DNA of 64,000 nt from the NCBI GenBank assembly GCA_017609285.1, contig JAFCEE010000001.1, positions 18,475-82,474 of the forward strand. The letters are read 5' to 3'. The stretch's first letter is position 1. Every line of letters begins with the position of its first letter. Source of the stretch: Candidatus Pacearchaeota archaeon. GTDB lineage: Archaea > Nanobdellota > Nanobdellia > Pacearchaeales > GW2011-AR1. The position numbers and the translations under genes are program-made. The notes beneath the pieces were generated by a model. The model had not been told where the DNA came from and made no database searches. It saw nothing but the letters and a program-made list of their open reading frames with translations. Below, piece after piece: positions 1 to 64,000 of this stretch.

Positions 1-85
1 TAAAGCCGAATTTAAAAAACCACCTACAATAATAGGTGTAAAATAAGATGGTTAAATATAAAAATACTCTCCTTGTAACTTTAAT

Positions 86-361
86 ATGAAAAAAGCAGTA
101 AGAGTTTATTTTTTTGGTACCGTACAGGGGGTTTTTTTCAGAGCTTTTATTAAAGAGAAGGCTGATAAATTAGGAGTAAAAGGTTATGTCAGAAATAAAG
201 AAGATGGTTCTTTAGAAGCGTGGTTTGAAGGCAATAGTAGGGATGTAAATAAAATGATAGAGGTATGTAAAAAAGGACCCCGGCATGCTATAATTAAAAG
301 ATTAGACATAGTTGATGAGTACATACAAGGAATGAAAGATTTTAAAATAATAAGATTTTAG
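86..361 (+). CDS. acyP: acylphosphatase
   Basis: 91 aa. Carries both acylphosphatase signatures: V-x-G-x-VQGVFFR and GYVRN...G-x-x-E. Confidence 0.8.
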   Translation: MKKAVRVYFFGTVQGVFFRAFIKEKADKLGVKGYVRNKEDGSLEAWFEGNSRDVNKMIEVCKKGPRHAIIKRLDIVDEYIQGMKDFKIIRF

Positions 362-391
362 TAAAGTAATAAAAATTTTTAAAAAAGGAAG

Positions 392-1882
392 ATGGGTAGA
401 GAAAAAGAAATAATTAAAGAAAGATTAAGAAAAATAGAGGAATTAAAAAAGTTAGGGGTTAATCCTTATTCTTATTCTTATGCTAAGGAACAGAATGTAA
501 AAGGGTTACAAGAAAGATACAAGAAACTTAAGGCAGGAGAGAGAACAAAAACAAAAGTGAAAGTAGCTGGCAGAGTAATGGTAATAAGAGATATGGGCAA
601 GCTAATTTTTGCCGATTTAAGAGATGAAAGTGAGAAGATACAATTGCAGTTACAAGAGGATATTGTAGGAAAAAAACAAATAAAATTTTTTAAGAAATTT
701 ATTGACGCTGGTGATTTTATTGGTGTTGAAGGAAAGATAATAAAGACAAAAAGAGGAGAACTTACAATTTTAGTTTCTAAATTAGAATTGCTGACAAAAT
801 CTTTATTGCCATTGCCTGAAAAATGGCACGGCTTAGTTGATAAAGAAGAAAGATATAGGAAAAGATATCTTGATTTAATAATGAATCCTGAAGTTAAGGA
901 GGTTTTCATGATTAGAGGAAAAATTCTTGAAGCTATAAGAGAATTTATGGACAAAAATAACTTTGTTGAGATTGAAACTCCTTTACTTCAACCAGTTTAC
1001 GGAGGAGCTACAGCAAAGCCATTTAAGACACATTGTGATGCTTATAATTCAGATTTATATTTGAGTATAGCCCCAGAGCTTTATCTGAAAAAAGCATTGG
1101 TGGGAGGTTTTAGTAGAGTTTATGAGATAACTAAAAAATTTAGGAATGAAGGGGTTGACAGGCAGCACAATCCAGAACATATGACAATTGAGTGGTATCA
1201 GGGATATGCAGATTATAATGATGGAATGAAAATGTTTGAGGAGTTGATTAAATATATAGCTAAAAAATTATTTGGAAAGTTGGTTTTTGAGTATCAGGGG
1301 GAGAAAATTGATTTGAGAAAATGGAAAAAAATTTCCCTAATTCAGGCAATTAAAAAATATTTAGGGGTTGATGTGGAAAAGGTAAAGACAGATGAAGAAG
1401 CTAGAAAAATAGCTAAAAAACAAGGTATAAATCATGAAGGCATAACAAGAGCAAATCTGCCTGATGAATTAATGAAATTATTTAGAGGGAAACTTATTCA
1501 GCCAACCTTTTTAATAGATTATCCGATTGAACTTGCTCCATTAGCTAAGCCAAAGAGAGGTGATCCTTCAAAAGCAGAAATATTTCAACCATTTATTGGG
1601 GGGCTTGAATTGGCTAGAGCTTATTCTGAATTAAATGACCCTTTTCTTCAAAAAAAGCATTTTGAAGAGCAAGAAGAAGAAAGGAAGAGAGGAAACAAAG
1701 AAGCTATGCCTACAGATAGGGATTTTGTTGAAGCATTAAAATATGGCATGCCTCCTGCCTGTGGTGTTGGAATTGGAATTGAAAGGCTAGTTATGTTATT
1801 TACTAATCAGTCCAGTATAAGAGACGTTATATTGTTTCCGTTTATGAAACCTCAAAAATCTAAAATTTCGGAGGAAAAATGA
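392..1882 (+). CDS. lysS: lysine--tRNA ligase, class II
   Basis: 496 aa. N-terminal OB anticodon-binding domain, the RYRKRYLDLI motif typical of LysRS, and class II motifs 2/3 (FRNEG..., GxGIGIERL). Confidence 0.85.
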   Translation: MGREKEIIKERLRKIEELKKLGVNPYSYSYAKEQNVKGLQERYKKLKAGERTKTKVKVAGRVMVIRDMGKLIFADLRDESEKIQLQLQEDIVGKKQIKFFKKFIDAGDFIGVEGKIIKTKRGELTILVSKLELLTKSLLPLPEKWHGLVDKEERYRKRYLDLIMNPEVKEVFMIRGKILEAIREFMDKNNFVEIETPLLQPVYGGATAKPFKTHCDAYNSDLYLSIAPELYLKKALVGGFSRVYEITKKFRNEGVDRQHNPEHMTIEWYQGYADYNDGMKMFEELIKYIAKKLFGKLVFEYQGEKIDLRKWKKISLIQAIKKYLGVDVEKVKTDEEARKIAKKQGINHEGITRANLPDELMKLFRGKLIQPTFLIDYPIELAPLAKPKRGDPSKAEIFQPFIGGLELARAYSELNDPFLQKKHFEEQEEERKRGNKEAMPTDRDFVEALKYGMPPACGVGIGIERLVMLFTNQSSIRDVILFPFMKPQKSKISEEK

Positions 1883-2067
1883 CAAACCTAATTATAAAAA
1901 GCAACATTAAGAAAGTTGTGAAAGAAATTGATAAAGAAGAGAATGTCCCTAATGTTGCAGGAGATGTGGCTGAAGAATTGAATAAGAAGGTTATAGAGAT
2001 TTTGGAGAAAGCTGTCGATAGGGCAAAGAAAAATCAAAGAAGAACTTTATATGCAAGGGATTTGTGA
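1879..2067 (+). CDS. archaeal histone-fold protein
   Basis: 62 aa. Histone-fold pattern (IxKxxVKRI..., RRTLYARDL resembles the HMf C-terminus RKTIKAEDI). ATGA start/stop overlap with lysS. Confidence 0.55.
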   Translation: MTNLIIKSNIKKVVKEIDKEENVPNVAGDVAEELNKKVIEILEKAVDRAKKNQRRTLYARDL

Positions 2068-2230
2068 TAGTAGATATTAAAAATTAGTTAATGATAGGAA
2101 AAGATCCTAAAAATTCTCATTATTATCTTTAATTTTAATTAACTTAAGATTTAAAAATCTATTTCTGTTTTCTTTATTATGGGTAATAAAGAAAATCAAG
2201 ATTTTCTAACTTGACATTTTAGGGGGGAAA

Positions 2231-2617
2231 ATGTCAAATAAAGAAAAGGGTAGCAAAGCTGAAAGAGAACTTTATCAGATGTTTATAGAGAATGGTTACC
2301 GTGCTGTAAGAGTAGCTGGTTCAGGAATGGCTGAAAATACTTCTTGTGACCTGATAGCTGGAAAAAAAGGCAAGAAGTTTTCTATCGAAGTTAAGTCAAG
2401 TAAAAAGCCAGCAAAATATATTGATAAAAAACAAATTGAAGAATTTTTAATTTTTTCAGAAATATTTGGTTTGAAGCCAATTGTGGCAGTTAGGTTTAAT
2501 AGACATGGGTGGTTTTTTTTAAAGCCAAAACATCTAGAAGACTCTGGCAAGTTTTGGAAAATTTCTTTAGATAAGGCAAGAAAAAAAGGAAAAAGGTTTG
2601 GGCAGATGTTTGGATAA
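2231..2617 (+). CDS. hjc: Holliday junction resolvase Hjc
   Basis: 128 aa. N-terminus KGSKAERELYQMFIENGYRAVRVAGSG and DLIAGKKGKKFSIEVKSSKK match the Hjc PD-(D/E)xK core (ERE...SG...D...EVK). G-rich Shine-Dalgarno (GGGGGG) upstream. Confidence 0.75.
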   Translation: MSNKEKGSKAERELYQMFIENGYRAVRVAGSGMAENTSCDLIAGKKGKKFSIEVKSSKKPAKYIDKKQIEEFLIFSEIFGLKPIVAVRFNRHGWFFLKPKHLEDSGKFWKISLDKARKKGKRFGQMFG

Positions 2618-2980
2618 TTAGGCAGAAATTTTCTCTCTTGAAATTTGTGAAGGAATATACCATTCTGAATTGAGAAGATAATGCCCTTTATCTTTTTGTA
2701 AAACCCCACATTCAACCATATTTTCCAATACTTCTTTAACGTTATTTTCTTTTCTTCTATATCTTTTCCAGAACATTTCAAAAGAAAAACAATGCTTTCA
2801 TAAGTGAGATAGTTTCCTTCATCTGCCAGTGTAGAGAAAATACTAAAAACCGAATTTTCTAAATCACTTATGGAATTTGGACTATAAACTATCCTATGTA
2901 TAGGTTTGGGACTTTTAAAAATTTTATCAAAATAAAAATTTTATTTGAATATAAAAGACAGCAGTTAAGTTTATAATTTC

Positions 2981-3583
2981 TTGGTTCTTTATGAAGATAT
3001 GAAGTATAATTATAAAGCAAAAGAGATAGTTTTGAATAGAGAACTAAGCAATCTTGATAAGCTTGTTTTAAATTTCATAAAGATTTTAGAAAAATATACA
3101 GATTATGTAATTGTTTCAGATTATGTTTCTATAATTTTAGGAAGAGCAAGAGCTACAGAGGATGTTGATGTTTTTATTGAAAAAATAGATAAAAGTAAAT
3201 TCTTAAGTTTATATAAAGAATTGTAAGAAAAAGGGTTTTGGTGTATAAATGGAGAATCTGGAGATGAAGTTTTTAGTTATCTTGAAAATAAGATGGCAAT
3301 TAGATTCGCGAGAAAAAATGAAGCTGTACCAAATTTTGAAATTAAGTTTCCAAAAACAAAATTAGATGAAGAAACATTTGAAGATTCAGTTACAGTTGTT
3401 TTAAAAAAGGGAATAATAAAGATATCTTCTTTAGAAAGACAGGTAGCTTTTAAAAGATATTTTCTAAAATCAGATAAGGATGTTGAAGATGCGATACATA
3501 TTGAAGAGTTATTTAAAAATAAATTAGACTACGGAAAAATTAATAAATTAAAAGAGCGTATAGAGAGCAGGGAAAATGGATAA
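2981..3583 (+). pseudogene. pol-beta superfamily nucleotidyltransferase, interrupted by an in-frame TAA
   Basis: ORFs 2981..3226 and 3293..3583 are in the same frame (3293-3227 is divisible by 3). The 66 nt between them is stop-free (…LYKEL*EKGFWCINGESGDEVFSYLENKMAIRF…). The N-terminal part has the NTase motif LGRARATEDVDVFI. Confidence 0.45.
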
Positions 3584-3977
3584 AAAATTTGATGAAAGCT
3601 CTAATGAATTGTGGTGTCCAGGAGCCTATATTAAAAAAATAATCCCTGAAGAAGTAGAAAAAATAAAGAAAACTTTAAATAAATCATATAAAGAAGATAT
3701 GAAATTTAATTGTAAGAAATGTGGGAAGAAAATTTCTGCTCATAACAAGGATTGGCATGATAATCTATGTGATGATTGTTTTAATGAAACTTATTTTCCA
3801 GAAGAAGCTGAATCTAAGATTAAAAATAAAAAAATTTTTATGAAGCCTGGGAAAAATAATAAAGAAGATAGGATTAATTTTGTTAGGTTTTGGGTTAATT
3901 ACATTAAAAGCCATAAAGATGAGGAATGGAGTAAACAGCAGAATGAAGTTATAAATGCTCAAATTAGAGAGTCTTGA
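3576..3977 (+). CDS. hypothetical zinc-ribbon protein
   Basis: 133 aa with CKKCGKK...H...CDDC; overlaps the upstream ORF end by 8 nt. Confidence 0.45.
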   Translation: MDKKFDESSNELWCPGAYIKKIIPEEVEKIKKTLNKSYKEDMKFNCKKCGKKISAHNKDWHDNLCDDCFNETYFPEEAESKIKNKKIFMKPGKNNKEDRINFVRFWVNYIKSHKDEEWSKQQNEVINAQIRES

Positions 3978-4018
3978 TTTTCAGTTAAATTTAAATCTTC
4001 CTTTTCATTCTTTTATAC

Positions 4019-4441
4019 ATGGAAAAAGAGATTAAGAGTATTTTTTGGGGGATGATAATAATTTTTGTTTTAATTATAAGTTACTTTTTTATTCCAGGTT
4101 TAGATAGTATAAGAAGAGAGGCATTCATTTTTGTTGCTATTTTAGGATTTATCTTATTAATTTTAGGAATAATTTTAATTTATAGAACTATAAAACTAAA
4201 GAAAAAAGGGAAAGAAAAATTATTTTTTATTTTAACAGGAATTTCTCCTGCAGGAATGGTTTTAGGAAGTATTTTGCATAATTTTTTTTATGCTTTAGGA
4301 ATTATTTTTGAGGATAATATTCTTTTGAATAAATTTTTTGAAATTTTACACGTGACAAGTTTTTTATTATCATTAATTGTTTTTCCAGTATTATTTATAA
4401 TTGGTGCAATAGGAATAATTTTAATCGAAAGGAAAAAATGA
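4019..4441 (+). CDS. hypothetical integral membrane protein
   Basis: 140 aa with four predicted TM helices; ATGA overlap with the downstream gene. Confidence 0.45.
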   Translation: MEKEIKSIFWGMIIIFVLIISYFFIPGLDSIRREAFIFVAILGFILLILGIILIYRTIKLKKKGKEKLFFILTGISPAGMVLGSILHNFFYALGIIFEDNILLNKFFEILHVTSFLLSLIVFPVLFIIGAIGIILIERKK

Positions 4442-5460
4442 AACAAGCATTATTTTATAATAAAATTAGTGAGAAAGAGAAGACAGTTCAGTGTCAATTA
4501 TGTCCTAGATTTTGTGTTTTAAAGCCTGGAGAACTTGGAAATTGTAAAGTAAGGAAAAATATTAATGGAAAACTTTATAGTTTAGTTTATGGTAGGCCCT
4601 GTTCTTTAGCCTTAGACCCAATTGAAAAAAAACCTCTCTACCACTTTTTACCTGGAGAAAGGGCTTTGAGTATCGCAACAGCAGGATGTAACTTGCATTG
4701 TAAACATTGTCAAAACTGGGAAATTAGTCAGTTTGGTCTTGATAAAGTTAAAAGTTTGGAGGTAAAGCCAGAAGAAGTAGTTAAGGAAGCTAAAAAAAAT
4801 AAAGCTGAAATAATTTCTTATACATACACAGAACCAACTATTTTCTACGAGTATATGATAGATATTTGTAAATTGGTCAAAAAAGTAAAAAAACCCAAAA
4901 TGAGAAATACAATTGTAAGTAATGGCTTCATAAATCCAGAGCCTTTAAAAGAATTATGTAAATATCTTGACGGAGCAAATATCGACTTAAAAAGTATAGA
5001 TGATGAATTTTATAGGCATATATGTGGAGGGAGGGTTGAGCCTGTATTAAAAGCAATAAAAATAATGAAAGAAAAAGATATTTGGATTGAACTTACAAAT
5101 TTGTTAATTCCAGGCTTGAATGACTCTACTGAACAAATAGAAAAACTTGTATGGTGGATTAAGAAAAATCTTGGTAGAGATGTACCATTACATTTTACAG
5201 CTTTTTATCCTACTTATAAGCTTTTGAATTTGCCATCTACTTCTCTTTCTACATTAAGAAAAGCAAGAAACATAGCTTTATCAAAAGGTTTACATTATGT
5301 CTATACTGGTAACTTGCCAGATGAAGAAGGTTCTAATACAAGATGTCCTAAATGTGGAAAGACTGTTATAAAAAGAAAGGGTTTTGAGGTTATAGAAAAT
5401 AATTTAAAAAAAGGAAAATGTCCTGAATGTAATGAGAAAATTGCAGGTGTTTGGAGTTAG
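4438..5460 (+). CDS. AmmeMemoRadiSam-system radical SAM enzyme (PflA-like activase family)
   Basis: 340 aa. N-terminal Cys cluster (CQLCPRFC...C) plus radical SAM CNLHCKHC (CxxxCxxC). C-terminal CPKCGK...CPEC zinc ribbon. Confidence 0.75.
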   Translation: MKQALFYNKISEKEKTVQCQLCPRFCVLKPGELGNCKVRKNINGKLYSLVYGRPCSLALDPIEKKPLYHFLPGERALSIATAGCNLHCKHCQNWEISQFGLDKVKSLEVKPEEVVKEAKKNKAEIISYTYTEPTIFYEYMIDICKLVKKVKKPKMRNTIVSNGFINPEPLKELCKYLDGANIDLKSIDDEFYRHICGGRVEPVLKAIKIMKEKDIWIELTNLLIPGLNDSTEQIEKLVWWIKKNLGRDVPLHFTAFYPTYKLLNLPSTSLSTLRKARNIALSKGLHYVYTGNLPDEEGSNTRCPKCGKTVIKRKGFEVIENNLKKGKCPECNEKIAGVWS

Positions 5461-6604
5461 TCTGTTTAACTTGTTAATTTTAATTTTTTTTATTAATTTG
5501 GTTTTTGCTGTTAAGATAAATGAGGTTATGCCAAAAACCCCAGAATATGTTGAGATTTACAATGAAAATAGTGATATATTAAATTTAAGCAAGTGGAAAA
5601 TAAAAGACAGTTCTAATTCAGAAGATTCAATAACCTGCTATAACATTCCAAACTGCTCACTTTTAACTAACTCAACTTATTTTTTAATAATTGGTAGAAA
5701 TACTAATATAACTGAAATAACAAATAAAGAAATAACATATTTTTATGTTGAAACCAAAACAATAGCAGATAATTTAAATGATAATGGAGATAATCTCACT
5801 TTTTTCAATTCAACTTTTTCTACAAATTTTTTCTATAATATCACAGAGGTAAACAGAAGTTGGCAACTCTATAATGGTGCATGGCAAATATGTGAGCCAA
5901 CTCCAGGTTTTGCAAATTTCTGTCAGGAGAAGAATCAGACAGATAATAATCAAAACCAAACCAATCAAACTTCTGAGATAATACAAAATTCAACAAAACC
6001 AGAAACCTCTCTTGAATTAGATTGTAAAGAAGAGATAAGAAACGGCGAAGAATTTAAAGTAAAAGTAAAAGTTTACAATTTAGGAGACGAAAGTTATGAT
6101 GTTAAGGTATGGCTAAGTTTTGATAATAAAACAATTTCTGAAACTTATAATAAAAAAGAAAATGGGTGGAAGTCTAGTGGGTATTATATAAATAAAATTT
6201 TTTCTGGACCCGGAAATAAAACTGAAACTTTTGAGTTGAGGATAAAAGAAAAATATAGGGACATTTATGGAAACGCTAAAATAAAGGCTAGAATAAGAAT
6301 TTCTGGAAATAATGAATATGTAGTTGAAGTTAGTTGGGATATTGAGGTTATAGAAAGTTTGGAGAAAAAAGAGATTAATCAAACAATAATAGAAGAAACC
6401 AACCAGACAACAATATCTCGCGAAAAGAAAAAAGAAGAGACAAGCATAATAAAATTAAATAATCCAAAAAATATAAAAATACAAGAAAATTATGGAATAG
6501 AAGTATATAAATCAAAAACACAGCTCATTAGAGAATATGCTATTTATGGTTTTGCTCTGTTTTGTGTTTTTGTTATTATTGTTTTGTTAATTAAAAAATT
6601 CTAA
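5432..6604 (+). CDS. surface protein with lamin-tail domain, N-terminal signal peptide and C-terminal TM anchor
   Basis: 390 aa. LTD motif INEVMP..PEYVEIYNENSDILNLSKWKIKD, many N-x-S/T sequons, C-terminal hydrophobic anchor ALFCVFVIIVLLI-KKF. Confidence 0.55.
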   Translation: MRKLQVFGVSLFNLLILIFFINLVFAVKINEVMPKTPEYVEIYNENSDILNLSKWKIKDSSNSEDSITCYNIPNCSLLTNSTYFLIIGRNTNITEITNKEITYFYVETKTIADNLNDNGDNLTFFNSTFSTNFFYNITEVNRSWQLYNGAWQICEPTPGFANFCQEKNQTDNNQNQTNQTSEIIQNSTKPETSLELDCKEEIRNGEEFKVKVKVYNLGDESYDVKVWLSFDNKTISETYNKKENGWKSSGYYINKIFSGPGNKTETFELRIKEKYRDIYGNAKIKARIRISGNNEYVVEVSWDIEVIESLEKKEINQTIIEETNQTTISREKKKEETSIIKLNNPKNIKIQENYGIEVYKSKTQLIREYAIYGFALFCVFVIIVLLIKKF

Positions 6605-6686
6605 AAATTAAATTGAGAATTTAACTTAAAAGTATGATTTAGACTATAAAGCGAACCTTTATAAATAAATCAGTAGTAATAAAAAA

Positions 6687-7172
6687 ATGACAGAAAGTGT
6701 AAGAGCAATATTGATATTAGAAATTTTGGGTAGGCCAGCAGGACATGTAAAGGAAATTCTTTCTAAAATAATAGAAAAATTAGAAAAGGAAAAAAATGTT
6801 CGTTTGTTAGATAAGAGAATAGCTGAGCCAAAAGAAATAGAGGGTCAAGAAAATATTTTTACTAGTTTTGCTGAAGTTGAGATAGAAACTAACTTACAAA
6901 CATTAATGCTATTGATTTTTGCATATATGCCCTCCCATATAGACATAATTACACCAGAAGACTTAAGAATTAAGAATTCTGACCTGAATTTATTTTTAAA
7001 TGAGTTAGCAAGAAAATTACACCGGTATGATGAATTGGCGAAGACATTAATGATGGAAAGACAAATTATAGCCAAGCAAATTCAAGAAGGAAAGCTAAAA
7101 ATAGAGGGGGGTGAAAGAAAGAAGAGGATAAAGAAAGAGGAGAGTGGTGGAAAAAAGAAAACAAAGAAGTAA
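6687..7172 (+). CDS. hypothetical protein with K/E-rich tail
   Basis: 161 aa ORF, no recognisable motif. Confidence 0.4.
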   Translation: MTESVRAILILEILGRPAGHVKEILSKIIEKLEKEKNVRLLDKRIAEPKEIEGQENIFTSFAEVEIETNLQTLMLLIFAYMPSHIDIITPEDLRIKNSDLNLFLNELARKLHRYDELAKTLMMERQIIAKQIQEGKLKIEGGERKKRIKKEESGGKKKTKK

Positions 7173-7192
7173 AAAGTTAAAAAAGAAAAAAT

Positions 7193-8467
7193 CTAAGTTC
7201 TAGATAATCTTCCTCTAATTTCTTTTGGTTTAAATCTTTCTTCATATTTCTCTGCTTTTTCTTTTAAAATTTCTTTTTGTGTCTTTTTTCTTGTCCTTAG
7301 CTTTTTAAAGACAAAAAATCCTATTAAAGCTAAAATAAGTATAATAACAATTAAAGCTATTATTTTTCCTATTCCGGTTTCTTCTTTTTTGCATTTTCCA
7401 AGACAACATAGACCATCTATAGTTAACTTTGAAATACCCTCGCATTTTTCATCTTTTTCACAAAACAATCCACCTAATTCAGAACAAGTTTCTTCTTGTG
7501 TAATTTCAAATTCTTCAATTACCTCTTCGAGTTCTTCTTCATCTTCTAAAGTTATTATTGTTATAAAAGATTGAGCGGTATAATTTCCTGAATATGCGAA
7601 CAATGTTCCATTGCAAATCCCTTCTTTATTTGAGTTGATGGTCAAATTTATTTTTTGTGATGTGCCTGCAGATAATTTGATTATTTTTTCAGGATTTATT
7701 GTTATTATATCTTTTAGATTTGTTGAGATTGAGAGATTGTTTATATCCTCCTGCCCTATGTTTAGGAGAGTAACTTCAAATTGAAAGTCTGAGTTTTTTA
7801 AAACTGTAAAATTTTTTAGAGCTTTAGAAAATCTTAAGTTATTTAAAGTTTTTAGTTCTTCAGAAATTTCAGTAGAAAATATAACAACAGGGATTTTATA
7901 TGTTGTATCTTCAGCTGAAAAAGTTATGGTTGTTACAGTAAAATTTTTTATTCCAGAAATTGAAAAAGGTATTTTTTTAGTTTGTCCTACTCCAATTTCA
8001 ATTTCTTTAGTTGAGTTTAAAAATTCTGTTCTAAGGTTTATAGATTTAATTTTACTTTCTACATTAATATCAAAGTTTTTATCAGTTATTATGAAACCTG
8101 GATTAATTGAAAATGGTGTAATATTACCAGAAACTGAAAAATTATATTTTAAGTCCTCTTGTACTTCTTGACCCACTTCTACATAGTGGGCGTTTTTTAT
8201 AATTAAGGTATAATCCCTTTCTTTTTCTGGAAGTAGGGCATAAATATAATATGTATTTTGAATTTTGGTAAGGTCGTAAACTAAAGGAATATATAGTCTA
8301 CCAGAATAAAACAGGATATCAGATGGTTTTAGAGGTTTGATAAAATTGCCTGAAATCTTTATTATTAAAGTTTCTCCTGGCTTATACTTCTCTTTAAGAT
8401 TTGTTTCTATTGCTAAGACAAAAGGCAGAAATAAAAAAATAAGCAAAAACACCAGACTCTTTTTCAT
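7193..8467 (-). CDS. secreted Cys-module surface protein with C-terminal TM anchor
   Basis: 424 aa. Signal peptide, many N-glycosylation sequons, acidic linker. Cys module CSELGGLFC...CCLGKC precedes the TM helix and a basic cytoplasmic tail. Confidence 0.55.
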   Translation of the reverse strand: MKKSLVFLLIFLFLPFVLAIETNLKEKYKPGETLIIKISGNFIKPLKPSDILFYSGRLYIPLVYDLTKIQNTYYIYALLPEKERDYTLIIKNAHYVEVGQEVQEDLKYNFSVSGNITPFSINPGFIITDKNFDINVESKIKSINLRTEFLNSTKEIEIGVGQTKKIPFSISGIKNFTVTTITFSAEDTTYKIPVVIFSTEISEELKTLNNLRFSKALKNFTVLKNSDFQFEVTLLNIGQEDINNLSISTNLKDIITINPEKIIKLSAGTSQKINLTINSNKEGICNGTLFAYSGNYTAQSFITIITLEDEEELEEVIEEFEITQEETCSELGGLFCEKDEKCEGISKLTIDGLCCLGKCKKEETGIGKIIALIVIILILALIGFFVFKKLRTRKKTQKEILKEKAEKYEERFKPKEIRGRLSRT

Positions 8468-8503
8468 ATTTTGATAAGAAAAAAGGCATTAATAAATTTT
8501 ACT

Positions 8504-10279
8504 TTATTTGCTCATCTCTCTTAATTTCTTTAAAGTTTCTTCTAATTCTTGGTCTGTTTTTGTTCTTGCTGCAGGTCTTGTTGTTACCCTTGCTCCTGCT
8601 GCTGTTCTTGGTGGCATTCTTGTGGGAAACATTCTTCTTAAACCTGCTGGAGGAGCTGAAGGTGGAAATTTTGGATAAGTTTTTGTTACAGGTCCTTTTT
8701 TAAATCCGCCCTTAAATTTAAATAACAAAACTCTTAATTTGTTTCTGAATATTATTCCTAAAACAACTAATATGATTAAAATTATAAGGATATAAATCCA
8801 CCAATAGCTTTTTTCTGGTTTTGGTTTTGGTCTGCAACAAACTTTTCCTATAGGACAACCAAGTGTTGTTTCTTCTTCCTCTTCCAAACATTCTGATCTG
8901 CAATAATAATTAGAATATTCTTCACACTCAGGAGTTTCTGAAATACAACTGCCAAGACAACACTCATCTGTGTCCAGAGCAGAAACTGTTGCTTCATCAC
9001 AAATATAATCTTCTCCACACACCTCTCCTCCCAATTCCTCGCAAGTTTTTTCTACTGCCGGAGTGTCGCAACATACTTTTAAACCAGAACAATAGAAATT
9101 TGGCAAAACATTTCCTCCTGCTTCATCACACTCTCCTTGGGTAATACAATAATAATTATAGTCTTCACAATAATTTTCAGTTGGCAGAGTCACAATTGCT
9201 GCTTCTTTTGGCCAGCCAGCCCATAAGAGGAAGGCTGTATCTCTTATATTGCCATTATTCCAGCAGCCATCATTTCCTTGTGTATTTTCTAACCAGTCTT
9301 TAGCAAGAGATTCGGATTCAGAACTGGATAAGGCAAGTAAAGCAAGGGCAGTGTCATAATATTTTCCTTTTTCTCCTAAATCCCAATAGCCCTGTGTTGA
9401 TTGTGAAAGTAGAATCTCGTTTAAATATTCTTCAAAATTTGTGGATATATATAGGAAAGAGGAAGGAAAGTATTTTTCATTATATTCAGATAATGCAACT
9501 AGATAAGGTATAAATTCAGATATGTCTTTACCTACAGATTGTAATGCTAAAACTGCCCAAAGAGACCCTTCATAATCACAAGAAGTTACGCCAAAACAAT
9601 AGGAGCTGATTTTATGTTCTGTCTGTCCTCCTGCACTTGCAGATTGAACATCAGAAGAAATATACCATACTTGGCTTTGAGATTTTTTATATATCAGAGT
9701 AGAGATAAAGTCCCTATCACAAGAAATTGTAAAATTTTTATTTAAACATTCAGGTTTTACTTTTAACCAATAGTTATCATAAGCAAGAGAAAAACAATTT
9801 CCAAGATTTCCAGATATTTTTTTATCTTCAGATATAGAAATTGTTTTTGAAGCTGTATCATAACTTAAAGTACAGGTTCCTTGTCCAGTCATATCAATTT
9901 CTAAATACCATTCTAATTCAGAAGGATTTCTTTTCTTACTCAAAAGCCATTCTTCCTCATCAGTTGTATCTGCTCCAATATTATGTAAAGCTATTATTGC
10001 AAGAGAAGTTTCTTTAATGCTCCCAAAAGAATTATCTGTTTTTTGTTTGTCTAATAAGGTAGACTTACAATCTTTTTGAATCCCTGAATCATAAGCCATT
10101 GCAAGTAAAGAAAAGGCTAATTGCTCAACATTGCCATTTCCACAGTTGTTCCCTAATTTGTTTTTCAGACAAGAATATGCTTTTTCTTCTATTGTCTGTT
10201 CGGTCTGGTTCTGATTTTGTGCTGAGACAATTGTCAAAGCTAGCAATAAGGTCAGGAACAACACACCAATCTTTTTCAT
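8504..10279 (-). CDS. secreted surface protein with prenyltransferase/terpenoid-cyclase-like alpha-toroid repeats, Cys modules and a TM anchor
   Basis: 591 aa. Signal peptide; repeats such as SLAIIALHNIG, SLWAVLALQSVG, DTALALLALSS and RDTAFLLWAGW. Three Cys-rich units including CEELGGEVC...CCLGSC; TM helix; Pro/Arg/Ala-rich cytoplasmic tail. Confidence 0.55.
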   Translation of the reverse strand: MKKIGVLFLTLLLALTIVSAQNQNQTEQTIEEKAYSCLKNKLGNNCGNGNVEQLAFSLLAMAYDSGIQKDCKSTLLDKQKTDNSFGSIKETSLAIIALHNIGADTTDEEEWLLSKKRNPSELEWYLEIDMTGQGTCTLSYDTASKTISISEDKKISGNLGNCFSLAYDNYWLKVKPECLNKNFTISCDRDFISTLIYKKSQSQVWYISSDVQSASAGGQTEHKISSYCFGVTSCDYEGSLWAVLALQSVGKDISEFIPYLVALSEYNEKYFPSSFLYISTNFEEYLNEILLSQSTQGYWDLGEKGKYYDTALALLALSSSESESLAKDWLENTQGNDGCWNNGNIRDTAFLLWAGWPKEAAIVTLPTENYCEDYNYYCITQGECDEAGGNVLPNFYCSGLKVCCDTPAVEKTCEELGGEVCGEDYICDEATVSALDTDECCLGSCISETPECEEYSNYYCRSECLEEEEETTLGCPIGKVCCRPKPKPEKSYWWIYILIILIILVVLGIIFRNKLRVLLFKFKGGFKKGPVTKTYPKFPPSAPPAGLRRMFPTRMPPRTAAGARVTTRPAARTKTDQELEETLKKLREMSK

Positions 10280-10490
10280 ATTTGAATAAGAAAAAAGGCA
10301 TTTAAATTCTTTTCGTATTTAAAAAAATTTAAATTAATTGGGAAGAAATTACATTTTTTGTGTATTTTGTTATCAGTACAAAGCTAAAAAACAAAGCTGA
10401 TTTAGTAGAATATAAAGAAAGTTTTGGACCTAGTAAATTTTTCTTCTAGAGTTTATGTTAACTTAGAGTCTTTACTGGCATTTTGTTACA

Positions 10491-11276
10491 TCATATTTCA
10501 AAACACTCACCCCTAAGCCTACAAGATTTACATTTATTAAAGTTAGATGGAAAAGGAGCATTTTTCATGTTGCGGATTTTGTCAGCTATTTCTAAAACTT
10601 TATTTTTTAATTCTTTGGTTATAAAAATTTCTTCTTCCTTTCTTTTTGTTTCTATTATTCCCCATTCTATTTTTTTTCCAAACTCTTCTTCTAAAAGTAA
10701 AGAATAAGCTGCTAATTGTATTTTATCAGACTCGTATATCTCACTTCGAGTTTTAATTTCATATGGCAAGATTTTATCAGAAACCATAATTCTGTCTACC
10801 CTTCCTTTTAGCCTTAACCTCTCTGAAATAATCTGAAATTCTGTTAAATATTTTGGTTTTAAATTTCTCCATAATTCCTTGCCTTTAAAACCCAAGTTTA
10901 AAGCGTTCTTAATTGAATCTGCTCTTATTAAAAGGTCTTTTTTTAGAAAACCAAGAGTTTGAGTTTCTAGAGTTAAAAGTTCTATTTTAAAAATCTTAAA
11001 GAGGTTCTCATAATTTCTTGAAATCTCTCTTATTATCTCATTAAGATAATTACGATAAGAGATTAGTATTTGTTCTTTAGTTATATTTTCTTTTATATTA
11101 GAAACTATCATGCTCTCGTTTTTGTTAAAAATATCAAAAACCTTATGTTTAAGAAAGCCAAGAATCATTGCTTTGGTAGGTGGCTCTTTAATTTTTTTAA
11201 CTCTCTTCAAGAAAATTTTTCTTGGGCAGTATAGATATTCTGCTATTTCAGTTACGTTAATTATTTCTTTGCTCAT
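10491..11276 (-). CDS. Cas4-family PD-(D/E)xK exonuclease (DUF83), stand-alone
   Basis: 261 aa. N-terminal EYLYCPRKIFL, QLAAYSLLL (QxxxY motif), D...EIK catalytic residues, C-terminal CKSCRLRGEC (CxxCx5C Fe-S ligands). No cas1/cas2 or CRISPR repeats nearby. Confidence 0.7.
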   Translation of the reverse strand: MSKEIINVTEIAEYLYCPRKIFLKRVKKIKEPPTKAMILGFLKHKVFDIFNKNESMIVSNIKENITKEQILISYRNYLNEIIREISRNYENLFKIFKIELLTLETQTLGFLKKDLLIRADSIKNALNLGFKGKELWRNLKPKYLTEFQIISERLRLKGRVDRIMVSDKILPYEIKTRSEIYESDKIQLAAYSLLLEEEFGKKIEWGIIETKRKEEEIFITKELKNKVLEIADKIRNMKNAPFPSNFNKCKSCRLRGECFEI

Positions 11277-11806
11277 TTTAATTCTTGTCTGGCTTTTTCT
11301 AGTTTATCTTTGACTAAAGATTTAACTTTTTCTGACAGTTTTGTATACGACCTTTCTAGTTTTGCTAGAACCTCTTTCTTATTTTTATATACATTTCTAA
11401 ATAAACCATCAATATCATCAAAATGGGCTATAGCATCTGCGTCTGCTAAAATTTGAGCTTCTTTTGTCTTTCTTTTTCTATTTTGACTTCCTCTGTGTGA
11501 GAGAATGCATTGTTTAATTTGTTCTATTTTTTCTTCAGGGTAATTTAACTTTGTTAGCAATTCTTCTGCAATTTTTGAGCTAGAAATATGATGATTTTTA
11601 TAATCTCCCCTTATGCTTCCTATATCATGTAACCATGCTGAAATTTCTGCTATTTCCTTATCTGCATTTTCTTTTTCAGCTAATTGAATGGCATATTTTA
11701 CAACAGGAATAAAATGTTTTTCGTAAGACTCTTTATAATGAGCTTCTGGTTTTTCAAATTCTTCTTTTACAAATTCCTTAACTTTTTCTATTATTTCTTT
11801 GCTCAT
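11273..11806 (-). CDS. HD-domain phosphohydrolase
   Basis: 177 aa. H...HD motif (SAWLHDIGS), downstream conserved His/Asp (ILSHRG, ADADAIAHFDD). 4-nt overlaps with both neighbouring genes. Confidence 0.7.
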   Translation of the reverse strand: MSKEIIEKVKEFVKEEFEKPEAHYKESYEKHFIPVVKYAIQLAEKENADKEIAEISAWLHDIGSIRGDYKNHHISSSKIAEELLTKLNYPEEKIEQIKQCILSHRGSQNRKRKTKEAQILADADAIAHFDDIDGLFRNVYKNKKEVLAKLERSYTKLSEKVKSLVKDKLEKARQELK

Positions 11807-13038
11807 TTCTTAAATCTTGACTTCCTTACTGTGTAATTTACAGGATTTTTAATTTTCTCGCAAAGAGGGTCTGGCTCGCATACTCCAATGTCTTTATAAT
11901 AGGTTTTGTCGCAATTTGGAGGCAAAACTTTTTTTTGCTTTTTATGCCATGTTATCTGGCTTTGAATATAACCCTGTCTTAAAGGTTTTTCATTTTTTTT
12001 GTTCCATTCTTTTATTCTGTTTTCAATTTCATCAAAATTTAAACCTAAAGACTTGAAATAGTTAAGCAAAATAAATAAAGCTCTTTTTTTACCATCTTTT
12101 AAACCTTTCAAGATATTTGATATGCAAGGAGGCATAATTATTTTACTTTTATCTATTTTGATTTCTTCATATACTCTTTTCTTATCTGGTTCTTTTTTCT
12201 TTTCTCTTGATTCATACCAATCTAAGGCTGAGATGAGTAACTCGCGAGCTTCTTCTTTCTCTGCCTCAGGATAAAAGTTTTTTATTTTAACTCTTAAAGG
12301 GTCAGCTAATTTAGGCTGGAAATTTTCTATTTCTTCCTCATCAAGAACTATACTGGCTAGACAGGTTTTTTCATGTAAAGAATAGGGTGCACGAAAAAGA
12401 TGTCTGGATGAGACAAGTATAATGTCAGGTGCAACCTCCTTAGGAGCTTCAAAGTCTTTAATATAATTTTTCCTTTCGCCAGATAAAGCAGTTATTTCCT
12501 CAATTAGTTTTGATTTTATCATTTCTGTCAAATAGATAGAGATAATTCTAGGCCATTCAGGAAACATATCTTTTGTTTTTTCTTCCGTTAGAGAAGAAGG
12601 AAAGGCTTTCCATGGTACTATAATATGGAATCCTTTTCCTCCACTGAACTTCGCTCCGAAATTTTTAATGCCATGAAATTTTAAAGCCTCAATAATTAAA
12701 GAGCAAGCTATCTTGCTATAATCAAGATATTTTGAATCAATGTCTATCAATAAATCCCAGCCATCTCTCAGGTTGTTTAAATCTTCTTCTTTTAAATCTG
12801 TAGAAAGTTCAAGGGGATTAGACCATATTTCTTCTGAACAGTGGAAAGAAGTAGCTCCTTTTTTTACTTGTTGTGCGATGTCAGAAGGGTATTGTAAAGT
12901 ATCTGGCCTTTTACCAAAGTTTTCTATATAACGCGGTATGGTCTCTCTCTTTTGACAAAATTTAAAAATAGCTTCTTGCACATCTTTTCTAGAGTAATAT
13001 GTCCTTGCTATTTTTTTTACCCTCTTTTCCTTCTCCAT
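11803..13038 (-). CDS. priS: DNA primase, catalytic small subunit PriS fused to a PriL-like Fe-S C-terminal domain
   Basis: 411 aa. AEP motifs: LLIDIDSKY (DxD), FSGGKGFHIIV (SGxxGxH), RHLFRAPYSLH (R..PxSxH). C-terminal about 100 aa carries four Cys (C..C..C..C) like the PriL CTD. The compact PriS-PriL fusion is known from Nanoarchaeum-type DPANN archaea. Confidence 0.75.
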   Translation of the reverse strand: MEKEKRVKKIARTYYSRKDVQEAIFKFCQKRETIPRYIENFGKRPDTLQYPSDIAQQVKKGATSFHCSEEIWSNPLELSTDLKEEDLNNLRDGWDLLIDIDSKYLDYSKIACSLIIEALKFHGIKNFGAKFSGGKGFHIIVPWKAFPSSLTEEKTKDMFPEWPRIISIYLTEMIKSKLIEEITALSGERKNYIKDFEAPKEVAPDIILVSSRHLFRAPYSLHEKTCLASIVLDEEEIENFQPKLADPLRVKIKNFYPEAEKEEARELLISALDWYESREKKKEPDKKRVYEEIKIDKSKIIMPPCISNILKGLKDGKKRALFILLNYFKSLGLNFDEIENRIKEWNKKNEKPLRQGYIQSQITWHKKQKKVLPPNCDKTYYKDIGVCEPDPLCEKIKNPVNYTVRKSRFKK

Positions 13039-13122
13039 ATTCTTTTTTGCATAAGAGATTTTAAATAATTAGTGTTACTGTATCACAATAATGCTTTTAA
13101 ATTTATACTTTATAGTATTAAG

Positions 13123-13851
13123 ATGTTGCTGAAATTAGATAGTCCTAAATTGTTGAGTGATGTTGTTGGCATAATATCTGAGTTAGTTACTGAGGTCAGG
13201 ATTAAAGTTAACCCTAATGGCCTGAGTGTAATAGCTATAGATCCTGCTAATGTTGCGTTAGTTTCTTTTTTGCTCCCTAAAACTGCGTTCTCTAATTTTG
13301 AAGTAAACAAAGAAGAGATTTTAGGAATAAATTTAGATTCTTTAAAAAATGTTTTGAGGAGGAGTAGTATTGGTAGCAATTTAGTTTTACAGACACAGGA
13401 CACTAACTTAAGGATAGAGATTCATGATAAGATAAAAAGAGTCTTTAACTTAGCTTTAATTAATATAGAACAAGAAGAAAAGCAAATGCCTTCTCTTGAA
13501 TTTACTTGTCAAATAGAGATGCCTTCTCTTGATTTATCTGAAGCAATAGAGGACTGTAGTGTGGTGGCTGACTCGTGCAGTTTTTCTGTACAAGAAGGAA
13601 AATTTATTATTGAAGCTAAGGGTTTACATTCTACAAAATCAGAATTTTCAGGAGATGAGGCCAAGATTTCTGGTGAAAAAGGTAAAGGGAAATATTCTTT
13701 GGAATATTTACAAAAGTTCATTAAAGCTTGTAAATTAACAGATAAAGCTATAATCAATTTTGCAGAGGATTATCCTTTAAAGCTAGAGTTTCCAGGGGGA
13801 AATTTTAATTTAGCTTTTGTTTTGGCTCCTAGAGTAGAAACTGAAGATTAA
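13123..13851 (+). CDS. pcn: DNA polymerase sliding clamp PCNA
   Basis: 243 aa from the internal ATG (the ORF track begins at an upstream GTG at 13072). Three-domain PCNA pattern (LKLDSPKLLSDVVGIISELVTEVRIKVNPNGLSV...). Divergent from the primase operon. Confidence 0.8.
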   Translation: MLLKLDSPKLLSDVVGIISELVTEVRIKVNPNGLSVIAIDPANVALVSFLLPKTAFSNFEVNKEEILGINLDSLKNVLRRSSIGSNLVLQTQDTNLRIEIHDKIKRVFNLALINIEQEEKQMPSLEFTCQIEMPSLDLSEAIEDCSVVADSCSFSVQEGKFIIEAKGLHSTKSEFSGDEAKISGEKGKGKYSLEYLQKFIKACKLTDKAIINFAEDYPLKLEFPGGNFNLAFVLAPRVETED

Positions 13852-13943
13852 GTTCTTAGAAAAGTTTAAAAATGTGTATTCCTATTGATATTATTAATAA
13901 TAAACATAATTGATTACATAATAATATAGGCAGGTATATACTT

Positions 13944-14129
13944 ATGAATATCCATAAAAAGAGGATTTTGAATTTTATTAAAAGGAAGAAAGTTGTTACT
14001 AGCTCTGAAGTAGCTAAGCATTTAAAAATTTCTTGGAATACTGCTGAAAAATATTTGTTAGAGTTGATTATAGATGGAAAAGTGGATAAAATTAAGAAGG
14101 AGAGGGTTAATTTGTGGATGTTAAAATGA
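13944..14129 (+). CDS. small winged-helix DNA-binding protein (putative regulator of the downstream pilin/adhesin locus)
   Basis: 61 aa: RILNFIKRKKVVTSSEVAKHLKISWNTAEKYLLELIIDGKV looks like a wHTH fold. ATGA overlap with the next gene. Confidence 0.5.
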   Translation: MNIHKKRILNFIKRKKVVTSSEVAKHLKISWNTAEKYLLELIIDGKVDKIKKERVNLWMLK

Positions 14130-14893
14130 AAAGAAAAGGCCAAGTAACTGTTTTTATTATAGTGGCAGTAATGATAGTAGCGGCTATTGTTCTTTTTTTT
14201 CTTTTAAGGGGAAGGCAGGTAATAGAGATTTTTAAACCAACAATGTTAGAACCTCAAGGATATATAGAAAAATGCGTAAGAGATGCTACAAGCGAGGCTA
14301 TATCTATAATGTTGCCCCAGGGAGGTTATATAACTCCTACAAACTACAAACTTTATGAGAATAATAAAGTAGCTTATTTATGTTATAATGAAAATTATTA
14401 TGAATCTTGTATAAATCAGGAGCCAGTTTATATTAAACATTTAGAAAGTGAAATTAAAAAATATATTTCTCCTAAGGTAGCTGATTGTGTTTATAGTTTA
14501 TCTGAGGAATTAAAAGATAGGGGCTATGTTGTTAATTATGATGATGCTGATATTGATGTTGATGTAGTCCCTGGAAAAGTTAAAGTTGAGGTTAATAATG
14601 ACTTTGAGATGAGCAAAAATGAAGAACATAAAAAATATGATAGTTTTAAAGTTTTAAAAGTTTCTCCTTTATTTGAATTAGCTAATGTTGCTAAAGAAAT
14701 TGTGAATCAGGAAGCAAAATATTGTAATTTTGAATATGTTGGTTTTATGTTGTTTTATCCTAGATATGATATTGATAAGAAAAGTGTTGGGGCTGGAGAT
14801 ACTGCTTCAAAAATTTATATTATTGGAGATAGAATTACTAATAAAAAACTTTACATAGCTGTAAGAAGTTGTGCAATTCCACCAGGATTTTAA
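14126..14893 (+). CDS. class-III signal peptide (type IV pilin-like) protein, locus copy 1
   Basis: N-terminus MKRKGQ|VTVFIIVAVMIVAAIVLFFLL fits the archaeal prepilin peptidase (PibD/FlaK) site [KR]G[QA] followed by a hydrophobic stretch. 255 aa. The ORF track starts 12 nt earlier at 14114. Confidence 0.55.
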   Translation: MKRKGQVTVFIIVAVMIVAAIVLFFLLRGRQVIEIFKPTMLEPQGYIEKCVRDATSEAISIMLPQGGYITPTNYKLYENNKVAYLCYNENYYESCINQEPVYIKHLESEIKKYISPKVADCVYSLSEELKDRGYVVNYDDADIDVDVVPGKVKVEVNNDFEMSKNEEHKKYDSFKVLKVSPLFELANVAKEIVNQEAKYCNFEYVGFMLFYPRYDIDKKSVGAGDTASKIYIIGDRITNKKLYIAVRSCAIPPGF

Positions 14894-14894
14894 A

Positions 14895-17800
14895 ATGAAA
14901 AAAGGAAAAATACTAAGCAAAAAAGAAGGGATAAGTTATTTAGAAATTTTAATCTTAATTATCTATACTTTTGCTTTTTCATATATTGTTTATCAGCCAA
15001 TGAAAAGTGTTTCTGCTCAAGAAAGTGATATAGTTTTATGGACTTGTAAAGAAACTAAAGATGAGTATGGAAGCAAGAAATGCCAGGAATATTTAAGTTC
15101 TGAGTGTAATGAGAAATGCAAGAGTGATTGTTTTCCTGGAACTCGTGATGAGTTTTCTGAATGTCAATTAGGATGTTGTATTGATTCTATTGGCAAATGT
15201 ATGAGCAAGGTTCCAAAAGCTGAATGTATAGATAAGGGAGGGAAATGGGAAAATGATGCAAATTGTAATCCTGGAAAAATTCCTCAATGTAAATTAGGTT
15301 GTTGTGTTTTAAATAATAATGTTAAGCCTTTAGTTACTGAAAAAGAATGTAGGTATTATACTTCTGAAGCCGGAATTAATCTTGATTCTGGTTTTGATTT
15401 TAGGCAGGGAATGAATGAGCCAGAATGTCTTGCACTTGCTTTAACTCAAGCTAAAGGTGCTTGTGTTATTGGGGAAAGTTGTAGATTTGTTAGTGAACAA
15501 GAGTGTTATTCATTAACTAATAGTTTAGCTAATTTTCATAAAGATTGGTTATGTACTCATCCTGAATTAAATAATAGTTGTAACATGACTGAAGAAACAA
15601 CTTGTGTAGATGGGAGAGATGGTGTCTATTTTGTAGATTCTTGTGGCAATATTGCTAATATTTATGATGCAAGTAAAGTAAATGATGTTAATTATTGGAA
15701 AGAAATTATTCCTGTTTCTGAATCTTGTGGTAGTAATGATGAAAAGGGCAATGCTAATTCTAAAACATGTGGTAATTGCAATAGGTTTTTAGGAAGTTCA
15801 TGTAGTCTTGCTTCAGAAACAAGTCCAGAATATGGAAATTATATTTGTAAACCCTTAGATTGTCCTAATGCTCCTGATACTAAAGGAACCAAAGATAGGA
15901 AAAATGGAGAAAGTTGGTGTGTTTATGAGTCAGTTATTGGAGAAGGTAGAGATGTTGTAGGAAGTAGACATTATAGATATTCTTGTGTGGAAGGAGAAGT
16001 TAAAATAGAGCCCTGTGCTGATTTTAGAAATGAGATTTGTGTTGAATCTGAAGTTGGAATTGCCGAGGGAGGAAGTGAGACTTTTTCTACTGCAAGTTGT
16101 AGATTAAATAGATGGCAGGAATGTTTGAATTATAATAATGCTGAGGGAAATACAAGAAAAGAGAAAACTGAGAATATGAAAGCTGCCTGTTCTAAAAATG
16201 AAGATTGTTTTGTTAAGGAAATAAAAATTGATTCAAAATTTAGTTTTAGTGTTTGCGTTCCTAATTATCCTCCTGGTTTTGATTTATCTGGAGAAAGCAA
16301 TGTGGGTAGTGACAAGGTAGCTGAGGAAATTTGCAATATGGCTGATAATAAGTGTACTGTAGTTTATGTTAAAGATTGGAAAGGTAGTTGGGATTGTAAA
16401 GTTAATTGTAATTGTGAGAAACCTGTTTTTACTAATCAAATGAATGAGTTTTGTTCAAGTTTAGGAGATTGTGGAGGTTATGTTAATGTTGAAGGAGAAT
16501 TTACTGATGAGGGTTATGAAGTTAAAGGTAAGGCTCCTAAAAAACTTTCAAGCAAGATTTTAAATGAAATTTTAAGTTATTCTAGTCCAGATAATAATCA
16601 GGCTGCTGAGCCCGGAGATATGTCTAAATATTATGGAAATTTAAGTATTTTGTCTAAAGGTGTTGGAAATGTTGATTATGATAATAAGGCTGATTTGGGG
16701 TGGGTTGGTTATGTGGCTGGTGCTGCTGGAACTGTTTATGCTGTTGCAGCAGCTTATGTTTTTATCGAAGGAGTAGATATTTCGCTAGGAGCATTTTTAG
16801 AGGAAGCTCCCTATGCTTTTGGAGACCTTTTTGGTTCTGCAGCACCAATTATGCGGGCATTTGCCAGAGTAGCAATTGGAGCAGCAATTGGAGCAGTAGT
16901 AGGACAATTAGTAGGAAAGGCAATTGGAGCTGAAGGAGAAGGAGCAGCTGCTATAGCTTATGCAGGAGCTGTGGGTGGGATATTTATTGGAATAGCTTGG
17001 GAAAGTGCTAGACTTACTTGGGAATTTGGACTTATCGGAGTTATTATTTTTGTAGTAGTATTACTCTGGACATGGATTACTGGATGGGGAGATGTTAGGG
17101 AAAGAGTAGTAAGTTTTAATTGTGAACCATGGCAGCCACCAGTTGGAGGAAGTGATTGTGAAAAATGCAATAAAGATGAGCAAGGATGTAGTAAGTATAA
17201 ATGTGAAAGTTTAGGAACAGCTTGTAGATTTTTAAATGAAGGGACAACAGAAGAAACATGCATAGCAAGTGAAAATGATAAAACTCCCCCAGAAATAAGC
17301 CAGTGGAATGAGATTTTAAGTGATGGATATAAGTATGAAAAAACAAGTGATGGGATAAAAATAAGGCAAAATAATGGAGAATGTATACCGGAGTTTAGCC
17401 AGGTAAATTTTGGGTTAATAACTAATGAAAGAGCTCAATGCAAATATGAGTTAGAAGCAAGTGCAAATTATGATTTAATGGAAAATTATTTTGGAGAAAG
17501 CAATCTTTACTTGATAAATCATTCAATGAGTTTAAGCATGCCTTCAGTAGATTCAATAGTTAATCAGTATAATGTAACAAAGGAATTTGTAGAAGAAAAA
17601 TATGGGGATTTTAAGCTTTATGTAAGATGTAGAGATGACTGGAATAATTTTAATATAAAAGAATATGTAATTGATTTATGTGTAAAGCCAGGACCAGACA
17701 TCACCCCCCCTATAATACAAAAAATAGTTCCTGAAACTGAAAGTTATCTTGCTTATAATGAAACTGAAAAAAATATAAAAGTTTATACTAATGAACCATC

Positions 17801-18584
17801 TTCTTGTAAATATTCTTCTCAGGATAAAGAATACGAAGCAATGGAAAATTCTATGAGTTGTAATATAAAGCTACAAGATCAAGAACAATATGGATGGCCT
17901 TGTTCAGTAACATTAACTAATCTAACAAAACAAGAAAATAAAATTTTTATAAGATGTAAAGATAAACCTTGGTTAGAAGAAAATAATGAAACAAGAAAAG
18001 CAAACTCAGAAAGTTATGAATATAATTTAATAGCAAGTAAGAATAAGTTGGAAATAATCTCAATAACACCAAATAAAACTCTTGAATTTGGAGACGAACC
18101 AGTTTCAATAGAACTTAAAGCACAAACTTCTGGGGGTGCAGAACAAGGAAAATCTGAATGTTATTTTAGTTTTTTAGGAGAAGAAGGTTCTTATATTTTA
18201 TTTAAAAATACTTTTTCATCTAGTCATAGCCAGTTATTTAATCAAATGTTAAGAGGAACTCATAAAATTTATGTGAAATGTGAAGATATTGCGGGGAATG
18301 TTGCTGAAGATTTTACTAGATTTAAGTTAAAAATAGACACTACTCCGCCAAGAATTGTGAGGGCTTATAATTTTGGTCAGCTTAAAATTATCACTAACGA
18401 GGATTCTGAATGTGTATATAGTCATGAAAATTGTAATTTTGTTTGGGAAAACGCAACTGAAATGTCAGGAATTCAAAAAATACATGAAACTTCTTGGAAA
18501 CAGGGAAAAACTTATTATGTAAAGTGTAAAGATTTGTGGGATAATAAGCCGGGAGGCTGTTCTATAATAATTAAAGCTGTTTGA
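14895..18584 (+). CDS. giant Cys-rich multi-TM surface protein (putative adhesin)
   Basis: About 1229 aa from the first ATG (track ORF starts at GTG 14871). N-terminal signal anchor; Cys-rich ectodomain (about 540 aa) with repeated C-x-LGCC motifs; Gly/Ala-rich cluster of 3-4 predicted TM helices (aa about 610-700); C-terminal about 520 aa of repeated beta-rich domains ending ...YYVKCKD. The N-terminal half is paralogous to ORF 19411..21045 and the C-terminal half to ORF 21076..23871. Confidence 0.6.
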   Translation: MKKGKILSKKEGISYLEILILIIYTFAFSYIVYQPMKSVSAQESDIVLWTCKETKDEYGSKKCQEYLSSECNEKCKSDCFPGTRDEFSECQLGCCIDSIGKCMSKVPKAECIDKGGKWENDANCNPGKIPQCKLGCCVLNNNVKPLVTEKECRYYTSEAGINLDSGFDFRQGMNEPECLALALTQAKGACVIGESCRFVSEQECYSLTNSLANFHKDWLCTHPELNNSCNMTEETTCVDGRDGVYFVDSCGNIANIYDASKVNDVNYWKEIIPVSESCGSNDEKGNANSKTCGNCNRFLGSSCSLASETSPEYGNYICKPLDCPNAPDTKGTKDRKNGESWCVYESVIGEGRDVVGSRHYRYSCVEGEVKIEPCADFRNEICVESEVGIAEGGSETFSTASCRLNRWQECLNYNNAEGNTRKEKTENMKAACSKNEDCFVKEIKIDSKFSFSVCVPNYPPGFDLSGESNVGSDKVAEEICNMADNKCTVVYVKDWKGSWDCKVNCNCEKPVFTNQMNEFCSSLGDCGGYVNVEGEFTDEGYEVKGKAPKKLSSKILNEILSYSSPDNNQAAEPGDMSKYYGNLSILSKGVGNVDYDNKADLGWVGYVAGAAGTVYAVAAAYVFIEGVDISLGAFLEEAPYAFGDLFGSAAPIMRAFARVAIGAAIGAVVGQLVGKAIGAEGEGAAAIAYAGAVGGIFIGIAWESARLTWEFGLIGVIIFVVVLLWTWITGWGDVRERVVSFNCEPWQPPVGGSDCEKCNKDEQGCSKYKCESLGTACRFLNEGTTEETCIASENDKTPPEISQWNEILSDGYKYEKTSDGIKIRQNNGECIPEFSQVNFGLITNERAQCKYELEASANYDLMENYFGESNLYLINHSMSLSMPSVDSIVNQYNVTKEFVEEKYGDFKLYVRCRDDWNNFNIKEYVIDLCVKPGPDITPPIIQKIVPETESYLAYNETEKNIKVYTNEPSSCKYSSQDKEYEAMENSMSCNIKLQDQEQYGWPCSVTLTNLTKQENKIFIRCKDKPWLEENNETRKANSESYEYNLIASKNKLEIISITPNKTLEFGDEPVSIELKAQTSGGAEQGKSECYFSFLGEEGSYILFKNTFSSSHSQLFNQMLRGTHKIYVKCEDIAGNVAEDFTRFKLKIDTTPPRIVRAYNFGQLKIITNEDSECVYSHENCNFVWENATEMSGIQKIHETSWKQGKTYYVKCKDLWDNKPGGCSIIIKAV

Positions 18585-18632
18585 TAATAAGGAAAATTTA
18601 TAAATAAGCTTGTCTTTGGAAAAATAAGGAAA

Positions 18633-19409
18633 ATGAATAGCAAAAGAGGACAATTGACTTTATTTATTATTGTAGCTATTGTAATTGTTGCTGTACTGCT
18701 TGTTTTGTTTTACCCTAGACTAAAAAAAATAGTAGTTCCGGGCAGCCCAAGTGTACAATTACAAGATTGTATAAATAGTAAGTTAGATGAGGCAGTAGAG
18801 TTAGTAAGTAAGAGGGGGGGCAGTATAGAGCCTGTGAATAACATAATGTATGGAGGTGAGAAGGTAGAGTATTTATGTTATACTAACCAATACTATCAAA
18901 CTTGTGTGATGCAACAACCTCTTTTGAGACAACATGTGGAAAGAGAGATCTTGGATTATATAAAGCCAGAAGCTTTATCCTGTATAAATAACTTAAAACA
19001 AAATTTAAGGAAAAAAGGGTGGCAGGTTTCTCAAGACAGAGAAGATATTTCTATTAGTATTGTTCCAAATAAGATTGAAATTACAGTTTCTGGTTTTTCT
19101 GCTGTTAAGGAGGATATTGGAGAAAGATATGATAAATTTGTTGTTGAAAAGAAAAGTCAACTTTATAATTTAATTATGTTAGCTACCTCTATTTTGAATT
19201 GGGAAGCTCGTTATGGTGATTCTGACATAAAAACTTACATGTTGTATTATCCAAATATGAAAGTTGAAAAATACAAACAAGAAGATGGTTCAAAGATTTA
19301 TACTCTAACTTATACACCAACTAAAGAAAAATTTGTATTTGCTTCAAGAAGTCTAAGTTGGCCTGCAGGATATGGTTTAGGCCAGACACATAAATCAATA
19401 ACAGTTTAA
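18633..19409 (+). CDS. class-III signal peptide (type IV pilin-like) protein, locus copy 2
   Basis: 258 aa. MNSKRGQ|LTLFIIVAIVIVAVLLVLF; paralog of 14126..14893 (shared ...GG.I.P.N...Y...KV.YLCY...YY..C... block). Confidence 0.55.
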   Translation: MNSKRGQLTLFIIVAIVIVAVLLVLFYPRLKKIVVPGSPSVQLQDCINSKLDEAVELVSKRGGSIEPVNNIMYGGEKVEYLCYTNQYYQTCVMQQPLLRQHVEREILDYIKPEALSCINNLKQNLRKKGWQVSQDREDISISIVPNKIEITVSGFSAVKEDIGERYDKFVVEKKSQLYNLIMLATSILNWEARYGDSDIKTYMLYYPNMKVEKYKQEDGSKIYTLTYTPTKEKFVFASRSLSWPAGYGLGQTHKSITV

Positions 19410-19410
19410 A

Positions 19411-21045
19411 ATGGAGAATAATATGATAATTAAAAAGATAAAAATAAGTTCAGTTATTTTAATGCTATTTATAAGTATTTTTGTTTTTTCATTAAATTTT
19501 TCAGTAAAGGCACAACAGGTAAAGTTTTGTTGTGAGAGAACTACTTATGGAGCGTGGTGTCAAAATGCTCCTGAAGAAGAATGTGATGAAGGTTATAATT
19601 GCGGAATAGATGAAAAAGGAAATCTATTAAAATGTAGAAAAACTCCTACTTCTTGCGAGGCTACTTCTTATTGTAGATTAGGATGTTGTTATGACAGTAG
19701 TGAAGGAATATGTATGGAAAAAACTCCCCAAAAAGTTTGTCAAGATTCAGGTGGGACTTGGAGTGATGATGCTGAATGTAATATTGCTCAATGCCAGCTT
19801 GGCTGTTGTATTTTAGGAACCCAAGCAGCTTTTGTAACCTTGACTAGATGTAAAAAATTAAGTAGTTTTTATGGCTTGATTACTAATTTTAGAAGAGATA
19901 TAGGAAATGAATTAAGTTGTATATCTCTTGCTTCATTAAGTGACCAAGGTGCTTGTGTTTATGAAGTTGATTTTGTTAAAACTTGTAAATTTACTTCTAG
20001 GCAAGAATGCAATAGTATTAAGCAAGGAATGAATATTGGAAATAAAACTGAATTAGGGGGCGGAAGGGTTACTAGTAATGTTGAGTTTTATAAAGATTTA
20101 TTATGCACTGCTGAAGAACTTGGAACTAGTTGTAGTATGACAAAACAAACTACTTGTATTGAAGGAAGAGATGAAGTTTATTTTGTTGATTCTTGTGGCA
20201 ATATAGCTAATATTTATGATGCTTCTAAAATTGATGATAAAGCTTATTGGAGGAAAAAAATAAGTAAAGTAGAAAGTTGTGGAAGTGGTTCTTCTAATAT
20301 TAATTCAAGAACTTGCGGTAATTGTAATTATTTTGAGGGTAGTATTTGTGGCGAAGGAAATGCTAAATATGGAGATTATATTTGTAAGGATTTAAATTGC
20401 CATGCTTCTGACACTAGTGATGGCAAATTACACAAACATGGAGAATCTTGGTGCAGTACTGATAAATATCCTGATTCTGTAGGTAGTAGATATTTTAGAC
20501 ATATTTGTATGAATGGTGAGGAAATTATTGAGCCATGCGCAGATTTTAGGCAGGAAATTTGTATTCAAGATTATATTGAATCTGGTGGTGTTAAGTTTTC
20601 TCAAGCTGGATGTAGAGTTAATAGGTGGCAGGATTGTTATAGTCAGACTGAAAAAAAAGATTGTGAAAATAAAGACAAAAGAGATTGTAAGTGGATTTTA
20701 AAAACTGATAAGGTTGCAGAAAGAGAAACTGAAGAAGGAAAATATCAGCCAATTAAAATTGGGTGTGTTCCTGAACATTCTCCAGGTTTGAAATTCTGGG
20801 AAGAAGGAGAAGCTCAAGGAACTTGTTCTCTTGCAAATTCTCAATGCGTGGTTGAATTTGTAAAAGAAGGTTTTTTAAAGGGGGGTGGTAAAAAATGTGA
20901 GGATAATTGTGAATGTTTAGAAGATTCTTGGAAACAAGAACAATTAGAAAAATGTGAACAAATTGGAGATTGTGGGGCTAAAACTAATTGGATTGGAAAT
21001 AAAGGAAATAAAGAAGGTTATGATATTAAAATAACTGAACAATGA
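19411..21045 (+). CDS. Cys-rich secreted/membrane-anchored protein (N-terminal-half paralog of the giant protein)
   Basis: 544 aa. N-terminal signal anchor; strong amino-acid and nucleotide similarity to aa about 50-560 of 14895..18584 (e.g. TTCIEGRDEVYFVDSCGNIANIYDAS vs TTCVDGRDGVYFVDSCGNIANIYDAS). Confidence 0.6.
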   Translation: MENNMIIKKIKISSVILMLFISIFVFSLNFSVKAQQVKFCCERTTYGAWCQNAPEEECDEGYNCGIDEKGNLLKCRKTPTSCEATSYCRLGCCYDSSEGICMEKTPQKVCQDSGGTWSDDAECNIAQCQLGCCILGTQAAFVTLTRCKKLSSFYGLITNFRRDIGNELSCISLASLSDQGACVYEVDFVKTCKFTSRQECNSIKQGMNIGNKTELGGGRVTSNVEFYKDLLCTAEELGTSCSMTKQTTCIEGRDEVYFVDSCGNIANIYDASKIDDKAYWRKKISKVESCGSGSSNINSRTCGNCNYFEGSICGEGNAKYGDYICKDLNCHASDTSDGKLHKHGESWCSTDKYPDSVGSRYFRHICMNGEEIIEPCADFRQEICIQDYIESGGVKFSQAGCRVNRWQDCYSQTEKKDCENKDKRDCKWILKTDKVAERETEEGKYQPIKIGCVPEHSPGLKFWEEGEAQGTCSLANSQCVVEFVKEGFLKGGGKKCEDNCECLEDSWKQEQLEKCEQIGDCGAKTNWIGNKGNKEGYDIKITEQ

Positions 21046-21075
21046 AAAGATTAAAATGAAAAAAGAAGAAGAAAA

Positions 21076-23871
21076 ATGATGAAAAATAAAAAAGCAAGAC
21101 AAACAATAGCAGGATTTGAAATTATAACTTTAGTTCTTGCTATAATTTCGTTTGTTGTTATTATTTCTGGTGGGGTGAGTGGGGAGAATGGTGGGGGAGG
21201 TGGGGGTGGGGATGGTAATTCAGATTTTGTAGAGGGTAAGATTGGTATTGAAAGGGGGGGGGCTAAAATATTTTTTCCAAATGATGAAAACCTCCCAGTT
21301 TACTCATCTATTGATGGTGGTAGAACATGGTCTGAAAGTTACTGGTATAACAGAAATAATATGAAAGAGTTCGCCTTACAAGATGATAAAATTGAAAGAA
21401 CACTTTTAGGGAGGCGACCATCAGTAGTAAGATTAAGGGAAGTGCGGGGTGCAAAAACTATGAGAGAAGGAGGAGGTGTTAGTGGAGCAAGTAGCTCTCC
21501 CAATCCAGCAAGAGGAATAAATTTTCAACAACCAGAACCTATTGGGGGGTTTAAAGTTACTGAAACAATGGCAGGAAGATTAGAAGAGATTGGTGTAGAA
21601 TTGGATGCGGGTGCAGAAATAGAAAAAATAGTTCCAGGAGATAAGGGTTTAATCCTAAAATTGAAGAGTGGAGAATCTGTTGAAATAGATGGAGAAAAAA
21701 TAAAAGAATTTGGGAGGATAACTGGAACAAGTAATAGTATAACAAATGCTTATCGTAATGCTCTTTATGAAGGTTTGAAGGGAGGTAAGGGGACTGTTGG
21801 TGAATTAATAGGAGAAGGAACAAGAGATATTGGTGGTGTATGGGAAGTTAGTTCTGAATCAATTAAGGGTACTGATATGGCAAAAGTTACTTTTAAAAAT
21901 AAAATAACAGGGGACGAGTTTACAAAAGAACTATCTACAAAAATGAGATTATCACAAATAAGTAGTATTGAGATAACAGGGCAAGCAGCTCCAAAGCTTC
22001 CATTATTAGGAGAAATACCTGTAATGGGAGGACTTGGTTATATTTTAGAAGGTCTTGCATGGGGTTTAGGAGTTGCTGGTCTTATACAATTAATAGGCGG
22101 ATTAGCGGGAATGGAAAGTAAAGCAATAAATTCAGCTAGTATTGCTGCAATAATTGGTGGCGGAGTAAAAGGTGCTGTAAGTGCAATTATAGGGAAAGGT
22201 GGTTTAATAACAAAAGATCTCGGACTCGCAATGAAAACAAAAGGGTTGTGGTGGAAATATACTCCTCATGCAGCTGGAATCGTAGCAGCAATAATCGTCT
22301 TTGGTTTAATGGATCAAGGTGAAAGCAAGAAAGTTGTGAATTTCAAATGTAATCCATGGGAAGCACCAACAGGAGGAAGTGATTGTGAAAAATGCAATGA
22401 TGGACTTTATCCATGTACAGAATATAGGTGCAAAAGTTTAGGACAAGCTTGTGAGTTGTTAAATCCTGGAACAGGAGAAGAAGCTTGTGTATGGGTAAAT
22501 CCAAAAGATGTAAACAGTCCAATAATAGAAACATGGGATAAAGTTTTAACAAAAGACCATAAGTATGACCCAAATACAGCAATAAGGCCTCCTGACAGGG
22601 GAGTAAAAATTTTGTATGAAAAGTCAAATGATGGTTGTATAAAAGCATTTACTCCATTAAGCTTTGGAATAACCTTAAATGAACCAGCACAATGTAAAAT
22701 TGATTATAACAGGACAGCAAAATATGAAGATATGAACTATTATTTTGGGGGTAGCAATATTTACAAATATAATCATACGCAAGTTATGAGGTTGCCTGGT
22801 CCAGATGCTGTAAATGCAGAAGCTCCTGAACTTAAAAATGATGGAAATTATAATTTATATGTAAGATGTCAAGATGCAAATGGAAATTCAAATGATGACT
22901 TATTTGTATTTAGTTTTTGTGTAGAAAGAGGCCCTGATGTAACCCCGCCTAAGATTGAAGGAACAAGCATAAGTAATGGGATGCCAATCCAATATGGTTT
23001 GAATCAGACAAAACTTGAAGTCTATGTAAATGAGCCTTCTGAATGTAAGTGGAGTAAAACAGACCAAGATTATGAAGCAATGGAACATAGTTTTGATTGT
23101 GCAAGCCATGTTTATGAGATGAATAACTTAATGTTATATAAGTGTGAAGGAATTTTAACAGATTTAGAAGATAGAAAAGACAATGTCTTTTACTTTAGAT
23201 GTAAAGATCAGCCTTGGTTAACTGGAGAAAAACAGGTTGATAGAAATGTAAATGTTGAGAGTTATAAATTTATATTGAAGGGAACACAACCCCTCAATAT
23301 AGTAAATGTAAAGCCAAATGAAACTATAACTGGCTACTCAACTCTAGCTACTGTAAATTTAGAAGTAGAAACCGAAGCTGGCTACAATCTCGGTGATAGC
23401 TGGTGCAGTTATTATTGCATATCTGTAGGAGAAGAAGCTTCTGTTAGCGAAGATAGATGGATACAAATGTTTGAAACAGGAACTAATATACATAAACAGA
23501 GACTTGACTTGCCTGCTGACGAATATATTTGTGAGTTTCAGTGTGTAGATTTAGGAGGAAATGCTGCTTACTCAAACACAACTTTCAAAGTTGAAATAGA
23601 TGAAGAAGCTCCTAAAGTAGTTAGAGTTTACCAAGATTCTGGTAAACTAAAGATAATTACAGATGAAAAATCTATCTGCTCTTATTCTACTAACAAAGAA
23701 AAAGAGTGTAGTTTTGACATAGATGAAGGAACTAATATGCCTTATGCTAATAGCAAGGAACATTTTGCTGACTGGGAAGAAGGTAAAACTTATTATGTAA
23801 AATGTAAAGATAGTAATGAGAGACAGCCTTTGCCTAATGAGTGTAGTATTGTGGTAAGAGCTGAGAGTTAA
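21076..23871 (+). CDS. multi-TM surface protein (C-terminal-half paralog of the giant protein)
   Basis: 931 aa. N-terminal TM; Gly-rich stretch (GGVSGENGGGGGGGDG); Gly/Ala-rich TM cluster; then FKCNPWEAPTGGSDCEKCN..., homologous to FNCEPWQPPVGGSDCEKCN... of the 1237-aa protein, ending ...YYVKCKDSNERQPLPNECSIVVRAES. Confidence 0.6.
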   Translation: MMKNKKARQTIAGFEIITLVLAIISFVVIISGGVSGENGGGGGGGDGNSDFVEGKIGIERGGAKIFFPNDENLPVYSSIDGGRTWSESYWYNRNNMKEFALQDDKIERTLLGRRPSVVRLREVRGAKTMREGGGVSGASSSPNPARGINFQQPEPIGGFKVTETMAGRLEEIGVELDAGAEIEKIVPGDKGLILKLKSGESVEIDGEKIKEFGRITGTSNSITNAYRNALYEGLKGGKGTVGELIGEGTRDIGGVWEVSSESIKGTDMAKVTFKNKITGDEFTKELSTKMRLSQISSIEITGQAAPKLPLLGEIPVMGGLGYILEGLAWGLGVAGLIQLIGGLAGMESKAINSASIAAIIGGGVKGAVSAIIGKGGLITKDLGLAMKTKGLWWKYTPHAAGIVAAIIVFGLMDQGESKKVVNFKCNPWEAPTGGSDCEKCNDGLYPCTEYRCKSLGQACELLNPGTGEEACVWVNPKDVNSPIIETWDKVLTKDHKYDPNTAIRPPDRGVKILYEKSNDGCIKAFTPLSFGITLNEPAQCKIDYNRTAKYEDMNYYFGGSNIYKYNHTQVMRLPGPDAVNAEAPELKNDGNYNLYVRCQDANGNSNDDLFVFSFCVERGPDVTPPKIEGTSISNGMPIQYGLNQTKLEVYVNEPSECKWSKTDQDYEAMEHSFDCASHVYEMNNLMLYKCEGILTDLEDRKDNVFYFRCKDQPWLTGEKQVDRNVNVESYKFILKGTQPLNIVNVKPNETITGYSTLATVNLEVETEAGYNLGDSWCSYYCISVGEEASVSEDRWIQMFETGTNIHKQRLDLPADEYICEFQCVDLGGNAAYSNTTFKVEIDEEAPKVVRVYQDSGKLKIITDEKSICSYSTNKEKECSFDIDEGTNMPYANSKEHFADWEEGKTYYVKCKDSNERQPLPNECSIVVRAES

Positions 23872-23881
23872 GTCGTAGGAT

Positions 23882-24184
23882 TTAACTTAATTTTTTAATT
23901 AATTCTGCTTTTATCAACTTCTTTTTTTCTTTTGATACTGAAAATAAAAATTTTTTAATCATTTTTTCAGAAATAGTAAAAATATAATTTAATTTAATAA
24001 TGCTTTCTTTTAATGCTCCTTCTTTTTTCGTTAAAGGAATTCCTTTCATTTTGATATTGCTTGTTATTCCTGCAACTACAACATTCCCTTGTTCTTCAAA
24101 TAAGACTAAAGCAGGTCTTGTTTTAATTTCAAAAGTATCTGTAAATTGTACTTGAGCTAGAATAATATCTCCAAAATTATACAT
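23882..24184 (-). CDS. MazF/PemK-family toxin (type II toxin-antitoxin)
   Basis: 100 aa. GDIILAQVQFTD...KTRPALVL aligns with E. coli MazF GDLIWVDFDPTKGSEQAGHRPAVVL; the C-terminal LIKAELIKKL resembles LQLIKAKINVLI. Confidence 0.65.
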   Translation of the reverse strand: MYNFGDIILAQVQFTDTFEIKTRPALVLFEEQGNVVVAGITSNIKMKGIPLTKKEGALKESIIKLNYIFTISEKMIKKFLFSVSKEKKKLIKAELIKKLS

Positions 24185-24421
24185 TTATACCTCTTCCCAA
24201 AATTCGTCTTGTTTATTATCCCAAATTTCCCTCATTTTTGGTTGCTGTATTTTATGTAAAAATTCATCATACTGATTTCTCTGTTTCATTTTTATAAAAA
24301 TCGTTGCCATTTTTTCTAGTAATTCATTGTAAGTTTGTCTAGGATATTCCTTGCTTTTCTTAAGCATTTCAATTGTCTTTTTATCTAATAATATTGTTGT
24401 CTTTTCTGTCATATATATCAC
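24185..24421 (-). CDS. putative antitoxin partner of the MazF-like toxin
   Basis: 78 aa ORF immediately upstream of the toxin on the same strand with a 0-nt gap, which is typical antitoxin-toxin order. Confidence 0.4.
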   Translation of the reverse strand: MIYMTEKTTILLDKKTIEMLKKSKEYPRQTYNELLEKMATIFIKMKQRNQYDEFLHKIQQPKMREIWDNKQDEFWEEV

Positions 24422-24472
24422 CTATACATATATTATATATTAACTATATAAACTTTTCGATTAAAATTCTGC

Positions 24473-24584
24473 TGAACATTTTACAGAATGGGTAGAAGGA
24501 CAGACTTATTATGTAAAATGCAAAGATTCTAATGAGAGACAGCCTGCTCTTTTTCTTGTTCAGTTATAGTGGGAGCTGAGTCGA
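24473..24584 (+). repeat. degenerate copy of the 3' end of the giant surface-protein gene (gene fragment B)
   Basis: gaacattttacagaatgggtagaaggacagacttattatgtaaaatgcaaagattctaatgagagacagcct matches 23757..23830 (the end of 21076..23871) with substitutions, then diverges or frameshifts (…KCKDSNERQPALFLVQL*). Confidence 0.55.
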
Positions 24585-24636
24585 CTTAAACAGCTTAAAA
24601 AATTTATAATGGATTCTGAGACAAGAGAGTATGTAA

Positions 24637-24924
24637 ATGAAAAGAGTAGACAAAAGATTAGATGAAAGACTAGGGGGACTTTATGATGGGATGACTGGAT
24701 TAGAAAGCAGAATGGATGGTCTATATGAAGGGCTAAATGCAAAGATGGATGGGCTTAATATAAAGATGGATGCTGTTTTGAATGCTATTTCTGTTTTTTC
24801 TAGAGCTTATGAAAAGTCTCAAGAGCTATATACTAATGTTTTAAAGGATTTGGGCTATATTAAAGAAAGACTTGATAGTAGGATAGGATTTGCAAGAAAA
24901 GATGAAGAATCAGAGAAGTCTTAG
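24637..24924 (+). CDS. hypothetical coiled-coil protein with MDGL repeats
   Basis: 95 aa ORF; repeated (R/K)MDGL(Y/N) heptad-like units. Confidence 0.3.
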   Translation: MKRVDKRLDERLGGLYDGMTGLESRMDGLYEGLNAKMDGLNIKMDAVLNAISVFSRAYEKSQELYTNVLKDLGYIKERLDSRIGFARKDEESEKS

Positions 24925-25068
24925 AGTTTTTATTTTAAAGTGTGAGGAGTGCAAGATAGCCTTTACCTAATTCTTGTTCTATAATTGTGAGGGTTGAGAG
25001 CTAATAGCATTAAAGAAACAAAATATGAAAATTATTGACAATTAAAAGAAAATTATAGCCATTTTATT

Positions 25069-25836
25069 CTATTTCTGTAGAAAATAAAAAAATGGTTTGT
25101 AAAGAAGTGCAGGTTCACTTACTTTAAAATTTTTTATTCCAGTCTCTCCTATCTCAAGAGAAAACCAACCAACAAATGACTTAACATATTCATCAAATCT
25201 TGATCTGTATTCAGGTTTAACTTCTCTTCTTAATGCTCTAAGAAATCCTTTATTTACTCTTAATTCTCTTGCAGTTCCATAAACTACCAAATCATATCCA
25301 TCTAAAGAGCGAGAAGGGATGCTGAAAGGTTCATTTGAATCTCCTCTTGTCAATAAACTTATTAAATTTTTTACTTTGCCTTCTTCTGCCAATCCTCTAT
25401 CTGCAGAAATTGTTGTTTTATAACCTCCACCAATACCTAAAACTTTTCCAATTGTACGTTTATAATCTACATTTATCGTTTTCTTTCTTTTCAGGAAACT
25501 TAGAAAGCCTTTTTTTCTTTCTCTTAGCATTATATCCATTTGAATAAAATAATAGAAAAATTACATTGTATATGTCGGCAACATTCTTCTTTCTAAACCA
25601 CTACCCTCATTCAAATATCTTAAACTGTTTGGTAATGCTCTAGCTTGTCGATTATCATGAGTTACATATATAGAGGAAGTGACTCTCCTACCTAGAGCAT
25701 TCATGTGGGCATTAGCTATAGGTACAATCACATCTTCTAAACCAGGATCAACAGCAAATTTTGTTTTATATCCTGCTACTATAACCCCTGCTCTCGTTGA
25801 AACCCATCCTCTTAATTTCCTTCCTAATCTTGGCAT
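25069..25836 (-). pseudogene. hypothetical protein with internal duplication, interrupted by an in-frame TAA
   Basis: ORFs 25561..25836 and 25069..25539 are in the same frame on the minus strand (25836-25539=297). They are joined by TAA plus 21 stop-free nt (…LPTYTM*FFYYFIQMDIML…). Internal repeat AGYKTKFAVDPGL / GGGYKTTISADRGL. Locally elevated GC. Confidence 0.35.
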
Positions 25837-25932
25837 ACAATAAACATTCCATCTTTATTTAAATATCTTATGTTTATATAGTATATACTATAAAATAGTT
25901 ACTTTTATAAATCTAAGAAAACATAAAATAAT

Positions 25933-26202
25933 ATGTTTGGGTATGTTAGAAGGTTGTATCAAGGTATAAAGGAAAAGTATAATTCATATAGACGGGAATA
26001 TAAAAGAAGTCCGATTGTTTCTTTTTTTAGGTCTATTTTTGATTACATTCTTGGACGACCAAAACCATTTGTTCTACCTCCAGAGCAGCAAGAGAAATTT
26101 GAAAGTGGGTTAGATGAAAAATTAAGGTTAAACCATGATATTTTTTATGGCCCTGGAAAAATTGTTTTAAGAAAAAAAAGTCTTGTTGATAGACTTGATT
26201 AA
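25933..26202 (+). CDS. hypothetical protein
   Basis: 89 aa ORF in the island; no motif recognised. Confidence 0.25.
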   Translation: MFGYVRRLYQGIKEKYNSYRREYKRSPIVSFFRSIFDYILGRPKPFVLPPEQQEKFESGLDEKLRLNHDIFYGPGKIVLRKKSLVDRLD

Positions 26203-26270
26203 TTTAGATTTTGATTTGTATGGCTTACAACATTTTTTAACTAAAATTTAGGGTCTATATCTCTTTTAAC

Positions 26271-26360
26271 GAAGGTAAATCTGACTATCAAGTGTAAAGA
26301 TAGTAATGAGAAACAGCCTTTGCCTAATGAGTGTAGTATTATTATTAGGGCTGAATCCTG
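26271..26360 (+). repeat. second copy of the 3' end of the giant surface-protein gene (gene fragment C)
   Basis: gaaggtaaatctgactatcaagtgtaaagatagtaatgagaaacagcctttgcctaatgagtgtagtattattattagggctgaatcctga is about 90% identical to 23782..23871 (…KCKDSNEKQPLPNECSIIIRAES*). Confidence 0.6.
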
Positions 26361-26519
26361 ATTCTAAACTTGAAACATTCAAGAGTGAAGTTGGAGAATG
26401 AAAATAATAATAACAAATTTTATATTGTGGAGAAGTCATGAGAAGAAAGATGCCGGCTTGTTATGTAACTTATGATAAAAAACAGAAGAAGTTAAAAAAG
26501 TTGAAGTCTAATTAAGAAA

Positions 26520-27329
26520 ATGAAACCTAAACTTAAAGAAGTAAAAGCCAGATCAATTCTAATAAGAAGTAAACTACCAGAAACAGATTATGTTATTAAT
26601 CCTTATACTGGTTGTGTTCATAGTTGTGTGTATTGTTATGCGAAATTCATGTCAAGAATGACTGGACATAAAGAAGGTTGGGGAAATTATTGTGATGTTA
26701 AAATTAATTTGCCTGAAGTTTTAAGTAGGGAACTAGAAAGGGCAAAAAAAGGGATAGTATTGTTAAGTTCAGTTACAGATCCCTATAATCATTTAGAGAA
26801 AAAATATCAGCTAACAAGAAAAGCTTTAGAATTATTAACTAAATATAAGTTTTCTGTTTCGATACTTACCAAATCAGCTTTGGTTGTGAGAGATGTTGAT
26901 GTTTTAAGAAAATTAAAGGAAGTTGAGGTCGGAATTACTATCACAACCTTAGACAATAGAGTAAGGAAAAAATTTGAGCCATCTTCTTCTGTGGAAGAGA
27001 GGATAAGAGCTTTAGAATTGCTTCATAAAGAAGGGATTAGAACCTATGCTTTTGTTGGTCCTATTCTTCCATATTTAACAGATGTTGAAGCTATAGTAAA
27101 TAGATTAGAGGGGATAGTAGATTTTTTCATGTTTGAAGACCTAAACATTTTACCTTCAAATAAAGACAAAATTTTAAGTATAGTAAAAGAAAACTGGCCT
27201 GAATTAGAAGAAAAATATAAGGAAATTCTGAAAGGAAAAGCTGAGTTTTGGAAAGTATTAAGAGAAAAAATACAGGAAATAGCAAGAGAGAAAGGTTTAG
27301 ATTTTAGAATTTATTTTGAACATAATTAA
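26520..27329 (+). CDS. radical SAM protein, SplB/DNA-photolyase-like family (COG1533-like)
   Basis: 269 aa. INPYTGCVHSCVYCYA (CxxxCxYCYA cluster motif of the SplB-like family). Confidence 0.7.
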   Translation: MKPKLKEVKARSILIRSKLPETDYVINPYTGCVHSCVYCYAKFMSRMTGHKEGWGNYCDVKINLPEVLSRELERAKKGIVLLSSVTDPYNHLEKKYQLTRKALELLTKYKFSVSILTKSALVVRDVDVLRKLKEVEVGITITTLDNRVRKKFEPSSSVEERIRALELLHKEGIRTYAFVGPILPYLTDVEAIVNRLEGIVDFFMFEDLNILPSNKDKILSIVKENWPELEEKYKEILKGKAEFWKVLREKIQEIAREKGLDFRIYFEHN

Positions 27330-27359
27330 GTTTTTATATCGAGGAAAATTAATAAGTAA

Positions 27360-28091
27360 ATGAAACAAAAACCCTGGACAAGTTGGGAAAACAAAACCGA
27401 GCAGGAAGAAGAGGCGATAAAAAGTTTGAGAGCAGCTAAGAAAATTATTCTAAATAATATACCAAAAAATAAGATTTTGGCAATATATGTGGGAGGTAGT
27501 TTTATCAGAAGAGAAATGACTCAGAAGAGTGATGTAGATACTTGGACAATAGTTAAGGATAATAAACTTCTTAGCAAGTTTGAAAAATTAGAAAAGGAGT
27601 ATAAGGAAAAATATAAACCAAACTTAAGTCTAAGAGCTTTTTCTCTGTGGGAATTAAAAAATAACAAAAGATATTTGAAAAGAAAGAAACCAAGAGCAAA
27701 TCCGGGAAGATTTGTGAAGAAAATTAAAAATTATTTTTTAATTTATGGCAAACCTTTAAACACTAAAGATTTTATAGTGAGGAGTGACGAAGAAGATTTA
27801 AAGAAATTAATTAAAGCTTTTAATAAAACTTTCTTGCCTTTGTATGAAAAAGGCAAGCTAAGATTTTCTGATATCCTTAAACAGGTATTTTGGTTAGTTG
27901 AGTTAGAACAAAAAATTAAAGGTAAAGAAGTTCCTTATTCTTGGAAAAAATTGGTAAGGTCAATAGAAAACAAAAATCATATTATTCATGAAGCTTTGAA
28001 ATTTAGAGTGAAGAGAATAAAAGACGAAGGGAAAAGAAAGAGGTTTATAGTTAAATTGAAAAAGTATTTGAAAAGTTTGGAAGGAAAATGA
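27360..28091 (+). CDS. pol-beta superfamily nucleotidyltransferase with C-terminal helical domain (ANT/AadA-like architecture)
   Basis: 243 aa. ILAIYVGGSFIRREMTQKSDVDTWTIV (GS...D.D NTase motif) followed by about 150 aa of helical, basic C-terminal domain. Confidence 0.55.
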   Translation: MKQKPWTSWENKTEQEEEAIKSLRAAKKIILNNIPKNKILAIYVGGSFIRREMTQKSDVDTWTIVKDNKLLSKFEKLEKEYKEKYKPNLSLRAFSLWELKNNKRYLKRKKPRANPGRFVKKIKNYFLIYGKPLNTKDFIVRSDEEDLKKLIKAFNKTFLPLYEKGKLRFSDILKQVFWLVELEQKIKGKEVPYSWKKLVRSIENKNHIIHEALKFRVKRIKDEGKRKRFIVKLKKYLKSLEGK

Positions 28092-28876
28092 TAATAGATT
28101 GCCATGTTCACCTACCTTTATCGAAGACAAAAGGGAAATTTAAAGATAAGAAAGCAAAACTTTTGAGAGATATAGAGAGGAATGGAGTTGATTGTGCTAT
28201 ATTAATTCCAGATAATCTTACTGGTTCTAATATTGGAGATTTAGATACTTGTTTGAAATTAGTTGAAAATGAGGAAAAATTATTTTTGTTAGGAACTATA
28301 GATGTAAGAAAAGAAGGAATGAGAAGTATAAGTAAGCTTGATTTTTTGTTCAAAAAAGGAAAAATTAAAGGAATTAAAATTTATCCTGGACACGACCCAA
28401 TATATCTGACTGATAAGAGGCTTATTCCTCTTTATAAATTATGCATAAAATATAATCTGCCTATAATGATTCATACTGGTGGTGGGAAAATGAAAAAAGC
28501 AAGGGAATACAATGATCCAAAATATATAGTTAAAATAGCTAAGAAGTTTCCTAAAATTAAGATTATTATAAGTCATTATTTTGAACCAAATTTAGAATAT
28601 TGTTATAATCTAACTAAAAATTTTATGAGTATTTATTATGACACCTCAGGTTTAGCTGATAAAGATGTTGTAAAAGAAAGTGGATTAAAAACTATAAAAG
28701 ATGTTTTGATAAAAATAGCAAGAAAAAAACCAAATAATGTTTTATTTGGAACAGATTATGCTTGTTGTTCAATTAAGAAGCATATTAAATTGATAAGCTC
28801 TTTAAATATTTCTAAAGAGATGAAAGATAAAGTTTTTTATAAAAATTCTAAGAGATTATTTAGATTAAATTTATAA
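28088..28876 (+). CDS. amidohydrolase-2 family (TIM-barrel metal-dependent hydrolase)
   Basis: 262 aa. MIIDCHVHLP (HxH metal ligands), ...IMIHTGG..., ...FGTDYAC. ATGA overlap with the upstream NTase. Confidence 0.65.
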   Translation: MIIDCHVHLPLSKTKGKFKDKKAKLLRDIERNGVDCAILIPDNLTGSNIGDLDTCLKLVENEEKLFLLGTIDVRKEGMRSISKLDFLFKKGKIKGIKIYPGHDPIYLTDKRLIPLYKLCIKYNLPIMIHTGGGKMKKAREYNDPKYIVKIAKKFPKIKIIISHYFEPNLEYCYNLTKNFMSIYYDTSGLADKDVVKESGLKTIKDVLIKIARKKPNNVLFGTDYACCSIKKHIKLISSLNISKEMKDKVFYKNSKRLFRLNL

Positions 28877-28898
28877 ATCTCTCTTCTTTTTTTTAAAT

Positions 28899-29432
28899 AT
28901 GAGAAAAAGAGGAAAAAAGAGGAATGGCAAAAGAGGGCAACTTAGAATATCTTTTGGCATGCTTTTTTCTATAATCTTGATTATAGCTTTTATTGCTGTA
29001 GCTGTATATGCCATAATTATGTTCCTTAACATAAAAAAATGTGCAGACACTGGCATGTTCAAACAGGATTTGCAGGAAGAAATAAATAGGGCGTGGACTT
29101 CTGATAGTTCATCTGAAATTTTTTCTGGTAATTTGCCATCTAGTTTAGATTATGTTTGTTTTGTAGATGTTTCTGAGGAAGGTAGAGGAGAACATAAAGA
29201 GTATTACGACAAACTGAAGAAGTATGGTTATTCTCCTCAGATAAATATGTTTTTCTGGCCTTTGAAAAATACTTGTGAGGGGCAGAGAGGTTTTGAAATA
29301 AAGCATATAGATATAAAAAAAATTACAGCAGAAGAAAATCCTTATTGTATAAAGAGTATTAGGGGCAAGGTTGAAGTAAAAATTGAAAAAGATTTTTATG
29401 ATGCCTTAGTTAAGATAAGCAAGATAAGTTAA
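28899..29432 (+). CDS. class-III signal peptide (type IV pilin-like) protein
   Basis: 177 aa. ...NGKRGQ|LRISFGMLFSIILIIAFIAVAVYAII. Confidence 0.5.
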   Translation: MRKRGKKRNGKRGQLRISFGMLFSIILIIAFIAVAVYAIIMFLNIKKCADTGMFKQDLQEEINRAWTSDSSSEIFSGNLPSSLDYVCFVDVSEEGRGEHKEYYDKLKKYGYSPQINMFFWPLKNTCEGQRGFEIKHIDIKKITAEENPYCIKSIRGKVEVKIEKDFYDALVKISKIS

Positions 29433-29433
29433 A

Positions 29434-30384
29434 ATGCAGAAAAAAGGTTTTGAGTTTAGTTTTGCGTGGTTATTCGCGATAATAGTTGGAGCAATTATTT
29501 TGTTTCTCGCTATTTTTGCTATAAGTAAGTTGATAAAGACAAGTCGTTACCAGCTTGATACAATTACAGCTAAACAGTTGAGCATAATTTTTGAACCTCT
29601 CGAAACAGGTCTGGCGAGTGGAAAAAGTAATATGGCAAGATTAAGAGAAGAAACAAGAATCTATAATGATTGTATTGATGAAGGAAATTTTGGTTTGCAA
29701 AGAATTTCGCTTTCAACAAAGCAGAGTTTAGGAAAAGAGTGGCAAGAACCTGGCGCTGAAATCGACATACCTAATAAATATATTTTCTCTTCTGGTATCG
29801 AAGAAGGCGAGGAAGTTTATTTTTTTTCTAAGCCATTTGAAATGCCGTGGAAAGTTTCTGAAATTATTTTTTTATCTACTAAACAGTATTGTTTTGTTAA
29901 TGCTCCTGAAGAAATTGAAGATGATGTTTTAGGTTTGATGTTGGGGAATGTTAAGTTAAATAATTGTAGTGTGGGGGATATAAAAGTATGTTTTGGTTCT
30001 GGCTTAGATTGTGATATTACAGTTAAAGGACAATGTTTTGGTGGTTTTTCAGATTGTGAAAGCGAATATGATTATGGTTTTGTAGAAAAACAAGGAGAAA
30101 GCTTATTCTATACTGGAAGTTTAATTTACGCTGCTATTTTCTCCAGTCCTGATATTTATGAGTGTAATGTTAAAAGATTAATGAAAAGATTAGTTCGGCA
30201 AGCTCTTATTTTTAAAGATGAAGCTGATTTTTTAAGTGTAAAATGTGGCACTCTTCCTTTGTCTGGCTTGTTACAATTAATTAGTGTTGCTAAAATAAAA
30301 AAATCATCTGACCTTTTATTGGTAAGGCAAGTAGCAAGAGAGGTAGAAGAACAAAATCAAGCTTCACAGTGTAATTTATGGTAA
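29434..30384 (+). CDS. class-III signal peptide (type IV pilin-like) protein
   Basis: 316 aa. MQKKG|FEFSFAWLFAIIVGAIILFLAIF (KG-F-E motif with Glu at +5); 1-nt gap from the upstream gene. Confidence 0.5.
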   Translation: MQKKGFEFSFAWLFAIIVGAIILFLAIFAISKLIKTSRYQLDTITAKQLSIIFEPLETGLASGKSNMARLREETRIYNDCIDEGNFGLQRISLSTKQSLGKEWQEPGAEIDIPNKYIFSSGIEEGEEVYFFSKPFEMPWKVSEIIFLSTKQYCFVNAPEEIEDDVLGLMLGNVKLNNCSVGDIKVCFGSGLDCDITVKGQCFGGFSDCESEYDYGFVEKQGESLFYTGSLIYAAIFSSPDIYECNVKRLMKRLVRQALIFKDEADFLSVKCGTLPLSGLLQLISVAKIKKSSDLLLVRQVAREVEEQNQASQCNLW

Positions 30385-30385
30385 A

Positions 30386-30913
30386 ATGTTAATAGAAAAG
30401 AAAATAAGCTCAAAACGCTCGCAATTTAAAATACAACAAATGGCATTTATGTTGTTAGCTGTAGTATTGTTTTTTATTTTAGTTGCTTTGATTTGGATTA
30501 CAATTCAACAAAGAAATTTACATAAACAAGCAACTCAACTTGAAGAAGAAAAAGCTGTTTTTTTATCTGAATTTTTGTCTGGTTCCTCTGAGTTTAGTTG
30601 TAGTAGGGAGATGGGCTCTTATTGTATAGATACAGATAAATTGGTTGTTCTAGAAAATATGAGTGTATATAGAGATTTCTGGCCGGTTGCTTTTATTCAA
30701 GTAAGAAAATTAGATAGGCAAGTTGAAGAGGTAGAATGTAGTAAATTGAATTATCCTAATTGTAATCTTTTTGAGGTATATGAAAATAAGAATGTTAAAA
30801 GTAAAAGTTCTATAGGAAATTTTGTTGCCTTGTGTAGATATGAAAACATTAATGGTTTTCCTAAAAAAATCTGCGAACTTGGTAAATTTATAATTGGTTA
30901 TGAGATAAAATAA
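30386..30913 (+). CDS. class-III signal peptide (type IV pilin-like) protein
   Basis: 175 aa. ...SSKRSQFKIQQMAFMLLAVVLFFILVALI; 1-nt gap. Confidence 0.45.
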   Translation: MLIEKKISSKRSQFKIQQMAFMLLAVVLFFILVALIWITIQQRNLHKQATQLEEEKAVFLSEFLSGSSEFSCSREMGSYCIDTDKLVVLENMSVYRDFWPVAFIQVRKLDRQVEEVECSKLNYPNCNLFEVYENKNVKSKSSIGNFVALCRYENINGFPKKICELGKFIIGYEIK

Positions 30914-30914
30914 A

Positions 30915-31409
30915 ATGGGGATAAAAAACAAGAGAATAGGTAAGAAGGCGCAGGAGGAGATGATTGGGTTTGTATTGATAATTGTTTTAGTTAGTGTGAT
31001 AGCTCTGATTTTTCTTGCTATCTCTATCAGAAAACCAGCAGTACAGGAAAATAAAGAGATAGAGAGTTTTTTACATTCCTCCTTACTTTTAACTACAGAC
31101 TGTCAACCAAGTCCAGAAGAGATTTATGATTTAAAAGATTTAATTGGAGCTTGTTGGAACAATGAGAGATGTTTATCTGGAGAAAAAGCTTGTGGTGTCT
31201 TGAATGTTACAGTTTACGAGCTGCTTGAAAATTTACGAGTAGGTGAAGAAAGCAAATATAAAGGTTATGTGTTTAGAATTTATGATGAAAGAAATGAGAC
31301 TATATTTTATCTGACAAAAGGAAATTACACGTCTTCAAAAACAGCAACAGACTCTCTTTTTCCAATACAGGGAGAGAATATACATGTAGTGCTAGAGATA
31401 TTTTATTAG
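30915..31409 (+). CDS. class-III signal peptide (type IV pilin-like) protein
   Basis: 164 aa. ...GKKAQ|EEMIGFVLIIVLVSVIALIFL; 1-nt gap. Confidence 0.5.
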   Translation: MGIKNKRIGKKAQEEMIGFVLIIVLVSVIALIFLAISIRKPAVQENKEIESFLHSSLLLTTDCQPSPEEIYDLKDLIGACWNNERCLSGEKACGVLNVTVYELLENLRVGEESKYKGYVFRIYDERNETIFYLTKGNYTSSKTATDSLFPIQGENIHVVLEIFY

Positions 31410-31447
31410 TAATGGTTGTAGATTAATGAAATTTAAATAATATATAT

Positions 31448-31810
31448 TCATTGAAAGCTTATGTTTATTTGCAAATTGTCTATTACTACAACAGGCTTTA
31501 ATTTTTTTCTTTTTCCTTTTGTTTCATGTTTTAGCTCAATAAAACCGAACCTTTCTAAAAGTTTAATATCCTGGCTTACTGCCTTAAAATCTCTGCCTAA
31601 TATTTTTGCAAGGTGATAAATAGATTCTGGACTTTGATTTTTTATTATATTTAGAATTTTAGCTTTTTCATTACTTAATAACTGTCTCAAATCAGTTAGG
31701 CCAGAAAAATCATAATCAGACCTGTCTCCTCTTAATCTCTTGAATATAGAGGTAAAAGCATTTGGTGTTATATAAAGATTTACTATTCTTGTTCTTTCTT
31801 TTTTTGCCAT
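31448..31810 (-). CDS. winged-helix transcriptional regulator
   Basis: 120 aa. wHTH-like segment LSNEKAKILNIIKNQSPESIYHLAKILGRDFKAVSQDIKLLERFGFIE. Sits between the pilin operon and the S-layer gene. Confidence 0.5.
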   Translation of the reverse strand: MAKKERTRIVNLYITPNAFTSIFKRLRGDRSDYDFSGLTDLRQLLSNEKAKILNIIKNQSPESIYHLAKILGRDFKAVSQDIKLLERFGFIELKHETKGKRKKLKPVVVIDNLQINISFQ

Positions 31811-32071
31811 TTTTCTATATAGTGGAGTTTAGTGTATTTTTTTAAACATATATCTGAAAAGCATATTTTGTATATATATGTTTTTATTTATTATATATGG
31901 ATTATTAAAACATATAAGTTTAAAAATCTTTTTATTTTTATTTTTGTTATTTGTTTTTATTTTTAATAGTAACAAAAGATTTATAAATAAAACAGCAAAA
32001 ATGCTGTATTTTCTTGTTATTTTTAAGTTTTAAAACGAAAGCTTTTTAAATACATAAAAAGTCGTATTATT

Positions 32072-32089
32072 GTGTCTATTAAAAGACAC
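32072..32089 (+). promoter_or_regulatory. perfect palindrome GTGTCT-ATTAAA-AGACAC with an embedded TATA-like element upstream of the S-layer gene
   Basis: 6-bp inverted arms flank the A/T hexamer ATTAAA about 150 nt upstream of the S-layer start codon, consistent with a promoter or operator. Confidence 0.35.
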
Positions 32090-32116
32090 GAAAACTGGCC
32101 AGTAACAGTAACTTCT

Positions 32117-32170
32117 AAAATAGGGATTACAGTTATAACTTTCCAAATGAGATGGCAATTTCCCTATTTT
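32117..32170 (+). promoter_or_regulatory. 5' UTR stem-loop of the S-layer mRNA
   Basis: Perfect 10-nt inverted repeat AAAATAGGGA ... TCCCTATTTT with a 34-nt loop, between the putative TATA element and the GGAGGT Shine-Dalgarno at 32210..32215. Confidence 0.4.
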
Positions 32171-32220
32171 ATGCCATCATGTGAGGAAAAACCAGATTAA
32201 TGATTGAAAGGAGGTCAAAA

Positions 32221-34611
32221 ATGAGATTTAATTTTAGAAAAATTGCATCAGTGCTAGCGAGTGCAGTAATGATTGGAGGTACTGCTGGAACTGCCTTAGC
32301 AGCTAATTATCCAGCACCATTTGTTGTTGGTGGAGCTGCAGATGGAGCTATTGTTGTAACAAGTGGAAGTCATGCAGGAGCTGTAAGTGACTGGGATGCT
32401 GCTGTTTCATTGCAGTCATCTTTACAAAATTTAGTTACTACAACTGCTGCTACAACTGGAGCCACAACTACAGGCGGAGATAGTTATAAGATAGAAAGAG
32501 CATCTACAAAATTCCAAATGGGAAAAGGAATCTTGGATATTGTTTCTGGAACAGTAACAGATACTGATATGCCTAATTTATTGGCTGATGGAACTTTCTT
32601 AGACAGTGATAATAATGAAAAAGATTATACACAAAAGTTAACATTAGCTAATTTAACATTAGGTATGTTTGATGACAATGATTATGCAGAAGATGCACCA
32701 ACAGTCGGAATAAAAATAAGTTCGGCTGGTTCTGTCTTAAATTATACATTAAGTTTTACAGACCAACCAGCTTGGGACAAATTAGAAACTGCAAATATCA
32801 AACTATTGGGAAAAGAGTATTATATCTTAGATGCAAATACTCCTACAAATACATCATTGACATTGTTGGATTCAGCAGAAACTGCAACTATTGCAGAAGA
32901 TGAAACAATGACAGTTGCCAACAAAGAAGTTTTAGTTACATTTATTGGCGACAACCAAGTGAAGTTAAATATTGATGGAGAAGAAACAAATACATTAGCT
33001 CAAGGTGAGACATATAAATTAAGTGATGGTTCATATGTTGGAATTAAAGACATTATGTATACTAGTAAGACAGGAGCTGTAAGTAAAGTAGAGTTTAGTG
33101 TTGGAAGTGGTAAATTAAAACTTACAAATGGCCAAGACATAGAAATGAATGATGACTCAATATCAAGATTGAAAGCATATCTTGGTGGTCAAGGTGGAGC
33201 AAATCTCCAAAGTATAACAATAGAGTGGAAAGCTGATGGAGAATTATTTGTTGCTCCTGATTCTGAGCCTGAAATGCCTGGATTTAAAGCAGTAAAGCTG
33301 ACATGGGGAGGAATGACATATCCAGTAGAAGAAGATATTGTAGTAGAAGCTGGAGGAGACGACTATGTTGTACTTAAAAACTTCCCATTAAAAGATTCAA
33401 CAGAAACTATAAACTTGCTTTATGGAAACAATGCAAATTGGACAGGTATAGGAAAAGATTCTGACAATGTTTTAAGAACAGTAGAGTCTGGAAATCTCAC
33501 ATTTGATGGAGATACTGATGACTATTTTGTAGCTACTTATGATGATGGAACAAATGCAGAGTCTTATTTAATGAGGGCTACAAATTTCAAGGTAGAGAGT
33601 TCAGTAAATAAGACAACTATACAGTATAAAAGCGATGGTACATGGACAAATGTGCAGTCAGATGTTAGTAAAGGAGATGATGTTACTTTAGGAAGTGTGA
33701 CTCTTACAGTTGGAACAATTAATTATAATGACAGGACAGTTGTATTAAAACCAGGGATAAATGTAAACTTCAATACACTTTACTCAAAAGAGGGTTTGAA
33801 AGTTTACTTGCCTTACACATCGACAACAATACAAAATAGTACTACAGAAGAGTATTCTTGTGACAATGTTACATGGTCTACTGGATTGGTAGGCCCTGTT
33901 AATCTCTCAAATACCTATGCAAATGCAAGTGTCCTTTGTTACAGCTCGACCTTCGACCTTGCCTTCGTAGAGGAAGACAAGAACGAGAATAAAGCAAGTG
34001 GAAGCCAGTTTAATGCAACACTTGGATGGAACACAGCTACAACAGCACAAGCATATGTAAGTGATATTGTAGGAGAAAGTGCAACATTTTCAGAACAAGA
34101 TGACACAGACAAATATTTGAGTTATGTGTACTCTCCATTAGCAACAAAGTTGCTATGGGACAAGAGCGGAGACCAGTATGCACTTACACTAACATATCAT
34201 GGTAGTGAAAGCTATGGTAATGTGTTTGTAGCAGCTCCAGAAGTAACTGTAAGTGAAGGAACAACAACTGCTGCTGGTGGCGGACAAATCTTAGTTGTAA
34301 AAGACAGTGAAGTAGATTCTGTCAAGAATAAAAACTTGATAGTTGTCGGTGGAAGTTGTATTAATAGTGTAGCTGCTGAAGTTCTTGGAGTAGACTACCC
34401 AACATGTGGAGCAGACTTCACAACAGCAACAAATGTTGGAGCTGGACAGTACTTAATCAAAGCTGTCAAAAGCCCATACAATGCTGAAAAAACAGCTGTC
34501 TTAGTTGCTGGATACGAAGCTGCAGACACAAAGAACGCAGCAGACAAGTTGGCAGAAAGTCATGCCACTGATGTAGGTACAGAAAACATATATCCTGAAG
34601 TTACAGCTTAA
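32221..34611 (+). CDS. S-layer (surface-layer) protein
   Basis: 796 aa from the ATG 5 nt after GGAGGT (the track ORF begins at 32200). Signal peptide ...GGTAGTALA|ANYPAPFVVGGAADGAIVV. Thr/Ser/Gly/Asn-rich, many N-x-T/S sequons, C-terminal ...NLIVVGGSCINSVAAEVLG typical of archaeal S-layer proteins. GC and codon usage differ from neighbours, which suggests high expression. Confidence 0.7.
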   Translation: MRFNFRKIASVLASAVMIGGTAGTALAANYPAPFVVGGAADGAIVVTSGSHAGAVSDWDAAVSLQSSLQNLVTTTAATTGATTTGGDSYKIERASTKFQMGKGILDIVSGTVTDTDMPNLLADGTFLDSDNNEKDYTQKLTLANLTLGMFDDNDYAEDAPTVGIKISSAGSVLNYTLSFTDQPAWDKLETANIKLLGKEYYILDANTPTNTSLTLLDSAETATIAEDETMTVANKEVLVTFIGDNQVKLNIDGEETNTLAQGETYKLSDGSYVGIKDIMYTSKTGAVSKVEFSVGSGKLKLTNGQDIEMNDDSISRLKAYLGGQGGANLQSITIEWKADGELFVAPDSEPEMPGFKAVKLTWGGMTYPVEEDIVVEAGGDDYVVLKNFPLKDSTETINLLYGNNANWTGIGKDSDNVLRTVESGNLTFDGDTDDYFVATYDDGTNAESYLMRATNFKVESSVNKTTIQYKSDGTWTNVQSDVSKGDDVTLGSVTLTVGTINYNDRTVVLKPGINVNFNTLYSKEGLKVYLPYTSTTIQNSTTEEYSCDNVTWSTGLVGPVNLSNTYANASVLCYSSTFDLAFVEEDKNENKASGSQFNATLGWNTATTAQAYVSDIVGESATFSEQDDTDKYLSYVYSPLATKLLWDKSGDQYALTLTYHGSESYGNVFVAAPEVTVSEGTTTAAGGGQILVVKDSEVDSVKNKNLIVVGGSCINSVAAEVLGVDYPTCGADFTTATNVGAGQYLIKAVKSPYNAEKTAVLVAGYEAADTKNAADKLAESHATDVGTENIYPEVTA

Positions 34612-34617
34612 GGATAA

Positions 34618-34656
34618 ATTTTTATTTTTTCTTTTTTCTTTTTATTTTTTTATTTG
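34618..34656 (+). terminator. oligo-T archaeal terminator after the S-layer gene
   Basis: tttatttttt cttttttctt tttatttttt tattt immediately after the stop codon. Confidence 0.5.
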
Positions 34657-34851
34657 AGTTAGGTTTTAGTTAGAATTTTGTATTTCAGTTAGTCCTTTAA
34701 ATCTTGCGAGGCAGGTTTATAATTTTCTGCCTAAAAACTTTATTAAATTCGCCTGGTTTTTAATGAACCTATTTAAATTATATAAGTTATTGTCAAAAGC
34801 AGATGAAGTTTGTATAGAAGATTTTTTAAATAAAAATTTAGTTTAATAGGT

Positions 34852-35427
34852 ATGAGAAAAATATTAACTAGAGAGGAAAGGGAAAGAAAAGAAATGATGA
34901 ATAGAGTTATTGTTGGTTTAGTTCTTGTAGTAATAATGATTTTAAGTACTATTGGTTATTCTTTTTATTATACTGGAAAAAGTAATGTAAAAAAAATAGA
35001 GTATAGTGGAATTGAGTTTATTTTAAAAGAGGATGATTTGTGGCATTTTGAAATAAATCAGTATGAATTTGCAACTGTGCATAATCCAAAAGAAACAGAA
35101 AATATCACTAGTTTTATAACCTCAAATTTATTGTCTTATCAAGGAAAACCATTATATTTCTCATATGATAGTGAAAGAAAAGGAACAGAAGAAATTATCA
35201 GGAGTATTGGAAGATTTGTTGCTAGGATTCAGTATGTATGTTTGGATGAGTGTGAAGGGGATTTGCCAATAAAAAATTGTAGCGAAAATATTATAATTAT
35301 AAAAGAGGCAGGGGAAAATTTAATAAAACAAGAAGACAATTGTGTATATGTTTTAGCTAAAGAAGGTGATATTTTAAAAGTTAGTGATGCTTTTATTTTT
35401 AGGATTTTAGGTTTAAAAAATGGCTAA
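34852..35427 (+). CDS. N-terminally membrane-anchored hypothetical protein
   Basis: 191 aa; a single N-terminal TM after a basic segment. Confidence 0.4.
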   Translation: MRKILTREERERKEMMNRVIVGLVLVVIMILSTIGYSFYYTGKSNVKKIEYSGIEFILKEDDLWHFEINQYEFATVHNPKETENITSFITSNLLSYQGKPLYFSYDSERKGTEEIIRSIGRFVARIQYVCLDECEGDLPIKNCSENIIIIKEAGENLIKQEDNCVYVLAKEGDILKVSDAFIFRILGLKNG

Positions 35428-36124
35428 GAAAAAAAGGAATATTGGAGAAGGAGAAAGAAAGGAAGAAAAAGAAGAGAAGAAAACTCTGAGAAAAAAAATT
35501 AAAGAGAAGGAAGAAAGACAGACTAGGATATTTGTTATTTTTATGGTTGGGCTTATTCTTTCTGTGATATTGTTTTATTTTTTATTTCAAGATATAAAGA
35601 AATTTGAATATGCAGGGTTAGAATTTGAAAAAATAAGGCAGGGTAATTTAAATTTATACTCTACAAAATTTCCTTTAAGAGATATAAGTGGTAGGGTAGT
35701 AGCTTACTTGCCTTTTTATTTTAGAGAAGATCCTAGAAAATTAAGAGATATAAGAATAGAAGGGAGAATTATACTTGACAACAGAAAACCTGTGGCTATA
35801 ACTGCTAGTAAAGAGGTTATTGAGAGTTGTGAAGATAGTATTTTAGCTGCTGCTACTCTTTCAATAAATTTTTTTGGGCCTCTAGGAATTAAAGCTTTTC
35901 CAGCTACAACAAACAAATCTGAATCTGAAATTCTAAATAGAACATATGTAAGCTGTAATGATACTTCAAACCACTCAATAATTTTATTTGAAAAAGGAGA
36001 TGAGAATAAAATAGTGAAGAATGGGGATTGTTATCTGCTAGAATTTAAAAATTGTGAGATTATGAATATAACAGAAAGATTTATATTGGGTTTATATGCT
36101 CATCCGAGGAACATTGAGATTTAA
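35420..36124 (+). CDS. N-terminally membrane-anchored hypothetical protein (weak paralog of the upstream gene)
   Basis: 234 aa. K/E-rich N-terminus, one TM, EYAGLEFEKI similar to EYSGIEFILK of the upstream protein; 8-nt overlap. Confidence 0.4.
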   Translation: MAKKKRNIGEGERKEEKEEKKTLRKKIKEKEERQTRIFVIFMVGLILSVILFYFLFQDIKKFEYAGLEFEKIRQGNLNLYSTKFPLRDISGRVVAYLPFYFREDPRKLRDIRIEGRIILDNRKPVAITASKEVIESCEDSILAAATLSINFFGPLGIKAFPATTNKSESEILNRTYVSCNDTSNHSIILFEKGDENKIVKNGDCYLLEFKNCEIMNITERFILGLYAHPRNIEI

Positions 36125-36628
36125 TCAAAATAGATTAAAAAGTGCTATTCCAGTTAAAGTGAGTATGGTAACTATTGTTCCTGCTATTATAACTCCTATC
36201 GCATTTGCTAACACAAATTTTTTATAACTCAGACCTAATAAATAGGCTCCTAAGGCTCCGGTATAACTCCCGCTTCCAGGCAAAGGAATTCCAATAAAAA
36301 GCGCCACTCCAAATATTCCAAATTTATCAACATAAGGTTTTATCCTTCTTTGTGTTTTTTCTATTTTTCTATTATAATATTTAAAAAAGAGTTGGGAATG
36401 TAAAAAATAATGCACAAATCTATCTAAGAAAATATATACTAAAGGCCCTACAATAATATTTGTCATCACACAAGTAATGAATACTAAAGGCCAACTGAGT
36501 CCGAACCCCTGTAAGGTTAAATTAAACAACTCAACCTTGCTGGACAAAATTCCTAACGGAATGCTAGCTCTAAGTTCAAGAAAAGGAATAAATGTTACAA
36601 TGATTAAAGCAAGTATTTTCAATAACAT
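36125..36628 (-). CDS. small multidrug-export-like membrane protein (Sm_multidrug_ex/COG2426-like)
   Basis: 167 aa, 4-5 TM. N-terminal FIPFLELRASIPLGIL matches the ELRgaIPLG signature. Confidence 0.45.
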   Translation of the reverse strand: MLLKILALIIVTFIPFLELRASIPLGILSSKVELFNLTLQGFGLSWPLVFITCVMTNIIVGPLVYIFLDRFVHYFLHSQLFFKYYNRKIEKTQRRIKPYVDKFGIFGVALFIGIPLPGSGSYTGALGAYLLGLSYKKFVLANAIGVIIAGTIVTILTLTGIALFNLF

Positions 36629-37893
36629 AGTCTTTCCATGGCCTCTACCTTTTTTATTAAATCAAATTCGTTTCTTTGCTTTAAAATTCTTTTTATTTTT
36701 TGGGAATTTATGATTTCTACATTGTCTATGCTAAACTTTTTTCTGCCAATTAAACACCAAAATTCTAATTTATTGCAGTATGACCCATAGTTTTTAATAT
36801 CTTTTCTTATGCTATGTGCAAAAGAATTTAATTTTGCATCAATAATTTTTTCGAAAAAATTGTTTTTCATAATAACAACATCTGGTTGTTTGTTATTCTC
36901 TAATTTTGGCTTTACTTTCACATCGGGATATATTTTTTTACAAATTTTAATAACTAATTTTTCCCATTTTTGCCATCTATCATCATATTTATAACCAGCT
37001 AACCTTACAAAATTTGGATAACTCTTGAAATATTTATACACTGCTGCAACTAAAGCGGGATTCAATTTTAGTAATTCTTCTACTGTTAGAAGATTTTTTC
37101 TGTTAGACATAATCTTGATAAATTCCTCCAAACATTTTTCTCTACTCCATTTTAATTCAAAATTTGGTGTGTAACCTAATTCTCTTAAAAAATTATTATA
37201 AGATTTCCACCTTTTTCTTATTGCTTTAAATAAACCTTTACACTCTTTTAGATTATCTATTGATGGAGTACTTCTTTTCTTGTTTCTCAATTTTTCAAAT
37301 TCTTTGATACAATCTTTTTTAGTCCAACACCTGATTTTTGTTTGTAAACCTAGGTATCTAAGAAATTCGCTATACTTTCCCCAATTTCTATGAATTGCTG
37401 TTATCATCCCGGGGTGTTCTTCTACACATTCTTGGTAAGTCGGTGTTCTTCCAATCTTCTTGACGAATCCCCTAAAGGTATTTATAATCTTATTTTTTTT
37501 CCAACGATAAGCAGCCCCTTTCTTTAAGTTTAATTTTCTTCTCATATGTTTGACACTGTATACTGTTTTGTTTAATTTACTAGCAATTTCTTTAGCAGTC
37601 ATATCAAGATAATTTTCTTTCAGAAAATTAATTTCGTTTTTGTCCCATCCGATATCATATATATCTTTTACTTGTTTTTTGATTTTATTAAAATCTAATT
37701 TCAAAAATTTAGCTAAGCTCTTTGTTCTTTCTAATGTTAGTGGATGTATCTCATTTTTATAAGAATAAATCGAAGAATTGGGTATGTTGGATAGCTTAGA
37801 TAATTCAAGTTTGGAGCCTGCTTTTTTTATCGCCTTCTCTAAAAATAATTTTTGTTCCCCTTTTTTGAACTTCAAGAAAATTTTCTTTTTCAC
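36619..37893 (-). CDS. HTH protein with three homing-endonuclease-associated (HEARO-like) repeats and a C-terminal PD-(D/E)xK nuclease-like domain
   Basis: 424 aa. N-terminal HTH (KLELSKLSNIPNSSIYSY). Three repeats of about 48 aa ending WGKYSEFLRYLGL / WKSYNNFLRELGY / FKSYPNFVRLAGY (the FGSW..AL..AGL pattern). C-terminus KQPDVVIM...IIDAK. Confidence 0.45.
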   Translation of the reverse strand: MKKKIFLKFKKGEQKLFLEKAIKKAGSKLELSKLSNIPNSSIYSYKNEIHPLTLERTKSLAKFLKLDFNKIKKQVKDIYDIGWDKNEINFLKENYLDMTAKEIASKLNKTVYSVKHMRRKLNLKKGAAYRWKKNKIINTFRGFVKKIGRTPTYQECVEEHPGMITAIHRNWGKYSEFLRYLGLQTKIRCWTKKDCIKEFEKLRNKKRSTPSIDNLKECKGLFKAIRKRWKSYNNFLRELGYTPNFELKWSREKCLEEFIKIMSNRKNLLTVEELLKLNPALVAAVYKYFKSYPNFVRLAGYKYDDRWQKWEKLVIKICKKIYPDVKVKPKLENNKQPDVVIMKNNFFEKIIDAKLNSFAHSIRKDIKNYGSYCNKLEFWCLIGRKKFSIDNVEIINSQKIKRILKQRNEFDLIKKVEAMERLCY

Positions 37894-37962
37894 GAATAAA
37901 AATAGAATTCAGGGTTCTTAAATGTTACCATTAACAAGAGCGCAGACTGATATAAATAATTT

Positions 37963-38514
37963 TTATTTTCTTCTTATCCTAGTTTTACTGTATAAAAATT
38001 TGAAATCAGAATAAACCGGTATTTCTCTTATATTAAAAATTTTAATAGTTAAAAACCAGACAGAAAAAATCATTAAGCTGGATAAAAAATACCAGAATAT
38101 TAAATGAGTTAAGTTGAATAAAGAAAAAGATTTTAATAAAAGCATGGAGAAAAAGAAAATTCTTAAAATATTTATTATAAGGAAAAGGGAAAAAGAAAAT
38201 ATTAGGGCTAGAAATCTTTTTTTTATGGGCATTGGTGTTGTCATGTTCAAAATCAAGAGTAAATAATAAGCTGAGCCAGCTATACATGCTTTTATTAGGT
38301 GTATTTGAATATTATTAAAAATTATAGTTGATCCTATTAATGAGGCAGGGAAAAATAGTTTTAAGAGAAAAAATATAGGGTAGATAGTTAAAGGAGTGAA
38401 TATAAAGTAAAAGAGCCATAAATTAGGAAAAGCTAATAACAAAAGGATTATATATCTAAGGAAAATATAGTAAACTCTTTTCTTGGCAAGGTTTTTTTTG
38501 ATAAGTTTTCTCAT
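37963..38514 (-). CDS. polytopic membrane protein, possibly of the exosortase/archaeosortase family
   Basis: 183 aa, about 6 TM. Candidate active-site-like Cys (IKACIAGS) and an N-x-x-R motif (NILRIFF). Weak assignment. Confidence 0.3.
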   Translation of the reverse strand: MRKLIKKNLAKKRVYYIFLRYIILLLLAFPNLWLFYFIFTPLTIYPIFFLLKLFFPASLIGSTIIFNNIQIHLIKACIAGSAYYLLLILNMTTPMPIKKRFLALIFSFSLFLIINILRIFFFSMLLLKSFSLFNLTHLIFWYFLSSLMIFSVWFLTIKIFNIREIPVYSDFKFLYSKTRIRRK

Positions 38515-38566
38515 TTTCTTGTTAAGAGAAAAGATATTTAAATATCTTTAGAATTATAAAGAGAGA

Positions 38567-39118
38567 ATGAAAAAAAGTAATGTTGTTTTTTATTTGGCTT
38601 GTACCTTTCTTTTATTGCTTGGTTTATTCTTTGATAAAAGTTTTTCTTTATGGTTTGCTCAACATAGAATTGGATTTTTGAATAGTGTGATGCAAGGATT
38701 CAGTTTTTTTGGTAAGTGGTTTATTGTTCTAATAGTTTCTAGCTCTTTTTTCTTATGGCAAAAAAATAGGAGAGAGGGGGTTCTTCCTTTGTGTTTTAGT
38801 TTATTTATTAGTATGATAATAGTTTTTTTATTAAAAATTATAGTTATGAGAGCAAGACCAGAGGTAGCTTTAAATCTTTTTAGTGAGTTAAGTTCAAGTT
38901 TTCCTTCTGGCCATGCAACAGCTGTATTTTCTGTTCTCCCTATTTTGAGTAAATTTTCTAAAATTAAATGGTTCTGGCTTTTTTTTGCTGTAATTGTTGC
39001 TTTTTCTAGGCTATATTTAGGAGTACATTATTTAACAGATGTTGTTTCTGGTGCTTTAATTGGTTATTCTATTGGCTTGCTTGTTGTTTGGTATAAGAAA
39101 AAAAAGAAAAAAGTTTAA
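38567..39118 (+). CDS. PAP2-family phosphatase (phosphatidic acid phosphatase type 2)
   Basis: 183 aa. The three PAP2 motifs: K...RARPEV, PSGH, SRLYLGVHYLTD. Confidence 0.75.
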   Translation: MKKSNVVFYLACTFLLLLGLFFDKSFSLWFAQHRIGFLNSVMQGFSFFGKWFIVLIVSSSFFLWQKNRREGVLPLCFSLFISMIIVFLLKIIVMRARPEVALNLFSELSSSFPSGHATAVFSVLPILSKFSKIKWFWLFFAVIVAFSRLYLGVHYLTDVVSGALIGYSIGLLVVWYKKKKKKV

Positions 39119-39205
39119 GCTCTTGACATTCTTACTGCTACAATTATAATTGCTATAATTAAAATTATATTCACTAGGACTATTACCCAGATAAACCAGT
39201 TCTCT

Positions 39206-40774
39206 TTAAAACTTTCTTACTGAACCTGTCAAAGAAAATCTTGGTGTGATTGTTAGACTGACTGGCTGTTTTATTTCTTTAGTATCAAATAAAGCTTTTA
39301 TATTGAAAATTTGTTCGCCTTCTGCATCTTTGTTTAGTTTTAAAGTTATTAGGACATCTTTAGTTTCTTGAGGTTTAATAGTGAAAGTTGCAGGGTTAAT
39401 GTTTTCAAGTTCGCTGAAAAACTCATTTCCTTCTAACATTACTGTGTATGTTGTTTCTTCTTCTCCTGTATTTTTTATTGTCGCCTTTATTTTTACTTCT
39501 TTTCCTGCTTTTACTTCATCTTCTGGAGTTTCAAGTGTGGCTGAAATTTGTGCGTTTTTTATTACTGGTTTTATGCATTCTACTTTTAAGAAGAGGTTAT
39601 AAACAGCTTCATCATCTTCTTCGTTTTCATAAATATCATTGTCAGCGAGATCTTCATCGTCATATACAGTAAAAGTTATCCTGTATGTTTTTTCTTCCAC
39701 ATTTTTTGGTATTTGTATTGTTGTAGTAAAGTCTTCTTTGTGTAATGCGCGAATATCTTTATCCAGTTCAATTATTTTGTTAATCCCTAATTCTTCATTG
39801 TAAATTAAAATAAAAATCTCATCTTCATCAATTTTATCATCACCTATATTCCAAACATTTGCTGAAATTTCAATTTCATCTCCACATGAAACTATATTAT
39901 CTGCTTTTGAAGTTTTTATATTATCTAAAATTATAAATTTCTCGTCTGTTCTTATTTTTATATCATTTGAAGTACTTGTGCAGGTATTATTATCATCATA
40001 AAGGCTGTCTGAATCGTCAATTTCTCCTGTTGCGCTTAAGTAGATTTTATAATCTTTATTTCCTTCATTCAGCTTGTCTGGGTCTACATCAAAAGTAAGA
40101 GTTATTGTTTTTTTATCACCTTCGTCTAAATCAAATTCATCATCTGATAAATCCATATCATCTTCATCCATTACACATTCTTTAGCTTCCACATCATACA
40201 AGCAAGCTTTGATTTCTATATCACTAATGTCCCAATCTCCATCATTTTCAACATCAAATTCTATCTTAATTTCATCAAGAGGATACCAGTAGTCATCGCT
40301 ATCTCCAAAACCTTCGTTTACATCAAAATCTAAGTGTGAAATTTTAAGTTTTCCTTTATTTTCATATTCACAAAAAACTTTTTCAAGAATTATTGTGAGG
40401 TTATAGGAGTCTTTATCTGAAGCATTTAAGGAATTTACTGCATTAAAAGTTACAATTTCTTGTCTTTTTTCTAAATTAAAATCCTCTGATATTGATTCGA
40501 CACTTATATTAAAAATAACTTTGGAAATATTAGTTAAACTTGTTGTTGGTGAAATTAATATCTCTGCTAAATGTCCGTCAGAATCTTGAATAGTTATTGT
40601 TGGGTATGTAAGATTAAAATTCTCTCCAGAAGTTAAAGTTATCTGTTTAGTCTCAAATTGGTTTAAAGTGATTGAATCTGTTCCAGAAAGTTCTAGGGCA
40701 GAAACCAAGCCACTTAAGACTGTTGCAGATAAAAGCATTATTGCGAAAATTCCAAACAATATTTTACCTTTCAT
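39206..40774 (-). CDS. secreted highly acidic surface protein
   Basis: 522 aa. Signal peptide; many Asp/Glu-rich, Ca-binding-like segments (DFDVNEGFGDSDDYW, DDEDLADNDIYENEEDDE); no TM anchor. Confidence 0.5.
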   Translation of the reverse strand: MKGKILFGIFAIMLLSATVLSGLVSALELSGTDSITLNQFETKQITLTSGENFNLTYPTITIQDSDGHLAEILISPTTSLTNISKVIFNISVESISEDFNLEKRQEIVTFNAVNSLNASDKDSYNLTIILEKVFCEYENKGKLKISHLDFDVNEGFGDSDDYWYPLDEIKIEFDVENDGDWDISDIEIKACLYDVEAKECVMDEDDMDLSDDEFDLDEGDKKTITLTFDVDPDKLNEGNKDYKIYLSATGEIDDSDSLYDDNNTCTSTSNDIKIRTDEKFIILDNIKTSKADNIVSCGDEIEISANVWNIGDDKIDEDEIFILIYNEELGINKIIELDKDIRALHKEDFTTTIQIPKNVEEKTYRITFTVYDDEDLADNDIYENEEDDEAVYNLFLKVECIKPVIKNAQISATLETPEDEVKAGKEVKIKATIKNTGEEETTYTVMLEGNEFFSELENINPATFTIKPQETKDVLITLKLNKDAEGEQIFNIKALFDTKEIKQPVSLTITPRFSLTGSVRKF

Positions 40775-40913
40775 TTTTGTAATTATTCTGCAGTTACAAT
40801 GGTTTATAAATATTTCTATTGTTCAAAATATATAACAAAATGAGAGAATAAAAAGATTTATAAAAGGAAAATTCCTCGATAATATAAGAATAAAAAAAAG
40901 GAGGTAATAAAGG

Positions 40914-41258
40914 ATGCCAAAAGCAAAGAAGAATATTTTGGGCGCATGGGCATTTTTGATTGGAGTTATTTTAGCGGTGATCGTAGGTTTACTTGGATTA
41001 GGAGCAACAGAAGGCACATGGGCAATAATCTTAGTAATTTTAGGTATACTTATTGGTTTACTTAATATTGGTGGAGCAGAATTGAAAGATTTTTTGTTAG
41101 CAGGTACAGTTTTGGTTATTGTCAGTGCTTTAGGAGGACAGACATACTTAGGATTGATTCCATATGTCGGGGAGATAATAAAGGCCTTAGTTGTCTTATT
41201 TGTCCCAGCTACAATAGTAGTAGCCCTAAAAGCTGTTTTCGCAATTGCAAAGGGATAA
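40914..41258 (+). CDS. small Gly-rich integral membrane protein
   Basis: 114 aa, 3-4 TM helices. Confidence 0.4.
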   Translation: MPKAKKNILGAWAFLIGVILAVIVGLLGLGATEGTWAIILVILGILIGLLNIGGAELKDFLLAGTVLVIVSALGGQTYLGLIPYVGEIIKALVVLFVPATIVVALKAVFAIAKG

Positions 41259-41289
41259 GCTTAATTTAATTTTTATTTTTTTTATTTTT

Positions 41290-41904
41290 TTATATAAAAG
41301 GAAGGTTTTTGTAGTTTATTATTTTTTTAGAATCAAAATCTAAACCAGGGCATGCAAGATTTATATATATTGGGAGAGAAAAATTTTCTAATTCATTTAC
41401 ATCTATTGATTCAGAAATAAAAATATAGAAATTTTTCTCTTCAAACCTGTCTTTTAATTTTCTTTTTAAGCTTATTGCTTCATCTAACTTATTTTGTCCT
41501 GGTTTTGTTGATACTATCAAGCCAATATTTTCTGAAGCAAAGAATTTAGAAATTTTTCCCTTTTCCCTCTTTTTTAACTTTAAGATTTCTTCTCTTGATA
41601 ATTTTTTTATGCTTCCATCTTGATAAATATAGGTTTCTTTCTTTGTATCTAAAGCCATAGATAAAGCATGAAACTTTCCGCTCCCTATTATGAGTATGGG
41701 AGCAAGGGGTTTTATTTTTGAACAGCCCAGTATTTGTTCGAAGGCGAGAATCTTGTGGGTTTTTTTAAGTTTCTTTTTTATTTTTTCTGCTAAATCTTTA
41801 TACTGGATAGTATAGAGAATATGAATTTCTTTTGGCAGTTTTCCTTTTATTGTTAGCTTCCCATCCTCAAATTTTTTTCTTGCTTCAATAAATAAAACTT
41901 TCAT
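41290..41904 (-). CDS. Dph2-like (diphthamide synthase family) protein, short two-domain form
   Basis: 204 aa. ILIIGSGKFHALSMALDT and INLACPGLDFD align with Pyrococcus Dph2 ILFIGSGIFHPLGLAVAT and VVVACPRVPLDD (domains 2 and 3). No equivalent of domain 1 and its Cys. Confidence 0.5.
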   Translation of the reverse strand: MKVLFIEARKKFEDGKLTIKGKLPKEIHILYTIQYKDLAEKIKKKLKKTHKILAFEQILGCSKIKPLAPILIIGSGKFHALSMALDTKKETYIYQDGSIKKLSREEILKLKKREKGKISKFFASENIGLIVSTKPGQNKLDEAISLKRKLKDRFEEKNFYIFISESIDVNELENFSLPIYINLACPGLDFDSKKIINYKNLPFI

Positions 41905-41975
41905 GTAAGATCAAACATTACGAGTTTAATTATCTTAAAAAATAATAGAAAGAATTTAAAAAGATTTGTAGTCTC

Positions 41976-42359
41976 TTAAATTTCTGTTTCTTCTTTTTTT
42001 ACTTGTTTCTTTGGCTTATAAATTTCTGCAAAACTTGGAGTAACTATGATTACGCTTTCTCCAAATCCAGCTACCTCTCCTTCTAAGGCATCTGCTGTTT
42101 TTTTAATTTTAGCAATAACTCTTTTCAATTCTATCATATCTCTTTTCTTGATAGGACTGATATCGATTACAGCTATTGTGTAGCCTTCCCTTAATGCATC
42201 TAGAATTTCATTGACATCCTCAAATTTTCTAAGAATAAAAGGTCTCACGATAACTTTATTTTTCTTGATTTCTTGACCCAAATCAATTTCAATATACTCT
42301 GGTTCCTCTTCTTTCTTAAAAAATTTCCCGAAGCTTTCTTTTATTTTTTTGAATGGCAT
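41976..42359 (-). CDS. sepF: cell division protein SepF
   Basis: 127 aa. The SepF/DUF552 core: VIVRPFILRKFEDVNEILDALREGYTIAVIDISPI...AKIKKTADALEGEVAGFGESVIIVTPSFAEI. Confidence 0.7.
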   Translation of the reverse strand: MPFKKIKESFGKFFKKEEEPEYIEIDLGQEIKKNKVIVRPFILRKFEDVNEILDALREGYTIAVIDISPIKKRDMIELKRVIAKIKKTADALEGEVAGFGESVIIVTPSFAEIYKPKKQVKKEETEI

Positions 42360-42452
42360 AAAAAATTTAAACCGGTAGAGTTTATAAATATTTCTATAAA
42401 ATTTTACTACTAAAAATTTATTTTGATTTAATTGAGAAGTCTTTAATTCCTT

Positions 42453-42806
42453 TTAAGAGCTCTTTTTGGATTTCTGGTCTTTTAATTTCTTGTCTAGAAC
42501 TTTCCTTAGATTCTCTATTTTTTCTCTTAAAATTTTTTCCTGATTTTCTATTGCTTTTATTCTTAAGTTTAGCGTATCTCTCTTTTCTTCTAATTCTTTT
42601 ATTATGTCATCTTTGTCTGCCTTTACCATGACTTGCCCAACAATTTTGTATATGTTACCTTTAGTTTTTTTCACTTCTTCTAAAGCTGAATTAGTTTCAT
42701 TTAATTCAATTTGAAATGTTTGTTTTTGTAGAAGAAAATTTTGTAAGTACTGTTCTGCCTGATTAAGTTCTTGTATATTCTCTTGCAACTCTTTATTTAT
42801 ACTCAT
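42453..42806 (-). CDS. pfdB: prefoldin beta subunit
   Basis: 117 aa. Coiled coil / beta-hairpin / coiled coil arrangement with the central NIYKIVGQVMVKADKD hairpin. Confidence 0.65.
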   Translation of the reverse strand: MSINKELQENIQELNQAEQYLQNFLLQKQTFQIELNETNSALEEVKKTKGNIYKIVGQVMVKADKDDIIKELEEKRDTLNLRIKAIENQEKILREKIENLRKVLDKKLKDQKSKKSS

Positions 42807-42835
42807 TTGCTTTTAATAATTTTAATTCTCTTTAT

Positions 42836-42973
42836 TTATTCTGCTTTAACCTTGGTTATGTGCTTTCTTGGTTTATAGAAAACCTTGCTATTGCAATTAG
42901 GACATGCAAATCTTTTCTCTAAATTTTTGCTAGATATTTGTTTACCACATTTAAAACATTTATATGTAACCAT
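42836..42973 (-). CDS. rpoP: DNA-directed RNA polymerase subunit P (RpoP/Rpb12 homolog)
   Basis: 45 aa, not in the ORF track (<60 aa). MVTYKCFKCGKQISSKNLEKRFACPNCNSKVFYKPRKHITKVKAE: CxxC...CPxC zinc ribbon followed by YKPR. Confidence 0.65.
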   Translation of the reverse strand: MVTYKCFKCGKQISSKNLEKRFACPNCNSKVFYKPRKHITKVKAE

Positions 42974-43016
42974 TTTTATTCTACAATTTTTAGTATTATA
43001 AATTTAACTATTAGGT

Positions 43017-43226
43017 TTATTTAAGATAAAAAGTATCTGAGGCAAACTTCTTGCCGCATTTTTTACACTTCCATATTCCTTTTGCTAATCTCTTTACTCT
43101 GCCATTACAAAAAGGACATGTCTGTTTTTTCCTCTGCTTAGATTCTACTTTTATCAATTTTTTCCTAACTCTCAAACCGTGCCCTGACCCAAATCTGCCT
43201 GCTGATTTTATTTTTCTTGTTCTCAT
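43017..43226 (-). CDS. rpl37ae: 50S ribosomal protein L37Ae (eL43)
   Basis: 69 aa. KSAGRFGSGHGLRVRKK...CPFCNGRVKRLAKGIWKCKKCGKKFASDTFY. Confidence 0.85.
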   Translation of the reverse strand: MRTRKIKSAGRFGSGHGLRVRKKLIKVESKQRKKQTCPFCNGRVKRLAKGIWKCKKCGKKFASDTFYLK

Positions 43227-43238
43227 TTTTTATATGAG

Positions 43239-43312
43239 TGGGGATGCGCGGATTTGAACCGCGGTCAGAAGCTCCCAAAGCTCCGATGCTAACCAGACTA
43301 CACCACATCCCC
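43239..43312 (-). tRNA. tRNA-Pro (anticodon UGG)
   Basis: Minus-strand reading: GGGGATG acceptor pairing with CATCCCC. Anticodon stem GGAGC/GCTTC with loop TTTGGGA (U33, UGG, G37). T-arm CGCGG-TTCAAAT-CCGCG. Discriminator A. Confidence 0.7.
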
Positions 43313-43344
43313 CACATCATTAAATTTATTGATTTAAATTAATA

Positions 43345-44025
43345 TTATTTCTTTTTCTCCTCTGTTTTTTCTTCAGTTTTTTCAGCTTCTTTTCCTTCCC
43401 CTCCTACTTCTTCTGCAGCTTCTTTTGTTTCTTTAGCTTTTTCTTCTGCTTCTTTCTCTTCTTCTTTCTTAATTATTTCTTCTTGCTTCTCTTTGATTTC
43501 CTCAAAATACTCTTTTAATTTACTTAATTTTTCCTCACTAGCCTTATCTTTTTCTTCTTCTATTTCTTTATCATATTTTCCAGAGGTAATTTGCTCTTCT
43601 ACTTTTTTTGGATCTTGACTCTCTATTAGAACACCTAAACTAACACAGCTTCCAACAACTGACCGGACTGCTGCTTTTAAATTATTAGCCAACATGTCCT
43701 GTTGCTTAGTTTTAGCTATTTTTATAACTTGTTCTATTGCTAAATTCCCTGCTTTTAATTTTTTTTGTTCCCCACTTGCTTTTTCTATCCCTAACTCTTT
43801 TTTAATAAGCTCAGATACTGGTGGAGATGCAACCTTAATTGTAAAATTTTTTGTTTTCGCATCTACATCTAATTCAACAGGCACTTTTAAACCTTTGAAC
43901 TTTTCAGTGGCTTTATTAACTTCTTCTATTACCTTGCCGATATTTATTCCTAGAGGCCCTAACTTTTGAGCTATTGTTGGCCCTGGTTTCATGTCCCCGC
44001 CTTCTACTAATAGTTTTATTATCAT
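43345..44025 (-). CDS. rpl11: 50S ribosomal protein L11 (uL11) with a long K/E-rich C-terminal extension
   Basis: 226 aa. N-terminal 150 aa is the uL11 core (KPGPTIAQKLGPLGINIGKV...PPVSELIKK...). The last about 70 aa are low-complexity E/K-rich. Confidence 0.85.
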   Translation of the reverse strand: MIIKLLVEGGDMKPGPTIAQKLGPLGINIGKVIEEVNKATEKFKGLKVPVELDVDAKTKNFTIKVASPPVSELIKKELGIEKASGEQKKLKAGNLAIEQVIKIAKTKQQDMLANNLKAAVRSVVGSCVSLGVLIESQDPKKVEEQITSGKYDKEIEEEKDKASEEKLSKLKEYFEEIKEKQEEIIKKEEEKEAEEKAKETKEAAEEVGGEGKEAEKTEEKTEEKKK

Positions 44026-44492
44026 TTTTCTTCTTCCTCCATATCTTCTTCAGATTCTTCTCTTCTTATTATTCTTAGATTGTCAATTTTGACAGTGACT
44101 GGAATAGGTATTGCTGCTTGTAATAGTGTAACTACTGCTTCTCCTTTTGATTTATCTACTCTTAAAACTTTTGCCTTTTCCTTTTTGAAAGGTTCAGATA
44201 TAATCTCTACAATATCATTTTTTTCTATTTTTATTTCTGCTACAGTAGGCTCTAACATGTTTTTTATTTCGTTGTAATTTACTGTTTTTCCGAGTATGCC
44301 TTTTACATAAGGTAAGTTAAAGGCAGCTTCTTCTGCTACCTCCCTTTCTTCTGCTTCTAAAAAAATATAGCCTCTTAATCCATGAGGTCTGACTAAACTA
44401 TAAACAGGAAGATTTTTCTTCTCTATTTTTTCTTTTATCATATCCAAAACTTTATCTTCTTTATTTGTTGTTACTTTAACTACATATATCAT
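44022..44492 (-). CDS. spt5: transcription elongation factor Spt5 (NusG-like)
   Basis: 156 aa. NGN domain plus KOW motif (GEAVVTLLQAAIPIPVTVKIDNL), acidic tail; conserved spt5-rpl11 adjacency. Confidence 0.8.
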   Translation of the reverse strand: MIYVVKVTTNKEDKVLDMIKEKIEKKNLPVYSLVRPHGLRGYIFLEAEEREVAEEAAFNLPYVKGILGKTVNYNEIKNMLEPTVAEIKIEKNDIVEIISEPFKKEKAKVLRVDKSKGEAVVTLLQAAIPIPVTVKIDNLRIIRREESEEDMEEEEK

Positions 44493-44555
44493 TTTCCCAG
44501 CTCCAACTACCTCTTAACTTATGAGAAGTAGTCGATATTATTTAAAATTAGTGGT

Positions 44556-44915
44556 TTATAAAGTTTTTTGTTGTTTTGAATAAGACCTGCATACATCATT
44601 AAAATCTTCCTGTGTTATTGTGTATTCTCTTTTACATTTAGGGCAGGTTGCATTCATTGTGCCACCATTTAATGAAAGAGTTAGGCCAACTAAAGAATGA
44701 TTTATATATAAAAGGTGTTGGGAAGCTGGATCGTAGCTGTTTCTTTTCAGTCTTGATTGTTGCTCTTCGCTTATCCTTTCTTTTGATGAGGTTGGAGAAG
44801 AAATACTTCCCCTAGGTAAAACTCCACAAGATGGACAATCTGCTACAAAATGCAGGCGGGGAGTATTTATCCCTGCATCAACTAAATAGATGAGTGGTTT
44901 GACCGAATCTTCCAT
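44556..44915 (-). CDS. hypothetical zinc-ribbon protein (CPSCG ... CPKCK)
   Basis: 119 aa. Two CxxC pairs 75 residues apart; GC higher than neighbours; sits between secE and spt5. Confidence 0.35.
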   Translation of the reverse strand: MEDSVKPLIYLVDAGINTPRLHFVADCPSCGVLPRGSISSPTSSKERISEEQQSRLKRNSYDPASQHLLYINHSLVGLTLSLNGGTMNATCPKCKREYTITQEDFNDVCRSYSKQQKTL

Positions 44916-44916
44916 T

Positions 44917-45084
44917 TTACTTAAAAATATTCATGATTAAGGCAATAAGAAATCCGACTAAACCTATCGCTAATATTCCTAAAGCAGAAACTTTAGCTAC
45001 TGTCTTAAATTCTGTTTGAGTTGGCTTTCTCAGAATATGCCATACTCTTACACATTTTGTTAAAAAACTTTTAATATGAAACAT
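44917..45084 (-). CDS. secE: preprotein translocase subunit SecE (Sec61 gamma)
   Basis: 55 aa, not in the ORF track. MFHIKSFLTKCVRVWHILRKPTQTEFKTVAKVSALGILAIGLVGFLIALIMNIFK: amphipathic N-terminus plus a single C-terminal TM. Conserved position upstream of spt5 and rpl11. Confidence 0.6.
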   Translation of the reverse strand: MFHIKSFLTKCVRVWHILRKPTQTEFKTVAKVSALGILAIGLVGFLIALIMNIFK

Positions 45085-45188
45085 GAAAATAAAGGGAAAA
45101 GAGGATTTTTAAATTTGTTGATTTGATAGTTCTGTGATTGCTTCTAAACCCACATATAACTTTCCTCTATATCTTGCTTCTGGTTTTC

Positions 45189-45353
45189 TTAAACTCCTTC
45201 TGTAAGAATAGTATTAACATAATAACCTGCCTCTTGTAGAATCTGTCGTGCCTCTTTATCTTCTTTAGAAGGAGTTCGATTAACAAGTAAGCTTACCCAT
45301 TTCCTTTTTATTAATTCTCTAATTTTCTTTTTTTTCCAGGCATTTTCACTCAT
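45189..45353 (-). CDS. small hypothetical protein (54 aa)
   Basis: Sub-threshold ORF MSENAWKKKKIRELIKRKWVSLLVNRTPSKEDKEARQILQEAGYYVNTILTEGV. Its start overlaps the ftsZ stop (ATGAGTGA). UBA-like C-terminal pattern. Weak. Confidence 0.25.
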   Translation of the reverse strand: MSENAWKKKKIRELIKRKWVSLLVNRTPSKEDKEARQILQEAGYYVNTILTEGV

Positions 45354-46455
45354 AAAACTCTATACCAAGCTCAGAAGCCATATCACTTCTTTCTCTTTCT
45401 TCAAGGGTCTCTTCTCCTCCTAAGATTTGACTACTCTTCACTCCAGTCACAATCAACATTACTCTAATTGATTTTTCCATATCTTGTGAAATTTGAGCCC
45501 CCCAGATAAGTTTGGCTTCTGTTCCTAGTTTTTCTGATATATATTCTATTATGCTCCTAGCCTCATCTAAACTTAAATCAGGTCCCCCTATAATATTAAC
45601 TAAGGCTCCATTAGCATTGCTTACATCTACATCCAACAGAGGATTTTGTATTGCTTTTTCTACTGCTTCTATTGCTCTTTGTTGGCTATCAGATTCGCCC
45701 ATTCCTATTAAACTTACTCCTCCGTTTAACATAACAGCTTTTATATCAGCAAAATCTAAATTTACTAATCCTGCTTTAGTTACTAGCTCTGTTGTTCCTT
45801 TAACAGCATTAGTCAAAATCTCATCGGCGACTTTAAATGCTGTATGTAAAGGCAGTTCAGGAGCCAATTCAAGCAGCTTATCATTTGGGATAACAATTAA
45901 AGTGTCTACTACACTCTCTAATCTCTCTAAGCCATAATTTGCATTTTCTATTCTTTTTTTCCCTTCAATAGTAAATGGTAAAGTAACTACTCCTATTGTT
46001 AAAGCGCCTGCTTTTTTAGCAAGTTGGGCTATTACTGGAGCTGCTCCTGTGCCTGTTCCTCCGCCCAAACCGCAAGTAACAAAGACCATGTCACTTCTCC
46101 CTAACTTTTTCTTAATCTCATGTTCAGATTCATGGGCAGCCTCTTCACCTACCTTTGGATTACTTCCTGCACCCAAACCCTGGGTAAGTTCTCTTCCTAT
46201 AAGGATTTTAAAATCAGCATTTGTATAAAGCAGGTCTTGAGCATCTGTGTTTACAGCAATTAACTCTGAACCTTTAATCCCTATTTCTTTCATTCGGTTA
46301 ATAGTATTTCCACCGCCACCACCAACACCTATTACTTTTACTTTAGCTGACTGCTTTTTCAATAATTCCTCTAACTCACGGTCAATATCAAGAACCTCTT
46401 TCATTCCTTGCTCAGAAAATTCTTCTCTAGAATCTATATTAGATAATTCAGCCAT
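45346..46455 (-). CDS. ftsZ: cell division GTPase FtsZ
   Basis: 369 aa. GVGGGGGNTINRM and the tubulin signature GLGGGTGTGAAP. Confidence 0.9.
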   Translation of the reverse strand: MAELSNIDSREEFSEQGMKEVLDIDRELEELLKKQSAKVKVIGVGGGGGNTINRMKEIGIKGSELIAVNTDAQDLLYTNADFKILIGRELTQGLGAGSNPKVGEEAAHESEHEIKKKLGRSDMVFVTCGLGGGTGTGAAPVIAQLAKKAGALTIGVVTLPFTIEGKKRIENANYGLERLESVVDTLIVIPNDKLLELAPELPLHTAFKVADEILTNAVKGTTELVTKAGLVNLDFADIKAVMLNGGVSLIGMGESDSQQRAIEAVEKAIQNPLLDVDVSNANGALVNIIGGPDLSLDEARSIIEYISEKLGTEAKLIWGAQISQDMEKSIRVMLIVTGVKSSQILGGEETLEERERSDMASELGIEFYE

Positions 46456-46520
46456 ACCCTTCTAATAACTTTAAAGTTTATAAATTTTTATATAGAAATT
46501 TATATATTTTGAACAGAGAA

Positions 46521-47189
46521 TTATTCTACATTCTTTTTTTCTTTTACCTCTAAATCCAATCCTAAAATTTCCTTGAATTTCTCTTTAAACAGTTGAATAA
46601 ATTTCTTTTCTTCTGGCTTTGATTTTAAAATTAATTTTTTCTCTTTGATATCAAAAGGGAATTCTTTTTTAAAGAAAACTAACATTAAAGCCTTAACTTT
46701 TTCTTTCATCTCCTTTATTTTTCTTTTTATTTTTAACTCATAGACCACTTTCTTTCCTGCAACAGGATTATTGAAGTCAACTATCACTCTACCCCCACTT
46801 ACTGCAGAAATTTTTCCCAACAAACCATCAAAAGAAAACATCATTCCTGCTTTGGGTGTAATGTTTTGCCCTCTAAATACAGACAGGGGCATAATTTTTA
46901 TTAGCTCCCTTTTTCTCTCGCCAAAAGCTTTTTCTGGTGGGAGAGTTAGGGTATAACTTTTACCAACTTCCTTACCTACTAAGAAATCATCTATAGCTGA
47001 CAGAATCATATTTTCACCAAGACATATGGTAAGAGGTTTTATCTTTGTATTTAAATTTAGTTTTTTAGCTTCTTTCTCTACATTAGTATCAAATATCTGG
47101 CCAGTATCTTTAATTTTTCCTGTATATTCTATCTCAACAAAATCATTTTTCCTCAATTTTTCTTTCATTTTTGTATTTTCCATCATCAA
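46521..47189 (-). CDS. FKBP-type peptidyl-prolyl cis-trans isomerase (archaeal long FKBP/SlyD-like)
   Basis: 222 aa. FKBP core with IF insertion; ...GRVIVDFNNPVAGKKVVYELKI. Confidence 0.75.
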   Translation of the reverse strand: MMMENTKMKEKLRKNDFVEIEYTGKIKDTGQIFDTNVEKEAKKLNLNTKIKPLTICLGENMILSAIDDFLVGKEVGKSYTLTLPPEKAFGERKRELIKIMPLSVFRGQNITPKAGMMFSFDGLLGKISAVSGGRVIVDFNNPVAGKKVVYELKIKRKIKEMKEKVKALMLVFFKKEFPFDIKEKKLILKSKPEEKKFIQLFKEKFKEILGLDLEVKEKKNVE

Positions 47190-47233
47190 AATTGACCAAT
47201 AAGGTTTATAAACTTATTTTTTTTGTTTTAGTT

Positions 47234-47623
47234 ATGACACTCAAATTAATTAATGCTACTGAAGTTAGGAATGGTAATGTTATAATGATTCAGGATGAAC
47301 CTTGTGTTGTAAAGAATTTTGATATAAGCAAAACAGGAAAACATGGCCACGCCAAAGTTAGAATTGAAGCAGTAGGGGTTTTTGACAATAAGAAAAAAGT
47401 TATTGTTGTTCCAGGCCATGAAAGATTTCAAATACCAATGATTAATAAGTTAAAAGGGCAAGTGTTAAATGTGCAAGGTGAAAAAGCGAATATAATGGAT
47501 TTGGAAAGTTTTGAAACAATGGATGTAGCAATAGGCCAAGATATTAAAGAAGATATTAAAGAAGGAGACAATATTGAATATTGGGATATAAATGGAAAGA
47601 AGATAATTAAAAGAAAGTTTTAA
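47234..47623 (+). CDS. eif5a: translation initiation factor 5A (aIF-5A)
   Basis: 129 aa from the internal ATG (track ORF starts at 47171 inside the divergent promoter). Hypusine loop SKTGKHGHAKV. Confidence 0.8.
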   Translation: MTLKLINATEVRNGNVIMIQDEPCVVKNFDISKTGKHGHAKVRIEAVGVFDNKKKVIVVPGHERFQIPMINKLKGQVLNVQGEKANIMDLESFETMDVAIGQDIKEDIKEGDNIEYWDINGKKIIKRKF

Positions 47624-47631
47624 TAGAAAAA

Positions 47632-47796
47632 ATGGCAACAAAAATTCCAGCTGCTCAACAAAGACTATTTCACAGAATTTTTGTATGTAAAAATTGTGGA
47701 AGCAAAATTAGGGCTGACCCTAAAAAGATTATTGAAGGCAAAGTTAAATGCAGAAAGTGTAAAAAAAGAGCTTTCCGTACAATAAAAAAGAAGTAA
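47632..47796 (+). CDS. rpl40e: 50S ribosomal protein L40e (eL40)
   Basis: 54 aa, not in the ORF track. MATKIPAAQQRLFHRIFVCKNCGSKIRADPKKIIEGKVKCRKCKKRAFRTIKKK (RLF-x-R-I-C-x-x-C...CRKC pattern). Confidence 0.65.
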   Translation: MATKIPAAQQRLFHRIFVCKNCGSKIRADPKKIIEGKVKCRKCKKRAFRTIKKK

Positions 47797-47797
47797 A

Positions 47798-49189
47798 ATG
47801 GGTTTTTTTATTTATGACCTGATTTTCTTAATAGTATTTGGAACTTTTCTAACAATATTTCTTATAAAAAGAAAAGAAAAAATACAAAGAGAAGGTATAT
47901 TGATTCTTTATAGGACCAAATTAGGGATTAAAATTATAGATTATTTATCTAAAAGGCATAAAAAATTTATAAAATCATTAGAGTATATTGTCATTTTCAT
48001 TGGCTATGCTTTAATGTTAAGTATGCTTTATCTTTTATTTCACCTTGTGTATATATTTTCTAAATTTCCAGAATTTATTAGGGCTGTAAAAATTCCGCCA
48101 TTAATGCCTTTAATTCCTTATATACCGAGAATTTTTAAAATAGATTTTTTGCCTCCTTTTTATTTTACATATTGGATAATTGTTTTGGCTGTAGCTGCGA
48201 TAAGTCATGAATTTTGTCATGGAATCTTTTCCAGAATAAATAATGTCAAGATAAAAAGCACTGGTTTTGCTTTTTTAGGCCCTTTTACTGGAGCTTTTGT
48301 AGAGCCTGATGAAGCTAAAATAAAAAAGTTGCGAATTAAAAATCAGCTCGCAATTTTATCTGCTGGCACTTTTGCTAATATTTTGATGACTCTTCTTTTC
48401 TTTATAATTATGTGGCTTTTTTTTATTTCTGTCTTTACACCTGCAGGAGTAGTATTTAATACATATACTTTTTCAGTTGTTAATGTAAGTCAAATAAAAC
48501 CTGCTGGAGAAAATCTTTTTGTCGAATTTAATGGCGGTTTAAATTTAACCAAAGTTTCTGTTGATGGTAAGAATTACTATGTAGAAAATAAGGATTTAAA
48601 GTTGAAAGAAAACACAATTATTGTCTATGAAGATACACCGGCACTAAAAGCAGGTCTTGCAGGAGTAATTATAGAATTTGAGGGTAAAAAAATCAGGACT
48701 AATAGAGACTTACAGCAAGAACTTTTAAGTAAAAAACCTAATGAGATAGTAAAAATAAAAACATTATTCAATAATTCTATAAAAAAATATGAGATTAAAT
48801 TAATAGAAAGGCCTGACAATAAAAGCCGGGCATATTTGGGAATAGCCCTAATCAGAACTGAGAGCTTATCTTTGTTAGGTAAGTTGAGAAGTAAAATTTT
48901 ATTTTTCAAAGATCCAAATACTTATTATAAGCCGAAAATAGCTGAAGACTTGGTTGTTTTTATATACAACCTTATCTGGTGGATTATTCTTATCAATTTT
49001 AGTGTTGCTTTAGTTAATATGCTGCCCTTAGGTATATTTGATGGCGGCAGAGTTTTTTTCTTAAGTGTTTTGGCAATGACAAAATCTGAAAAGATAGCCA
49101 GAAAAGCATATAAGTTTTCTACTTATTTTTTATTATTTATCTTTTTGTTGTTGATGTATTTGTGGTTTATTAATTTTTTTGGATTATAA
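47798..49189 (+). CDS. site-2 protease family (M50) intramembrane metalloprotease with PDZ-like domain
   Basis: 463 aa. HEFCH (HExxH) in a TM helix, NMLPLGIFDGGRV (LDG motif), central soluble PDZ-like insert. Confidence 0.7.
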   Translation: MGFFIYDLIFLIVFGTFLTIFLIKRKEKIQREGILILYRTKLGIKIIDYLSKRHKKFIKSLEYIVIFIGYALMLSMLYLLFHLVYIFSKFPEFIRAVKIPPLMPLIPYIPRIFKIDFLPPFYFTYWIIVLAVAAISHEFCHGIFSRINNVKIKSTGFAFLGPFTGAFVEPDEAKIKKLRIKNQLAILSAGTFANILMTLLFFIIMWLFFISVFTPAGVVFNTYTFSVVNVSQIKPAGENLFVEFNGGLNLTKVSVDGKNYYVENKDLKLKENTIIVYEDTPALKAGLAGVIIEFEGKKIRTNRDLQQELLSKKPNEIVKIKTLFNNSIKKYEIKLIERPDNKSRAYLGIALIRTESLSLLGKLRSKILFFKDPNTYYKPKIAEDLVVFIYNLIWWIILINFSVALVNMLPLGIFDGGRVFFLSVLAMTKSEKIARKAYKFSTYFLLFIFLLLMYLWFINFFGL

Positions 49190-49299
49190 TTAAAATAAGT
49201 TTTTATCTTTATTAATTTATAACTTATTATAACTTAACTTAACAACTTAATAGGACTTATTTTAGATAGGTTTAAATAAAATTTTTTCTTCAGTTTGTG

Positions 49300-49372
49300 G
49301 GGCTGGTAGTCTAATGGCTTAGGACATCTTCTTCGCTAGAAGAAAATCTGGGTTCGATTCCCAGCCAGTCCA
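49300..49372 (+). tRNA. tRNA-Ala (anticodon CGC)
   Basis: Acceptor GGGCTGG/CCAGTCC gives the G3:U70 pair diagnostic for tRNA-Ala. Anticodon stem TCTTC/GAAGA with loop TTCGCTA. T-arm CTGGG-TTCGATT-CCCAG. Discriminator A. Confidence 0.7.
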
Positions 49373-49443
49373 TTTTTGTTTTTTGTAAATTATTATTTTT
49401 ATTATTTAGTAAGATTTAAAATAACTATCATTTTGGTCTTGTT

Positions 49444-50415
49444 ATGATATCTGAAAAAGTAAAGAAAATATTGAAGAAACAGCACTATTCTCTTGTTGGC
49501 AAACATTCAGCTGTACAGATATGCAGATGGACAAAAAAAAGTTTGAAAGATGAAGGAGTTTGTTATAAAGAGAAATTTTATGGCGTAAAAAGTCATAGAT
49601 GCTGTCAGATGTCTCCTTACATAGCTTGTCCTAATCAATGCGTACATTGCTGGCGTCCTATTGAACTGGATTATGGTTTAAAATTGGAACCTGAAATAGA
49701 AAGTATAGATAAGCCAAAAGAAATTATAAAGAAAAGCATAGAAGCTCAAAGAAAATTATTAAGTGGATTTAAAGGTTATGAGAAAGTTAACAAAAAGAAA
49801 TTAGAAGAAGCTCAAAATCCTACACAATTTGCCATATCTTTAATAGGAGAACCAACTTTATATCCAAAATTAGCTGAACTTATCTGGGAATTAAGAAAAC
49901 AGGGCAAATCTACATTCTTAGTTACAAATGGTTTATATCCAGAAAGATTACTAGAATTGAAAAAGAAAAAAGCTCTTCCAACCCAGCTCTATGTTTCCTT
50001 AAATGCGCCCAACAAAGGGATGTATGAAAGGTGGCATAGGTCTAAATTAAAAGATGCCTGGAAAAGATTTAATTCTACTTTAGCCTTATTCTCAAAATTG
50101 TCCACAAGGAGGGTAATTAGGCTAACTTTAGTTAGGGATTTGAATATTTCTCCTGACTACCTGAAAGGATATGCAAAATTAATTTTAAAAGCAAAACCGG
50201 ATTTTATTGAAGTTAAAGCTTACATGGCAGTAGGTTATGCAAGAAAAAGATTAGAATATGAAAGAATGCCTTCTCATGATGAGATTAAGGATTTTGCAAA
50301 GAAACTTTTAAAATTTTTGGGAGAATATAAATTTTTAGATGAACAAGTAATAAGTAGAGTTGTGTTGTTAGGCAAAGATAAAGGGAAAATGAAGATTAAG
50401 AAGAGTGAGATTTAG
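49444..50415 (+). CDS. taw1: tRNA 4-demethylwyosine synthase (radical SAM, Taw1/TYW1)
   Basis: 323 aa. N-terminal KQHYSLVGKHSAVQICRW, radical SAM cluster CPNQCVHC plus extra Cys (SHRCC), matching archaeal Taw1 architecture. Confidence 0.75.
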   Translation: MISEKVKKILKKQHYSLVGKHSAVQICRWTKKSLKDEGVCYKEKFYGVKSHRCCQMSPYIACPNQCVHCWRPIELDYGLKLEPEIESIDKPKEIIKKSIEAQRKLLSGFKGYEKVNKKKLEEAQNPTQFAISLIGEPTLYPKLAELIWELRKQGKSTFLVTNGLYPERLLELKKKKALPTQLYVSLNAPNKGMYERWHRSKLKDAWKRFNSTLALFSKLSTRRVIRLTLVRDLNISPDYLKGYAKLILKAKPDFIEVKAYMAVGYARKRLEYERMPSHDEIKDFAKKLLKFLGEYKFLDEQVISRVVLLGKDKGKMKIKKSEI

Positions 50416-50743
50416 AATATTTTTCTCTGGCATTTTCTTCATCTTCTTCATTTAAAAAGCTGGGAGAAAAAAATCTGTCATCTTCCAGACCCTCGGTAAA
50501 GTAAAGATCCATAAGTCTTTGCGCTTTTCTGAGAACAGAATCCCTTGGGTTTTTTTCCAAAAGAAAGATAAATTCTGATTCATCGAGAATTCTGCCATTA
50601 GGCAACGCTACTCTGTCAGGGATATATGGATTGCCTTGCCAATCTTGTAGATAGACAAAACCCTCACTTTCAAGTGAGTTAATCTCTTCTCGAATTCTGG
50701 AAATAGAATCATCAAAACTTTCAGAATTATTGGTAGATTCCAT
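50396..50743 (-). CDS. hypothetical acidic protein
   Basis: 115 aa ORF; elevated GC; no motif recognised. Confidence 0.3.
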   Translation of the reverse strand: MESTNNSESFDDSISRIREEINSLESEGFVYLQDWQGNPYIPDRVALPNGRILDESEFIFLLEKNPRDSVLRKAQRLMDLYFTEGLEDDRFFSPSFLNEEDEENAREKYSKSHSS

Positions 50744-50757
50744 TTTAATCCTAAATC

Positions 50758-51108
50758 CTACAGGTAAATAATTCCCTCTTTGGTTAGGGCAGTAAATCTA
50801 ACTCCAACAGGAATAGAAAGTAGAGCTGAGATTAAAGCCATATGCTCTTTTCCTGTTCCTGAAGCTATAGATAAAGCAACTTCTGTTCCCTTAATTTTGT
50901 TCTTTAATTTTTTTTCCAACTCCTCTTTTAAGTCCTTAATTCCTTGGCTACTTTTCACTTTTATAAACTCGTGTTTTTGCTCACAATTGAATTTTTCAGC
51001 AAATTCATTTCCTATTAGGATTACATTTTCCCATTCTCCTCTTTTTATTAGGCCAGCTACTTGTCCCCAAGTCCCTTTTCCTGAAGATAACAAAGCTATG
51101 AGTTCCAT
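50758..51108 (-). CDS. hypothetical protein
   Basis: 116 aa ORF (SSGKGTWGQVAGLIK...); no family recognised. Confidence 0.35.
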   Translation of the reverse strand: MELIALLSSGKGTWGQVAGLIKRGEWENVILIGNEFAEKFNCEQKHEFIKVKSSQGIKDLKEELEKKLKNKIKGTEVALSIASGTGKEHMALISALLSIPVGVRFTALTKEGIIYL

Positions 51109-51361
51109 TTTGTTTAGTTTTTATTTGGTCTTGCTTTTTTATAAAAAGAGTGCATTTATAATAATTTGTATAGTAAAGTTTATAAATAACTATCTCTAAG
51201 CAAAATTGCCATAAACACAGAAAATTGAAATTTTCTGTTTATTCAACTCTTATGGGTTGAAGACTACATAATCAAGAGATAAATTCTAGGCTCTTGGTTT
51301 ATAATGTAGGAGGCAAGAAATTTCACTATACAACTTATTGAAATTAAAGTAATAAACGAAT

Positions 51362-51997
51362 TTGGGTAAGAGAATGGAAAAAGCTAAAATTTTAGAAGCT
51401 CTAAAAAAATTAAGAGAAGAGACTAAGAAAAGAAATTTTTCTCAATCTGTAGACTTAATTATAAATCTTAAAAATTTTAATGTTAAAAGCGAGTCTATAA
51501 ACCTCTTTTTAGAGTTGCCGCATAAAGTAAAAGACAAAAAGATTGCAGCTTTTCTAAATAAAAAAAGCAATCTTGTCGACACTATAACAAAACAAGAATT
51601 TGATAAGTATAAGGATAAGAAAAAGATAAAGAAACTTGTTAAGAGTTATGATTTCTTTATCTCTGCAGCTTCCTTAATGCCTACTGTTGCTTCTACATTT
51701 GGAAGATATTTGGGTCCTGAAGGAAAAATGCCTTCGCCCCAATTAGGGATATTAAGACAAGAGAGCGAGGAAGAAATTAAGGGTGTTTTAGCTAAGTTCG
51801 AAAAGGTTGTTAGGATAAAAAGTAAAGAACCAAGTTTGAAAATTTGTATAGGGAAAGAAAATATGAGTGACGAAGATATATCTGAAAATATTATGGCTAC
51901 TTACAATGCTATAATAAATGCTCTTCCTAAGAAAAAAGAGAATGTTAAGAATATTATAATTAAATTTACTATGGGAAAGCCATTGAAAGTAGAATAA
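51362..51997 (+). CDS. rpl1: 50S ribosomal protein L1 (uL1)
   Basis: 211 aa; uL1 pattern (…FSQSVDLIINLKN…LPH…). Confidence 0.85.
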   Translation: MGKRMEKAKILEALKKLREETKKRNFSQSVDLIINLKNFNVKSESINLFLELPHKVKDKKIAAFLNKKSNLVDTITKQEFDKYKDKKKIKKLVKSYDFFISAASLMPTVASTFGRYLGPEGKMPSPQLGILRQESEEEIKGVLAKFEKVVRIKSKEPSLKICIGKENMSDEDISENIMATYNAIINALPKKKENVKNIIIKFTMGKPLKVE

Positions 51998-51999
51998 AA

Positions 52000-52854
52000 A
52001 TGGAAAAAGAAAAGAAAAAATTTAGAGATAAAGAAATTCCAGAGAAGAAGAAAAAGCAAGTTGAGGAAATTGTAGATTTAATAAAGAAAAGCGAGAGTAT
52101 AGTTATTGTTTCTATTAAAAACCTGCCAACAAAACAATTCCAGTTGATAAAGAAACAATTAAGGGGCAAGGCAATAATAAAAGTTGTGAAGAAGAGTATA
52201 ATAAGTAGGGCGATAGATAAAATAGAAAAAGGTGCTATTAAAAATTTTAAAAAATATTTAGGGGAGGACCAAGCATTAATTTTCTCTGAACTGAATCCTT
52301 TTGAGTTATCTTCTATTCTTTCGAAAAATAAATCTATGGCAAGAGCTAAGGTTGGACAAAAGGTAGAAGAAGATGTTGTTATTGAACCCGGGCCAACCGA
52401 ATTAGTTCCTGGACCAGTTATTTCAGAATTAGGTGGTTTGGGTATTAAATTTGCGGTAGAAGATGGTAAAATAAACATCAAAGAGAAAAAAGTTATTTTA
52501 AAGGCGGGAGAAGAAGTTAACGAACAAGCAGCAAGTATAATGGGTAAGTTAGATATGAAACCTATTGCAGTAGGTTTAGAGCCTGTAGTTGCTTATGATG
52601 CTAAAGAAGACAAGATATATGAAGATATAAAGATAGACCAAGACAAAGTGTTAGAGGAATTAAAAGAAAGCAAGAGAAAGGCATTAGGATTTGCTGTCAA
52701 GATTGTATATGCTTGTAAGGAAACAATTGGGTTCTTATTAAGGAAAGTTGAGGCTGAAAAAAAAGTTTTGGAAAAATTTATTAAAGAAGAAAGTAAGGAA
52801 GAAGAAAATACTCAACAAAATAAACAAGAAGAAAACAAGGAGGAAGGAAAATAA
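52000..52854 (+). CDS. rplP0: 50S ribosomal protein P0 (uL10)
   Basis: 284 aa; conserved L1-P0-P1 order; K/E-rich tail. Confidence 0.8.
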   Translation: MEKEKKKFRDKEIPEKKKKQVEEIVDLIKKSESIVIVSIKNLPTKQFQLIKKQLRGKAIIKVVKKSIISRAIDKIEKGAIKNFKKYLGEDQALIFSELNPFELSSILSKNKSMARAKVGQKVEEDVVIEPGPTELVPGPVISELGGLGIKFAVEDGKINIKEKKVILKAGEEVNEQAASIMGKLDMKPIAVGLEPVVAYDAKEDKIYEDIKIDQDKVLEELKESKRKALGFAVKIVYACKETIGFLLRKVEAEKKVLEKFIKEESKEEENTQQNKQEENKEEGK

Positions 52855-52856
52855 AA

Positions 52857-53144
52857 ATGGAATATATGTATGCCGCGCTTTTACTTCACAAGTTGGGGGA
52901 GGCAATTAGTGAAGAGAACTTGAAAAAAGTTATTTCAGCTACAGGGAAACCAATAGATGAAGCGAAAGTTAAAGTGTTAGTAGAGAGTCTGAGAGATGTT
53001 GACATAGATAAAGAATTAGAGCAAGCAACTGTAACAAGCGTAGCTCCAGCTGCAGGTGGAGAAGAGAAAGTTGAAGAGAAGAAAGAAGAAAAAGAAGAAA
53101 AAGCATCAGAAGCTGCAGAAGGCCTGTCAAGTCTGTTTGGTTAG
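52857..53144 (+). CDS. rpl12: 50S ribosomal stalk protein P1 (L12e)
   Basis: 95 aa. MEYMYAALLLHKLGE..., acidic hinge, C-terminal ...GLSSLFG. Confidence 0.8.
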   Translation: MEYMYAALLLHKLGEAISEENLKKVISATGKPIDEAKVKVLVESLRDVDIDKELEQATVTSVAPAAGGEEKVEEKKEEKEEKASEAAEGLSSLFG

Positions 53145-53234
53145 TTTTAATTATTAAAGATAAAAAAAGACAGGTCTTTTCAAAGCTAGTTCTAACTGTA
53201 AAGTTTAAAAGTCTCTATTTTCTTGTAAAAATAT

Positions 53235-53366
53235 GCCGCTGTCGCATAATGGTATTGCACCAGGCTTGAGAGCAGAAGAACCTGGGTTCTTCCGAACAAT
53301 CTCCTTTATAAAGAACAAGCAACCTGGGCCCTTCGGGGCATCCCGGTTCGATTCCGGGCAGCGGCG
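53235..53366 (+). tRNA. tRNA-Ser (anticodon UGA) with an about 51-nt intron at 37/38
   Basis: Acceptor GCCGCTG/CAGCGGC plus discriminator G. Anticodon stem CCAGG with loop CTTGAG and the 3' strand CCTGG found 51 nt downstream, so the intron is about 53271..53321. Long variable arm GCCCTTCGGGGC (type II). T-arm CCCGG-TTCGATT-CCGGG. Confidence 0.65.
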
Positions 53367-53413
53367 TAGTTTATTATGACAGAATTAAATTTGAATATTA
53401 AAAAGAACAATAT

Positions 53414-53713
53414 CTAACTCTTAAAAATTTCTTTTAAATTTTTCCAGAAAAGCTTAATTTTATCAAAAAACCCTTCTTCCTTTTTTTCCAATTCTTGTAA
53501 GATTGGTTCTCTTTCTATTTTTATTAATGGTTTTTCTTTTAATTTTGGTGCAGATTTTGCCAACTCTTCATTAGTTATTTTTATGGCCCTACTTACCTCA
53601 CTCCTCGAATAGCCTTGGTTGATTAAAGCCCATTTTAAACTTTCAAGAGTGTAACCTTTAGAAAGATTTTTTTTCAAATAGTCTACCAACTGTTTGATGT
53701 AACTTTCTGCCAT
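53414..53713 (-). CDS. hypothetical protein
   Basis: 99 aa ORF; no motif. Confidence 0.3.
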   Translation of the reverse strand: MAESYIKQLVDYLKKNLSKGYTLESLKWALINQGYSRSEVSRAIKITNEELAKSAPKLKEKPLIKIEREPILQELEKKEEGFFDKIKLFWKNLKEIFKS

Positions 53714-54144
53714 ATCTATGCCTCTTTTTTATTTTAAATTAAAGAATTAAAAGTTTATAAAGTTTGTTAAGAATGGGTTGTCTAAAAAATAAATATAAAC
53801 CTCTAGAACCTGAATTATTAATTTAAGATTTTAAGGTGATAAATTCCTACAAAAAACATACCTAAAAGAATAAAACTGCTAACTAAAAAATTTAAGCAAC
53901 AGGCGTGGAAGATTCAAGAATAGCATACGAACACGCATTAAAATCATCAGGAAAAAAGAGAAAATGTAATGGAATTTTTCATGAGGGTTATCCTGGTGGT
54001 GATGAAGTTGAAGCTTCCTGTTTCAAAAGACAGGGTCCTGGTTAGTTATATTAATAATAATTGGAATAATTGTTTATTTATTCTACAGGAAAAAGAAATC
54101 TTTAACAAGTTTTTAATTGGTTTTAAAAAACTCAAAAATTGTTT

Positions 54145-55854
54145 TTAAATATGTTGTCTTTCTACTTTTGGATGCTCGTGTCCTTCTTCTATTCTCTCTT
54201 TTAGGTTTTCTATTTGCTTTTGTTTTTCTTTTTCATAAAATTTTTTTCTTGTCTTAAATTTCTCTATTATTTTGGCTGTATATTGTCCGCCTAAAAAATG
54301 AGGCATAACTACATAATCAGCTCCTTCTTTGTAAAGTTTTAATGCATCAGAAATTTGATGTGCAGTTAATATAACAACCGATTTGTTATTTGTCTTCCTT
54401 ATCATATTTAGAATGAGAAGATTAATTTCAAAATCTGGAATAGTAGAAATGATAAGTTTTGCTTTATCTATTCTTAAGTCTTGTAAAAATTCTGTATCCT
54501 GCGCATCACCATATACACAAACTATTTTTTTAGCTTCAAGCTTTTTAACTGTTTCTGGATTGAAGTCAACTATTATATACCTCCTTTTTAGTTTTGTTAA
54601 GGTTTTAAGTAAGGAAAATCCAATTCTATTATACCCAAACAAGATAAATTCATAATCTTTCTTTTTCAACTCTCTCTCTTTTATCTTCTTTCTTTCAAAT
54701 ATGCTTAGTGGCTTAGAAAATAGAGGGAATATTTTGTTAGAATAAATCATAGCATAAGTTGAAAAAGCAATAGTAATGATGCCAGTTAATATTATTACAG
54801 GGGAAACTGATTTTGGTATTTGGCCAAGAGAAGATGCAAGAGCAATTAAAATAAATGAAAATTCTGAGATCTGACCTAAAGAAATTCCAGTAAAGAAGCT
54901 TGTTCTTTTTGTATAACCAGTAATTCCTAAAGAAGCCATTATAATTAAAAGTTTAAAGATAATGACAAAAGCAGAGAAAATTAAAGCAGGTTTTAAAATA
55001 GAAGGTATACTATCAAGAGGAAGGTTCATTCCCAATAAAACAAAAAATATGACTATGAAAAAATCTCTTAATGGCCTTATTTTAGATGCTATCTCTGCAT
55101 GGTATGGAGAAAGGGAAAGAGACATTCCAGCAAGTAAGGCGCCAATTTCCATGCTTTTAAAAAGATAAAAAAATGTTGAGGCGAGTAAAAAGCACCACCC
55201 TATTGAAAAAAGTAGGAGAAGCTCTTGATTTTTTGCCACAAATTTTGTTATGCTTGGCAAAACATAAACACTCAAAAATATAAGTGAGATTATAACAAGT
55301 GCAGCATAAAAAATAATGTTAGGGGATACACTCCAACTAAAACCTTTTGAAAAATAGGATAAGAAAAGTAAAAGGAAAATAACAACAATGTCTTGTAAAA
55401 TTAATATACCCACAGATATCTTACCATATAAAGTTTCTAAGTCAGATTTATCTGAAAGTATTTTTGTAATTATAATAGTAGAGGAAAAAGTTAAAGCAAA
55501 AGCTATGTATAATGAAGTGATGATAGGAAAATTAAGAAGTAAAGCGAGGAAAAAAGCAGCAAGGGCTGTGAAAACTATCTGTATGGTTCCTGCAACAATA
55601 GAGATAAACCCAACTTCTTTGATTACTTTAGGGTTTAGATGTAAACCAACTATAAATAAAAGGAAGGCAACTCCCATCTGTGAGAAAGTCTGCACTGTTT
55701 CATTTTCTGATACCAGGTGAAGAAAAAAAGGGCTTATCAAAATACCAGTTATTATATAAGCTATAATTGGAGGTTGTTTTAAAATTCTTGCAACAAAAGA
55801 TATAACAAGAACAGCTAAAATCAGCATACTTATTTGAATGAATATGCTTAACAT
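54145..55854 (-). CDS. monovalent cation:proton antiporter (CPA2/KefB-like) with C-terminal TrkA-N (RCK) domain
   Basis: 569 aa. About 12 TM, then a Rossmann GxGxxG-like segment (ILFGYNRIGFSLLKTL) and ...DAQDTEFLQDL. Confidence 0.75.
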   Translation of the reverse strand: MLSIFIQISMLILAVLVISFVARILKQPPIIAYIITGILISPFFLHLVSENETVQTFSQMGVAFLLFIVGLHLNPKVIKEVGFISIVAGTIQIVFTALAAFFLALLLNFPIITSLYIAFALTFSSTIIITKILSDKSDLETLYGKISVGILILQDIVVIFLLLFLSYFSKGFSWSVSPNIIFYAALVIISLIFLSVYVLPSITKFVAKNQELLLLFSIGWCFLLASTFFYLFKSMEIGALLAGMSLSLSPYHAEIASKIRPLRDFFIVIFFVLLGMNLPLDSIPSILKPALIFSAFVIIFKLLIIMASLGITGYTKRTSFFTGISLGQISEFSFILIALASSLGQIPKSVSPVIILTGIITIAFSTYAMIYSNKIFPLFSKPLSIFERKKIKERELKKKDYEFILFGYNRIGFSLLKTLTKLKRRYIIVDFNPETVKKLEAKKIVCVYGDAQDTEFLQDLRIDKAKLIISTIPDFEINLLILNMIRKTNNKSVVILTAHQISDALKLYKEGADYVVMPHFLGGQYTAKIIEKFKTRKKFYEKEKQKQIENLKERIEEGHEHPKVERQHI

Positions 55855-55889
55855 TTTGGTTTTCCTCTTTTTTTAACTTAGTCGTGTAA

Positions 55890-57356
55890 TTATTTAAATT
55901 TTATCGGTTTAACCCTTTTATAATATTTTACAGCTTCTTTTAATTCAATCTGACTTTCTGCATAAATTGTTAAGATAGTTTGGCCTTTTTTTACCTCTTC
56001 TCCTACATGTTTGTGCAAGTAGAGACCAGCTGCTTTGTCAAGAGGGCAGCCAGCAATTCTAGCAAGAGTATTAAGTTCTTGTATTTTTATCTCTTTGATT
56101 TTGGAATTTTTTGTAGCTTTGATGTCTTTTTTGTATTTTGCTTTTTTTATCTCCTTTACTTTACCTTTCTGGGCTTTAACAATTTCCCTGAATTTTTCCA
56201 AAGCTTTTCCAGAATCAAGGAGCTGTCTTGCTAACTTTAAACCTTGGCCTTTTTTTGCTTTTCCTGTTAACTCAAAAAGTTTTCCAGCAAGTTCTAAAGA
56301 CCTTTCTTCAAGTTTATGGCAACTGTCTTCTCTTTTCAAAACTTTAATCACATCTGAGATTTCAAGAGCTGGACCGATTCCGTTTCCTAAAGGTTCTTCT
56401 ACTTTTTTTAATGAACATGCTATTTTAATATTAAAGTGCTTGGCTAATTTTTTGAATTTTCTCTCCAGATTTTTAGCTTCTTTCTTATTTACTTTTGCAT
56501 TTTTTCCGTATGGTATGTCTATTAAAACATATTTTGCATTAACTGCCAGTTTTTTAGCTATTATACTGGCTAGGAGCTGGGCTTCAGGATCGAGATTTAA
56601 TAATTTCTCTACTCTTATTATCCTATCATCTGCAGGAGCTAAATTAAGAGAGCCGCCCCAAACTAAACATGCCCTTGTCTTTCTCAAAATTTTTTTTATT
56701 TCTGGAATTGTAAAATCAACTTTACATATTGTTTCCATTGCGTCTGCTGTTCCAGCAGGAGATGTGATAGCTCGAGAAGATGTTTTAGGTATTAATAAGC
56801 CAGCTGAAGAGCATATAGAAATAACTATTGGCGTTGTCCTTCCTGGAACTCCTCCTACACTGTGTTTATCAACTATTTTTCCTTTCAAATTCAGTCTTTT
56901 ACCAGTATCAACTATTGCTTTAGTCATATATGCTATCTCTTTCATTGACATGCCACATTTGTAAACTGCTGAAACAAAATATGCTATTTCTGCTTCTGTC
57001 AACGCATTTTTAACTACATCTCTTATTATTTCTTCAAACTCTTTTCTACTAAGCTTTTTACAGGAAAGTTTTTTTTGTATTAATTCTAAACTCTTTGGTC
57101 TTGTCGCGGGCTCTATATCAATTAGAATATCTTCTTTCAGCTTCATTGCTGTTGAAACTTCAGTTGAGACTACAATTTCATTTTGTTTTAGAAATCCTGT
57201 TGCTATGTCTACTACTGCCGCAATTCTTTTCCCTCTTCTTTCTATATAAACCCTATCATTTACATGGAGACTTGATTTTTCAGCAAATTTTTTGTGTAGT
57301 ATGACAACTGGTCTACCTGCTGATAATTTGAGAAGTTTAACTTTTAGTTTTGCCAT
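55890..57356 (-). CDS. deoA: AMP phosphorylase / thymidine phosphorylase family
   Basis: 488 aa. N-terminal extension typical of archaeal AMPpase, glycosyl-transferase family 3 core (HSVGGVPGRTTP...TSSRAITSPAGTAD), C-terminal alpha/beta domain. Confidence 0.75.
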   Translation of the reverse strand: MAKLKVKLLKLSAGRPVVILHKKFAEKSSLHVNDRVYIERRGKRIAAVVDIATGFLKQNEIVVSTEVSTAMKLKEDILIDIEPATRPKSLELIQKKLSCKKLSRKEFEEIIRDVVKNALTEAEIAYFVSAVYKCGMSMKEIAYMTKAIVDTGKRLNLKGKIVDKHSVGGVPGRTTPIVISICSSAGLLIPKTSSRAITSPAGTADAMETICKVDFTIPEIKKILRKTRACLVWGGSLNLAPADDRIIRVEKLLNLDPEAQLLASIIAKKLAVNAKYVLIDIPYGKNAKVNKKEAKNLERKFKKLAKHFNIKIACSLKKVEEPLGNGIGPALEISDVIKVLKREDSCHKLEERSLELAGKLFELTGKAKKGQGLKLARQLLDSGKALEKFREIVKAQKGKVKEIKKAKYKKDIKATKNSKIKEIKIQELNTLARIAGCPLDKAAGLYLHKHVGEEVKKGQTILTIYAESQIELKEAVKYYKRVKPIKFK

Positions 57357-57440
57357 TTTCCTCTTTTTTGTTTCTAATTTTCAAGATTAAAGGATTTTTA
57401 TATCTTATTATAACGCCCCATTATCTAAAATCTAAAAATT

Positions 57441-58466
57441 TTATGAGAATAAGCTAGGAAATTTGTTTTTTCTGTATGCATCTAAAATTAATAGTAAATA
57501 AGAAAGGATTAAAGGACCAATAATTAAACCAAGTATACCAAAAACTATCAAGCCACCAATCATTCCTATTAGAACTATAACAGTAGGAATTTCTGTTTTT
57601 TTAGATACAATATATGGCCTAACTATATTATCAACCCATGATACAAATAAAGCGCCATAAATGAAAAGACCAACTCCTAAAACAATTTTTCCTGAAATTA
57701 ATAAATAGATAGAAGAAGGAAGCCATATAACCCACGCACCTATCACTGGAATAATTGCCGCAAATATCGCAAGAACAGTAAGTAAAAGAGCATTGGGAAC
57801 TCTAAATATAAATAAACCAATACCAGTTAAAATTCCTTGTAATATGCCGACAACAATAAATCCATAGATAACGGCGTTGGTTATATCTTTAAATTTTTTG
57901 GCAAAATCTTTTTCTGTAGGTTTAGAAAAAGGCGAAAGAGTTTTTACATAGTCCCTAAAAAGTTCTGCATCTCTCATCCCAAAAAAGAAAACAAAAAAAA
58001 CAACAACTAGTTTTAATACAAAACTTGGCAGATTTAAAAGAAGAGTTGAAGCACCAGAAAGTATTTTGCTTACAATAGTGGTAACAAAATTATTGAAAGA
58101 GAGGGCAAAATCTTTTGAAAATTCTGTCTGGGCTAAAGAAGGGAAGATTTTTGTAAGGAAACCAAAAAGGTTTAGATTCTGAGCATAAAGATATATTTCA
58201 AATATCTGTTTAGCTACATAAGGCAACAAAAACCAGAGGGGCAAGAGAACAAAGAAAATAACAAGAAAGACTATAATTAAAGCAGAAATATTTTTTTCTT
58301 TAATAATATGAAAAACTTCTGTGTATACTGGATAAAAGATATAGGCTAAGATTAATCCAATTATTATAGCAGATAATATGGGCCAGAGTATAACAAAGGA
58401 TAGGACGGCTAAAATTCCTAGAGCAATGAAAATAGATAATTTTTTAAATGAAATAAAGTCTTTCAT
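57441..58466 (-). CDS. AI-2E family (PerM/UPF0118) transporter
   Basis: 341 aa, 8 TM with the characteristic topology. Confidence 0.65.
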   Translation of the reverse strand: MKDFISFKKLSIFIALGILAVLSFVILWPILSAIIIGLILAYIFYPVYTEVFHIIKEKNISALIIVFLVIFFVLLPLWFLLPYVAKQIFEIYLYAQNLNLFGFLTKIFPSLAQTEFSKDFALSFNNFVTTIVSKILSGASTLLLNLPSFVLKLVVVFFVFFFGMRDAELFRDYVKTLSPFSKPTEKDFAKKFKDITNAVIYGFIVVGILQGILTGIGLFIFRVPNALLLTVLAIFAAIIPVIGAWVIWLPSSIYLLISGKIVLGVGLFIYGALFVSWVDNIVRPYIVSKKTEIPTVIVLIGMIGGLIVFGILGLIIGPLILSYLLLILDAYRKNKFPSLFS

Positions 58467-58524
58467 ATCTTAAAATACAAAAATAGATTTATAAATCCTT
58501 CGAAATTTTAAAATAGAGAAGAAA

Positions 58525-59199
58525 ATGGAGTGTTTTATTAAAAAAATTTTTGAAAGCAGGGTAGATGAACAAGTACATAATAAATTTGTAAGGTTTGGAA
58601 AAGGTAGATATGAAAAAAGAGCTATTTTGTCTTTAAATAAAGGTGTTAAAGTTAAGGTTAAGGGAAGTTTTGAGTATGCTAATGATTTTGTTTTATTAAC
58701 AGCTTCTCTTTCTAATGTTAAGTTCTCTGGAATTATATTGAGTAAAGAACCCTTAAATTTGGAAAATGAGAAGAAAAAAGCAGGGGTATATAGTTATGAT
58801 ATTAAGAGTATAGAAAGTGAAAAAATAAAAGAGTTAAAAGATAAGATTTACTTTTTTTTATTAGATGTGGAAACTCCTGATTTGAAATTGAAAATTAAAA
58901 AAAGACTTCCTAAGCCAAGCAAAAGTGGTTCTGGAAAAATTAATGATAAATTCTGTCAGTTAGAAGCTAGCTTAAAATATTGGCCTAAAATCAAGGAGGC
59001 TTTTTTCTGGGATATTCCTGATTGTAAAAAAGCAAGAATAGAACATGAATATAAAATTAAGGAGTTGATTATGCCTTCAAAAGAAAAAATTGGGGATTTT
59101 GAATTGTTAAGGTTAAAAACAAAAAGAAAAGGGGAAATTATTAGAAAGGCAGAAGTGGATGGTAAGGAAGAAGTTAGGGAGAAGAATTTTGTTGCTTAA
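58525..59199 (+). CDS. hypothetical protein upstream of the r-protein operon
   Basis: 224 aa ORF, K-rich; no motif. Confidence 0.35.
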   Translation: MECFIKKIFESRVDEQVHNKFVRFGKGRYEKRAILSLNKGVKVKVKGSFEYANDFVLLTASLSNVKFSGIILSKEPLNLENEKKKAGVYSYDIKSIESEKIKELKDKIYFFLLDVETPDLKLKIKKRLPKPSKSGSGKINDKFCQLEASLKYWPKIKEAFFWDIPDCKKARIEHEYKIKELIMPSKEKIGDFELLRLKTKRKGEIIRKAEVDGKEEVREKNFVA

Positions 59200-59304
59200 T
59201 AAAAAGAAAAACCTTTAAAAACCTGTTTTTTCTTTGAATTTTACTCAGGGCATTGTAGAAAGTAAAATGGATAGTTTATTAAATTTTATATTGAGAGGTA
59301 GAAT

Positions 59305-60258
59305 ATGCCTAAACACAGTAAGCCACGTGCAGGAAGTTTGCAATTTTGGCCTCATAAAAAGGCTAGAAAGTTTTTGCCTAGTGTGAACTGGAAAGCTATA
59401 AAGTCTGATTCTTCCTTGCTTGGTTTTATAGCATATAAAGCTGGTATGTCTTCTTGTATTGTCAAGAATCTAACAGAAAATGCTTTAAATAAGGATAAAA
59501 GAATTCCTATTCCAGTTACAATATTGGAAGTTCCTCCAATGAAAATTTTTTCTGTCAGATTTTATAAAGAGGGCAAGGTTACAGAAGAAATTTTAGCTGA
59601 AAATCTTGAGAAAGAGTTGAAAAGGAAAGTCAAATTACCAAAAAAGAAAAAAACAAGTGAGAAGATTGATAATATTAAAGATTATGATGATGTTAGAATT
59701 ATAGTATATAGTTTAGTAAAAAAAACTGGTATAAAGAAGAAGCCTGACTTGGCGGAGGTGGCGTTAGGAGGAAATTTAGAAGAAAAAATTAAATTTATCA
59801 AAGAAAACTTAAATAAAGAGATTTCAGCTTCTGAAATTTTAAAAACTGATTTAGTTGATGTTAGAGGACTAACAAAAGGAAAGGGCATACAAGGACCAGT
59901 AAAAAGATTTGGTATTAAGCTGAAACAATATAAATCAGAAAAAGGAAGAAGAAGACCTGGAAGCATAGGACCTTGGCATCCAGCTCATGTTACTTTTAGA
60001 GTACCTATGGCCGGTCAGCTTGGCTTATTTTCTAGAATAAAGTATAATAATAAAGTTATAAGTATAGGAAAAGTTACAGAGGATGAGAAAATAAATCCAA
60101 AATCAGGATGGAAAAATTACGGCAAAATAAAAACTGAATATATAATTGTTGAAGGTTCTGTTCAAGGACCTGCAAAAAGACAACTTCTCCTTACATTACC
60201 CTTAAGGCCTACTAAAAAACAATTAAAGAAAAAATATGAATTTTTGAAGTTAAGATGA
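59305..60258 (+). CDS. rpl3: 50S ribosomal protein L3 (uL3)
   Basis: 317 aa. PRAGSLQFWPHKKA...GFIAYKAGMS. Confidence 0.9.
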   Translation: MPKHSKPRAGSLQFWPHKKARKFLPSVNWKAIKSDSSLLGFIAYKAGMSSCIVKNLTENALNKDKRIPIPVTILEVPPMKIFSVRFYKEGKVTEEILAENLEKELKRKVKLPKKKKTSEKIDNIKDYDDVRIIVYSLVKKTGIKKKPDLAEVALGGNLEEKIKFIKENLNKEISASEILKTDLVDVRGLTKGKGIQGPVKRFGIKLKQYKSEKGRRRPGSIGPWHPAHVTFRVPMAGQLGLFSRIKYNNKVISIGKVTEDEKINPKSGWKNYGKIKTEYIIVEGSVQGPAKRQLLLTLPLRPTKKQLKKKYEFLKLR

Positions 60259-61067
60259 AAGCTAAAGTTTTAGATAAAGAAGGAAAGGCAATTAAAGAGA
60301 TAGTTTTGCCTTCTTGCTTTTGTTCTAAAATTAGAGAGGATATTTGTCAGAGATATTTTCAGGCAATTAGAAAAATGCAGCCTTATGCTCCCAACATATT
60401 TGCAGGAAAACTTTATTCTGCTTCTGGTAAGATTAGGCATGGCAGAAGGTTATGGAAAACTTCTTATGGAAGAGGAATAAGCAGAGTTCCAAGAAAAATA
60501 TTTTGGAGAAGAGGTACGCAGTTTTATTGGTCTGGCTCTACTATATCTGGGACAAGAGGAGGAAGAAGAGCACATCCTCCTAAAATTGAACATTTTTTAA
60601 AGGAAAAAAAGATAAATAAAAAGGAAAAATTACTTGCTATTAGGTCTGCTATCTCCTCTACTTGTTTGTTAGAGTATTTAAGAAAAAGATATTTGAGTTT
60701 ATCTGATTTAAAGGAAAAAGAGATTTCTCTTCCTTTAATTGTTTCTTCTGATTTATTAAAATTAAAAACAAAAGAGTTTTTAGAAAGTTTGAAAAAAATT
60801 TTGGGAGGAGCTTTCTTAATTGCATTGAAAAAGAAAAGGAAAAGAGCAGGTAAAGGGAAAAGTAGAGGAAGAAAGTACAAAAAAAGTGCGGGTTTATTGT
60901 TAGTTATAGGAAAGGATGAAAATAAAAAAATTTCAGGAATAGACGTAAAGAAAGTGAATGAATTAGGAATTTCTGACTTTTATCCTCTAGGTAGGCTATG
61001 TATTTATACTGAAAAAGCAATTTCAGATTTAGAAAAATTATGGCAAAAGGAGAAAGAGAAAAAATGA
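60255..61067 (+). CDS. rpl4: 50S ribosomal protein L4 (uL4)
   Basis: 270 aa; uL4/L1e pattern (…YAPNIFAGKLYSASGKIRHGRR…). Confidence 0.85.
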   Translation: MKAKVLDKEGKAIKEIVLPSCFCSKIREDICQRYFQAIRKMQPYAPNIFAGKLYSASGKIRHGRRLWKTSYGRGISRVPRKIFWRRGTQFYWSGSTISGTRGGRRAHPPKIEHFLKEKKINKKEKLLAIRSAISSTCLLEYLRKRYLSLSDLKEKEISLPLIVSSDLLKLKTKEFLESLKKILGGAFLIALKKKRKRAGKGKSRGRKYKKSAGLLLVIGKDENKKISGIDVKKVNELGISDFYPLGRLCIYTEKAISDLEKLWQKEKEKK

Positions 61068-61669
61068 TAGTCTTGGATATTGAGACATCAGGTTTAGATA
61101 TAGGAAAAAACGGAATTTGGCAGATTGCTGCTTTGAATATGGAAACAGGAGAGGAATTTTGTGAGAAATGTAGAATAGATGGCGAAGATGAGATTATGGA
61201 AGAAGCTTTAGAGATATGTGGGAAAACAGAACAGGAATTAAAAGATAAAAGTAAGCAGACACAGAAACAATTGATTGAGAATTTTTTAAACTGGATTAGT
61301 AAGTTTGACGAGAGAATAATAGCTGGACACAATGTTGGTTGGGATATCTCATTTTTACAAAACAAATGTCTTAAATACGGTTTAAGAAAAAAATTTCATG
61401 AAGTAATAGGGCACAGAACTATCGATTTAGCTACTCTCGCCCAATTAAAATTTAGGGAGGAAAATGGAAAATTTAAAACTGAAAATGGAAAAAACAAAAT
61501 GGATCTAAAATCAGTTTTGGAATTTTGTGGTATGAAAGATGAAAGAAAACAGAGTGTTAATGGAAAAATTACAGAAGGGAAGTCCCATAACGCTTTAGAA
61601 GATGTAAAGTTAGAGGTGGAATGTTTTAAGAAATTATTAGGGAGGGAAAATGAAACCAATAGCTACTGA
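61064..61669 (+). CDS. DEDDh-type 3'-5' exonuclease (DnaQ/RNase T superfamily) embedded in the r-protein operon
   Basis: About 201 aa from the ATG that overlaps the rpl4 stop (ATGA). Exo I MIVLDIETSGLD, Exo II AGHNVGWDISFL, Exo III H...D (KSHNALEDVK). Confidence 0.65.
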   Translation: MIVLDIETSGLDIGKNGIWQIAALNMETGEEFCEKCRIDGEDEIMEEALEICGKTEQELKDKSKQTQKQLIENFLNWISKFDERIIAGHNVGWDISFLQNKCLKYGLRKKFHEVIGHRTIDLATLAQLKFREENGKFKTENGKNKMDLKSVLEFCGMKDERKQSVNGKITEGKSHNALEDVKLEVECFKKLLGRENETNSY

Positions 61670-61886
61670 AAAAATTGTTAAATTGATAGAATTAGAAAAT
61701 ACTTTGTTGTTTGAAGTAGATAGAAGATTAAGCAAAAAAGAAGTAAAAGAAAAGTTTGAGAAGATGTTTAATGTTAAAGTAGATAAAGTTAGAGTACTTA
61801 TTAGAAAAAATAAAAAGCTGGCTTATATTAAGTTAAACAAGAAAAATCCAGCTATTGATTTAGCTACTAAACTTGGTATGATGTAA
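61650..61886 (+). CDS. rpl23: 50S ribosomal protein L23 (uL23)
   Basis: 78 aa; overlaps the exonuclease end by 20 nt. Confidence 0.8.
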   Translation: MKPIATEKIVKLIELENTLLFEVDRRLSKKEVKEKFEKMFNVKVDKVRVLIRKNKKLAYIKLNKKNPAIDLATKLGMM

Positions 61887-61887
61887 A

Positions 61888-62598
61888 ATGGGAAAAAGGA
61901 TTATACAGCAGAGAAGAGGAAGAGGAACTCTTACATATAAAGTTAGAAGAAAAAGTTTTAGATATAAAGTTAAATATCCTTCAGAAGAAGGAAAAGCAAA
62001 AGTTATAAAGTTGATTAATTCAGCTGGCCATACAGCTCCTCTTGCTAAAATTTTGTTAGGGAAAGAGGTATTTTATAACCTAGCCTTTAATGGAATGATT
62101 GAAGGACAAGAAATAAATGTAGGGAAAGGAAAGGCAGAGAAGGGAAATGTACTTGCTTTAAAAGACATGCCCATAGGAACAGAGATTTATAATATAGAGG
62201 TTAAGCCAGGAGATGGAGGTAAATTAATCAGGGCAGGAGGAAATTCCGCGGTAGTTGTAAGGAAAGAAAAAGGGAAAGTAGTTGTTTTGTTGCCGAGTAA
62301 AAAAGAGAAAGAATTTGATGAAAAATGTAGGGCCACTATAGGAGTAATAGCTGGACACGGAAGATTAGAGAAGCCAATTGTAAAAGCTGGAAAAAAATAT
62401 TATTCAATGAAAGCTAAAGGAAAATTATGGCCTAGAACTTCGGCTGTCAAAATGAATGTTGTTGACCATCCTTTTGGCTCTGGAAGAGGAAAGACTGTAG
62501 GGCATGGAAAGAAAGGAAAGACACCAAAGAAAAATGCTCCTGCAGGAGCTAAAGTTGGAAGTCTAAAACCAAAAAGAACAGGAAGGAGGAAGAAGTAA
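61888..62598 (+). CDS. rpl2: 50S ribosomal protein L2 (uL2)
   Basis: 236 aa. ...HPFGSGRGKTVGHGKKG... Confidence 0.9.
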   Translation: MGKRIIQQRRGRGTLTYKVRRKSFRYKVKYPSEEGKAKVIKLINSAGHTAPLAKILLGKEVFYNLAFNGMIEGQEINVGKGKAEKGNVLALKDMPIGTEIYNIEVKPGDGGKLIRAGGNSAVVVRKEKGKVVVLLPSKKEKEFDEKCRATIGVIAGHGRLEKPIVKAGKKYYSMKAKGKLWPRTSAVKMNVVDHPFGSGRGKTVGHGKKGKTPKKNAPAGAKVGSLKPKRTGRRKK

Positions 62599-62599
62599 A

Positions 62600-62995
62600 A
62601 TGGTAGCTGAAAAAAAAGAATTTACTTATAGAGGAAAAACATTGGAGGAGTTAAAACAACTTGATATTAGAGAATTCTCTAAATATTTAAAAGCGAGAGA
62701 AAGGAGAAGTGTTTTAAGAAATTTTGATGTAATTGAAAGATTTGTCAAGAGATGCAAAAAAAACGAAGAAAAGGGAAAATCAATCAGAACTCATTTGAGA
62801 GATATAATTATTGTTCCAGAAATGATAGGTTTGACTATTCATGTTTATAATGGTAAAGAATTTGTTCCTGTTAAAATTACAGCTGAAATGTTAGGCCATA
62901 GACTGGGAGAATTTTCAACAACAAGGAAACAAATTAAGCATGGGGCTCCTGGTGTAGGGGCTACTAGAAGCTCAGCTGCATTATCAGTAAAGTAA
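62600..62995 (+). CDS. rps19: 30S ribosomal protein S19 (uS19)
   Basis: 131 aa. ...HLRDIIIVPEMIGLTIHVYNGKEFVPVKIT... Confidence 0.85.
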   Translation: MVAEKKEFTYRGKTLEELKQLDIREFSKYLKARERRSVLRNFDVIERFVKRCKKNEEKGKSIRTHLRDIIIVPEMIGLTIHVYNGKEFVPVKITAEMLGHRLGEFSTTRKQIKHGAPGVGATRSSAALSVK

Positions 62996-62996
62996 A

Positions 62997-63584
62997 ATGG
63001 AAAATATGCCAATAAGAAGAGAAGAAGCAATTTCTTTACTTAAAAGTATGTCACAAACAGAACAAGACATGAGACACTATCTTGAATCAGAAGCAATTAT
63101 GAAGGCTCTTGCTGAAAAATTAGGAGAGGATATTGAATACTGGGGTTTGCTTGGATTATTACATGATGTTGATTGGGCTTTAACAAAAAATAATGTTATG
63201 GAACATTGCATAAAAGCTGTAGAAATTTTAAAAGGAAAAGGTTTCAGCGACGAATTTATCAAGACAGTTCAGTCGCATGGTTATAACTATGAGGAGATAC
63301 CTGCTTTGAAAAATAAAGAGAGAAAAGAGAAAGTTGAACACGCATTAGCAAGCGCTGAAACTGTTACTGGATTAATTTATGCGTATGCTTTAATGAGAGG
63401 CAAAAAAATAAGTGACATGAAAGTTAAGGGTTTGAAAAAGAAGTTCAAAGATAAAAGTTTTGCAGCAAATTGTAATCGAGAGGTTATAAAAGAAATTGAA
63501 AAAGTTGGTTTAAGTTTAGATGAATTTTTTCAGTTGTCAATAGAAGCTATGAAAAAAATCAAGGAGGAAATTGGTTTAATTTAA
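62997..63584 (+). CDS. HD-domain (HDIG-type) phosphohydrolase embedded between rps19 and rpl22
   Basis: 195 aa. H...HD motif (LLGLLHDVDWA); second His cluster (VQSHGYN). Confidence 0.6.
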   Translation: MENMPIRREEAISLLKSMSQTEQDMRHYLESEAIMKALAEKLGEDIEYWGLLGLLHDVDWALTKNNVMEHCIKAVEILKGKGFSDEFIKTVQSHGYNYEEIPALKNKERKEKVEHALASAETVTGLIYAYALMRGKKISDMKVKGLKKKFKDKSFAANCNREVIKEIEKVGLSLDEFFQLSIEAMKKIKEEIGLI

Positions 63585-63585
63585 C

Positions 63586-64000
63586 ATGGAAAAAGAAAAA
63601 AAACAGGATGAAGAAAAAGAAAAAATTGAAGATAAAAAAGCAGAAGAAAAAGTAGTTGAAACTAAAGATAATAAGAAAGTAAAAAAAGATGAAGGAAAAG
63701 CAGAAGAAGGGAGAAAAAGTGAAGAAGTAAAGAGAAAAGAAGTGAAAGAAAGGGAAAGAGAAAAGAAAATAGAGAGGAAAGAAGAGGCAAAAGCAAGAGG
63801 AAAAGACCTAAGCATTAGTACAAAACATTCTGTAGCTATATGCAGGTTTATCAAGAATAAAAGAATAGAGAAAGCTATAGTTGATTTAGAACAAGTAATC
63901 AAAAGAAAAAAAGCAGTTCCAATGAAAGGCGAGATACCTCATCGTAAAGGAAAAGGTATGGAAAGAGGAAGATATCCTGTAAAGGCTTGTAAGGCATTTA
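63586..64000 (+). CDS. rpl22: 50S ribosomal protein L22 (uL22), 5' partial in window, with N-terminal K/E-rich extension
   Basis: After about 70 aa of K/E-rich low complexity, the uL22 core begins: ARGKDLSISTKHSVAICRFIKNKRIEKAIVDLEQVI...GRYPVKA. Continues beyond the window end. Confidence 0.7.
   Translation, partial: MEKEKKQDEEKEKIEDKKAEEKVVETKDNKKVKKDEGKAEEGRKSEEVKRKEVKEREREKKIERKEEAKARGKDLSISTKHSVAICRFIKNKRIEKAIVDLEQVIKRKKAVPMKGEIPHRKGKGMERGRYPVKACKAF

Follow-up and report, generated by a model that had tools for sequence, protein, structure and literature searches.

A primase operon of a Pacearchaeota-like archaeon carries a solo Cas4-family nuclease with a possible Dna2-like role in replication

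The monomeric primase NEQ395 of Nanoarchaeum equitans combines the PriS catalytic domain and the PriL C-terminal domain (CTD), with its four cysteines, in one chain of approximately 400 aa, and it is the sole archaeo-eukaryotic primase (AEP) of a reduced DPANN genome. This description follows the passages on NEQ395 in PMC10250227, in which the words ‘nuclease’ and ‘operon’ are absent. Archaeal PCNA-PriS/PriL clusters with NudF nearby have also been described (Berthon et al., 2008; PMC2643942), and the terms ‘RecB’, ‘COG1468’ and ‘exonuclease’ do not occur in the main text of that paper. The role of solo-Cas4 in archaea, DPANN included, has been open since the catalogue of 2017 (Hudaiberdiev et al., 2017; PMC5704561) and was still called unknown in 2024 (PMC11420986). 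For some DPANN solo-Cas4, the catalogue reports R-M neighbours, and its main text has no occurrence of ‘PCNA’ or ‘primase’. In the open-access literature searched, including the main text of PMC5704561, we found no paper tying solo-Cas4 to Okazaki processing or to primase, PCNA or RFC.

Here, we analysed a window of 64,000 nt (the whole stretch of DNA under study) from a Pacearchaeota-like genome of 588 kb, which is 81% complete. Three genes follow each other on the minus strand, encoding a fused PriS-PriL primase of the NEQ395 type (411 aa, 11803..13038), an HD-domain phosphohydrolase (177 aa, 11273..11806) and a solo Cas4-family Fe-S RecB-like nuclease (261 aa, 10491..11276). At both junctions, the reading frames share a 4-nt ATGA overlap. 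The PCNA sliding clamp is encoded divergently on the plus strand (13123..13851; Pfam PCNA_N and PCNA_C, and NCBIfam sliding-clamp models with 173 bits). As read from the sequence, the region between the primase and PCNA genes is 84 nt long and AT-rich (13039..13122, without strand), and it is presumed to be a bidirectional promoter region. The divergent PCNA-primase pair is kept in most of the relatives’ loci, and G+C is even across the primase region. A preliminary description of the window had proposed this arrangement and the three gene identities; the ORF coordinates, ATGA overlaps and 84-nt spacer agree with the former, while profile matches above the cut-offs and invariant motif residues agree with the latter. 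We favour, with moderate confidence in the explanation as a whole, that the three genes, which diverge from PCNA, are an operon of replication genes on the chromosome of a Pacearchaeota-like DPANN archaeon.

The primase matches Pfam DNA_primase_S (PF01896; 30.1 bits, cut-off 26.8) at residues 99-231 and, in the same chain, DNA_primase_lrg (PF04104; 33.1 bits, cut-off 22.4) at residues 257-397. Its PriS domain contains AEP motifs I (DxD), II (SGxGxH) and III, and residues D99, D101, S132, G133, G136, H138, D205 and H222 are invariant in all 19 aligned orthologs. The PriL-CTD has four cysteines (C305, C376, C387 and C393), which are predicted Fe-S ligands; the complete set is present in only 8 of the 19 primases of this clade. 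The window primase is compact, lacking any Cys-rich insert or intein such as many relatives’ primases contain. Searching the 81%-complete genome gave one PriS match and one PriL match, both of which are the window primase, and no second AEP primase or separate PriS/PriL pair was found there. Thus, the suggestion that this is apparently the sole replicative primase stands as far as AEP primases are concerned; a DnaG-like Toprim protein is also encoded in the genome. Orthologs are found in 60 of the 61 genomes searched, and PCNA, primase and a secreted 591-aa protein make up a recurrent backbone in relatives. Because it is the sole AEP primase found in its genome and is so widely present, we regard the primase as chromosomal, not mobile. 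By its domains and motifs, it is a known NEQ395-type monomeric primase, predicted to be replicative and ordinary for its lineage.

The HD protein matches Pfam HD (PF01966) with 53.2 bits, and residues H31, H60, D61, H72, H73, H104 and D124, which make up the H..HD..H..H..D motif, are invariant in all eight orthologs. A profile of these orthologs matches the PDB entries of E. coli YedJ (3gw7, 5e-13) and B. subtilis YpgQ (5dqv, 1.3e-6), which are likewise small stand-alone HD proteins. The metal ligands are nearly co-located, with H31, H60, D61 and D124 in the window protein corresponding to H29, H58, D59 and D124 in YpgQ. The likeness is one of profile level, and against the YedJ equivalog model (NF007515) the window protein scores 39.1 bits, far below the cut-off of 286. 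We consider it probably a YpgQ-like (d)NTP pyrophosphohydrolase. Neither YpgQ nor YedJ is known to be encoded within replication operons.

The position of the HD gene is peculiar to this lineage. In the 60 relatives searched, it never adjoins the primase, and the closest relative locus (L040) lacks an HD gene, its primase and Cas4-like genes directly overlapping each other. On the other hand, HD orthologs lie between PolD DP1 and DP2 in five of the seven loci fetched; in the source genome, DP1 directly adjoins DP2, and no HD gene separates them. A 19-nt direct repeat flanks the HD gene on the minus strand, one copy at the primase/HD junction (11790..11808, consisting of AA and the first 17 nt of the HD gene) and the other at the HD/Cas4-like junction (11260..11278). 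The 588-kb genome has just two copies of the 17-mer of this repeat, one where the HD gene begins and one where the Cas4-like gene begins. As an insertion into the primase/Cas4 junction, the HD gene is lineage-specific and recent, and the repeat is its scar. The trio, which had been taken as a unit, is therefore not supported as one. The usual place of the HD gene is an Orc1/Cdc6-DP1-HD-DP2 operon, and it moved recently into the primase/Cas4 overlap.

The Cas4-like protein matches NCBIfam TIGR00372 (96.7 bits, cut-off 65) and Pfam Cas_Cas4 (PF01930; 61.6 bits, cut-off 22.7). It has the RecB motifs D...ExK and QxxxY together with the four-Cys pattern C...CxxCx5C, and none of the residues C17, D161, E173, K175, Q187, Y191, C249, C252 and C258 varies among the 11 orthologs. 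An AlphaFold model (pLDDT 96.6) matches the nuclease domains of Cas4, AddB/AdnB and Dna2. The predicted fold is that of Cas4 and also that of a Dna2-type Fe-S RecB-like nuclease domain, and the structural check proposed earlier thus supports both the RecB-like fold and the Fe-S cysteines. Searching the 588-kb genome, which is 81% complete, for Cas1 gave no match, and no CRISPR-like spaced repeats were found within the window, as the preliminary description had noted for the window, and the protein is therefore a solo-Cas4. In a tree, the window Cas4 family forms its own clades, apart from CRISPR-linked Cas4, and the solo-Cas4 sequences group by clade and GTDB family code, which fits vertical descent and not exchange. 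The window clade looks like a vertically inherited group of CRISPR-independent Cas4-family Fe-S nucleases.

We notice that this nuclease keeps company with replication genes in several lineages. The primase gene is followed by the Cas4-like gene in 26 of the 29 genomes carrying this Cas4 clade, so the linkage between these two is real and conserved. In Woesearchaeota-type genomes, a solo-Cas4 of the same family shares an operon with the RFC small subunit (RFC-S) at 20 of 26 loci, and in Methanophagales-type genomes it is divergent from PCNA-PriL at 9 of 14 loci. The Methanophagales-type loci also have DNA methylase and GIY-YIG genes between PCNA and PriL. A PIP box is usually terminal. The members of the PCNA-adjacent, Methanophagales-type clade, and they alone, end in a PIP-like tail, KTLLSKLF (14/14); the window protein has no such C-terminal tail, ends in ...CFEI and gives no match to the loose pattern Q..[ILMV]..[FYW][FYWLIM]. 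No replication neighbour is seen at 27 of the 76 solo loci counted (208 other relatives fall outside this count), including whole clades adjoining quinolinate phosphoribosyltransferase. Within this order, the conserved primase/Cas4 adjacency is weak evidence on its own, because the unrelated secreted 591-aa protein is an equally consistent neighbour of the primase; therefore, the cross-lineage signal rests on about three events. Meanwhile, a strong Cas4-like match is present in only 12 of the 61 genomes searched, and one of these copies is broken (G035 = L096), from which it follows that the nuclease is dispensable and often lost.

These neighbourhoods suggest that the Cas4-like protein may be an accessory, replication-linked, Dna2-like 5'-end nuclease, and this reading gains support because the same family adjoins RFC-S and PCNA-PriL elsewhere. 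In this lineage, it would be translationally coupled to the primase. It would act on the 5' ends of single-strand DNA, trimming 5' flaps or primer-bearing ends, or resecting stalled or broken forks, as the eukaryotic Dna2 nuclease does. Fen1 is found in the source genome and in 55 of the 61 genomes, and RNase HII is found in the source genome; the nuclease would act beside them without replacing either. The biochemical activities of all three operon proteins, the substrate in vivo and any binding to the replisome are inferred. The preliminary description had argued for a dedicated replisome role with possible substitution for missing canonical factors. The first part draws support from the linkage to primase, RFC-S and PCNA-PriL. 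We reject the idea that the nuclease makes up for the lack of a flap or primer-removal factor such as Fen1 or RNase HII, as both are present and leave no gap in Okazaki maturation to fill, and only NurA was not found. The HD enzyme, for its part, may clean or tune the nucleotide pool for replication.

The absence of a NurA match, both in the source genome and above the cut-off among the 61 genomes searched, leads to the rival reading that survives best, though we consider it unlikely. The Cas4-like protein would be an end-resection nuclease of recombination repair, standing in for NurA and giving RadA its 3' tails, and its link to replication would be one of co-regulation, without action at the fork. 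RadA (307 bits) and a HerA-like ATPase are indeed encoded in the source genome, and the fold resembles those of the end-resecting AddB, AdnB and Dna2. The ORF after the HerA-like gene was considered as a divergent NurA and rejected, as it resembles a NUDIX protein. The distribution of a second PDDEXK_1/Cas4-like paralog is in part complementary, and both paralogs occur together in 2 of the 61 genomes. This complementarity is only suggestive, with a Fisher p of 0.02 within one family (f1) and 0.10 over all 61 genomes, the relatives not being independent of each other. However, at the thresholds used, both paralogs are missing from 26 of the 61 genomes, and a stand-in for NurA accounts less directly for the PIP-like tail and for the specific pairing with primase, RFC-S and PCNA. 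The two readings overlap, because Dna2 does both jobs.

Somewhat less probable still is that the solo Cas4-like protein serves as a defence or anti-mobile-element nuclease whose replication neighbours are a historical accident of synteny. Its patchy distribution, frequent loss and decaying copy would suit such a role, as would the methylase and GIY-YIG genes inside the Methanophagales-type PCNA-PriL cluster and the unrelated secreted protein that keeps the same synteny with the primase. For DPANN solo-Cas4, published suggestions also include defence roles and R-M neighbours (PMC5704561; PMC11420986). However, an accident of synteny would have to account for three different replication partners in three clades and for the overlap of stop and start codons with the primase. 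The tree grouping fits vertical descent, and a scan of viral contigs gave 12 partial, distant Cas4 matches (best E 4e-9) and no close relative. Within the window, no defence genes adjoin the Cas4-like gene. The last reading, that the trio is a captured and domesticated plasmid or virus replication module whose primase is not the cellular one, as the preliminary description had offered as an alternative, appears very improbable: archaeal mobile elements commonly carry monomeric AEP primases and Cas4-like nucleases (PMC10250227, introduction; PMC5704561) and the primase/Cas4 slot takes foreign inserts, but the genome has a single PriS and a single PriL match, the primase and its backbone with PCNA and the 591-aa protein recur across relatives, G+C is even, the viral contigs held no primase relative and Cas4 matches that were only distant and partial, and no integrase or terminal repeats were noted adjoining the trio.

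Returning to the replication-linked nuclease, a broader version of the proposal can be advanced tentatively: one CRISPR-less Cas4 clade may be an unrecognised accessory part of the archaeal replisome, a stand-alone counterpart of the Dna2 nuclease that is recruited by lineage-specific handles. These handles would be coupling to the primase in the Pacearchaeota type, the RFC operon in the Woesearchaeota type, and the C-terminal PIP-like tail beside PCNA-PriL in the Methanophagales type. The recurrent link to primase, RFC and PCNA turns the role of solo-Cas4 into a concrete, testable hypothesis, that of a Dna2-like nuclease which acts on 5' ends in association with replication. This hypothesis has a bearing on lagging-strand maturation and rescue in minimal archaeal replisomes, on the origin of CRISPR Cas4 and on the descent of the Dna2 nuclease domain. 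If the proposal is true, CRISPR Cas4, and perhaps also the nuclease domain of Dna2, could have been recruited from a nuclease of this kind with a role in replication or repair. The HD result, on the other hand, points to nucleotide-pool hydrolases that are embedded in replication operons and able to move between them; HD, Nudix and NT5C hydrolases hopping between PolD and primase operons may form a second accessory layer of reduced replisomes.

Compared with the described systems, the window primase is likened to NEQ395 by its architecture. The clusters of PMC2643942 share the PCNA-primase adjacency and a nearby nucleotide hydrolase; here, in contrast, the primase is fused, the hydrolase is of the HD type (NT5C in another genome) and not Nudix, and a Cas4-like nuclease is included. 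The window nuclease is approximately 60-80 residues longer than the solo-Cas4 of DPANN, the characterised Cas4 nucleases SSO0001 and Pcal_0546, and type I-C Cas4, and its helical insert (residues 35-127) aligns better with Dna2 and AddB than with Cas4. The model predicts a Cas4-like catalytic core within an overall shape like that of the Dna2/AddB nuclease domain. Identity with the eukaryotic Dna2 nuclease domain (PDB 5eaw/5eax/5ean) is approximately 18%, and Dna2 has a fused SF1B helicase domain, whereas the 261-aa window protein has none; a search for fused homologs of 458-2000 aa gave no match at E <= 1e-10, which lends slight support to a stand-alone form. By this comparison, the protein is not taken as an ortholog or family member of Dna2, and the analogy is a functional one. 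What is new here is the placing of the solo-Cas4 family beside RFC-S and PCNA-PriL in other archaea.

Three minus-strand ORFs overlap by ATGA at both junctions: a fused PriS-PriL primase of 411 aa (11803-13038), an HD-domain protein of 177 aa (11273-11806; HD domain match, 53.2 bits) and a Cas4-like protein of 261 aa (10491-11276). The primase matches Pfam DNA_primase_S (30.1 bits, residues 99-231) and DNA_primase_lrg (33.1 bits, residues 257-397), both above the Pfam cut-off. The Cas4-like ORF matches NCBIfam TIGR00372 (96.7 bits against a cut-off of 65) together with Pfam Cas_Cas4, PDDEXK_1 and Dna2. The PCNA gene (13123-13851, plus strand) diverges from the primase across an 84-nt spacer. 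No CRISPR-like spaced repeats were found within the window, and no Cas1 match in its genome (G000; 588 kb, 8 contigs, 81% complete). The ATGA junctions, family matches and spacer confirm the arrangement reported in the preliminary description, and the motifs named there are all present and conserved. Primase D99, D101, S132, G133, G136, H138 and D205 are invariant in 19/19 orthologs, and its PriL-CTD cysteines are C305, C376, C387 and C393. Likewise invariant are C17, C249, C252, C258, D161, E173, K175, Q187 and Y191 of the Cas4-like protein (11/11 orthologs) and H31, H60, D61, H72, H73, H104 and D124 of the HD protein (8/8). Inside the PCNA gene we notice a 33-nt tandem duplication (76% identical; 13486-13551), encoding MPSLEFTCQIE / MPSLDLSEAIE.

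We searched 61 genomes, comprising G000 and 60 relatives from its family or order, and 12 hold a strong Cas4-like match (E < 1e-40). Public loci were added through an ortholog alignment, as the best 80 of 288 relatives; the closest among these 80 are Pacearchaeota, Woesearchaeota and Nanoarchaeota MAGs. After removal of a duplicate (L004 = L096), the searched genomes and the public loci together give 29 distinct genomes with the primase-linked Cas4 clade. The Cas4-like gene follows the primase in the same orientation in 26 of them, as a direct neighbour in 19, mostly with a stop/start overlap, and with at least one ORF between in 7. In the remaining three, contig ends cut the link twice, and the Cas4-like gene is elsewhere in one (G017). 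One copy (G035, the same locus as L096) is split into two frames. The proposed gene order thus holds for the primase-Cas4 pair and fails for the trio, as the HD gene adjoins the primase in 0/60 relatives.

In other archaea, Cas4-family genes without CRISPR association accompany different replication genes. For the public loci (the best 80 of 288 relatives), neighbouring genes were grouped into clusters whose representatives received Pfam annotations. Four loci with a short Cas4 (Methanoculleus, Methanocalculus), presumed to belong to a cas operon solely from the sizes of unannotated neighbours, served as outgroup, and the other 76 were counted. The primase is upstream in 20/76 (Pacearchaeota type). 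Another 20/76 have TyrRS and then, divergently, the Cas4-like gene, a PRC-barrel protein and the RFC small subunit (Rep_fac_C, 76.6 bits); the Woesearchaeota-type clade has 26 loci in all, and contig ends cut three of the other six. PCNA is divergent from the Cas4-like gene in 9/76, directly in 8. They make up 9 of the 14 loci of the Methanophagales-type clade, whose loci are mostly labelled Methanophagales, ANME-1 or Methanosarcinales, and in 7 of the 9 the PCNA operon includes PriL (PF04104, 121 bits). No replication gene occurs within the 4-kb flanks of 27/76 loci, including clades beside quinolinate phosphoribosyltransferase. Several Methanophagales/ANME-1-type loci carry a DNA methylase and a GIY-YIG gene between PCNA and PriL. 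The PRC-barrel homolog between Cas4-like and RFC-S (L058-L083) has a counterpart in the window's genome, where it immediately precedes Orc1/Cdc6 (G000:C7:34954-35202). A free-standing LAGLIDADG-type ORF of 270 aa sits beside the RFC-S/RFC-L operon of that genome (L136:5558-6370, G000:C2).

A quick IQ-TREE analysis (97 rows) split all solo forms from CRISPR-linked Cas4 (SH-aLRT 100) and placed the primase, RFC and PCNA contexts each in its own clade (support 82, 89 and 85). Within the primase-linked clade, family f1 splits from f6, f8 and f9. Such a tree fits vertical descent accompanied by many losses. All 14 sequences of the PCNA-adjacent clade share a C-terminal tail, C-E-T-[RK]-K-T-L-L-S-K-L-F-G-K, which we take to resemble a terminal PIP box. 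Carriers of the tail (...KTLLSKLFGK) are L107-L119, L103 and L105, of Methanophagales/ANME-1 type; the window Cas4-like protein ends in CFEI and has no PIP-like motif. By rough inference rather than computation, a gene placed at random in a genome of 0.6-1.5 Mb would be expected near PCNA, RFC or primase, at a distance of a few kb, in about 5% of cases, so three clade-level coincidences are unlikely by chance, though they still amount to only about three events among the 80 of 288 relatives sampled. Adjacency within the Pacearchaeota-type order alone is weak evidence, because an unrelated 591-aa secreted protein is equally syntenic with the primase; the Cas4-like gene is set apart by its stop/start overlap with the primase and by other replication partners in other lineages. 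We lean slightly towards a replication-linked role of the Cas4-like nuclease, in which binding and co-transcription are predictions. The interpretation in the preliminary description is partly supported.

Against a core role in the replisome, the nuclease is dispensable, as 49/61 genomes lack a strong match. A second PDDEXK_1/Cas4-like paralog is found at E < 1e-40 in 25/61 genomes, and neither paralog in 26/61. No more than 2 genomes have both (Fisher p 0.10 over all 61 and 0.02 for f1 alone, the genomes not being independent). The second paralog has a conserved context of its own: it comes after ribosomal protein S6e, aIF2-gamma and an unknown gene, and is convergent with GyrA. It is about 283 aa long (L120-L125, from G002, G036, G008, G006, G021 and G014) and not in the window's genome, which instead encodes a 225-aa PDDEXK_1 protein (G000:C7:11183-11857); two ORFs further downstream lies a helicase-like gene in the opposite orientation.

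A live alternative is that the Cas4-like nuclease resects ends in place of NurA, since NurA was not found in G000 and none of the 61 genomes gave a match that reached the cut-off, and RadA and a HerA-like ATPase are present in G000. The gene for this ATPase is followed by one for a 372-aa NUDIX-like protein (L136, G000:C2). The suggestion that the nuclease substitutes for missing canonical factors is not supported: nothing is missing from the canonical Okazaki maturation set, with Fen1 in G000 and 55/61 genomes and RNase HII in G000. A mobile-element origin of the primase, and with it the domesticated module once suggested, is not supported, because the fused primase is present in 60/61 genomes, the same backbone recurs in 30 primase loci (an uncharacterised protein of 259 aa, a small wHTH protein and PCNA, with the primase and the secreted 591-aa protein in divergent orientation), G+C is even across the primase region, and the viral-contig scan gave no primase relative.

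The window primase is the cellular one, of an already known kind. Across all of G000, family searches gave one PriS and one PriL match, both this protein. A Toprim protein of 383 aa, presumably the DnaG homolog usual in archaea, is encoded there too. For N. equitans, the monomeric PriS-PriL primase is already characterised, and the authors of that study describe the fusion in many DPANN as the replicative primase (PMC10250227); PCNA adjoining a primase gene is likewise a known archaeal cluster (PMC2643942). The window protein is one more member of this type. All four PriL-CTD Fe-S cysteines are kept in only 8/19 aligned primases of the clade (alignment A3), the window's included. They are all replaced in 9/19 (S/T/V, Y/F, mostly aliphatic) and partly in 2/19. 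The loci noted for this are L041, L044, L047, L049, L052, L053, L055, L057 and L091; about half of the clade would have naturally lost the Fe-S cluster. The L043 primase (1037-3601, 854-aa ORF) has an intein in its PriS domain (Intein_splicing, 62.8 bits, and LAGLIDADG_3), and similarly enlarged, unannotated frames occur in G006:C2 (868 aa) and G024:C12 (909 aa). Many relatives' primases (ORFs of 490-560 aa) carry in the PriS domain an insert of ~100 aa, at a place that corresponds to residues about 180 to 203 of the window primase (A3 consensus). Its four CxxC pairs presumably bind zinc; the window primase is without it.

The HD gene is bounded by two copies of a 19-nt direct repeat (11790-11808 and 11260-11278), whose 17-nt core occurs only twice in all of G000, once where the HD gene begins and once where the Cas4-like gene begins. 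Among the loci seen, primase and Cas4-like gene overlap directly in the closest relative (L040). HD orthologs lie between PolD DP1 and DP2 in 5/7 loci fetched (operon Orc1/Cdc6-DP1-HD-DP2), one of them as a NUDIX-HD fusion of 351 aa (L128:4371-5423, G018); in G000 the DP1 and DP2 genes are adjacent with nothing between. From the repeat, the L040 overlap and the HD-less DP1-DP2 pair, we infer that the HD gene entered the junction of primase and Cas4 recently, with both ATGA overlaps preserved. In L041 the same slot holds an NT5C-type 5'(3')-deoxyribonucleotidase gene (3433-3990; 72 bits) that overlaps the primase stop codon. With the PolD-operon orthologs and the NUDIX fusion, this points to a putative nucleotide-pool cleaning or tuning enzyme that would travel with replication operons. 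An earlier paper has NudF adjoining PCNA-PriL (PMC2643942). Among solved structures, profile comparison places the HD protein closest to YedJ (3gw7, E 5e-13), two HD hydrolases from structural genomics and 5dqv (E 1.3e-6), the last described in a review as YpgQ of B. subtilis, which hydrolyses NTPs and dNTPs in a Mn-dependent manner (PMC8177086). Its ligands H29, H58, D59 and D124 (PMC8177086) compare with H31, H60, D61 and D124 of the window protein.

A 2017 survey of solo-Cas4, a form already known in DPANN, suggests a defence or repair role, and its main text is without mention of PCNA or primase (PMC5704561); in a 2024 paper on DPANN the role is described as still unknown (PMC11420986). 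In the open-access literature we found nothing linking solo-Cas4 to primase, PCNA, RFC or Okazaki processing. The finding here is a Cas4-family clade with a replication-linked context and without CRISPR association. A preprint reports that a CRISPR Cas4 cuts 5' flaps, which makes such chemistry plausible for the window nuclease. Its AlphaFold2 model, built from an 86-sequence alignment (mean pLDDT 96.6, pTM 0.90), bears out the expected RecB-like fold. The best Foldseek match is mouse Dna2 (5eaw, E 4e-7, TMq 0.58), ahead of type I-C and I-G Cas4, AdnB, Pcal_0546, ACE1, SSO0001, MGME1 and Exo5, and model and matches indicate a Cas4-family Fe-S RecB-like nuclease. The Cas4-like protein has no helicase domain, and homologs of greater length were looked for and not found, which is weak evidence that it stands alone. 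A long helical insert (residues 35-127) brings its overall shape closer to the nuclease domains of Dna2 and AddB.

Follow-up and report, generated by a model that had tools for sequence, protein, structure and literature searches.

A conserved locus of pilin-like proteins and giant, putatively surface-exposed proteins beside primase and PCNA in Pacearchaeota and Woesearchaeota

Results

Gene content of the locus

The stretch of DNA analyzed here, referred to as the window, is 64 kb long. It contains a string of six genes on the plus strand, in which a small wHTH gene is followed by two paralogous sets, A1 with B1 and A2 with B2N and B2C (Table 1). All six were found where the preliminary description of this DNA had placed them. 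The wHTH product is matched by the Pfam families HTH_24 (E 1.9e-5) and FaeA (E 3.5e-6). From wHTH to B2C the junctions are operon-like, with an ATGA overlap followed by spacers of 1, 48, 1 and 30 nt. As the genes abut or overlap, A1 and B1 on the one hand and A2, B2N and B2C on the other look co-transcribed.

In the window, a 5-kb insert lies between B2C and a further group of genes: P1-P4, all four pilin-like, then a convergent HTH gene and a gene for an S-layer-like protein, which in this copy shows no clear C-terminal TM anchor. In relatives, P1 directly follows B2C; of 34 loci, 21 have it on the downstream side of B2C, at a distance of at most 154 nt in 15. The position of the convergent HTH gene is conserved in related loci, and its ortholog in one of them (L081) carries PF25212 HVO_A0114. 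The S-layer-like gene is syntenic in 18 loci as well as in L081. Judging from this gene order, the A/B module makes up the 5' half of a conserved locus of larger extent, which also comprises P1-P4, the convergent HTH gene and the S-layer-like gene. The module as initially delimited, from wHTH to B2C, was confirmed; its continuation into P1-P4 and the S-layer-like gene had been missed. The conserved succession B2C-P1-P2-P3-P4-HTH(-)-S-layer links the locus to the cell envelope.

Table 1 Genes of the locus, with positions in the window. A slash in a sequence marks the predicted cleavage site
Gene	Product	Position	Strand	Remarks
wHTH	wHTH protein, 61 aa	13944-14129	+	first in string; stop overlaps A1 start (ATGA)
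A1	255 aa from ATG	14126-14893	+	259 aa if GTG at 14114 is the start
B1	fused giant protein, 1229 aa from ATG	14895-18584	+	1237 aa if GTG at 14871 is the start
A2	A1 paralog, 258 aa	18633-19409	+	BLASTP against A1, E 3e-45
B2N	stand-alone head, 544 aa	19411-21045	+	collinear with B1 1-544
B2C	stand-alone anchor and stalk, 931 aa	21076-23871	+	315-929 collinear with B1 651-1228
P1	pilin-like, 177 aa (…GKRG/QLRISFGMLFSIILI)	28899-29432	+	no Pfam match
P2	pilin-like, 316 aa (MQKKG/FEFSFAWLFAIIVG), 10 Cys	29434-30384	+	no Pfam match
P3	pilin-like, 175 aa (…SKRS/QFKIQQMAFMLL)	30386-30913	+	weak PspB match only, TM-driven
P4	pilin-like, 164 aa (…GKKA/QEEMIGFVLIIVLV)	30915-31409	+	no Pfam match
HTH	convergent HTH protein, 120 aa	31448-31810	-	closes P1-P4 string; divergent from S-layer-like gene
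S-layer-like	S-layer-like protein, 803 aa	32200-34611	+	Pfam S_layer_C, E 2.2e-6

Conservation across related genomes

The gene order primase, PCNA, (wHTH), A1, B1, A2, B2N, B2C is found again in 80 loci of different Pacearchaeota, Woesearchaeota and Nanoarchaeota genomes; the synteny comparison proposed at the outset thus shows a stable arrangement. Both modules are present in 61 of the 62 loci with room for them. An A gene lies immediately 5' of B1 in 68/70 loci, and an A2-type ortholog follows B1 in 59-61 of 62. A wHTH homolog is located upstream of A1 in 29 of 71 loci (~40%) and abuts it in 23. On the evidence of this synteny, the two sets are vertically conserved and the locus sits at a fixed position by PCNA and primase. 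In a one-genome-per-species collection, 524 of 599 pattern-matched stretches encode a relative, and the B profile is matched by 4688 clusters at 50% identity. All named homologs belong to Pacearchaeota, Woesearchaeota or Nanoarchaeota, in agreement with the DPANN source that had been suspected from the DNA.

A proteins and the pilin-like N-termini

In A1, a class-III-type N-terminus (KRKG/QVTVFIIV) leads into an α/β ectodomain that has six cysteines and is disulfide-bonded. The third cysteine pair is missing from A2, and 71 of 72 A2-type sequences show the pattern CCCC--. C200 and C249 of A are never lost singly (0 of 147). The α/β domain is confidently modelled and has no convincing match in the PDB. 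The pilin-like start first noticed in A1 and A2 is a family trait: a [KR][GAS]Q motif plus hydrophobic stretch is found in 76 of 83 members, all 76 with Q at +1, 63 with T at +3 and 72 with F or W at +5. Orthologs of P1-P4 share conserved K-G-(Q) motifs. The globular domains of A and P1-P4 have no homology to known pilins. Among ORFs of at least 300 aa in the window, no match to T2SSE, FlaI, FlaJ or Peptidase_A24 was obtained; the large ORFs thus encode neither an ATPase or platform protein of a type IV pilus nor a prepilin peptidase, and the window likewise showed no gene for EppA or FlaK.

Domain architecture of the B proteins

B1 consists of a signal peptide (1-42), four small cysteine modules (44-229), a cysteine-rich, β-rich core (230-575), a variable linker, Gly/Ala-rich segments (601-734), a Cys knot (734-794) and the Ig-like domains D1-D4 (795-1229). 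Hydropathy resolves the Gly/Ala-rich TM cluster of the preliminary description into four hydrophobic segments. The repeats recognized in the C-terminal ~435 aa are likewise real: hhalign shows four domains to be homologous to one another with a probability of 94-98%. Each contains the C.YS...Y.AME motif internally and not, as had been stated, at its end. The N-terminus had been taken for a signal anchor. It has instead the appearance of a signal peptide that can be cleaved, and a conserved [VA]-x-A/[QE] signal-peptidase site, clearest in B2N, lies ahead of the first cysteines.

In the second set, the same parts are distributed over two proteins. B2N carries a signal peptide (…FSVKA/QQ) and the Cys-rich domain with 47 cysteines, its sole TM segment being 10-28. 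B2C has its own N-terminal TM segment (16-34), a Cys-free variable region (41-310), the Gly/Ala-rich TM cluster (~316-417) and then the Cys knot and four Ig-like domains. Its TM total by hydropathy is even, which would put the stalk inside the cell, although such counts are noisy. In both sets, the B unit has a disulfide-rich head and an Ig-like stalk of four domains, connected through the weakly conserved Gly/Ala-rich TM cluster.

The Ig-like domains of B superpose on solved Ig/FN3 structures as Ig/FN3-like β-sandwiches. The structural and remote-homology comparison that had been suggested thus gives an answer for the stalk; for the head, the structure search returned no fold match. The B model leaves the packing between domains uncertain (pTM 0.53).

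Among B orthologs, the ectodomains are 40-52% identical and keep all cysteines, compared with 28% for the TM cluster and 22% for the linker, so the anchor is not the functional core. The core of the head contains near-invariant or invariant polar motifs besides its cysteines, namely D248-S-C-G-N252, N-G-E339-S-W341, G-S357-R358-H, D376-x-R378, N405 and G-D525-C-G…N531. Cysteines of B are lost only pairwise (C830/C929; C1180/C1222). Such paired loss in A and B points to disulfides and hence to domains that face outward; together with the Ig-like folds, it bears out the earlier view that B is exposed at the surface.

Two ancient paralogous sets and a split second B protein

Pairwise BLASTP alignment shows that B2N and B2C are collinear homologs of the two halves of B1, as had been proposed: B1 1-544 is 38% identical to B2N 1-540 (E 2e-99), and B1 651-1228 is 34% identical to B2C 315-929 (E 7e-98). 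A1 and A2 share 34% identity. The short near-identical stretches quoted from the two copies are present at both levels, VYFVDSCGNIANIYDASK being identical in protein with 48 of 54 bases matching and GGSDCEKCN with 27 of 27. Longer DNA stretches are only 70-76% identical between the copies. The modules had been called tandemly duplicated; a recent local event does not fit, since they are ancient paralogs that each have orthologs in ~60 of 62 related loci.

B2N and B2C share a reading frame and are separated by just 30 nt with two in-frame stops (TGA at 21043, TAA at 21052), as might be expected if the second copy were a pseudogene in decay or an artefact of assembly or frameshift. That explanation is refuted by the comparative data: the best 120 of 1670 B2N homologs all stand alone, at 499-667 aa and 47-69% identity; B2C orthologs (~680-880 aa in most loci) begin with a start and an N-terminal TM segment of their own; the genomes of relatives place the two halves 0-5.8 kb apart, with intervening lipoprotein-like genes or toxin-antitoxin pairs; and fused B2 forms are rare and early-branching in a rough neighbor-joining tree. 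Residues 1-314 of B2C have no counterpart in B1 or in the 80 loci. By these comparisons, the split is the normal state of B2, and the fission is stable, ancient and lineage-wide. The initial interpretation as a genuine fission and not a nonsense mutation holds, as stand-alone B2N and B2C orthologs are under purifying selection in most related genomes.

Searches for known families

No fitting family for A or B was found in Pfam, NCBIfam, the PDB, PHROG or PADLOC, and the impression that they match no recognized, curated family was correct. On the Ig-like domains of B, Big_13 scores 16.6-16.8 bits and Y_Y_Y 13.2 bits, below their Pfam gathering cut-offs of 27 and 26.6. S-layer families such as S_layer_C and S_layer_N match neither A nor B. 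The sole PHROG match, to tape-measure proteins, is weak (E 0.004) and driven by the composition of the Gly/Ala-rich segment; PADLOC gave no match to A or B.

Discussion

Proposed function

The locus probably gives rise to a structure of the envelope or for surface contact. We tentatively favor, with somewhat less than even confidence, a lineage-specific surface assembly of Pacearchaeota/Woesearchaeota-type archaea that is membrane-anchored, lies outside the cytoplasm and would serve in contact or attachment. B would enter the membrane by means of its cleavable signal peptide, with the TM cluster acting as a hairpin-type anchor that leaves head and stalk both facing outward. In the second set, the head B2N would be secreted as a separate soluble protein. 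To remain on the cell, it would then have to bind the B2C stalk, A2 or both, which implies that head and stalk also touch in fused B1. A prepilin-type peptidase is predicted to cut A1, A2 and P1-P4 at the conserved K-[GAS]/Q site; the products may remain in the membrane or form short pilin-like assemblies that hold or present B.

Host attachment by the A/B locus is plausible. Uniformly conserved ectodomains combined with a variable TM cluster and linker are not the pattern of a host-specific adhesin, and a variable host-specific receptor is less likely. The most likely function would be that of a contact or attachment structure projecting at S-layer level, whose conserved ligand could be located on a partner cell, on a substrate or on the cell's own envelope. 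A housekeeping envelope component would account for the uniformly conserved ectodomains and the fixed site by PCNA and primase no less well than an attachment device.

A more far-reaching version of the proposed assembly, rather unlikely in its entirety, treats the whole ~20-kb string [wHTH]-A1-B1-A2-B2N-B2C-P1-P2-P3-P4, next to the S-layer gene, as an undescribed surface machine. Six pilin-like subunits and two giant double-ectodomain proteins with new head and partner folds would define the Pacearchaeota/Woesearchaeota radiation and contact partner cells. If this were true, the machine would mediate the physical contact with partner cells that these uncultured, genome-reduced archaea need.

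In Sulfolobales, SlaB anchors SlaA. By analogy, A, B and P1-P4 could form a housekeeping scaffold that anchors or spaces the S-layer encoded downstream and does not touch other cells. This is improbable on balance. In its favor, the S-layer-like gene is a conserved neighbor whose window copy shows no clear C-terminal TM anchor, the locus is near-universal, vertically inherited and fixed in position, both ectodomains are uniformly conserved, and one of the stalk's Foldseek matches is the HPI S-layer protein of D. radiodurans. However, neither A nor B matches an S-layer family, and two non-redundant paralogous sets with six different pilin-like proteins seem excessive for an anchor. The adjacency could also reflect a frozen gene order, PCNA and primase being just as tightly linked.

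Very improbable is a cell-cell bridge, fusion device or conduit, in which the head enters or fuses the partner membrane or the Gly-zipper TM cluster forms a pore for the uptake of lipids or metabolites. The substances taken up would be those that these reduced genomes cannot make. A signal peptide, a Cys-rich, β-rich ectodomain and several C-proximal TM helices loosely recall viral and archaeal fusogens, GxxxG-rich helices favor oligomerization, and the general opinion that DPANN archaea need partner organisms (PMC8204110) would suit such a device.

The chances are slimmer still for a head that acts as an extracellular enzyme or as a module binding a polymer (glycan, cell wall), presented by the Ig-like stalk and A. 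The polar motifs of the core are typical of catalytic or ligand-binding sites; yet no enzyme family was recognized by sequence and no fold match was found for the head, and the invariant residues might just as well have a structural role or bind Ca2+.

Among uncultured archaea, Pacearchaeota and Woesearchaeota rank with the most widespread. The locus takes up 10-20 kb of their very small genomes, is kept at a fixed position in nearly all related genomes examined and is made up entirely of proteins without annotation. This makes it a concrete target, across the lineage, for structural work, for metaproteomics and for cryo-ET of enrichments. Such work bears on the way in which these cells construct their surface and, possibly, become attached to partners. 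The conserved pair of fused B1 and split B2N plus B2C predicts a head-stalk interaction that is directly testable.

Comparison with known systems

Minor-pilin operons of type IV pili (fimU-pilVWX-pilY1) combine minor pilins with a large non-pilin adhesin, and T2SS has the minor pseudopilins GspH-K. As in fimU-pilVWX-pilY1, a row of small prepilin-type genes (here A1, A2 and P1-P4) accompanies a very large surface or secreted protein (here two giant B proteins). In contrast to those operons, B1 and B2C are polytopic membrane proteins and not soluble tip adhesins, B has no vWA or β-propeller domain, and no ATPase, platform or peptidase gene was found among the large ORFs of the locus or window.

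Tandem Ig/FN3 arrays of cell-adhesion molecules, the D. radiodurans HPI protein (8cka) and the grappling hook GhpA of Aureispira (9flw) resemble the stalk at the fold level only; the B domains differ in having conserved cysteine pairs of their own and a Cys knot ahead of them.

Castelle et al. 2021 (PMC8204110) report a module 98 of 51 families, mostly of unknown function, that is widespread in Pacearchaeota and Woesearchaeota and specific to these two, and predict many DPANN lineage-specific families to be membrane-bound or extracellular. The A, B and P families fit this description. That paper gives no account of the present gene module, its paralogy, its fission or its pilin-like signals.

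The EppA-processed pilins of Methanococcus maripaludis have glutamine at +1 (PMC3875500). Like them (PMC3875500; PMC4858521), A has a short basic leader ending in G/A, Q at +1 and a hydrophobic helix. Unlike them, A has F or W instead of E at +5 and is much larger (~255 aa), with an unrelated α/β domain and a cleavage site that is predicted. As cited in PMC3875500 (refs 33-34), the substrates of the Sulfolobus bindosome are globular, non-filament surface proteins with signal peptides of class III, namely sugar-binding proteins served by a dedicated BasEF ATPase/membrane pair. Sugar-binding proteins and the BasEF pair are both absent from the locus; as a precedent for globular extracellular proteins that are directed to the surface by a class III signal, bindosome substrates may nonetheless be a better analogy for A than filament pilins.

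Paralogous modules and their age

The six open reading frames of the string lie at exactly the coordinates given in the preliminary description, and features of the region are compiled in the table below. The stop codon of the wHTH gene and the start codon of the pilin-like gene A1 overlap in an ATGA. Spacers of 1 nt separate A1 from the fused giant gene B1, and likewise A2 from B2N, the N-terminal half of the split second giant gene. Between B1 and A2 there are 48 nt and between B2N and the C-terminal half, B2C, 30 nt. The proposed collinearity of the two modules is borne out by BLASTP: residues 1-544 of B1 pair with residues 1-540 of B2N (38% identity, E 2e-99), residues 651-1228 with residues 315-929 of B2C (34% identity, E 7e-98), and A1 with A2 (34% identity, E 3e-45). 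B2N and B2C share a reading frame with two stops in between. Residues 1-314 of B2C form a TM helix of its own and a Cys-free, Gly-rich region without counterpart in B1, and no relative of this part was found by BLAST or phmmer across the 80 related archaeal loci compared. The shared peptides quoted earlier are present in both copies, where the DNA is 89-100% identical over 27-54 nt; over longer stretches, the paralogs are 70-76% identical. Near-identity confined to short conserved motifs fits selection on these motifs in an AT-rich genome, and recent gene conversion is not indicated.

Features of the region, in window coordinates
Feature	Position	Strand	Size	Description
Lamin-tail-domain protein	5432-6604	+		candidate surface/membrane protein
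424-aa protein	7193-8467	-	424 aa	no Pfam match
591-aa protein	8504-10279	-	591 aa	no Pfam match
Primase	11803-13038	-	411 aa	matches both DNA primase small-subunit and large-subunit Pfam models
wHTH	13944-14129	+		winged-helix gene
A1	14126-14893	+	255 aa	pilin-like
B1	14895-18584	+	1229 aa	fused giant protein
A2	18633-19409	+	258 aa	pilin-like
B2N	19411-21045	+	544 aa	N-terminal half of second B
B2C	21076-23871	+	931 aa	C-terminal half of second B
Insert	23882-28876			PemK/MazF toxin, DUF7557-like antitoxin candidate, small ORFs, radical SAM, Polβ-type nucleotidyltransferase, amidohydrolase
P1	28899-29432	+	177 aa	pilin-like
P2	29434-30384	+	316 aa	pilin-like
P3	30386-30913	+	175 aa	pilin-like
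P4	30915-31409	+	164 aa	pilin-like
HTH gene	31448-31810	-	120 aa	ortholog with PF25212 HVO_A0114
S-layer-like gene	32200-34611	+	803 aa	Pfam S_layer_C, E 2e-6
T1, T2	34852-36124	+		Cys-containing, N-terminal TM segment; candidate surface/membrane proteins
CARDB/FixG_C Ig-like protein	39206-40774	-	522 aa	candidate surface/membrane protein
tRNA	53235-53366	+	132 nt	Rfam match, 44.6 bits; not reported by ARAGORN

Orthologs of A2, B2N and B2C score better against A2 and B2 of the window than against A1 and B1, so that duplication and fission are both older than the sampled radiation. The split of B2 had been read as genuine rather than as a nonsense mutation. It is indeed a stable state: B2N has stand-alone homologs and the two halves lie 0-5.8 kb apart in relatives, which rules out a pseudogene or an artefact as the cause. 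The few fused B2 genes occupy early branches in a rough neighbour-joining tree of the stalk region, suggesting that an ancestral fused gene underwent fission. The interval between the halves holds 1-3 small genes with a lipobox-like signal (…L[AST]GC…), of lipoprotein type, in many relatives and MNT nucleotidyltransferase/HEPN toxin-antitoxin pairs in others (L020, L028, L036, L038, L039, L042, L043, L045, L047, L066, L068, L069 and others); the junction behaves as an insertion hot spot.

Distribution and conserved gene order

A search with B1 found 430 database relatives (E<=1e-3). Most of the best 120 are 1150-1350 aa long, and wherever a name is given it is 'hypothetical protein', with Pacearchaeota, Nanoarchaeota or an unclassified archaeon as the source. 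The A1 search gave 180 relatives, about 250-290 aa in length, whose locus tags adjoin those of B in named genomes. For B2N, 1670 relatives were found, the best 120 of which are all stand-alone proteins (499-667 aa, 47-69% identity). Among 1.84 billion cluster representatives, a B profile matched 4688 at E<=1e-3, of which 2194 reached E<=1e-30. In a one-genome-per-species collection, a relative is encoded in at least 524 pattern-matched stretches (524/599 among the matches listed).

The synteny comparison suggested in the preliminary description gave a clear norm across the 80 loci: primase (reverse strand), PCNA, an optional wHTH gene (29/71 loci), A1, B1, A2, B2N and B2C. An A gene lies directly 5' of B1 in 68 of 70 loci, and both modules are present in 61 of the 62 loci with enough sequence. 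The sole exception, L064 (scaffold RIFCSPLOWO2_01_FULL_38_24), carries one A+B module despite ample flanking sequence. With a score intermediate between B1 and B2, its B protein falls into the B2 clade of a rough tree; the locus may have lost a module secondarily or may preserve the state before the duplication.

The neighboring primase of the window looks like a fused PriS-PriL. Elsewhere, the primase ORF measures 430-1017 aa and often matches just one half of the window's protein, which suggests insertions or other rearrangements. The 424-aa and 591-aa genes are located upstream of genes for a Cas4-like nuclease, an HD-domain protein and the primase, and genes of the same size occupy the same site in L081. 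The tRNA match farther downstream is probably an intron-containing archaeal tRNA.

Extension of the locus downstream of B2C

In relatives, B2C is followed by four small genes on the same strand, P1-P4, which abut or overlap each other and come directly after B2C in loci such as L002, L025 and L081. P1 is found 3' of B2C in 21 of the 34 loci with room for it, at a distance of <=154 nt in 15 of those 21. P4 is followed by a convergent HTH gene and, across a divergent spacer of 270-530 nt, by an S-layer-like gene; many relatives have this divergently transcribed pair in synteny with the locus. The S-layer-like protein carries a signal peptide; a C-terminal TM segment is not obvious in its sequence. 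In the window, an insert of roughly 5 kb parts B2C from P1, where the gap in relatives is 2-154 nt. None of the 80 related loci has the radical SAM, nucleotidyltransferase or amidohydrolase gene of this insert, which is missing altogether from the close relative L081. T1 and T2 come after the S-layer-like gene not just in the window: at least two further loci (L019, L049) share this arrangement.

All four P families combine several cysteines with a conserved class-III-type N-terminus. No Pfam matches were obtained for P1-P4, and hhalign detected no homology of their globular parts to one another or to A.

Protein anatomy and topology

The N-terminus of A reads [KR][KR][GAS]↓Q-[VI]-T-[IL]-[FW]-I-I-I-A in 76 of 83 family members. 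In EppA-dependent pilins of M. maripaludis, the class III signal ends in glycine with glutamine at +1 (PMC3875500). A shares the +1 glutamine, whereas its +5 residue is F or W instead of E. Conservation of the G/A/S↓Q sites suggests that a prepilin peptidase acts on them. Among the large ORFs of the 64-kb window, no type IV pilus ATPase, platform or peptidase was found.

An AF2 model of B1 residues 30-1229 reached a mean pLDDT of 81.9 (domains mostly 85-95) and a pTM of 0.53. In the signal peptide of B, a [VA]-x-A↓[QE] site is conserved some 8 residues ahead of the first CC (A 58/70, V 42/70 and Q 39/70 at the aligned positions). Four small Cys modules, each a β-hairpin plus helix, follow in B1 44-229; they harbor the C.LGCC motifs, with four recurrences at the DNA level. 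A haem-binding role of the cysteines was dropped, as no CxxCH was seen on reading the B sequences by eye. The β-rich core of the head (230-575) contains the invariant motifs DSCGN, NGESW, GSRH, D.R and GDCG and is followed by a disordered, variable linker, four Gly/Ala-rich hydrophobic segments (601-734), a six-Cys knot (734-794) and the stalk of four mutually homologous β-sandwich domains, D1-D4 (hhalign probability 94-98%). Across 113 orthologs, identity amounts to 40-52% in head core, knot and D1-D4, compared with 28% in the TM cluster and 22% in the linker. Given this poor conservation, the membrane part behaves as a generic anchor, with the conserved function in the extramembrane domains.

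A1-type proteins have six cysteines (71/75) and A2-type proteins four (71/72). C200 and C249 of A are always both kept or both missing, and C50 and C121 are jointly missing in one sequence. In the B stalk, C830/C929 are jointly lost in 2 and C1180/C1222 in 4 of 84 sequences. Such paired patterns point to disulfides; combined with the Ig-like folds and the signal peptide, they assign an extracytoplasmic location to the A domain and to both head and stalk of B. Hydropathy of typical orthologs (signal peptide plus four segments in B1, N-terminal TM plus two in B2C) agrees with this placement, although TM counts are noisy and ambiguous for the window's own B2C. As B2N has no TM segment besides its signal peptide, B2C and/or A2 would have to retain it on the cell, and an interaction of head and stalk is accordingly expected in fused B1 as well.

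Family assignment and possible function

Searches of all six proteins against Pfam and NCBIfam gave nothing above cut-off except for wHTH, and Pfam matches of the 83 A-family members were driven by the TM segment only. PHROGs and PADLOC yielded no fitting phage or defence family, and the PDB no match by sequence, either with single proteins or with profiles. The earlier impression that no known family is involved holds for A, the B head and P1-P4, which fit no curated family, solved structure, phage or defence family; the resemblance of the stalk to Ig domains is confined to the fold. No account of this set of genes, of its paralogy and conserved fission or of its pilin-type signals was found in the searchable literature. 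Castelle et al. 2021 described a Pacearchaeota- and Woesearchaeota-specific module that comprises 51 families, most of them unknown, and reported that the lineage-specific families of DPANN include many with a predicted membrane-bound or extracellular location (PMC8204110).

The locus is established as vertically inherited, lineage-wide and operon-like, with outward-facing, disulfide-bonded products: six pilin-like proteins of five unrelated families and two giant proteins, encoded beside an S-layer-like gene. A surface contact or attachment structure is tentatively proposed as the most likely function, at somewhat less than even confidence for the statement as a whole; an outward-facing surface complex is much more secure than its role in attachment. 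The main rival, considered less likely, is a structural role in the envelope or as an S-layer anchor, which agrees well with the uniformity of conservation and with the fixed position in the genome. With low probability, the products might serve in fusion or as a conduit, or the head might be an enzyme. The locus is large, near-universal in a major uncultured lineage, partly novel in structure and open to direct testing.

The closest analogies include minor-pilin operons with a large adhesin, surface proteins with class III signals (bindosome substrates, EppA-type pilins) and anchor/canopy S-layer pairs; where membership could be judged, the locus departs from them in defining features. It is rated among pilin-associated or Ig-stalked surface protein systems, with a minor but appreciable probability that it encodes a distinct surface machine.

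Follow-up and report, generated by a model that had tools for sequence, protein, structure and literature searches.

The last 68–115 nt of a giant surface-protein gene are present four times in the genome of a DPANN (Pacearchaeota-like) archaeon: as the live end of the gene (copy A) and as three relics downstream (copies B, B2 and C). The four copies are direct repeats that bracket cargo genes. We give a probability of roughly one half to the reading that B, B2 and C are scars of homology-anchored recombination, similar to C-terminal displacement and operating without a dedicated integrase. DPANN archaea have tiny genomes with few recognizable mobile elements, and the exchange of their accessory genes is therefore poorly understood. 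With its four gene-end copies, the locus preserves a concrete, dated record of a hotspot downstream of a conserved gene of the surface apparatus, at which co-occurring species and strains swap toxin-antitoxin (TA) and other cassettes. It could serve as a marker of strain-level gene flow in these uncultured organisms. Coordinates refer to the window, the whole stretch of 64,000 nucleotides that was analysed.

Three relics of the gene end lie downstream of the intact giant gene

The giant gene forms the left flank of the cargo region and is the origin of the repeated ends. Its family includes 90 homologues from Pacearchaeota, Woesearchaeota and Nanoarchaeota, the closest of them 62% identical, and the locus already holds two paralogous modules in a tandem array (14114..18584 and 18633..23871). 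The repeated DNA encodes a terminal motif of the giant protein that is conserved across the family, and the relics are truncated repeats of its last 23–38 codons. That the 3′ end recurs had been proposed in the initial annotation, which counted two downstream copies; alignment confirmed the recurrence, set the boundaries of B and C, and raised the count to three by adding B2.

21076..23871, + strand: giant Cys-rich surface-protein gene, intact open reading frame (ORF), translated to 931 aa
23758..23871, + strand: copy A, live 3′ end of the giant gene, ending ...EHFADWEEGKTYYVKCKDSNERQPLPNECSIVVRAES and stop
24474..24589, + strand: copy B, displaced gene-end relic, EHFTEWVEGQTYYVKCKDSNERQP, frameshift, then ..CSVIVGAEST and stop
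~24937..25004, + strand: copy B2, most degenerate gene-end relic, R, stop, PLPNSCSIIVRVES, stop
26271..26360, + strand: copy C, gene-end relic with in-frame stop, KCKDSNEKQPLPNECSIIIRAES and stop

Copy B is degenerate and frameshifted, as first described: it is 86% identical to A across its first 72 nt (blastn E 1e-19), and a frameshift near 24546 opens the frame with the altered ending. The similarity and in-frame stop reported for copy C were likewise borne out (85% identity to A over 86 nt with a 2-nt gap; 89% over 65 nt, E 2e-22). Copy B2 was detected at E 2.6e-4 by tblastn and at E 0.007 by blastn. The left boundaries of the relics differ (115, 68 and 90 nt), and the only exact strings common to A, B and C are TAATGAGA and ACAGCCT, neither of which is found in B2; alignment of the copies thus yielded no shared exact core longer than 7–8 nt. 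Folding of the copies gave z-scores from -1.8 to +1.1, with no conserved or shared hairpin.

Relative to the live gene end, changes in the relics are almost exclusively synonymous or conservative, with 3–4 conservative residue replacements per copy. Random-mutation simulations were used to assess this pattern, and the observed BLOSUM score was attained in ≤1e-4 of trials. The 8 nucleotide differences between A and C result in three conservative amino acid changes (P 5e-5), and the 10 differences between A and B, including Ser AGT>TCT, are synonymous or conservative (P 1e-4). In B2, 13 of 45 nt have changed relative to A, yet 12 of 15 codons, the stop among them, are retained (P<5e-5). Because of this protein-level selection signature (P ~1e-4 or less), each relic is a genuine gene end that once terminated a functional allele, in agreement with the earlier proposal that every insertion had restored the end of the gene. 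The Ser codon TCT is common to B and B2, while A and C have GAG at this position; therefore at least two allele lineages are represented.

The repeats bracket an island inserted relative to related loci

Among the ten more distant related loci that hold both genes, nine (L002, L003, L006, L008–L011, L013 and L014) have the stop of the giant gene only 1–225 nt from a pilin-like gene, compared with 5 kb in the window. The segments between the copies are thus cargo inserted relative to the empty site of related genomes. The empty site predicted initially, in which the giant gene would be followed directly by a radical-SAM cassette, was not recovered: the pilin-like gene normally follows instead, and the radical-SAM cassette is itself island cargo, missing from a 99.6%-identical strain. 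Since the pilin-like gene directly trails the giant gene in nine of ten relatives, the whole stretch 23872..28876, radical-SAM cassette included, is an island.

23882..24184, - strand: MazF/PemK-type toxin gene (Pfam PF02452), convergent with the giant gene
24185..24421, - strand: putative antitoxin gene, 78 aa, abutting the toxin start; called from position and size
24422..24460, - strand: promoter-side end of the TA cassette, where cross-species cassette similarity ends
24637..24924, + strand: 95-aa ORF with MDGL-type repeats (o95, cassette 2a)
25069..25539, - strand: 156-aa gene (o156), second gene of the conserved o91-o156 module
25561..25836, - strand: 91-aa gene (o91), first gene of this module
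25933..26202, + strand: 89-aa ORF (o89)
26520..27329, + strand: radical-SAM gene of cassette 3 (Pfam Radical_SAM 1.4e-19)
27360..28091, + strand: Pol-beta-type nucleotidyltransferase gene of cassette 3 (Pfam Polbeta/NTP_transf_2)
28088..28876, + strand: Amidohydrolase_2/TatD-like gene of cassette 3 (Pfam PF04909 5e-24), right end of the island
28899..29432, + strand: pilin-like gene with the look of a class III signal peptide, right flank

The order A-TA-B-o95-B2-o156/o91-o89-C is also found in L001, an independently assembled contig from another sample that differs from the window by 14 mismatches (99.6% identity); because of this recurrence, the repeat arrangement is not an assembly artefact. 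L001 tracks the window at 99.6% to position 26354, the end of copy C, and identity drops to 96.6% at 26354/26355. Past C, the contig runs through a 70-nt spacer of natural appearance into the pilin gene (96.6%), without the 2.5-kb cassette 3. Copy C is thus a strain-variable breakpoint, and the A end does not vary between the two strains. Given the breakpoint at the end of C, the gene-end copies probably take part in recombination. None of the 16 related loci contains gene-end duplicates, so the duplication is rare or lineage-specific.

Cassettes are more similar between lineages than their flanks

The toxin gene matches PF02452 at E 1.3e-9 and 38.6 bits against a cut-off of 23.1, which upholds the MazF/PemK assignment made initially; it also matches the MazF-like family phrog_1936 and has 3857 homologues, mostly in DPANN. 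Its stop lies 10 nt from that of the giant gene. The small gene directly upstream is a plausible antitoxin, as first suggested, with a DUF7557 match (23.6 bits) just under the cut-off of 25, and toxin and putative antitoxin are kept as a pair in L021, L022 and L025. Based on the toxin domain and this gene arrangement, 23882..24421 is predicted to encode a type II MazF/PemK system.

Alignments of the TA cassette to L021, L022 and L025 extend from ~23886 to ~24457 and include a conserved AACTATATAAA box. The cassette is 81–82% identical in nucleotides to those of L021 and L022–24, whereas flanking core genes reach 57–64%, and the same contrast is seen at third codon positions (70–80% vs 48–65%). 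In L021 and L022, which represent two other species, it occupies the same site without a flanking gene-end repeat. After the TA promoter, donor-type loci read ATCTAAACATTTA and the window reads TGCTGAACATTTT, the first bases of B; microhomology at this join is possible, although the match is suggestive only.

A similar picture emerges for cassette 3. The nucleotidyltransferase and amidohydrolase genes are 92% and 89% identical to the copies in L019, vs 65–76% in the core flanks. The radical-SAM gene matches the NCBIfam model TIGR04470, ‘radical SAM mobile pair protein B’, at 3e-67 (below cut-off) and phrog_13321 at 1e-58; L001 lacks this gene, and L019 has pseudogene pieces of it (84–92% identity). 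Overall, the MazF cassette, nucleotidyltransferase and amidohydrolase are 81–92% identical to same-site copies elsewhere, with flanks at 57–76%, which points to exchange of cargo between lineages at the same site. The island also turns over through deletion: L018 is set apart from L019 by a 3.7-kb deletion between 25-nt repeats, and in L019 parts of o91, o89 and the radical-SAM gene persist as remnants.

Proposed recombination anchored in the conserved gene end

The recombination pathway and the sequence in which the events took place are inferred from these comparisons. Foreign DNA would derive from related archaea that likewise carry cargo just behind the giant gene, and each incoming piece would start within the donor's copy of the gene end. 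Host homologous recombination inside this conserved end could mediate entry on one side; the far side could be sealed through illegitimate or microhomology-based joining, or through earlier circularization and a single crossover. In every such event the gene would keep an intact end and a truncated duplicate would be left next to the cargo. Once established, the copies could act as substrates for later homologous recombination, gaining or losing cassettes. On this reading, the spacer between the giant and pilin genes has turned into an island of small accessory cassettes that varies by strain and species: the MazF TA pair, the 95-aa ORF, the o91-o156 pair with the 89-aa ORF, and the radical-SAM/nucleotidyltransferase/amidohydrolase set.

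An integrase-free mechanism is favoured because no integrase or mobile-element hallmarks were found. Searches of the island ORFs against Pfam, PHROGs, NCBIfam and PADLOC returned no integrase, recombinase or remnant of either, in keeping with the initial annotation, and neither did 10 further candidate ORFs of the window nor the Pfam-annotated gene lists of related loci fetched with their flanks; for the host genome, the recombinase search covered the 64-kb window. The island had no match in collections of viral contigs, phages and plasmids. Several observations speak against the recombination scars. All three relics are cut inside the last 68–115 nt of a 2.8-kb gene, while random illegitimate joins would be expected to spread more widely in length, so that the preferred zone looks att-like. 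Moreover, the same TA cassette sits at the exact junction in three lineages, between which simple homologous recombination is disfavoured because their flanks are too diverged (57–64% nt). Donor loci with a gene end of type B followed by o95, or of type B2 followed by o156-o91, were not found among the sparsely sampled close relatives, the next species being at 69–72% amino acid identity, and gene-end duplicates are missing from the 16 related loci.

The confinement of the relics and the shared TA junction would fit decayed integrative elements that accreted in tandem, comparable to CIMEs, which we regard as unlikely. Here, elements with a site-specific recombinase would have integrated at the giant gene's 3′ end, each with a gene-end mimic in its attP, resulting in the structure attL-X1-att-X2-att-X3-attR, and the integrase would later have been deleted or would act in trans. 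The model is established in bacteria (PMC5704250), it requires that an attP-borne mimic resemble a functional gene end, as every copy does, and it accounts for copies limited to the last 68–115 nt and for one TA cassette at the same junction in distant species; the region demonstrably loses genes through deletion. Direct repeats bracketing cargo and an empty site are indeed present, but nothing points to site-specific integration, the att-like scenario proposed initially: integrase searches were negative and matches to viruses or plasmids were lacking. Segments measure just 0.35–1.3 kb, only strings of 7–8 nt are exactly shared between copies with unequal left boundaries and no conserved hairpin, and the MazF cassettes of L021 and L022 lack flanking repeats. 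Should a hidden recombinase come to light, the protein-coding gene here would contain a new archaeal att site.

The initial annotation offered as its alternative that extra tandem paralogues of the giant gene once lay downstream and lost their bodies, leaving their 3′ ends. We judge this improbable. Two paralogous modules are already in place, and functional paralogues would also yield the observed signature of purifying selection, but a third paralogue between the giant and pilin genes is lacking in all 16 related loci, the sister species L018/L019 included. The relics are 85–89% identical to A, while the end of the resident paralogue reaches 65%; three independent deletions would each have to halt within the last ~100 nt, and the island contains no further piece of the gene body. 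A role as silent donors in gene conversion at the surface protein's C-terminus, as in pilE/pilS-like antigenic variation, is very improbable: the relics are partial, promoterless copies just downstream of the expressed gene, but only 3–4 conservative residues of a family-wide conserved motif differ from A, copy B is frameshifted, unrelated cargo separates the copies, and in place of diverse silent copies and expressed-gene mosaics among strains, the A end is invariant in the two strains compared.

Relation to known recombination systems

The recombination scars proposed here find their closest parallel in T6SS and rhs loci, where serial displacement that leaves 3′ fragments is ascribed to homology-facilitated illegitimate recombination (PMC5361080). 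Orphan effector-end/immunity arrays are described in Vibrio cholerae T6SS clusters (Kirchberger et al. 2017, PMC5361080), and C-terminal displacement arrays in rhs loci (Jackson et al. 2009, as cited in PMC5361080). As in these arrays, a full-length gene heads a string of its own truncated 3′ fragments, with horizontally acquired genes in between, a homologous anchor and an illegitimate join without integrase are proposed, and arrays vary by strain; purifying selection and the excess of cargo over flank similarity are consistent with once-functional, horizontally acquired alleles. Displaced tips in rhs, CDI and T6SS loci are variable toxin domains, each followed by its immunity gene, whereas those of the window consist of a conserved, non-toxic Ig-like surface-domain end and stop. 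Furthermore, the cargo (TA pair, unknown ORFs, radical-SAM set) bears no relation to the giant protein and is of mixed orientation, and the host is a DPANN archaeon.

With integrative elements and CIMEs of the ICESt1/ICESt3 type, which accrete in tandem at the 3′ ends of their target genes (review PMC5704250), the locus shares an empty site in relatives. Unlike there, the archaeal locus has no integrase or relic of one, no exact core and no conjugation or replication genes. Partial tRNA gene fragments remain beside integrated archaeal viruses and plasmids. tRNA gene fragments are also the subject of PMC9897764. Displaced 3′ pieces of a target gene would record past integrations in both settings, but the target in the window is protein-coding and an integrase, partitioned SSV-type or other, was not detectable. 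Integron arrays resemble the island in their small cassettes, including TA modules, split by a recurring sequence of ~70–115 nt; unlike integrons, the island has no intI, its repeats are not folded attC-like imperfect palindromes, and its cassettes carry promoters of their own and lie in mixed orientation.

The locus suggests that, with a conserved gene end as its anchor, host recombination can fulfil the role that integrases have in other systems. A bolder proposal, which we put forward as rather doubtful, is that the conserved giant-gene end acts as a common homology ‘landing pad’ and that gene-end fragments move along with cassettes such as TA modules and the nucleotidyltransferase-amidohydrolase pair, which enter and leave by host recombination alone. 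This would amount to an integrase-free, integron-like exchange system at one chromosomal hotspot of co-occurring DPANN archaea.

Small genes of the middle cassettes

The ORF o95 has no match in Pfam, PHROGs, NCBIfam or PADLOC. The genes o91 and o156 had been described as a single TAA-interrupted gene of elevated GC among broken genes. Its GC is just 0.36 vs about 0.30, and o91 was rejected as the N-terminal half of a broken gene: all 8 representative homologues of o156 align from their own residue 1–5, and an equivalent pair (87 aa and 163 aa) is present in L029, where the 87-aa gene, which precedes the o156 homologue, is 54% identical to o91. They are thus two separate genes of a conserved module. 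An AF2 model of o156 (pLDDT 80) gave no fold match in the PDB. In the sister species L019, a 5′ remnant of o91 is preserved, and the start region of o89 is recognizable at 84% identity (L019 1928–2005 vs window 25906–25984).

The giant-gene end recurs within an island

The 3′ end of the giant Cys-rich surface-protein gene recurs downstream of that gene as truncated duplicates. Blastn confirmed the two relics recognized in the initial annotation, B and C; both are real, but the count was too low, a degenerate third relic, B2, having been overlooked.

Copies of the giant-gene 3′ end
Copy A, 23758..23871: live 3′ end of the intact 931-aa ORF 21076..23871
Copy B, 24474..24589: 86% identical to A over its first 72 nt (blastn E 1e-19), frameshifted thereafter and ending in CSVIVGAEST before the stop
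Copy B2, ~24937..25004: reads R, a stop, PLPNSCSIIVRVES and a second stop (tblastn E 2.6e-4; alignment with the other copies)
Copy C, 26271..26360: 85% identical to A over 86 nt and 89% over 65 nt (E 2e-22); reads KCKDSNEKQPLPNECSIIIRAES followed by an in-frame stop

The resident paralogue (14871..18584) has an end with only 65% identity to A. A 40-nt match at 2115..2153 falls in an AT-rich intergenic region and was dismissed as fortuitous, no further giant-gene or pilin-gene relics were found in the island, and a pattern scan of metagenome DNA for the repeat gave a single match, a chance one in a bacterial MBOAT gene (contig L005). The complete arrangement of copies and cargo is also present in L001, a 4.7-kb contig assembled independently from another sample (99.6% identity, 14 mismatches), and is therefore neither chance nor an assembly artefact. 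Six of these 14 mismatches fall within 53 nt inside the giant gene (22928..22980), perhaps marking a hypervariable spot or a short patch of recombination.

In nine of the ten related loci having both genes, the giant-gene stop lies 1-225 nt from a pilin-like gene, the exception being L012, a locus with an unrelated 1.8-kb insertion between the two. As the giant gene normally adjoins the pilin-like gene, all of 23872..28876 is island, in the order A, MazF/antitoxin, B, 95-aa ORF, B2, the 156-aa and 91-aa ORFs o156 and o91 (minus strand), 89-aa ORF (o89), C, radical-SAM, nucleotidyltransferase and amidohydrolase genes, and then the pilin-like gene. The empty site initially expected, a giant gene followed directly by the radical-SAM cassette, is wrong, since relatives carry the pilin-like gene there; the three cassette genes lie inside the island and are not its flank.

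Relics diverged as ends of working genes

The divergence of each relic from A is almost wholly synonymous or conservative.

Differences between copy A and the relics
A and C: 8 of 66 nt; three protein changes (R>K, V>I, V>I)
A and B: 10 of 72 nt, among them Ser AGT>TCT and two further silent changes
A and B2: 13 of 45 nt; 12 of 15 codons conserved, as is the stop position

Simulating an equal number of random substitutions (20,000 trials per pair) yielded the observed BLOSUM score without a new stop in at most 1e-4 of trials for every pair. Because the changes are conservative and so rarely reproduced by simulation, the divergence of the copies is not the drift of nonfunctional DNA in situ; each relic acquired most of its changes while it ended a working gene. 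A codon that reads TCT in both B and B2 is GAG in A and C, so the copies derive from at least two allele lineages.

Cargo genes

The toxin encoded between A and B has a genuine PemK/MazF domain and its gene adjoins that of a small putative antitoxin, bearing out the toxin-antitoxin (TA) pair of the initial annotation. The supposedly TAA-interrupted gene, by contrast, is not broken: 156-aa homologues start at their own first residues, and a separate contig (L029) carries the same pair as 87-aa and 163-aa genes, the 87-aa protein being 54% identical to o91. The by-eye impression that o91 and o156 are paralogues was abandoned, as BLASTP shows no similarity. Their module (window 25069..25836 and L029) forms a very small family, with 8 representatives among 1.8 billion. 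The o156 model (pLDDT 80) has no fold match in the PDB.

The best matches of the radical-SAM protein are the NCBIfam entry 'radical SAM mobile pair protein B' (3e-67, below cut-off) and the phage protein family phrog_13321 (1e-58), and no family was assigned to the remaining ORFs. PADLOC gave just weak candidate-system matches for the radical-SAM protein and the nucleotidyltransferase, insufficient to call a defence system. Directly upstream of the radical-SAM gene, a Lys-rich 25-aa ORF with one Cys (26439..26516; MRRKMPACYVTYDKKQKKLKKLKSN) might encode a small substrate peptide or be a chance ORF.

Cargo is exchanged between lineages at the same site

The MazF cassette (23882..~24460) shares 81-82% nucleotide identity with its counterparts in two other species (L021; L022-24), which occupy the same junction, just behind the giant gene, convergent with it, and ahead of the pilin gene. 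The core flanks of these loci are just 57-64% identical to the window (42-54% aa), and at third positions of conserved codons the cassette is 70-80% identical, the flanks 48-65%. No gene-end repeats lie beside the L021 and L022-24 TA cassettes; more distant members of the TA family were found at other loci.

In a sister species (L019), a nucleotidyltransferase gene (92% nucleotide identity to the window) and an amidohydrolase gene (89%) sit at the equivalent place, 22 nt away from the pilin gene; identity across the core (giant gene, pilin gene, p316, p175, p164 and regulator; proteins named by length) is 65-76%. Pseudogene remnants of o91, the o89 start and the radical-SAM gene (L019 1893..2351) are 80-92% identical to the intact genes of the window. 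Taken together, these identities indicate that cargo is swapped between lineages at the same giant-gene/pilin site. The organisms co-occur, as the contigs stem from sibling samples (3300033141, 3300033145, 3300033149). No mosaic breakpoint is visible between the window and L019 in the 3′ part of the giant gene. The spacer after the L019 gene was also considered as a counterpart of the DNA following B2, to no match; its best, weak, match is the pilin upstream region. In the same island of L018, a strain 99.7% identical to L019, a deletion between direct repeats of 25 nt has removed 3.7 kb (L019 2140..5815 versus L018 9250..9274), creating a 110-aa fusion ORF. The L019 island holds four additional genes, one of 227 aa, one with an HD domain and two for GNAT acetyltransferases.

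Homology-anchored recombination as a proposed source of the relics

Searches of the island, of ten other candidate ORFs of the window and of the gene annotations of related loci revealed neither an integrase nor a remnant of one. Exact sequence common to the copies does not exceed 7-8 nt in the alignment, their left ends are unequal (115, 68 and 90 nt), and they have neither significant DNA secondary structure nor a common hairpin. Viral contigs scanned for the repeat, the radical-SAM protein and o156 yielded nothing, and blastn of the whole island against phage and plasmid collections found no match. The insertion scar of the initial annotation holds in outline (foreign cargo, empty site, restored gene ends), but its att/integrase mechanism is unsupported. 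As integrase, exact core, common hairpin and viral, phage or plasmid match are all lacking, we favor homology-anchored recombination as the origin of the relics, with a probability of roughly one half. DNA from a related archaeon would begin inside the donor's gene end, bring the donor's downstream cargo and recombine within the conserved gene end, the other join being illegitimate or microhomology-mediated; alternatively, the fragment might circularise first and integrate by a single crossover. By either route the gene would keep a complete 3′ end, and a shortened duplicate of it would come to lie next to the cargo. At the join between TA cassette and B, the ATCTAAACATTTA of donor-type loci is replaced in the window by TGCTGAACATTTT, with which B begins; microhomology here is possible and suggestive only. 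Equally compatible, A and C could be the two ends of one composite 2.4-kb insertion, with B and B2 as internal relics from earlier hosts.

This mechanism has also been put forward for 'C-terminal displacement' arrays of rhs and T6SS loci (PMC5361080), whose outcome resembles the gene-end relics described here. Unlike in those arrays, what is repeated in the island is a gene end that is conserved and non-toxic, and the cargo has no relation to it. The island would represent a recombination scar of a known kind in a new form, in a lineage with little-known gene-exchange mechanisms.

Crossover at a relic may also be seen in strain L001, which matches the window at 99.6% until 26354, the end of copy C, then skips the 2.5-kb radical-SAM cassette, a 70-nt spacer leading on to the pilin gene, with identity falling to 96.6%. 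This arrangement looks like the natural empty junction, and its simplest reading is that copy C recombined homologously with the live gene end of an empty-site strain. In the window, copy C carries ~27 extra nt (26355..26381) before likeness to the L001 post-gene spacer resumes, so that its last codons read RAES-stop, as against RAEG-stop in L001.

Tandemly accreted, decayed integrative elements of the CIME type (PMC5704250) are the strongest competitor, if a clearly less probable one. They account for two features that homology-anchored recombination does not: the truncation point of every relic falls in the final ~100 nt of a 2.8-kb gene, and the TA cassette sits at the same junction across lineages whose flanks seem too diverged for homologous recombination. 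That the relics are remains of extra tandem paralogues agrees with their selection signature, but is improbable: no relative examined has such a paralogue, and three deletions would be needed, each with its endpoint in these final ~100 nt. A role of the copies as silent cassettes in antigenic variation is very improbable, because they differ by just 3-4 conservative residues.

The island interrupts a conserved surface-gene cluster

The window is chromosomal DNA of a DPANN archaeon (~30% GC) encoding PCNA, primase, FtsZ, ribosomal proteins and an S-layer-like protein, with Pacearchaeota, Woesearchaeota and Nanoarchaeota MAGs as nearest named relatives. The genome scan was run with a 7-sequence alignment; p316 as query found no relative more than 70% identical besides the source. 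The surrounding cluster is strongly conserved in more than 15 related loci, in the order primase, PCNA, a p258-giant unit, a p258-p544-giant unit, pilin-like 177-aa gene, p316, p175, p164, HVO_A0114-type regulator and S-layer-like gene. The N-termini of several of its small proteins appear to resemble class III signal peptides.

This syntenic DPANN cluster (window 13072..34611; loci L002, L003, L008-L014, L018-L022) comprises two giant Cys-rich proteins and five small proteins with a class III (type IV pilin-like) signal-peptide look, next to primase/PCNA and the S-layer-like gene, and may encode a surface filament or attachment apparatus. The giant gene of module 1 (14871..18584, 1237 aa) corresponds to the module 2 genes 19411..21045 (544 aa) and 21076..23871 (931 aa) in one ORF, a split or fused paralogue pair. 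TA-type modules recur across the cluster, MNT/HepT-like nucleotidyltransferase/HEPN-type pairs being inserted at other intergenic points in other species (L022 2161..3110, L021 11585..12213, L022 8791..9766). Elsewhere in the window, Rfam matches a 132-nt, probably intron-containing tRNA (53235..53366) that is absent from the ARAGORN output. Finally, a contig of a Woesearchaeota-labelled MAG (L016, CAYZDX010000041.1, 4880..5056) stops within a giant gene 90% identical in amino acids to that of the window; it may derive from the same species, and its break before the repeated 3′ end fits assembly difficulty at the locus.
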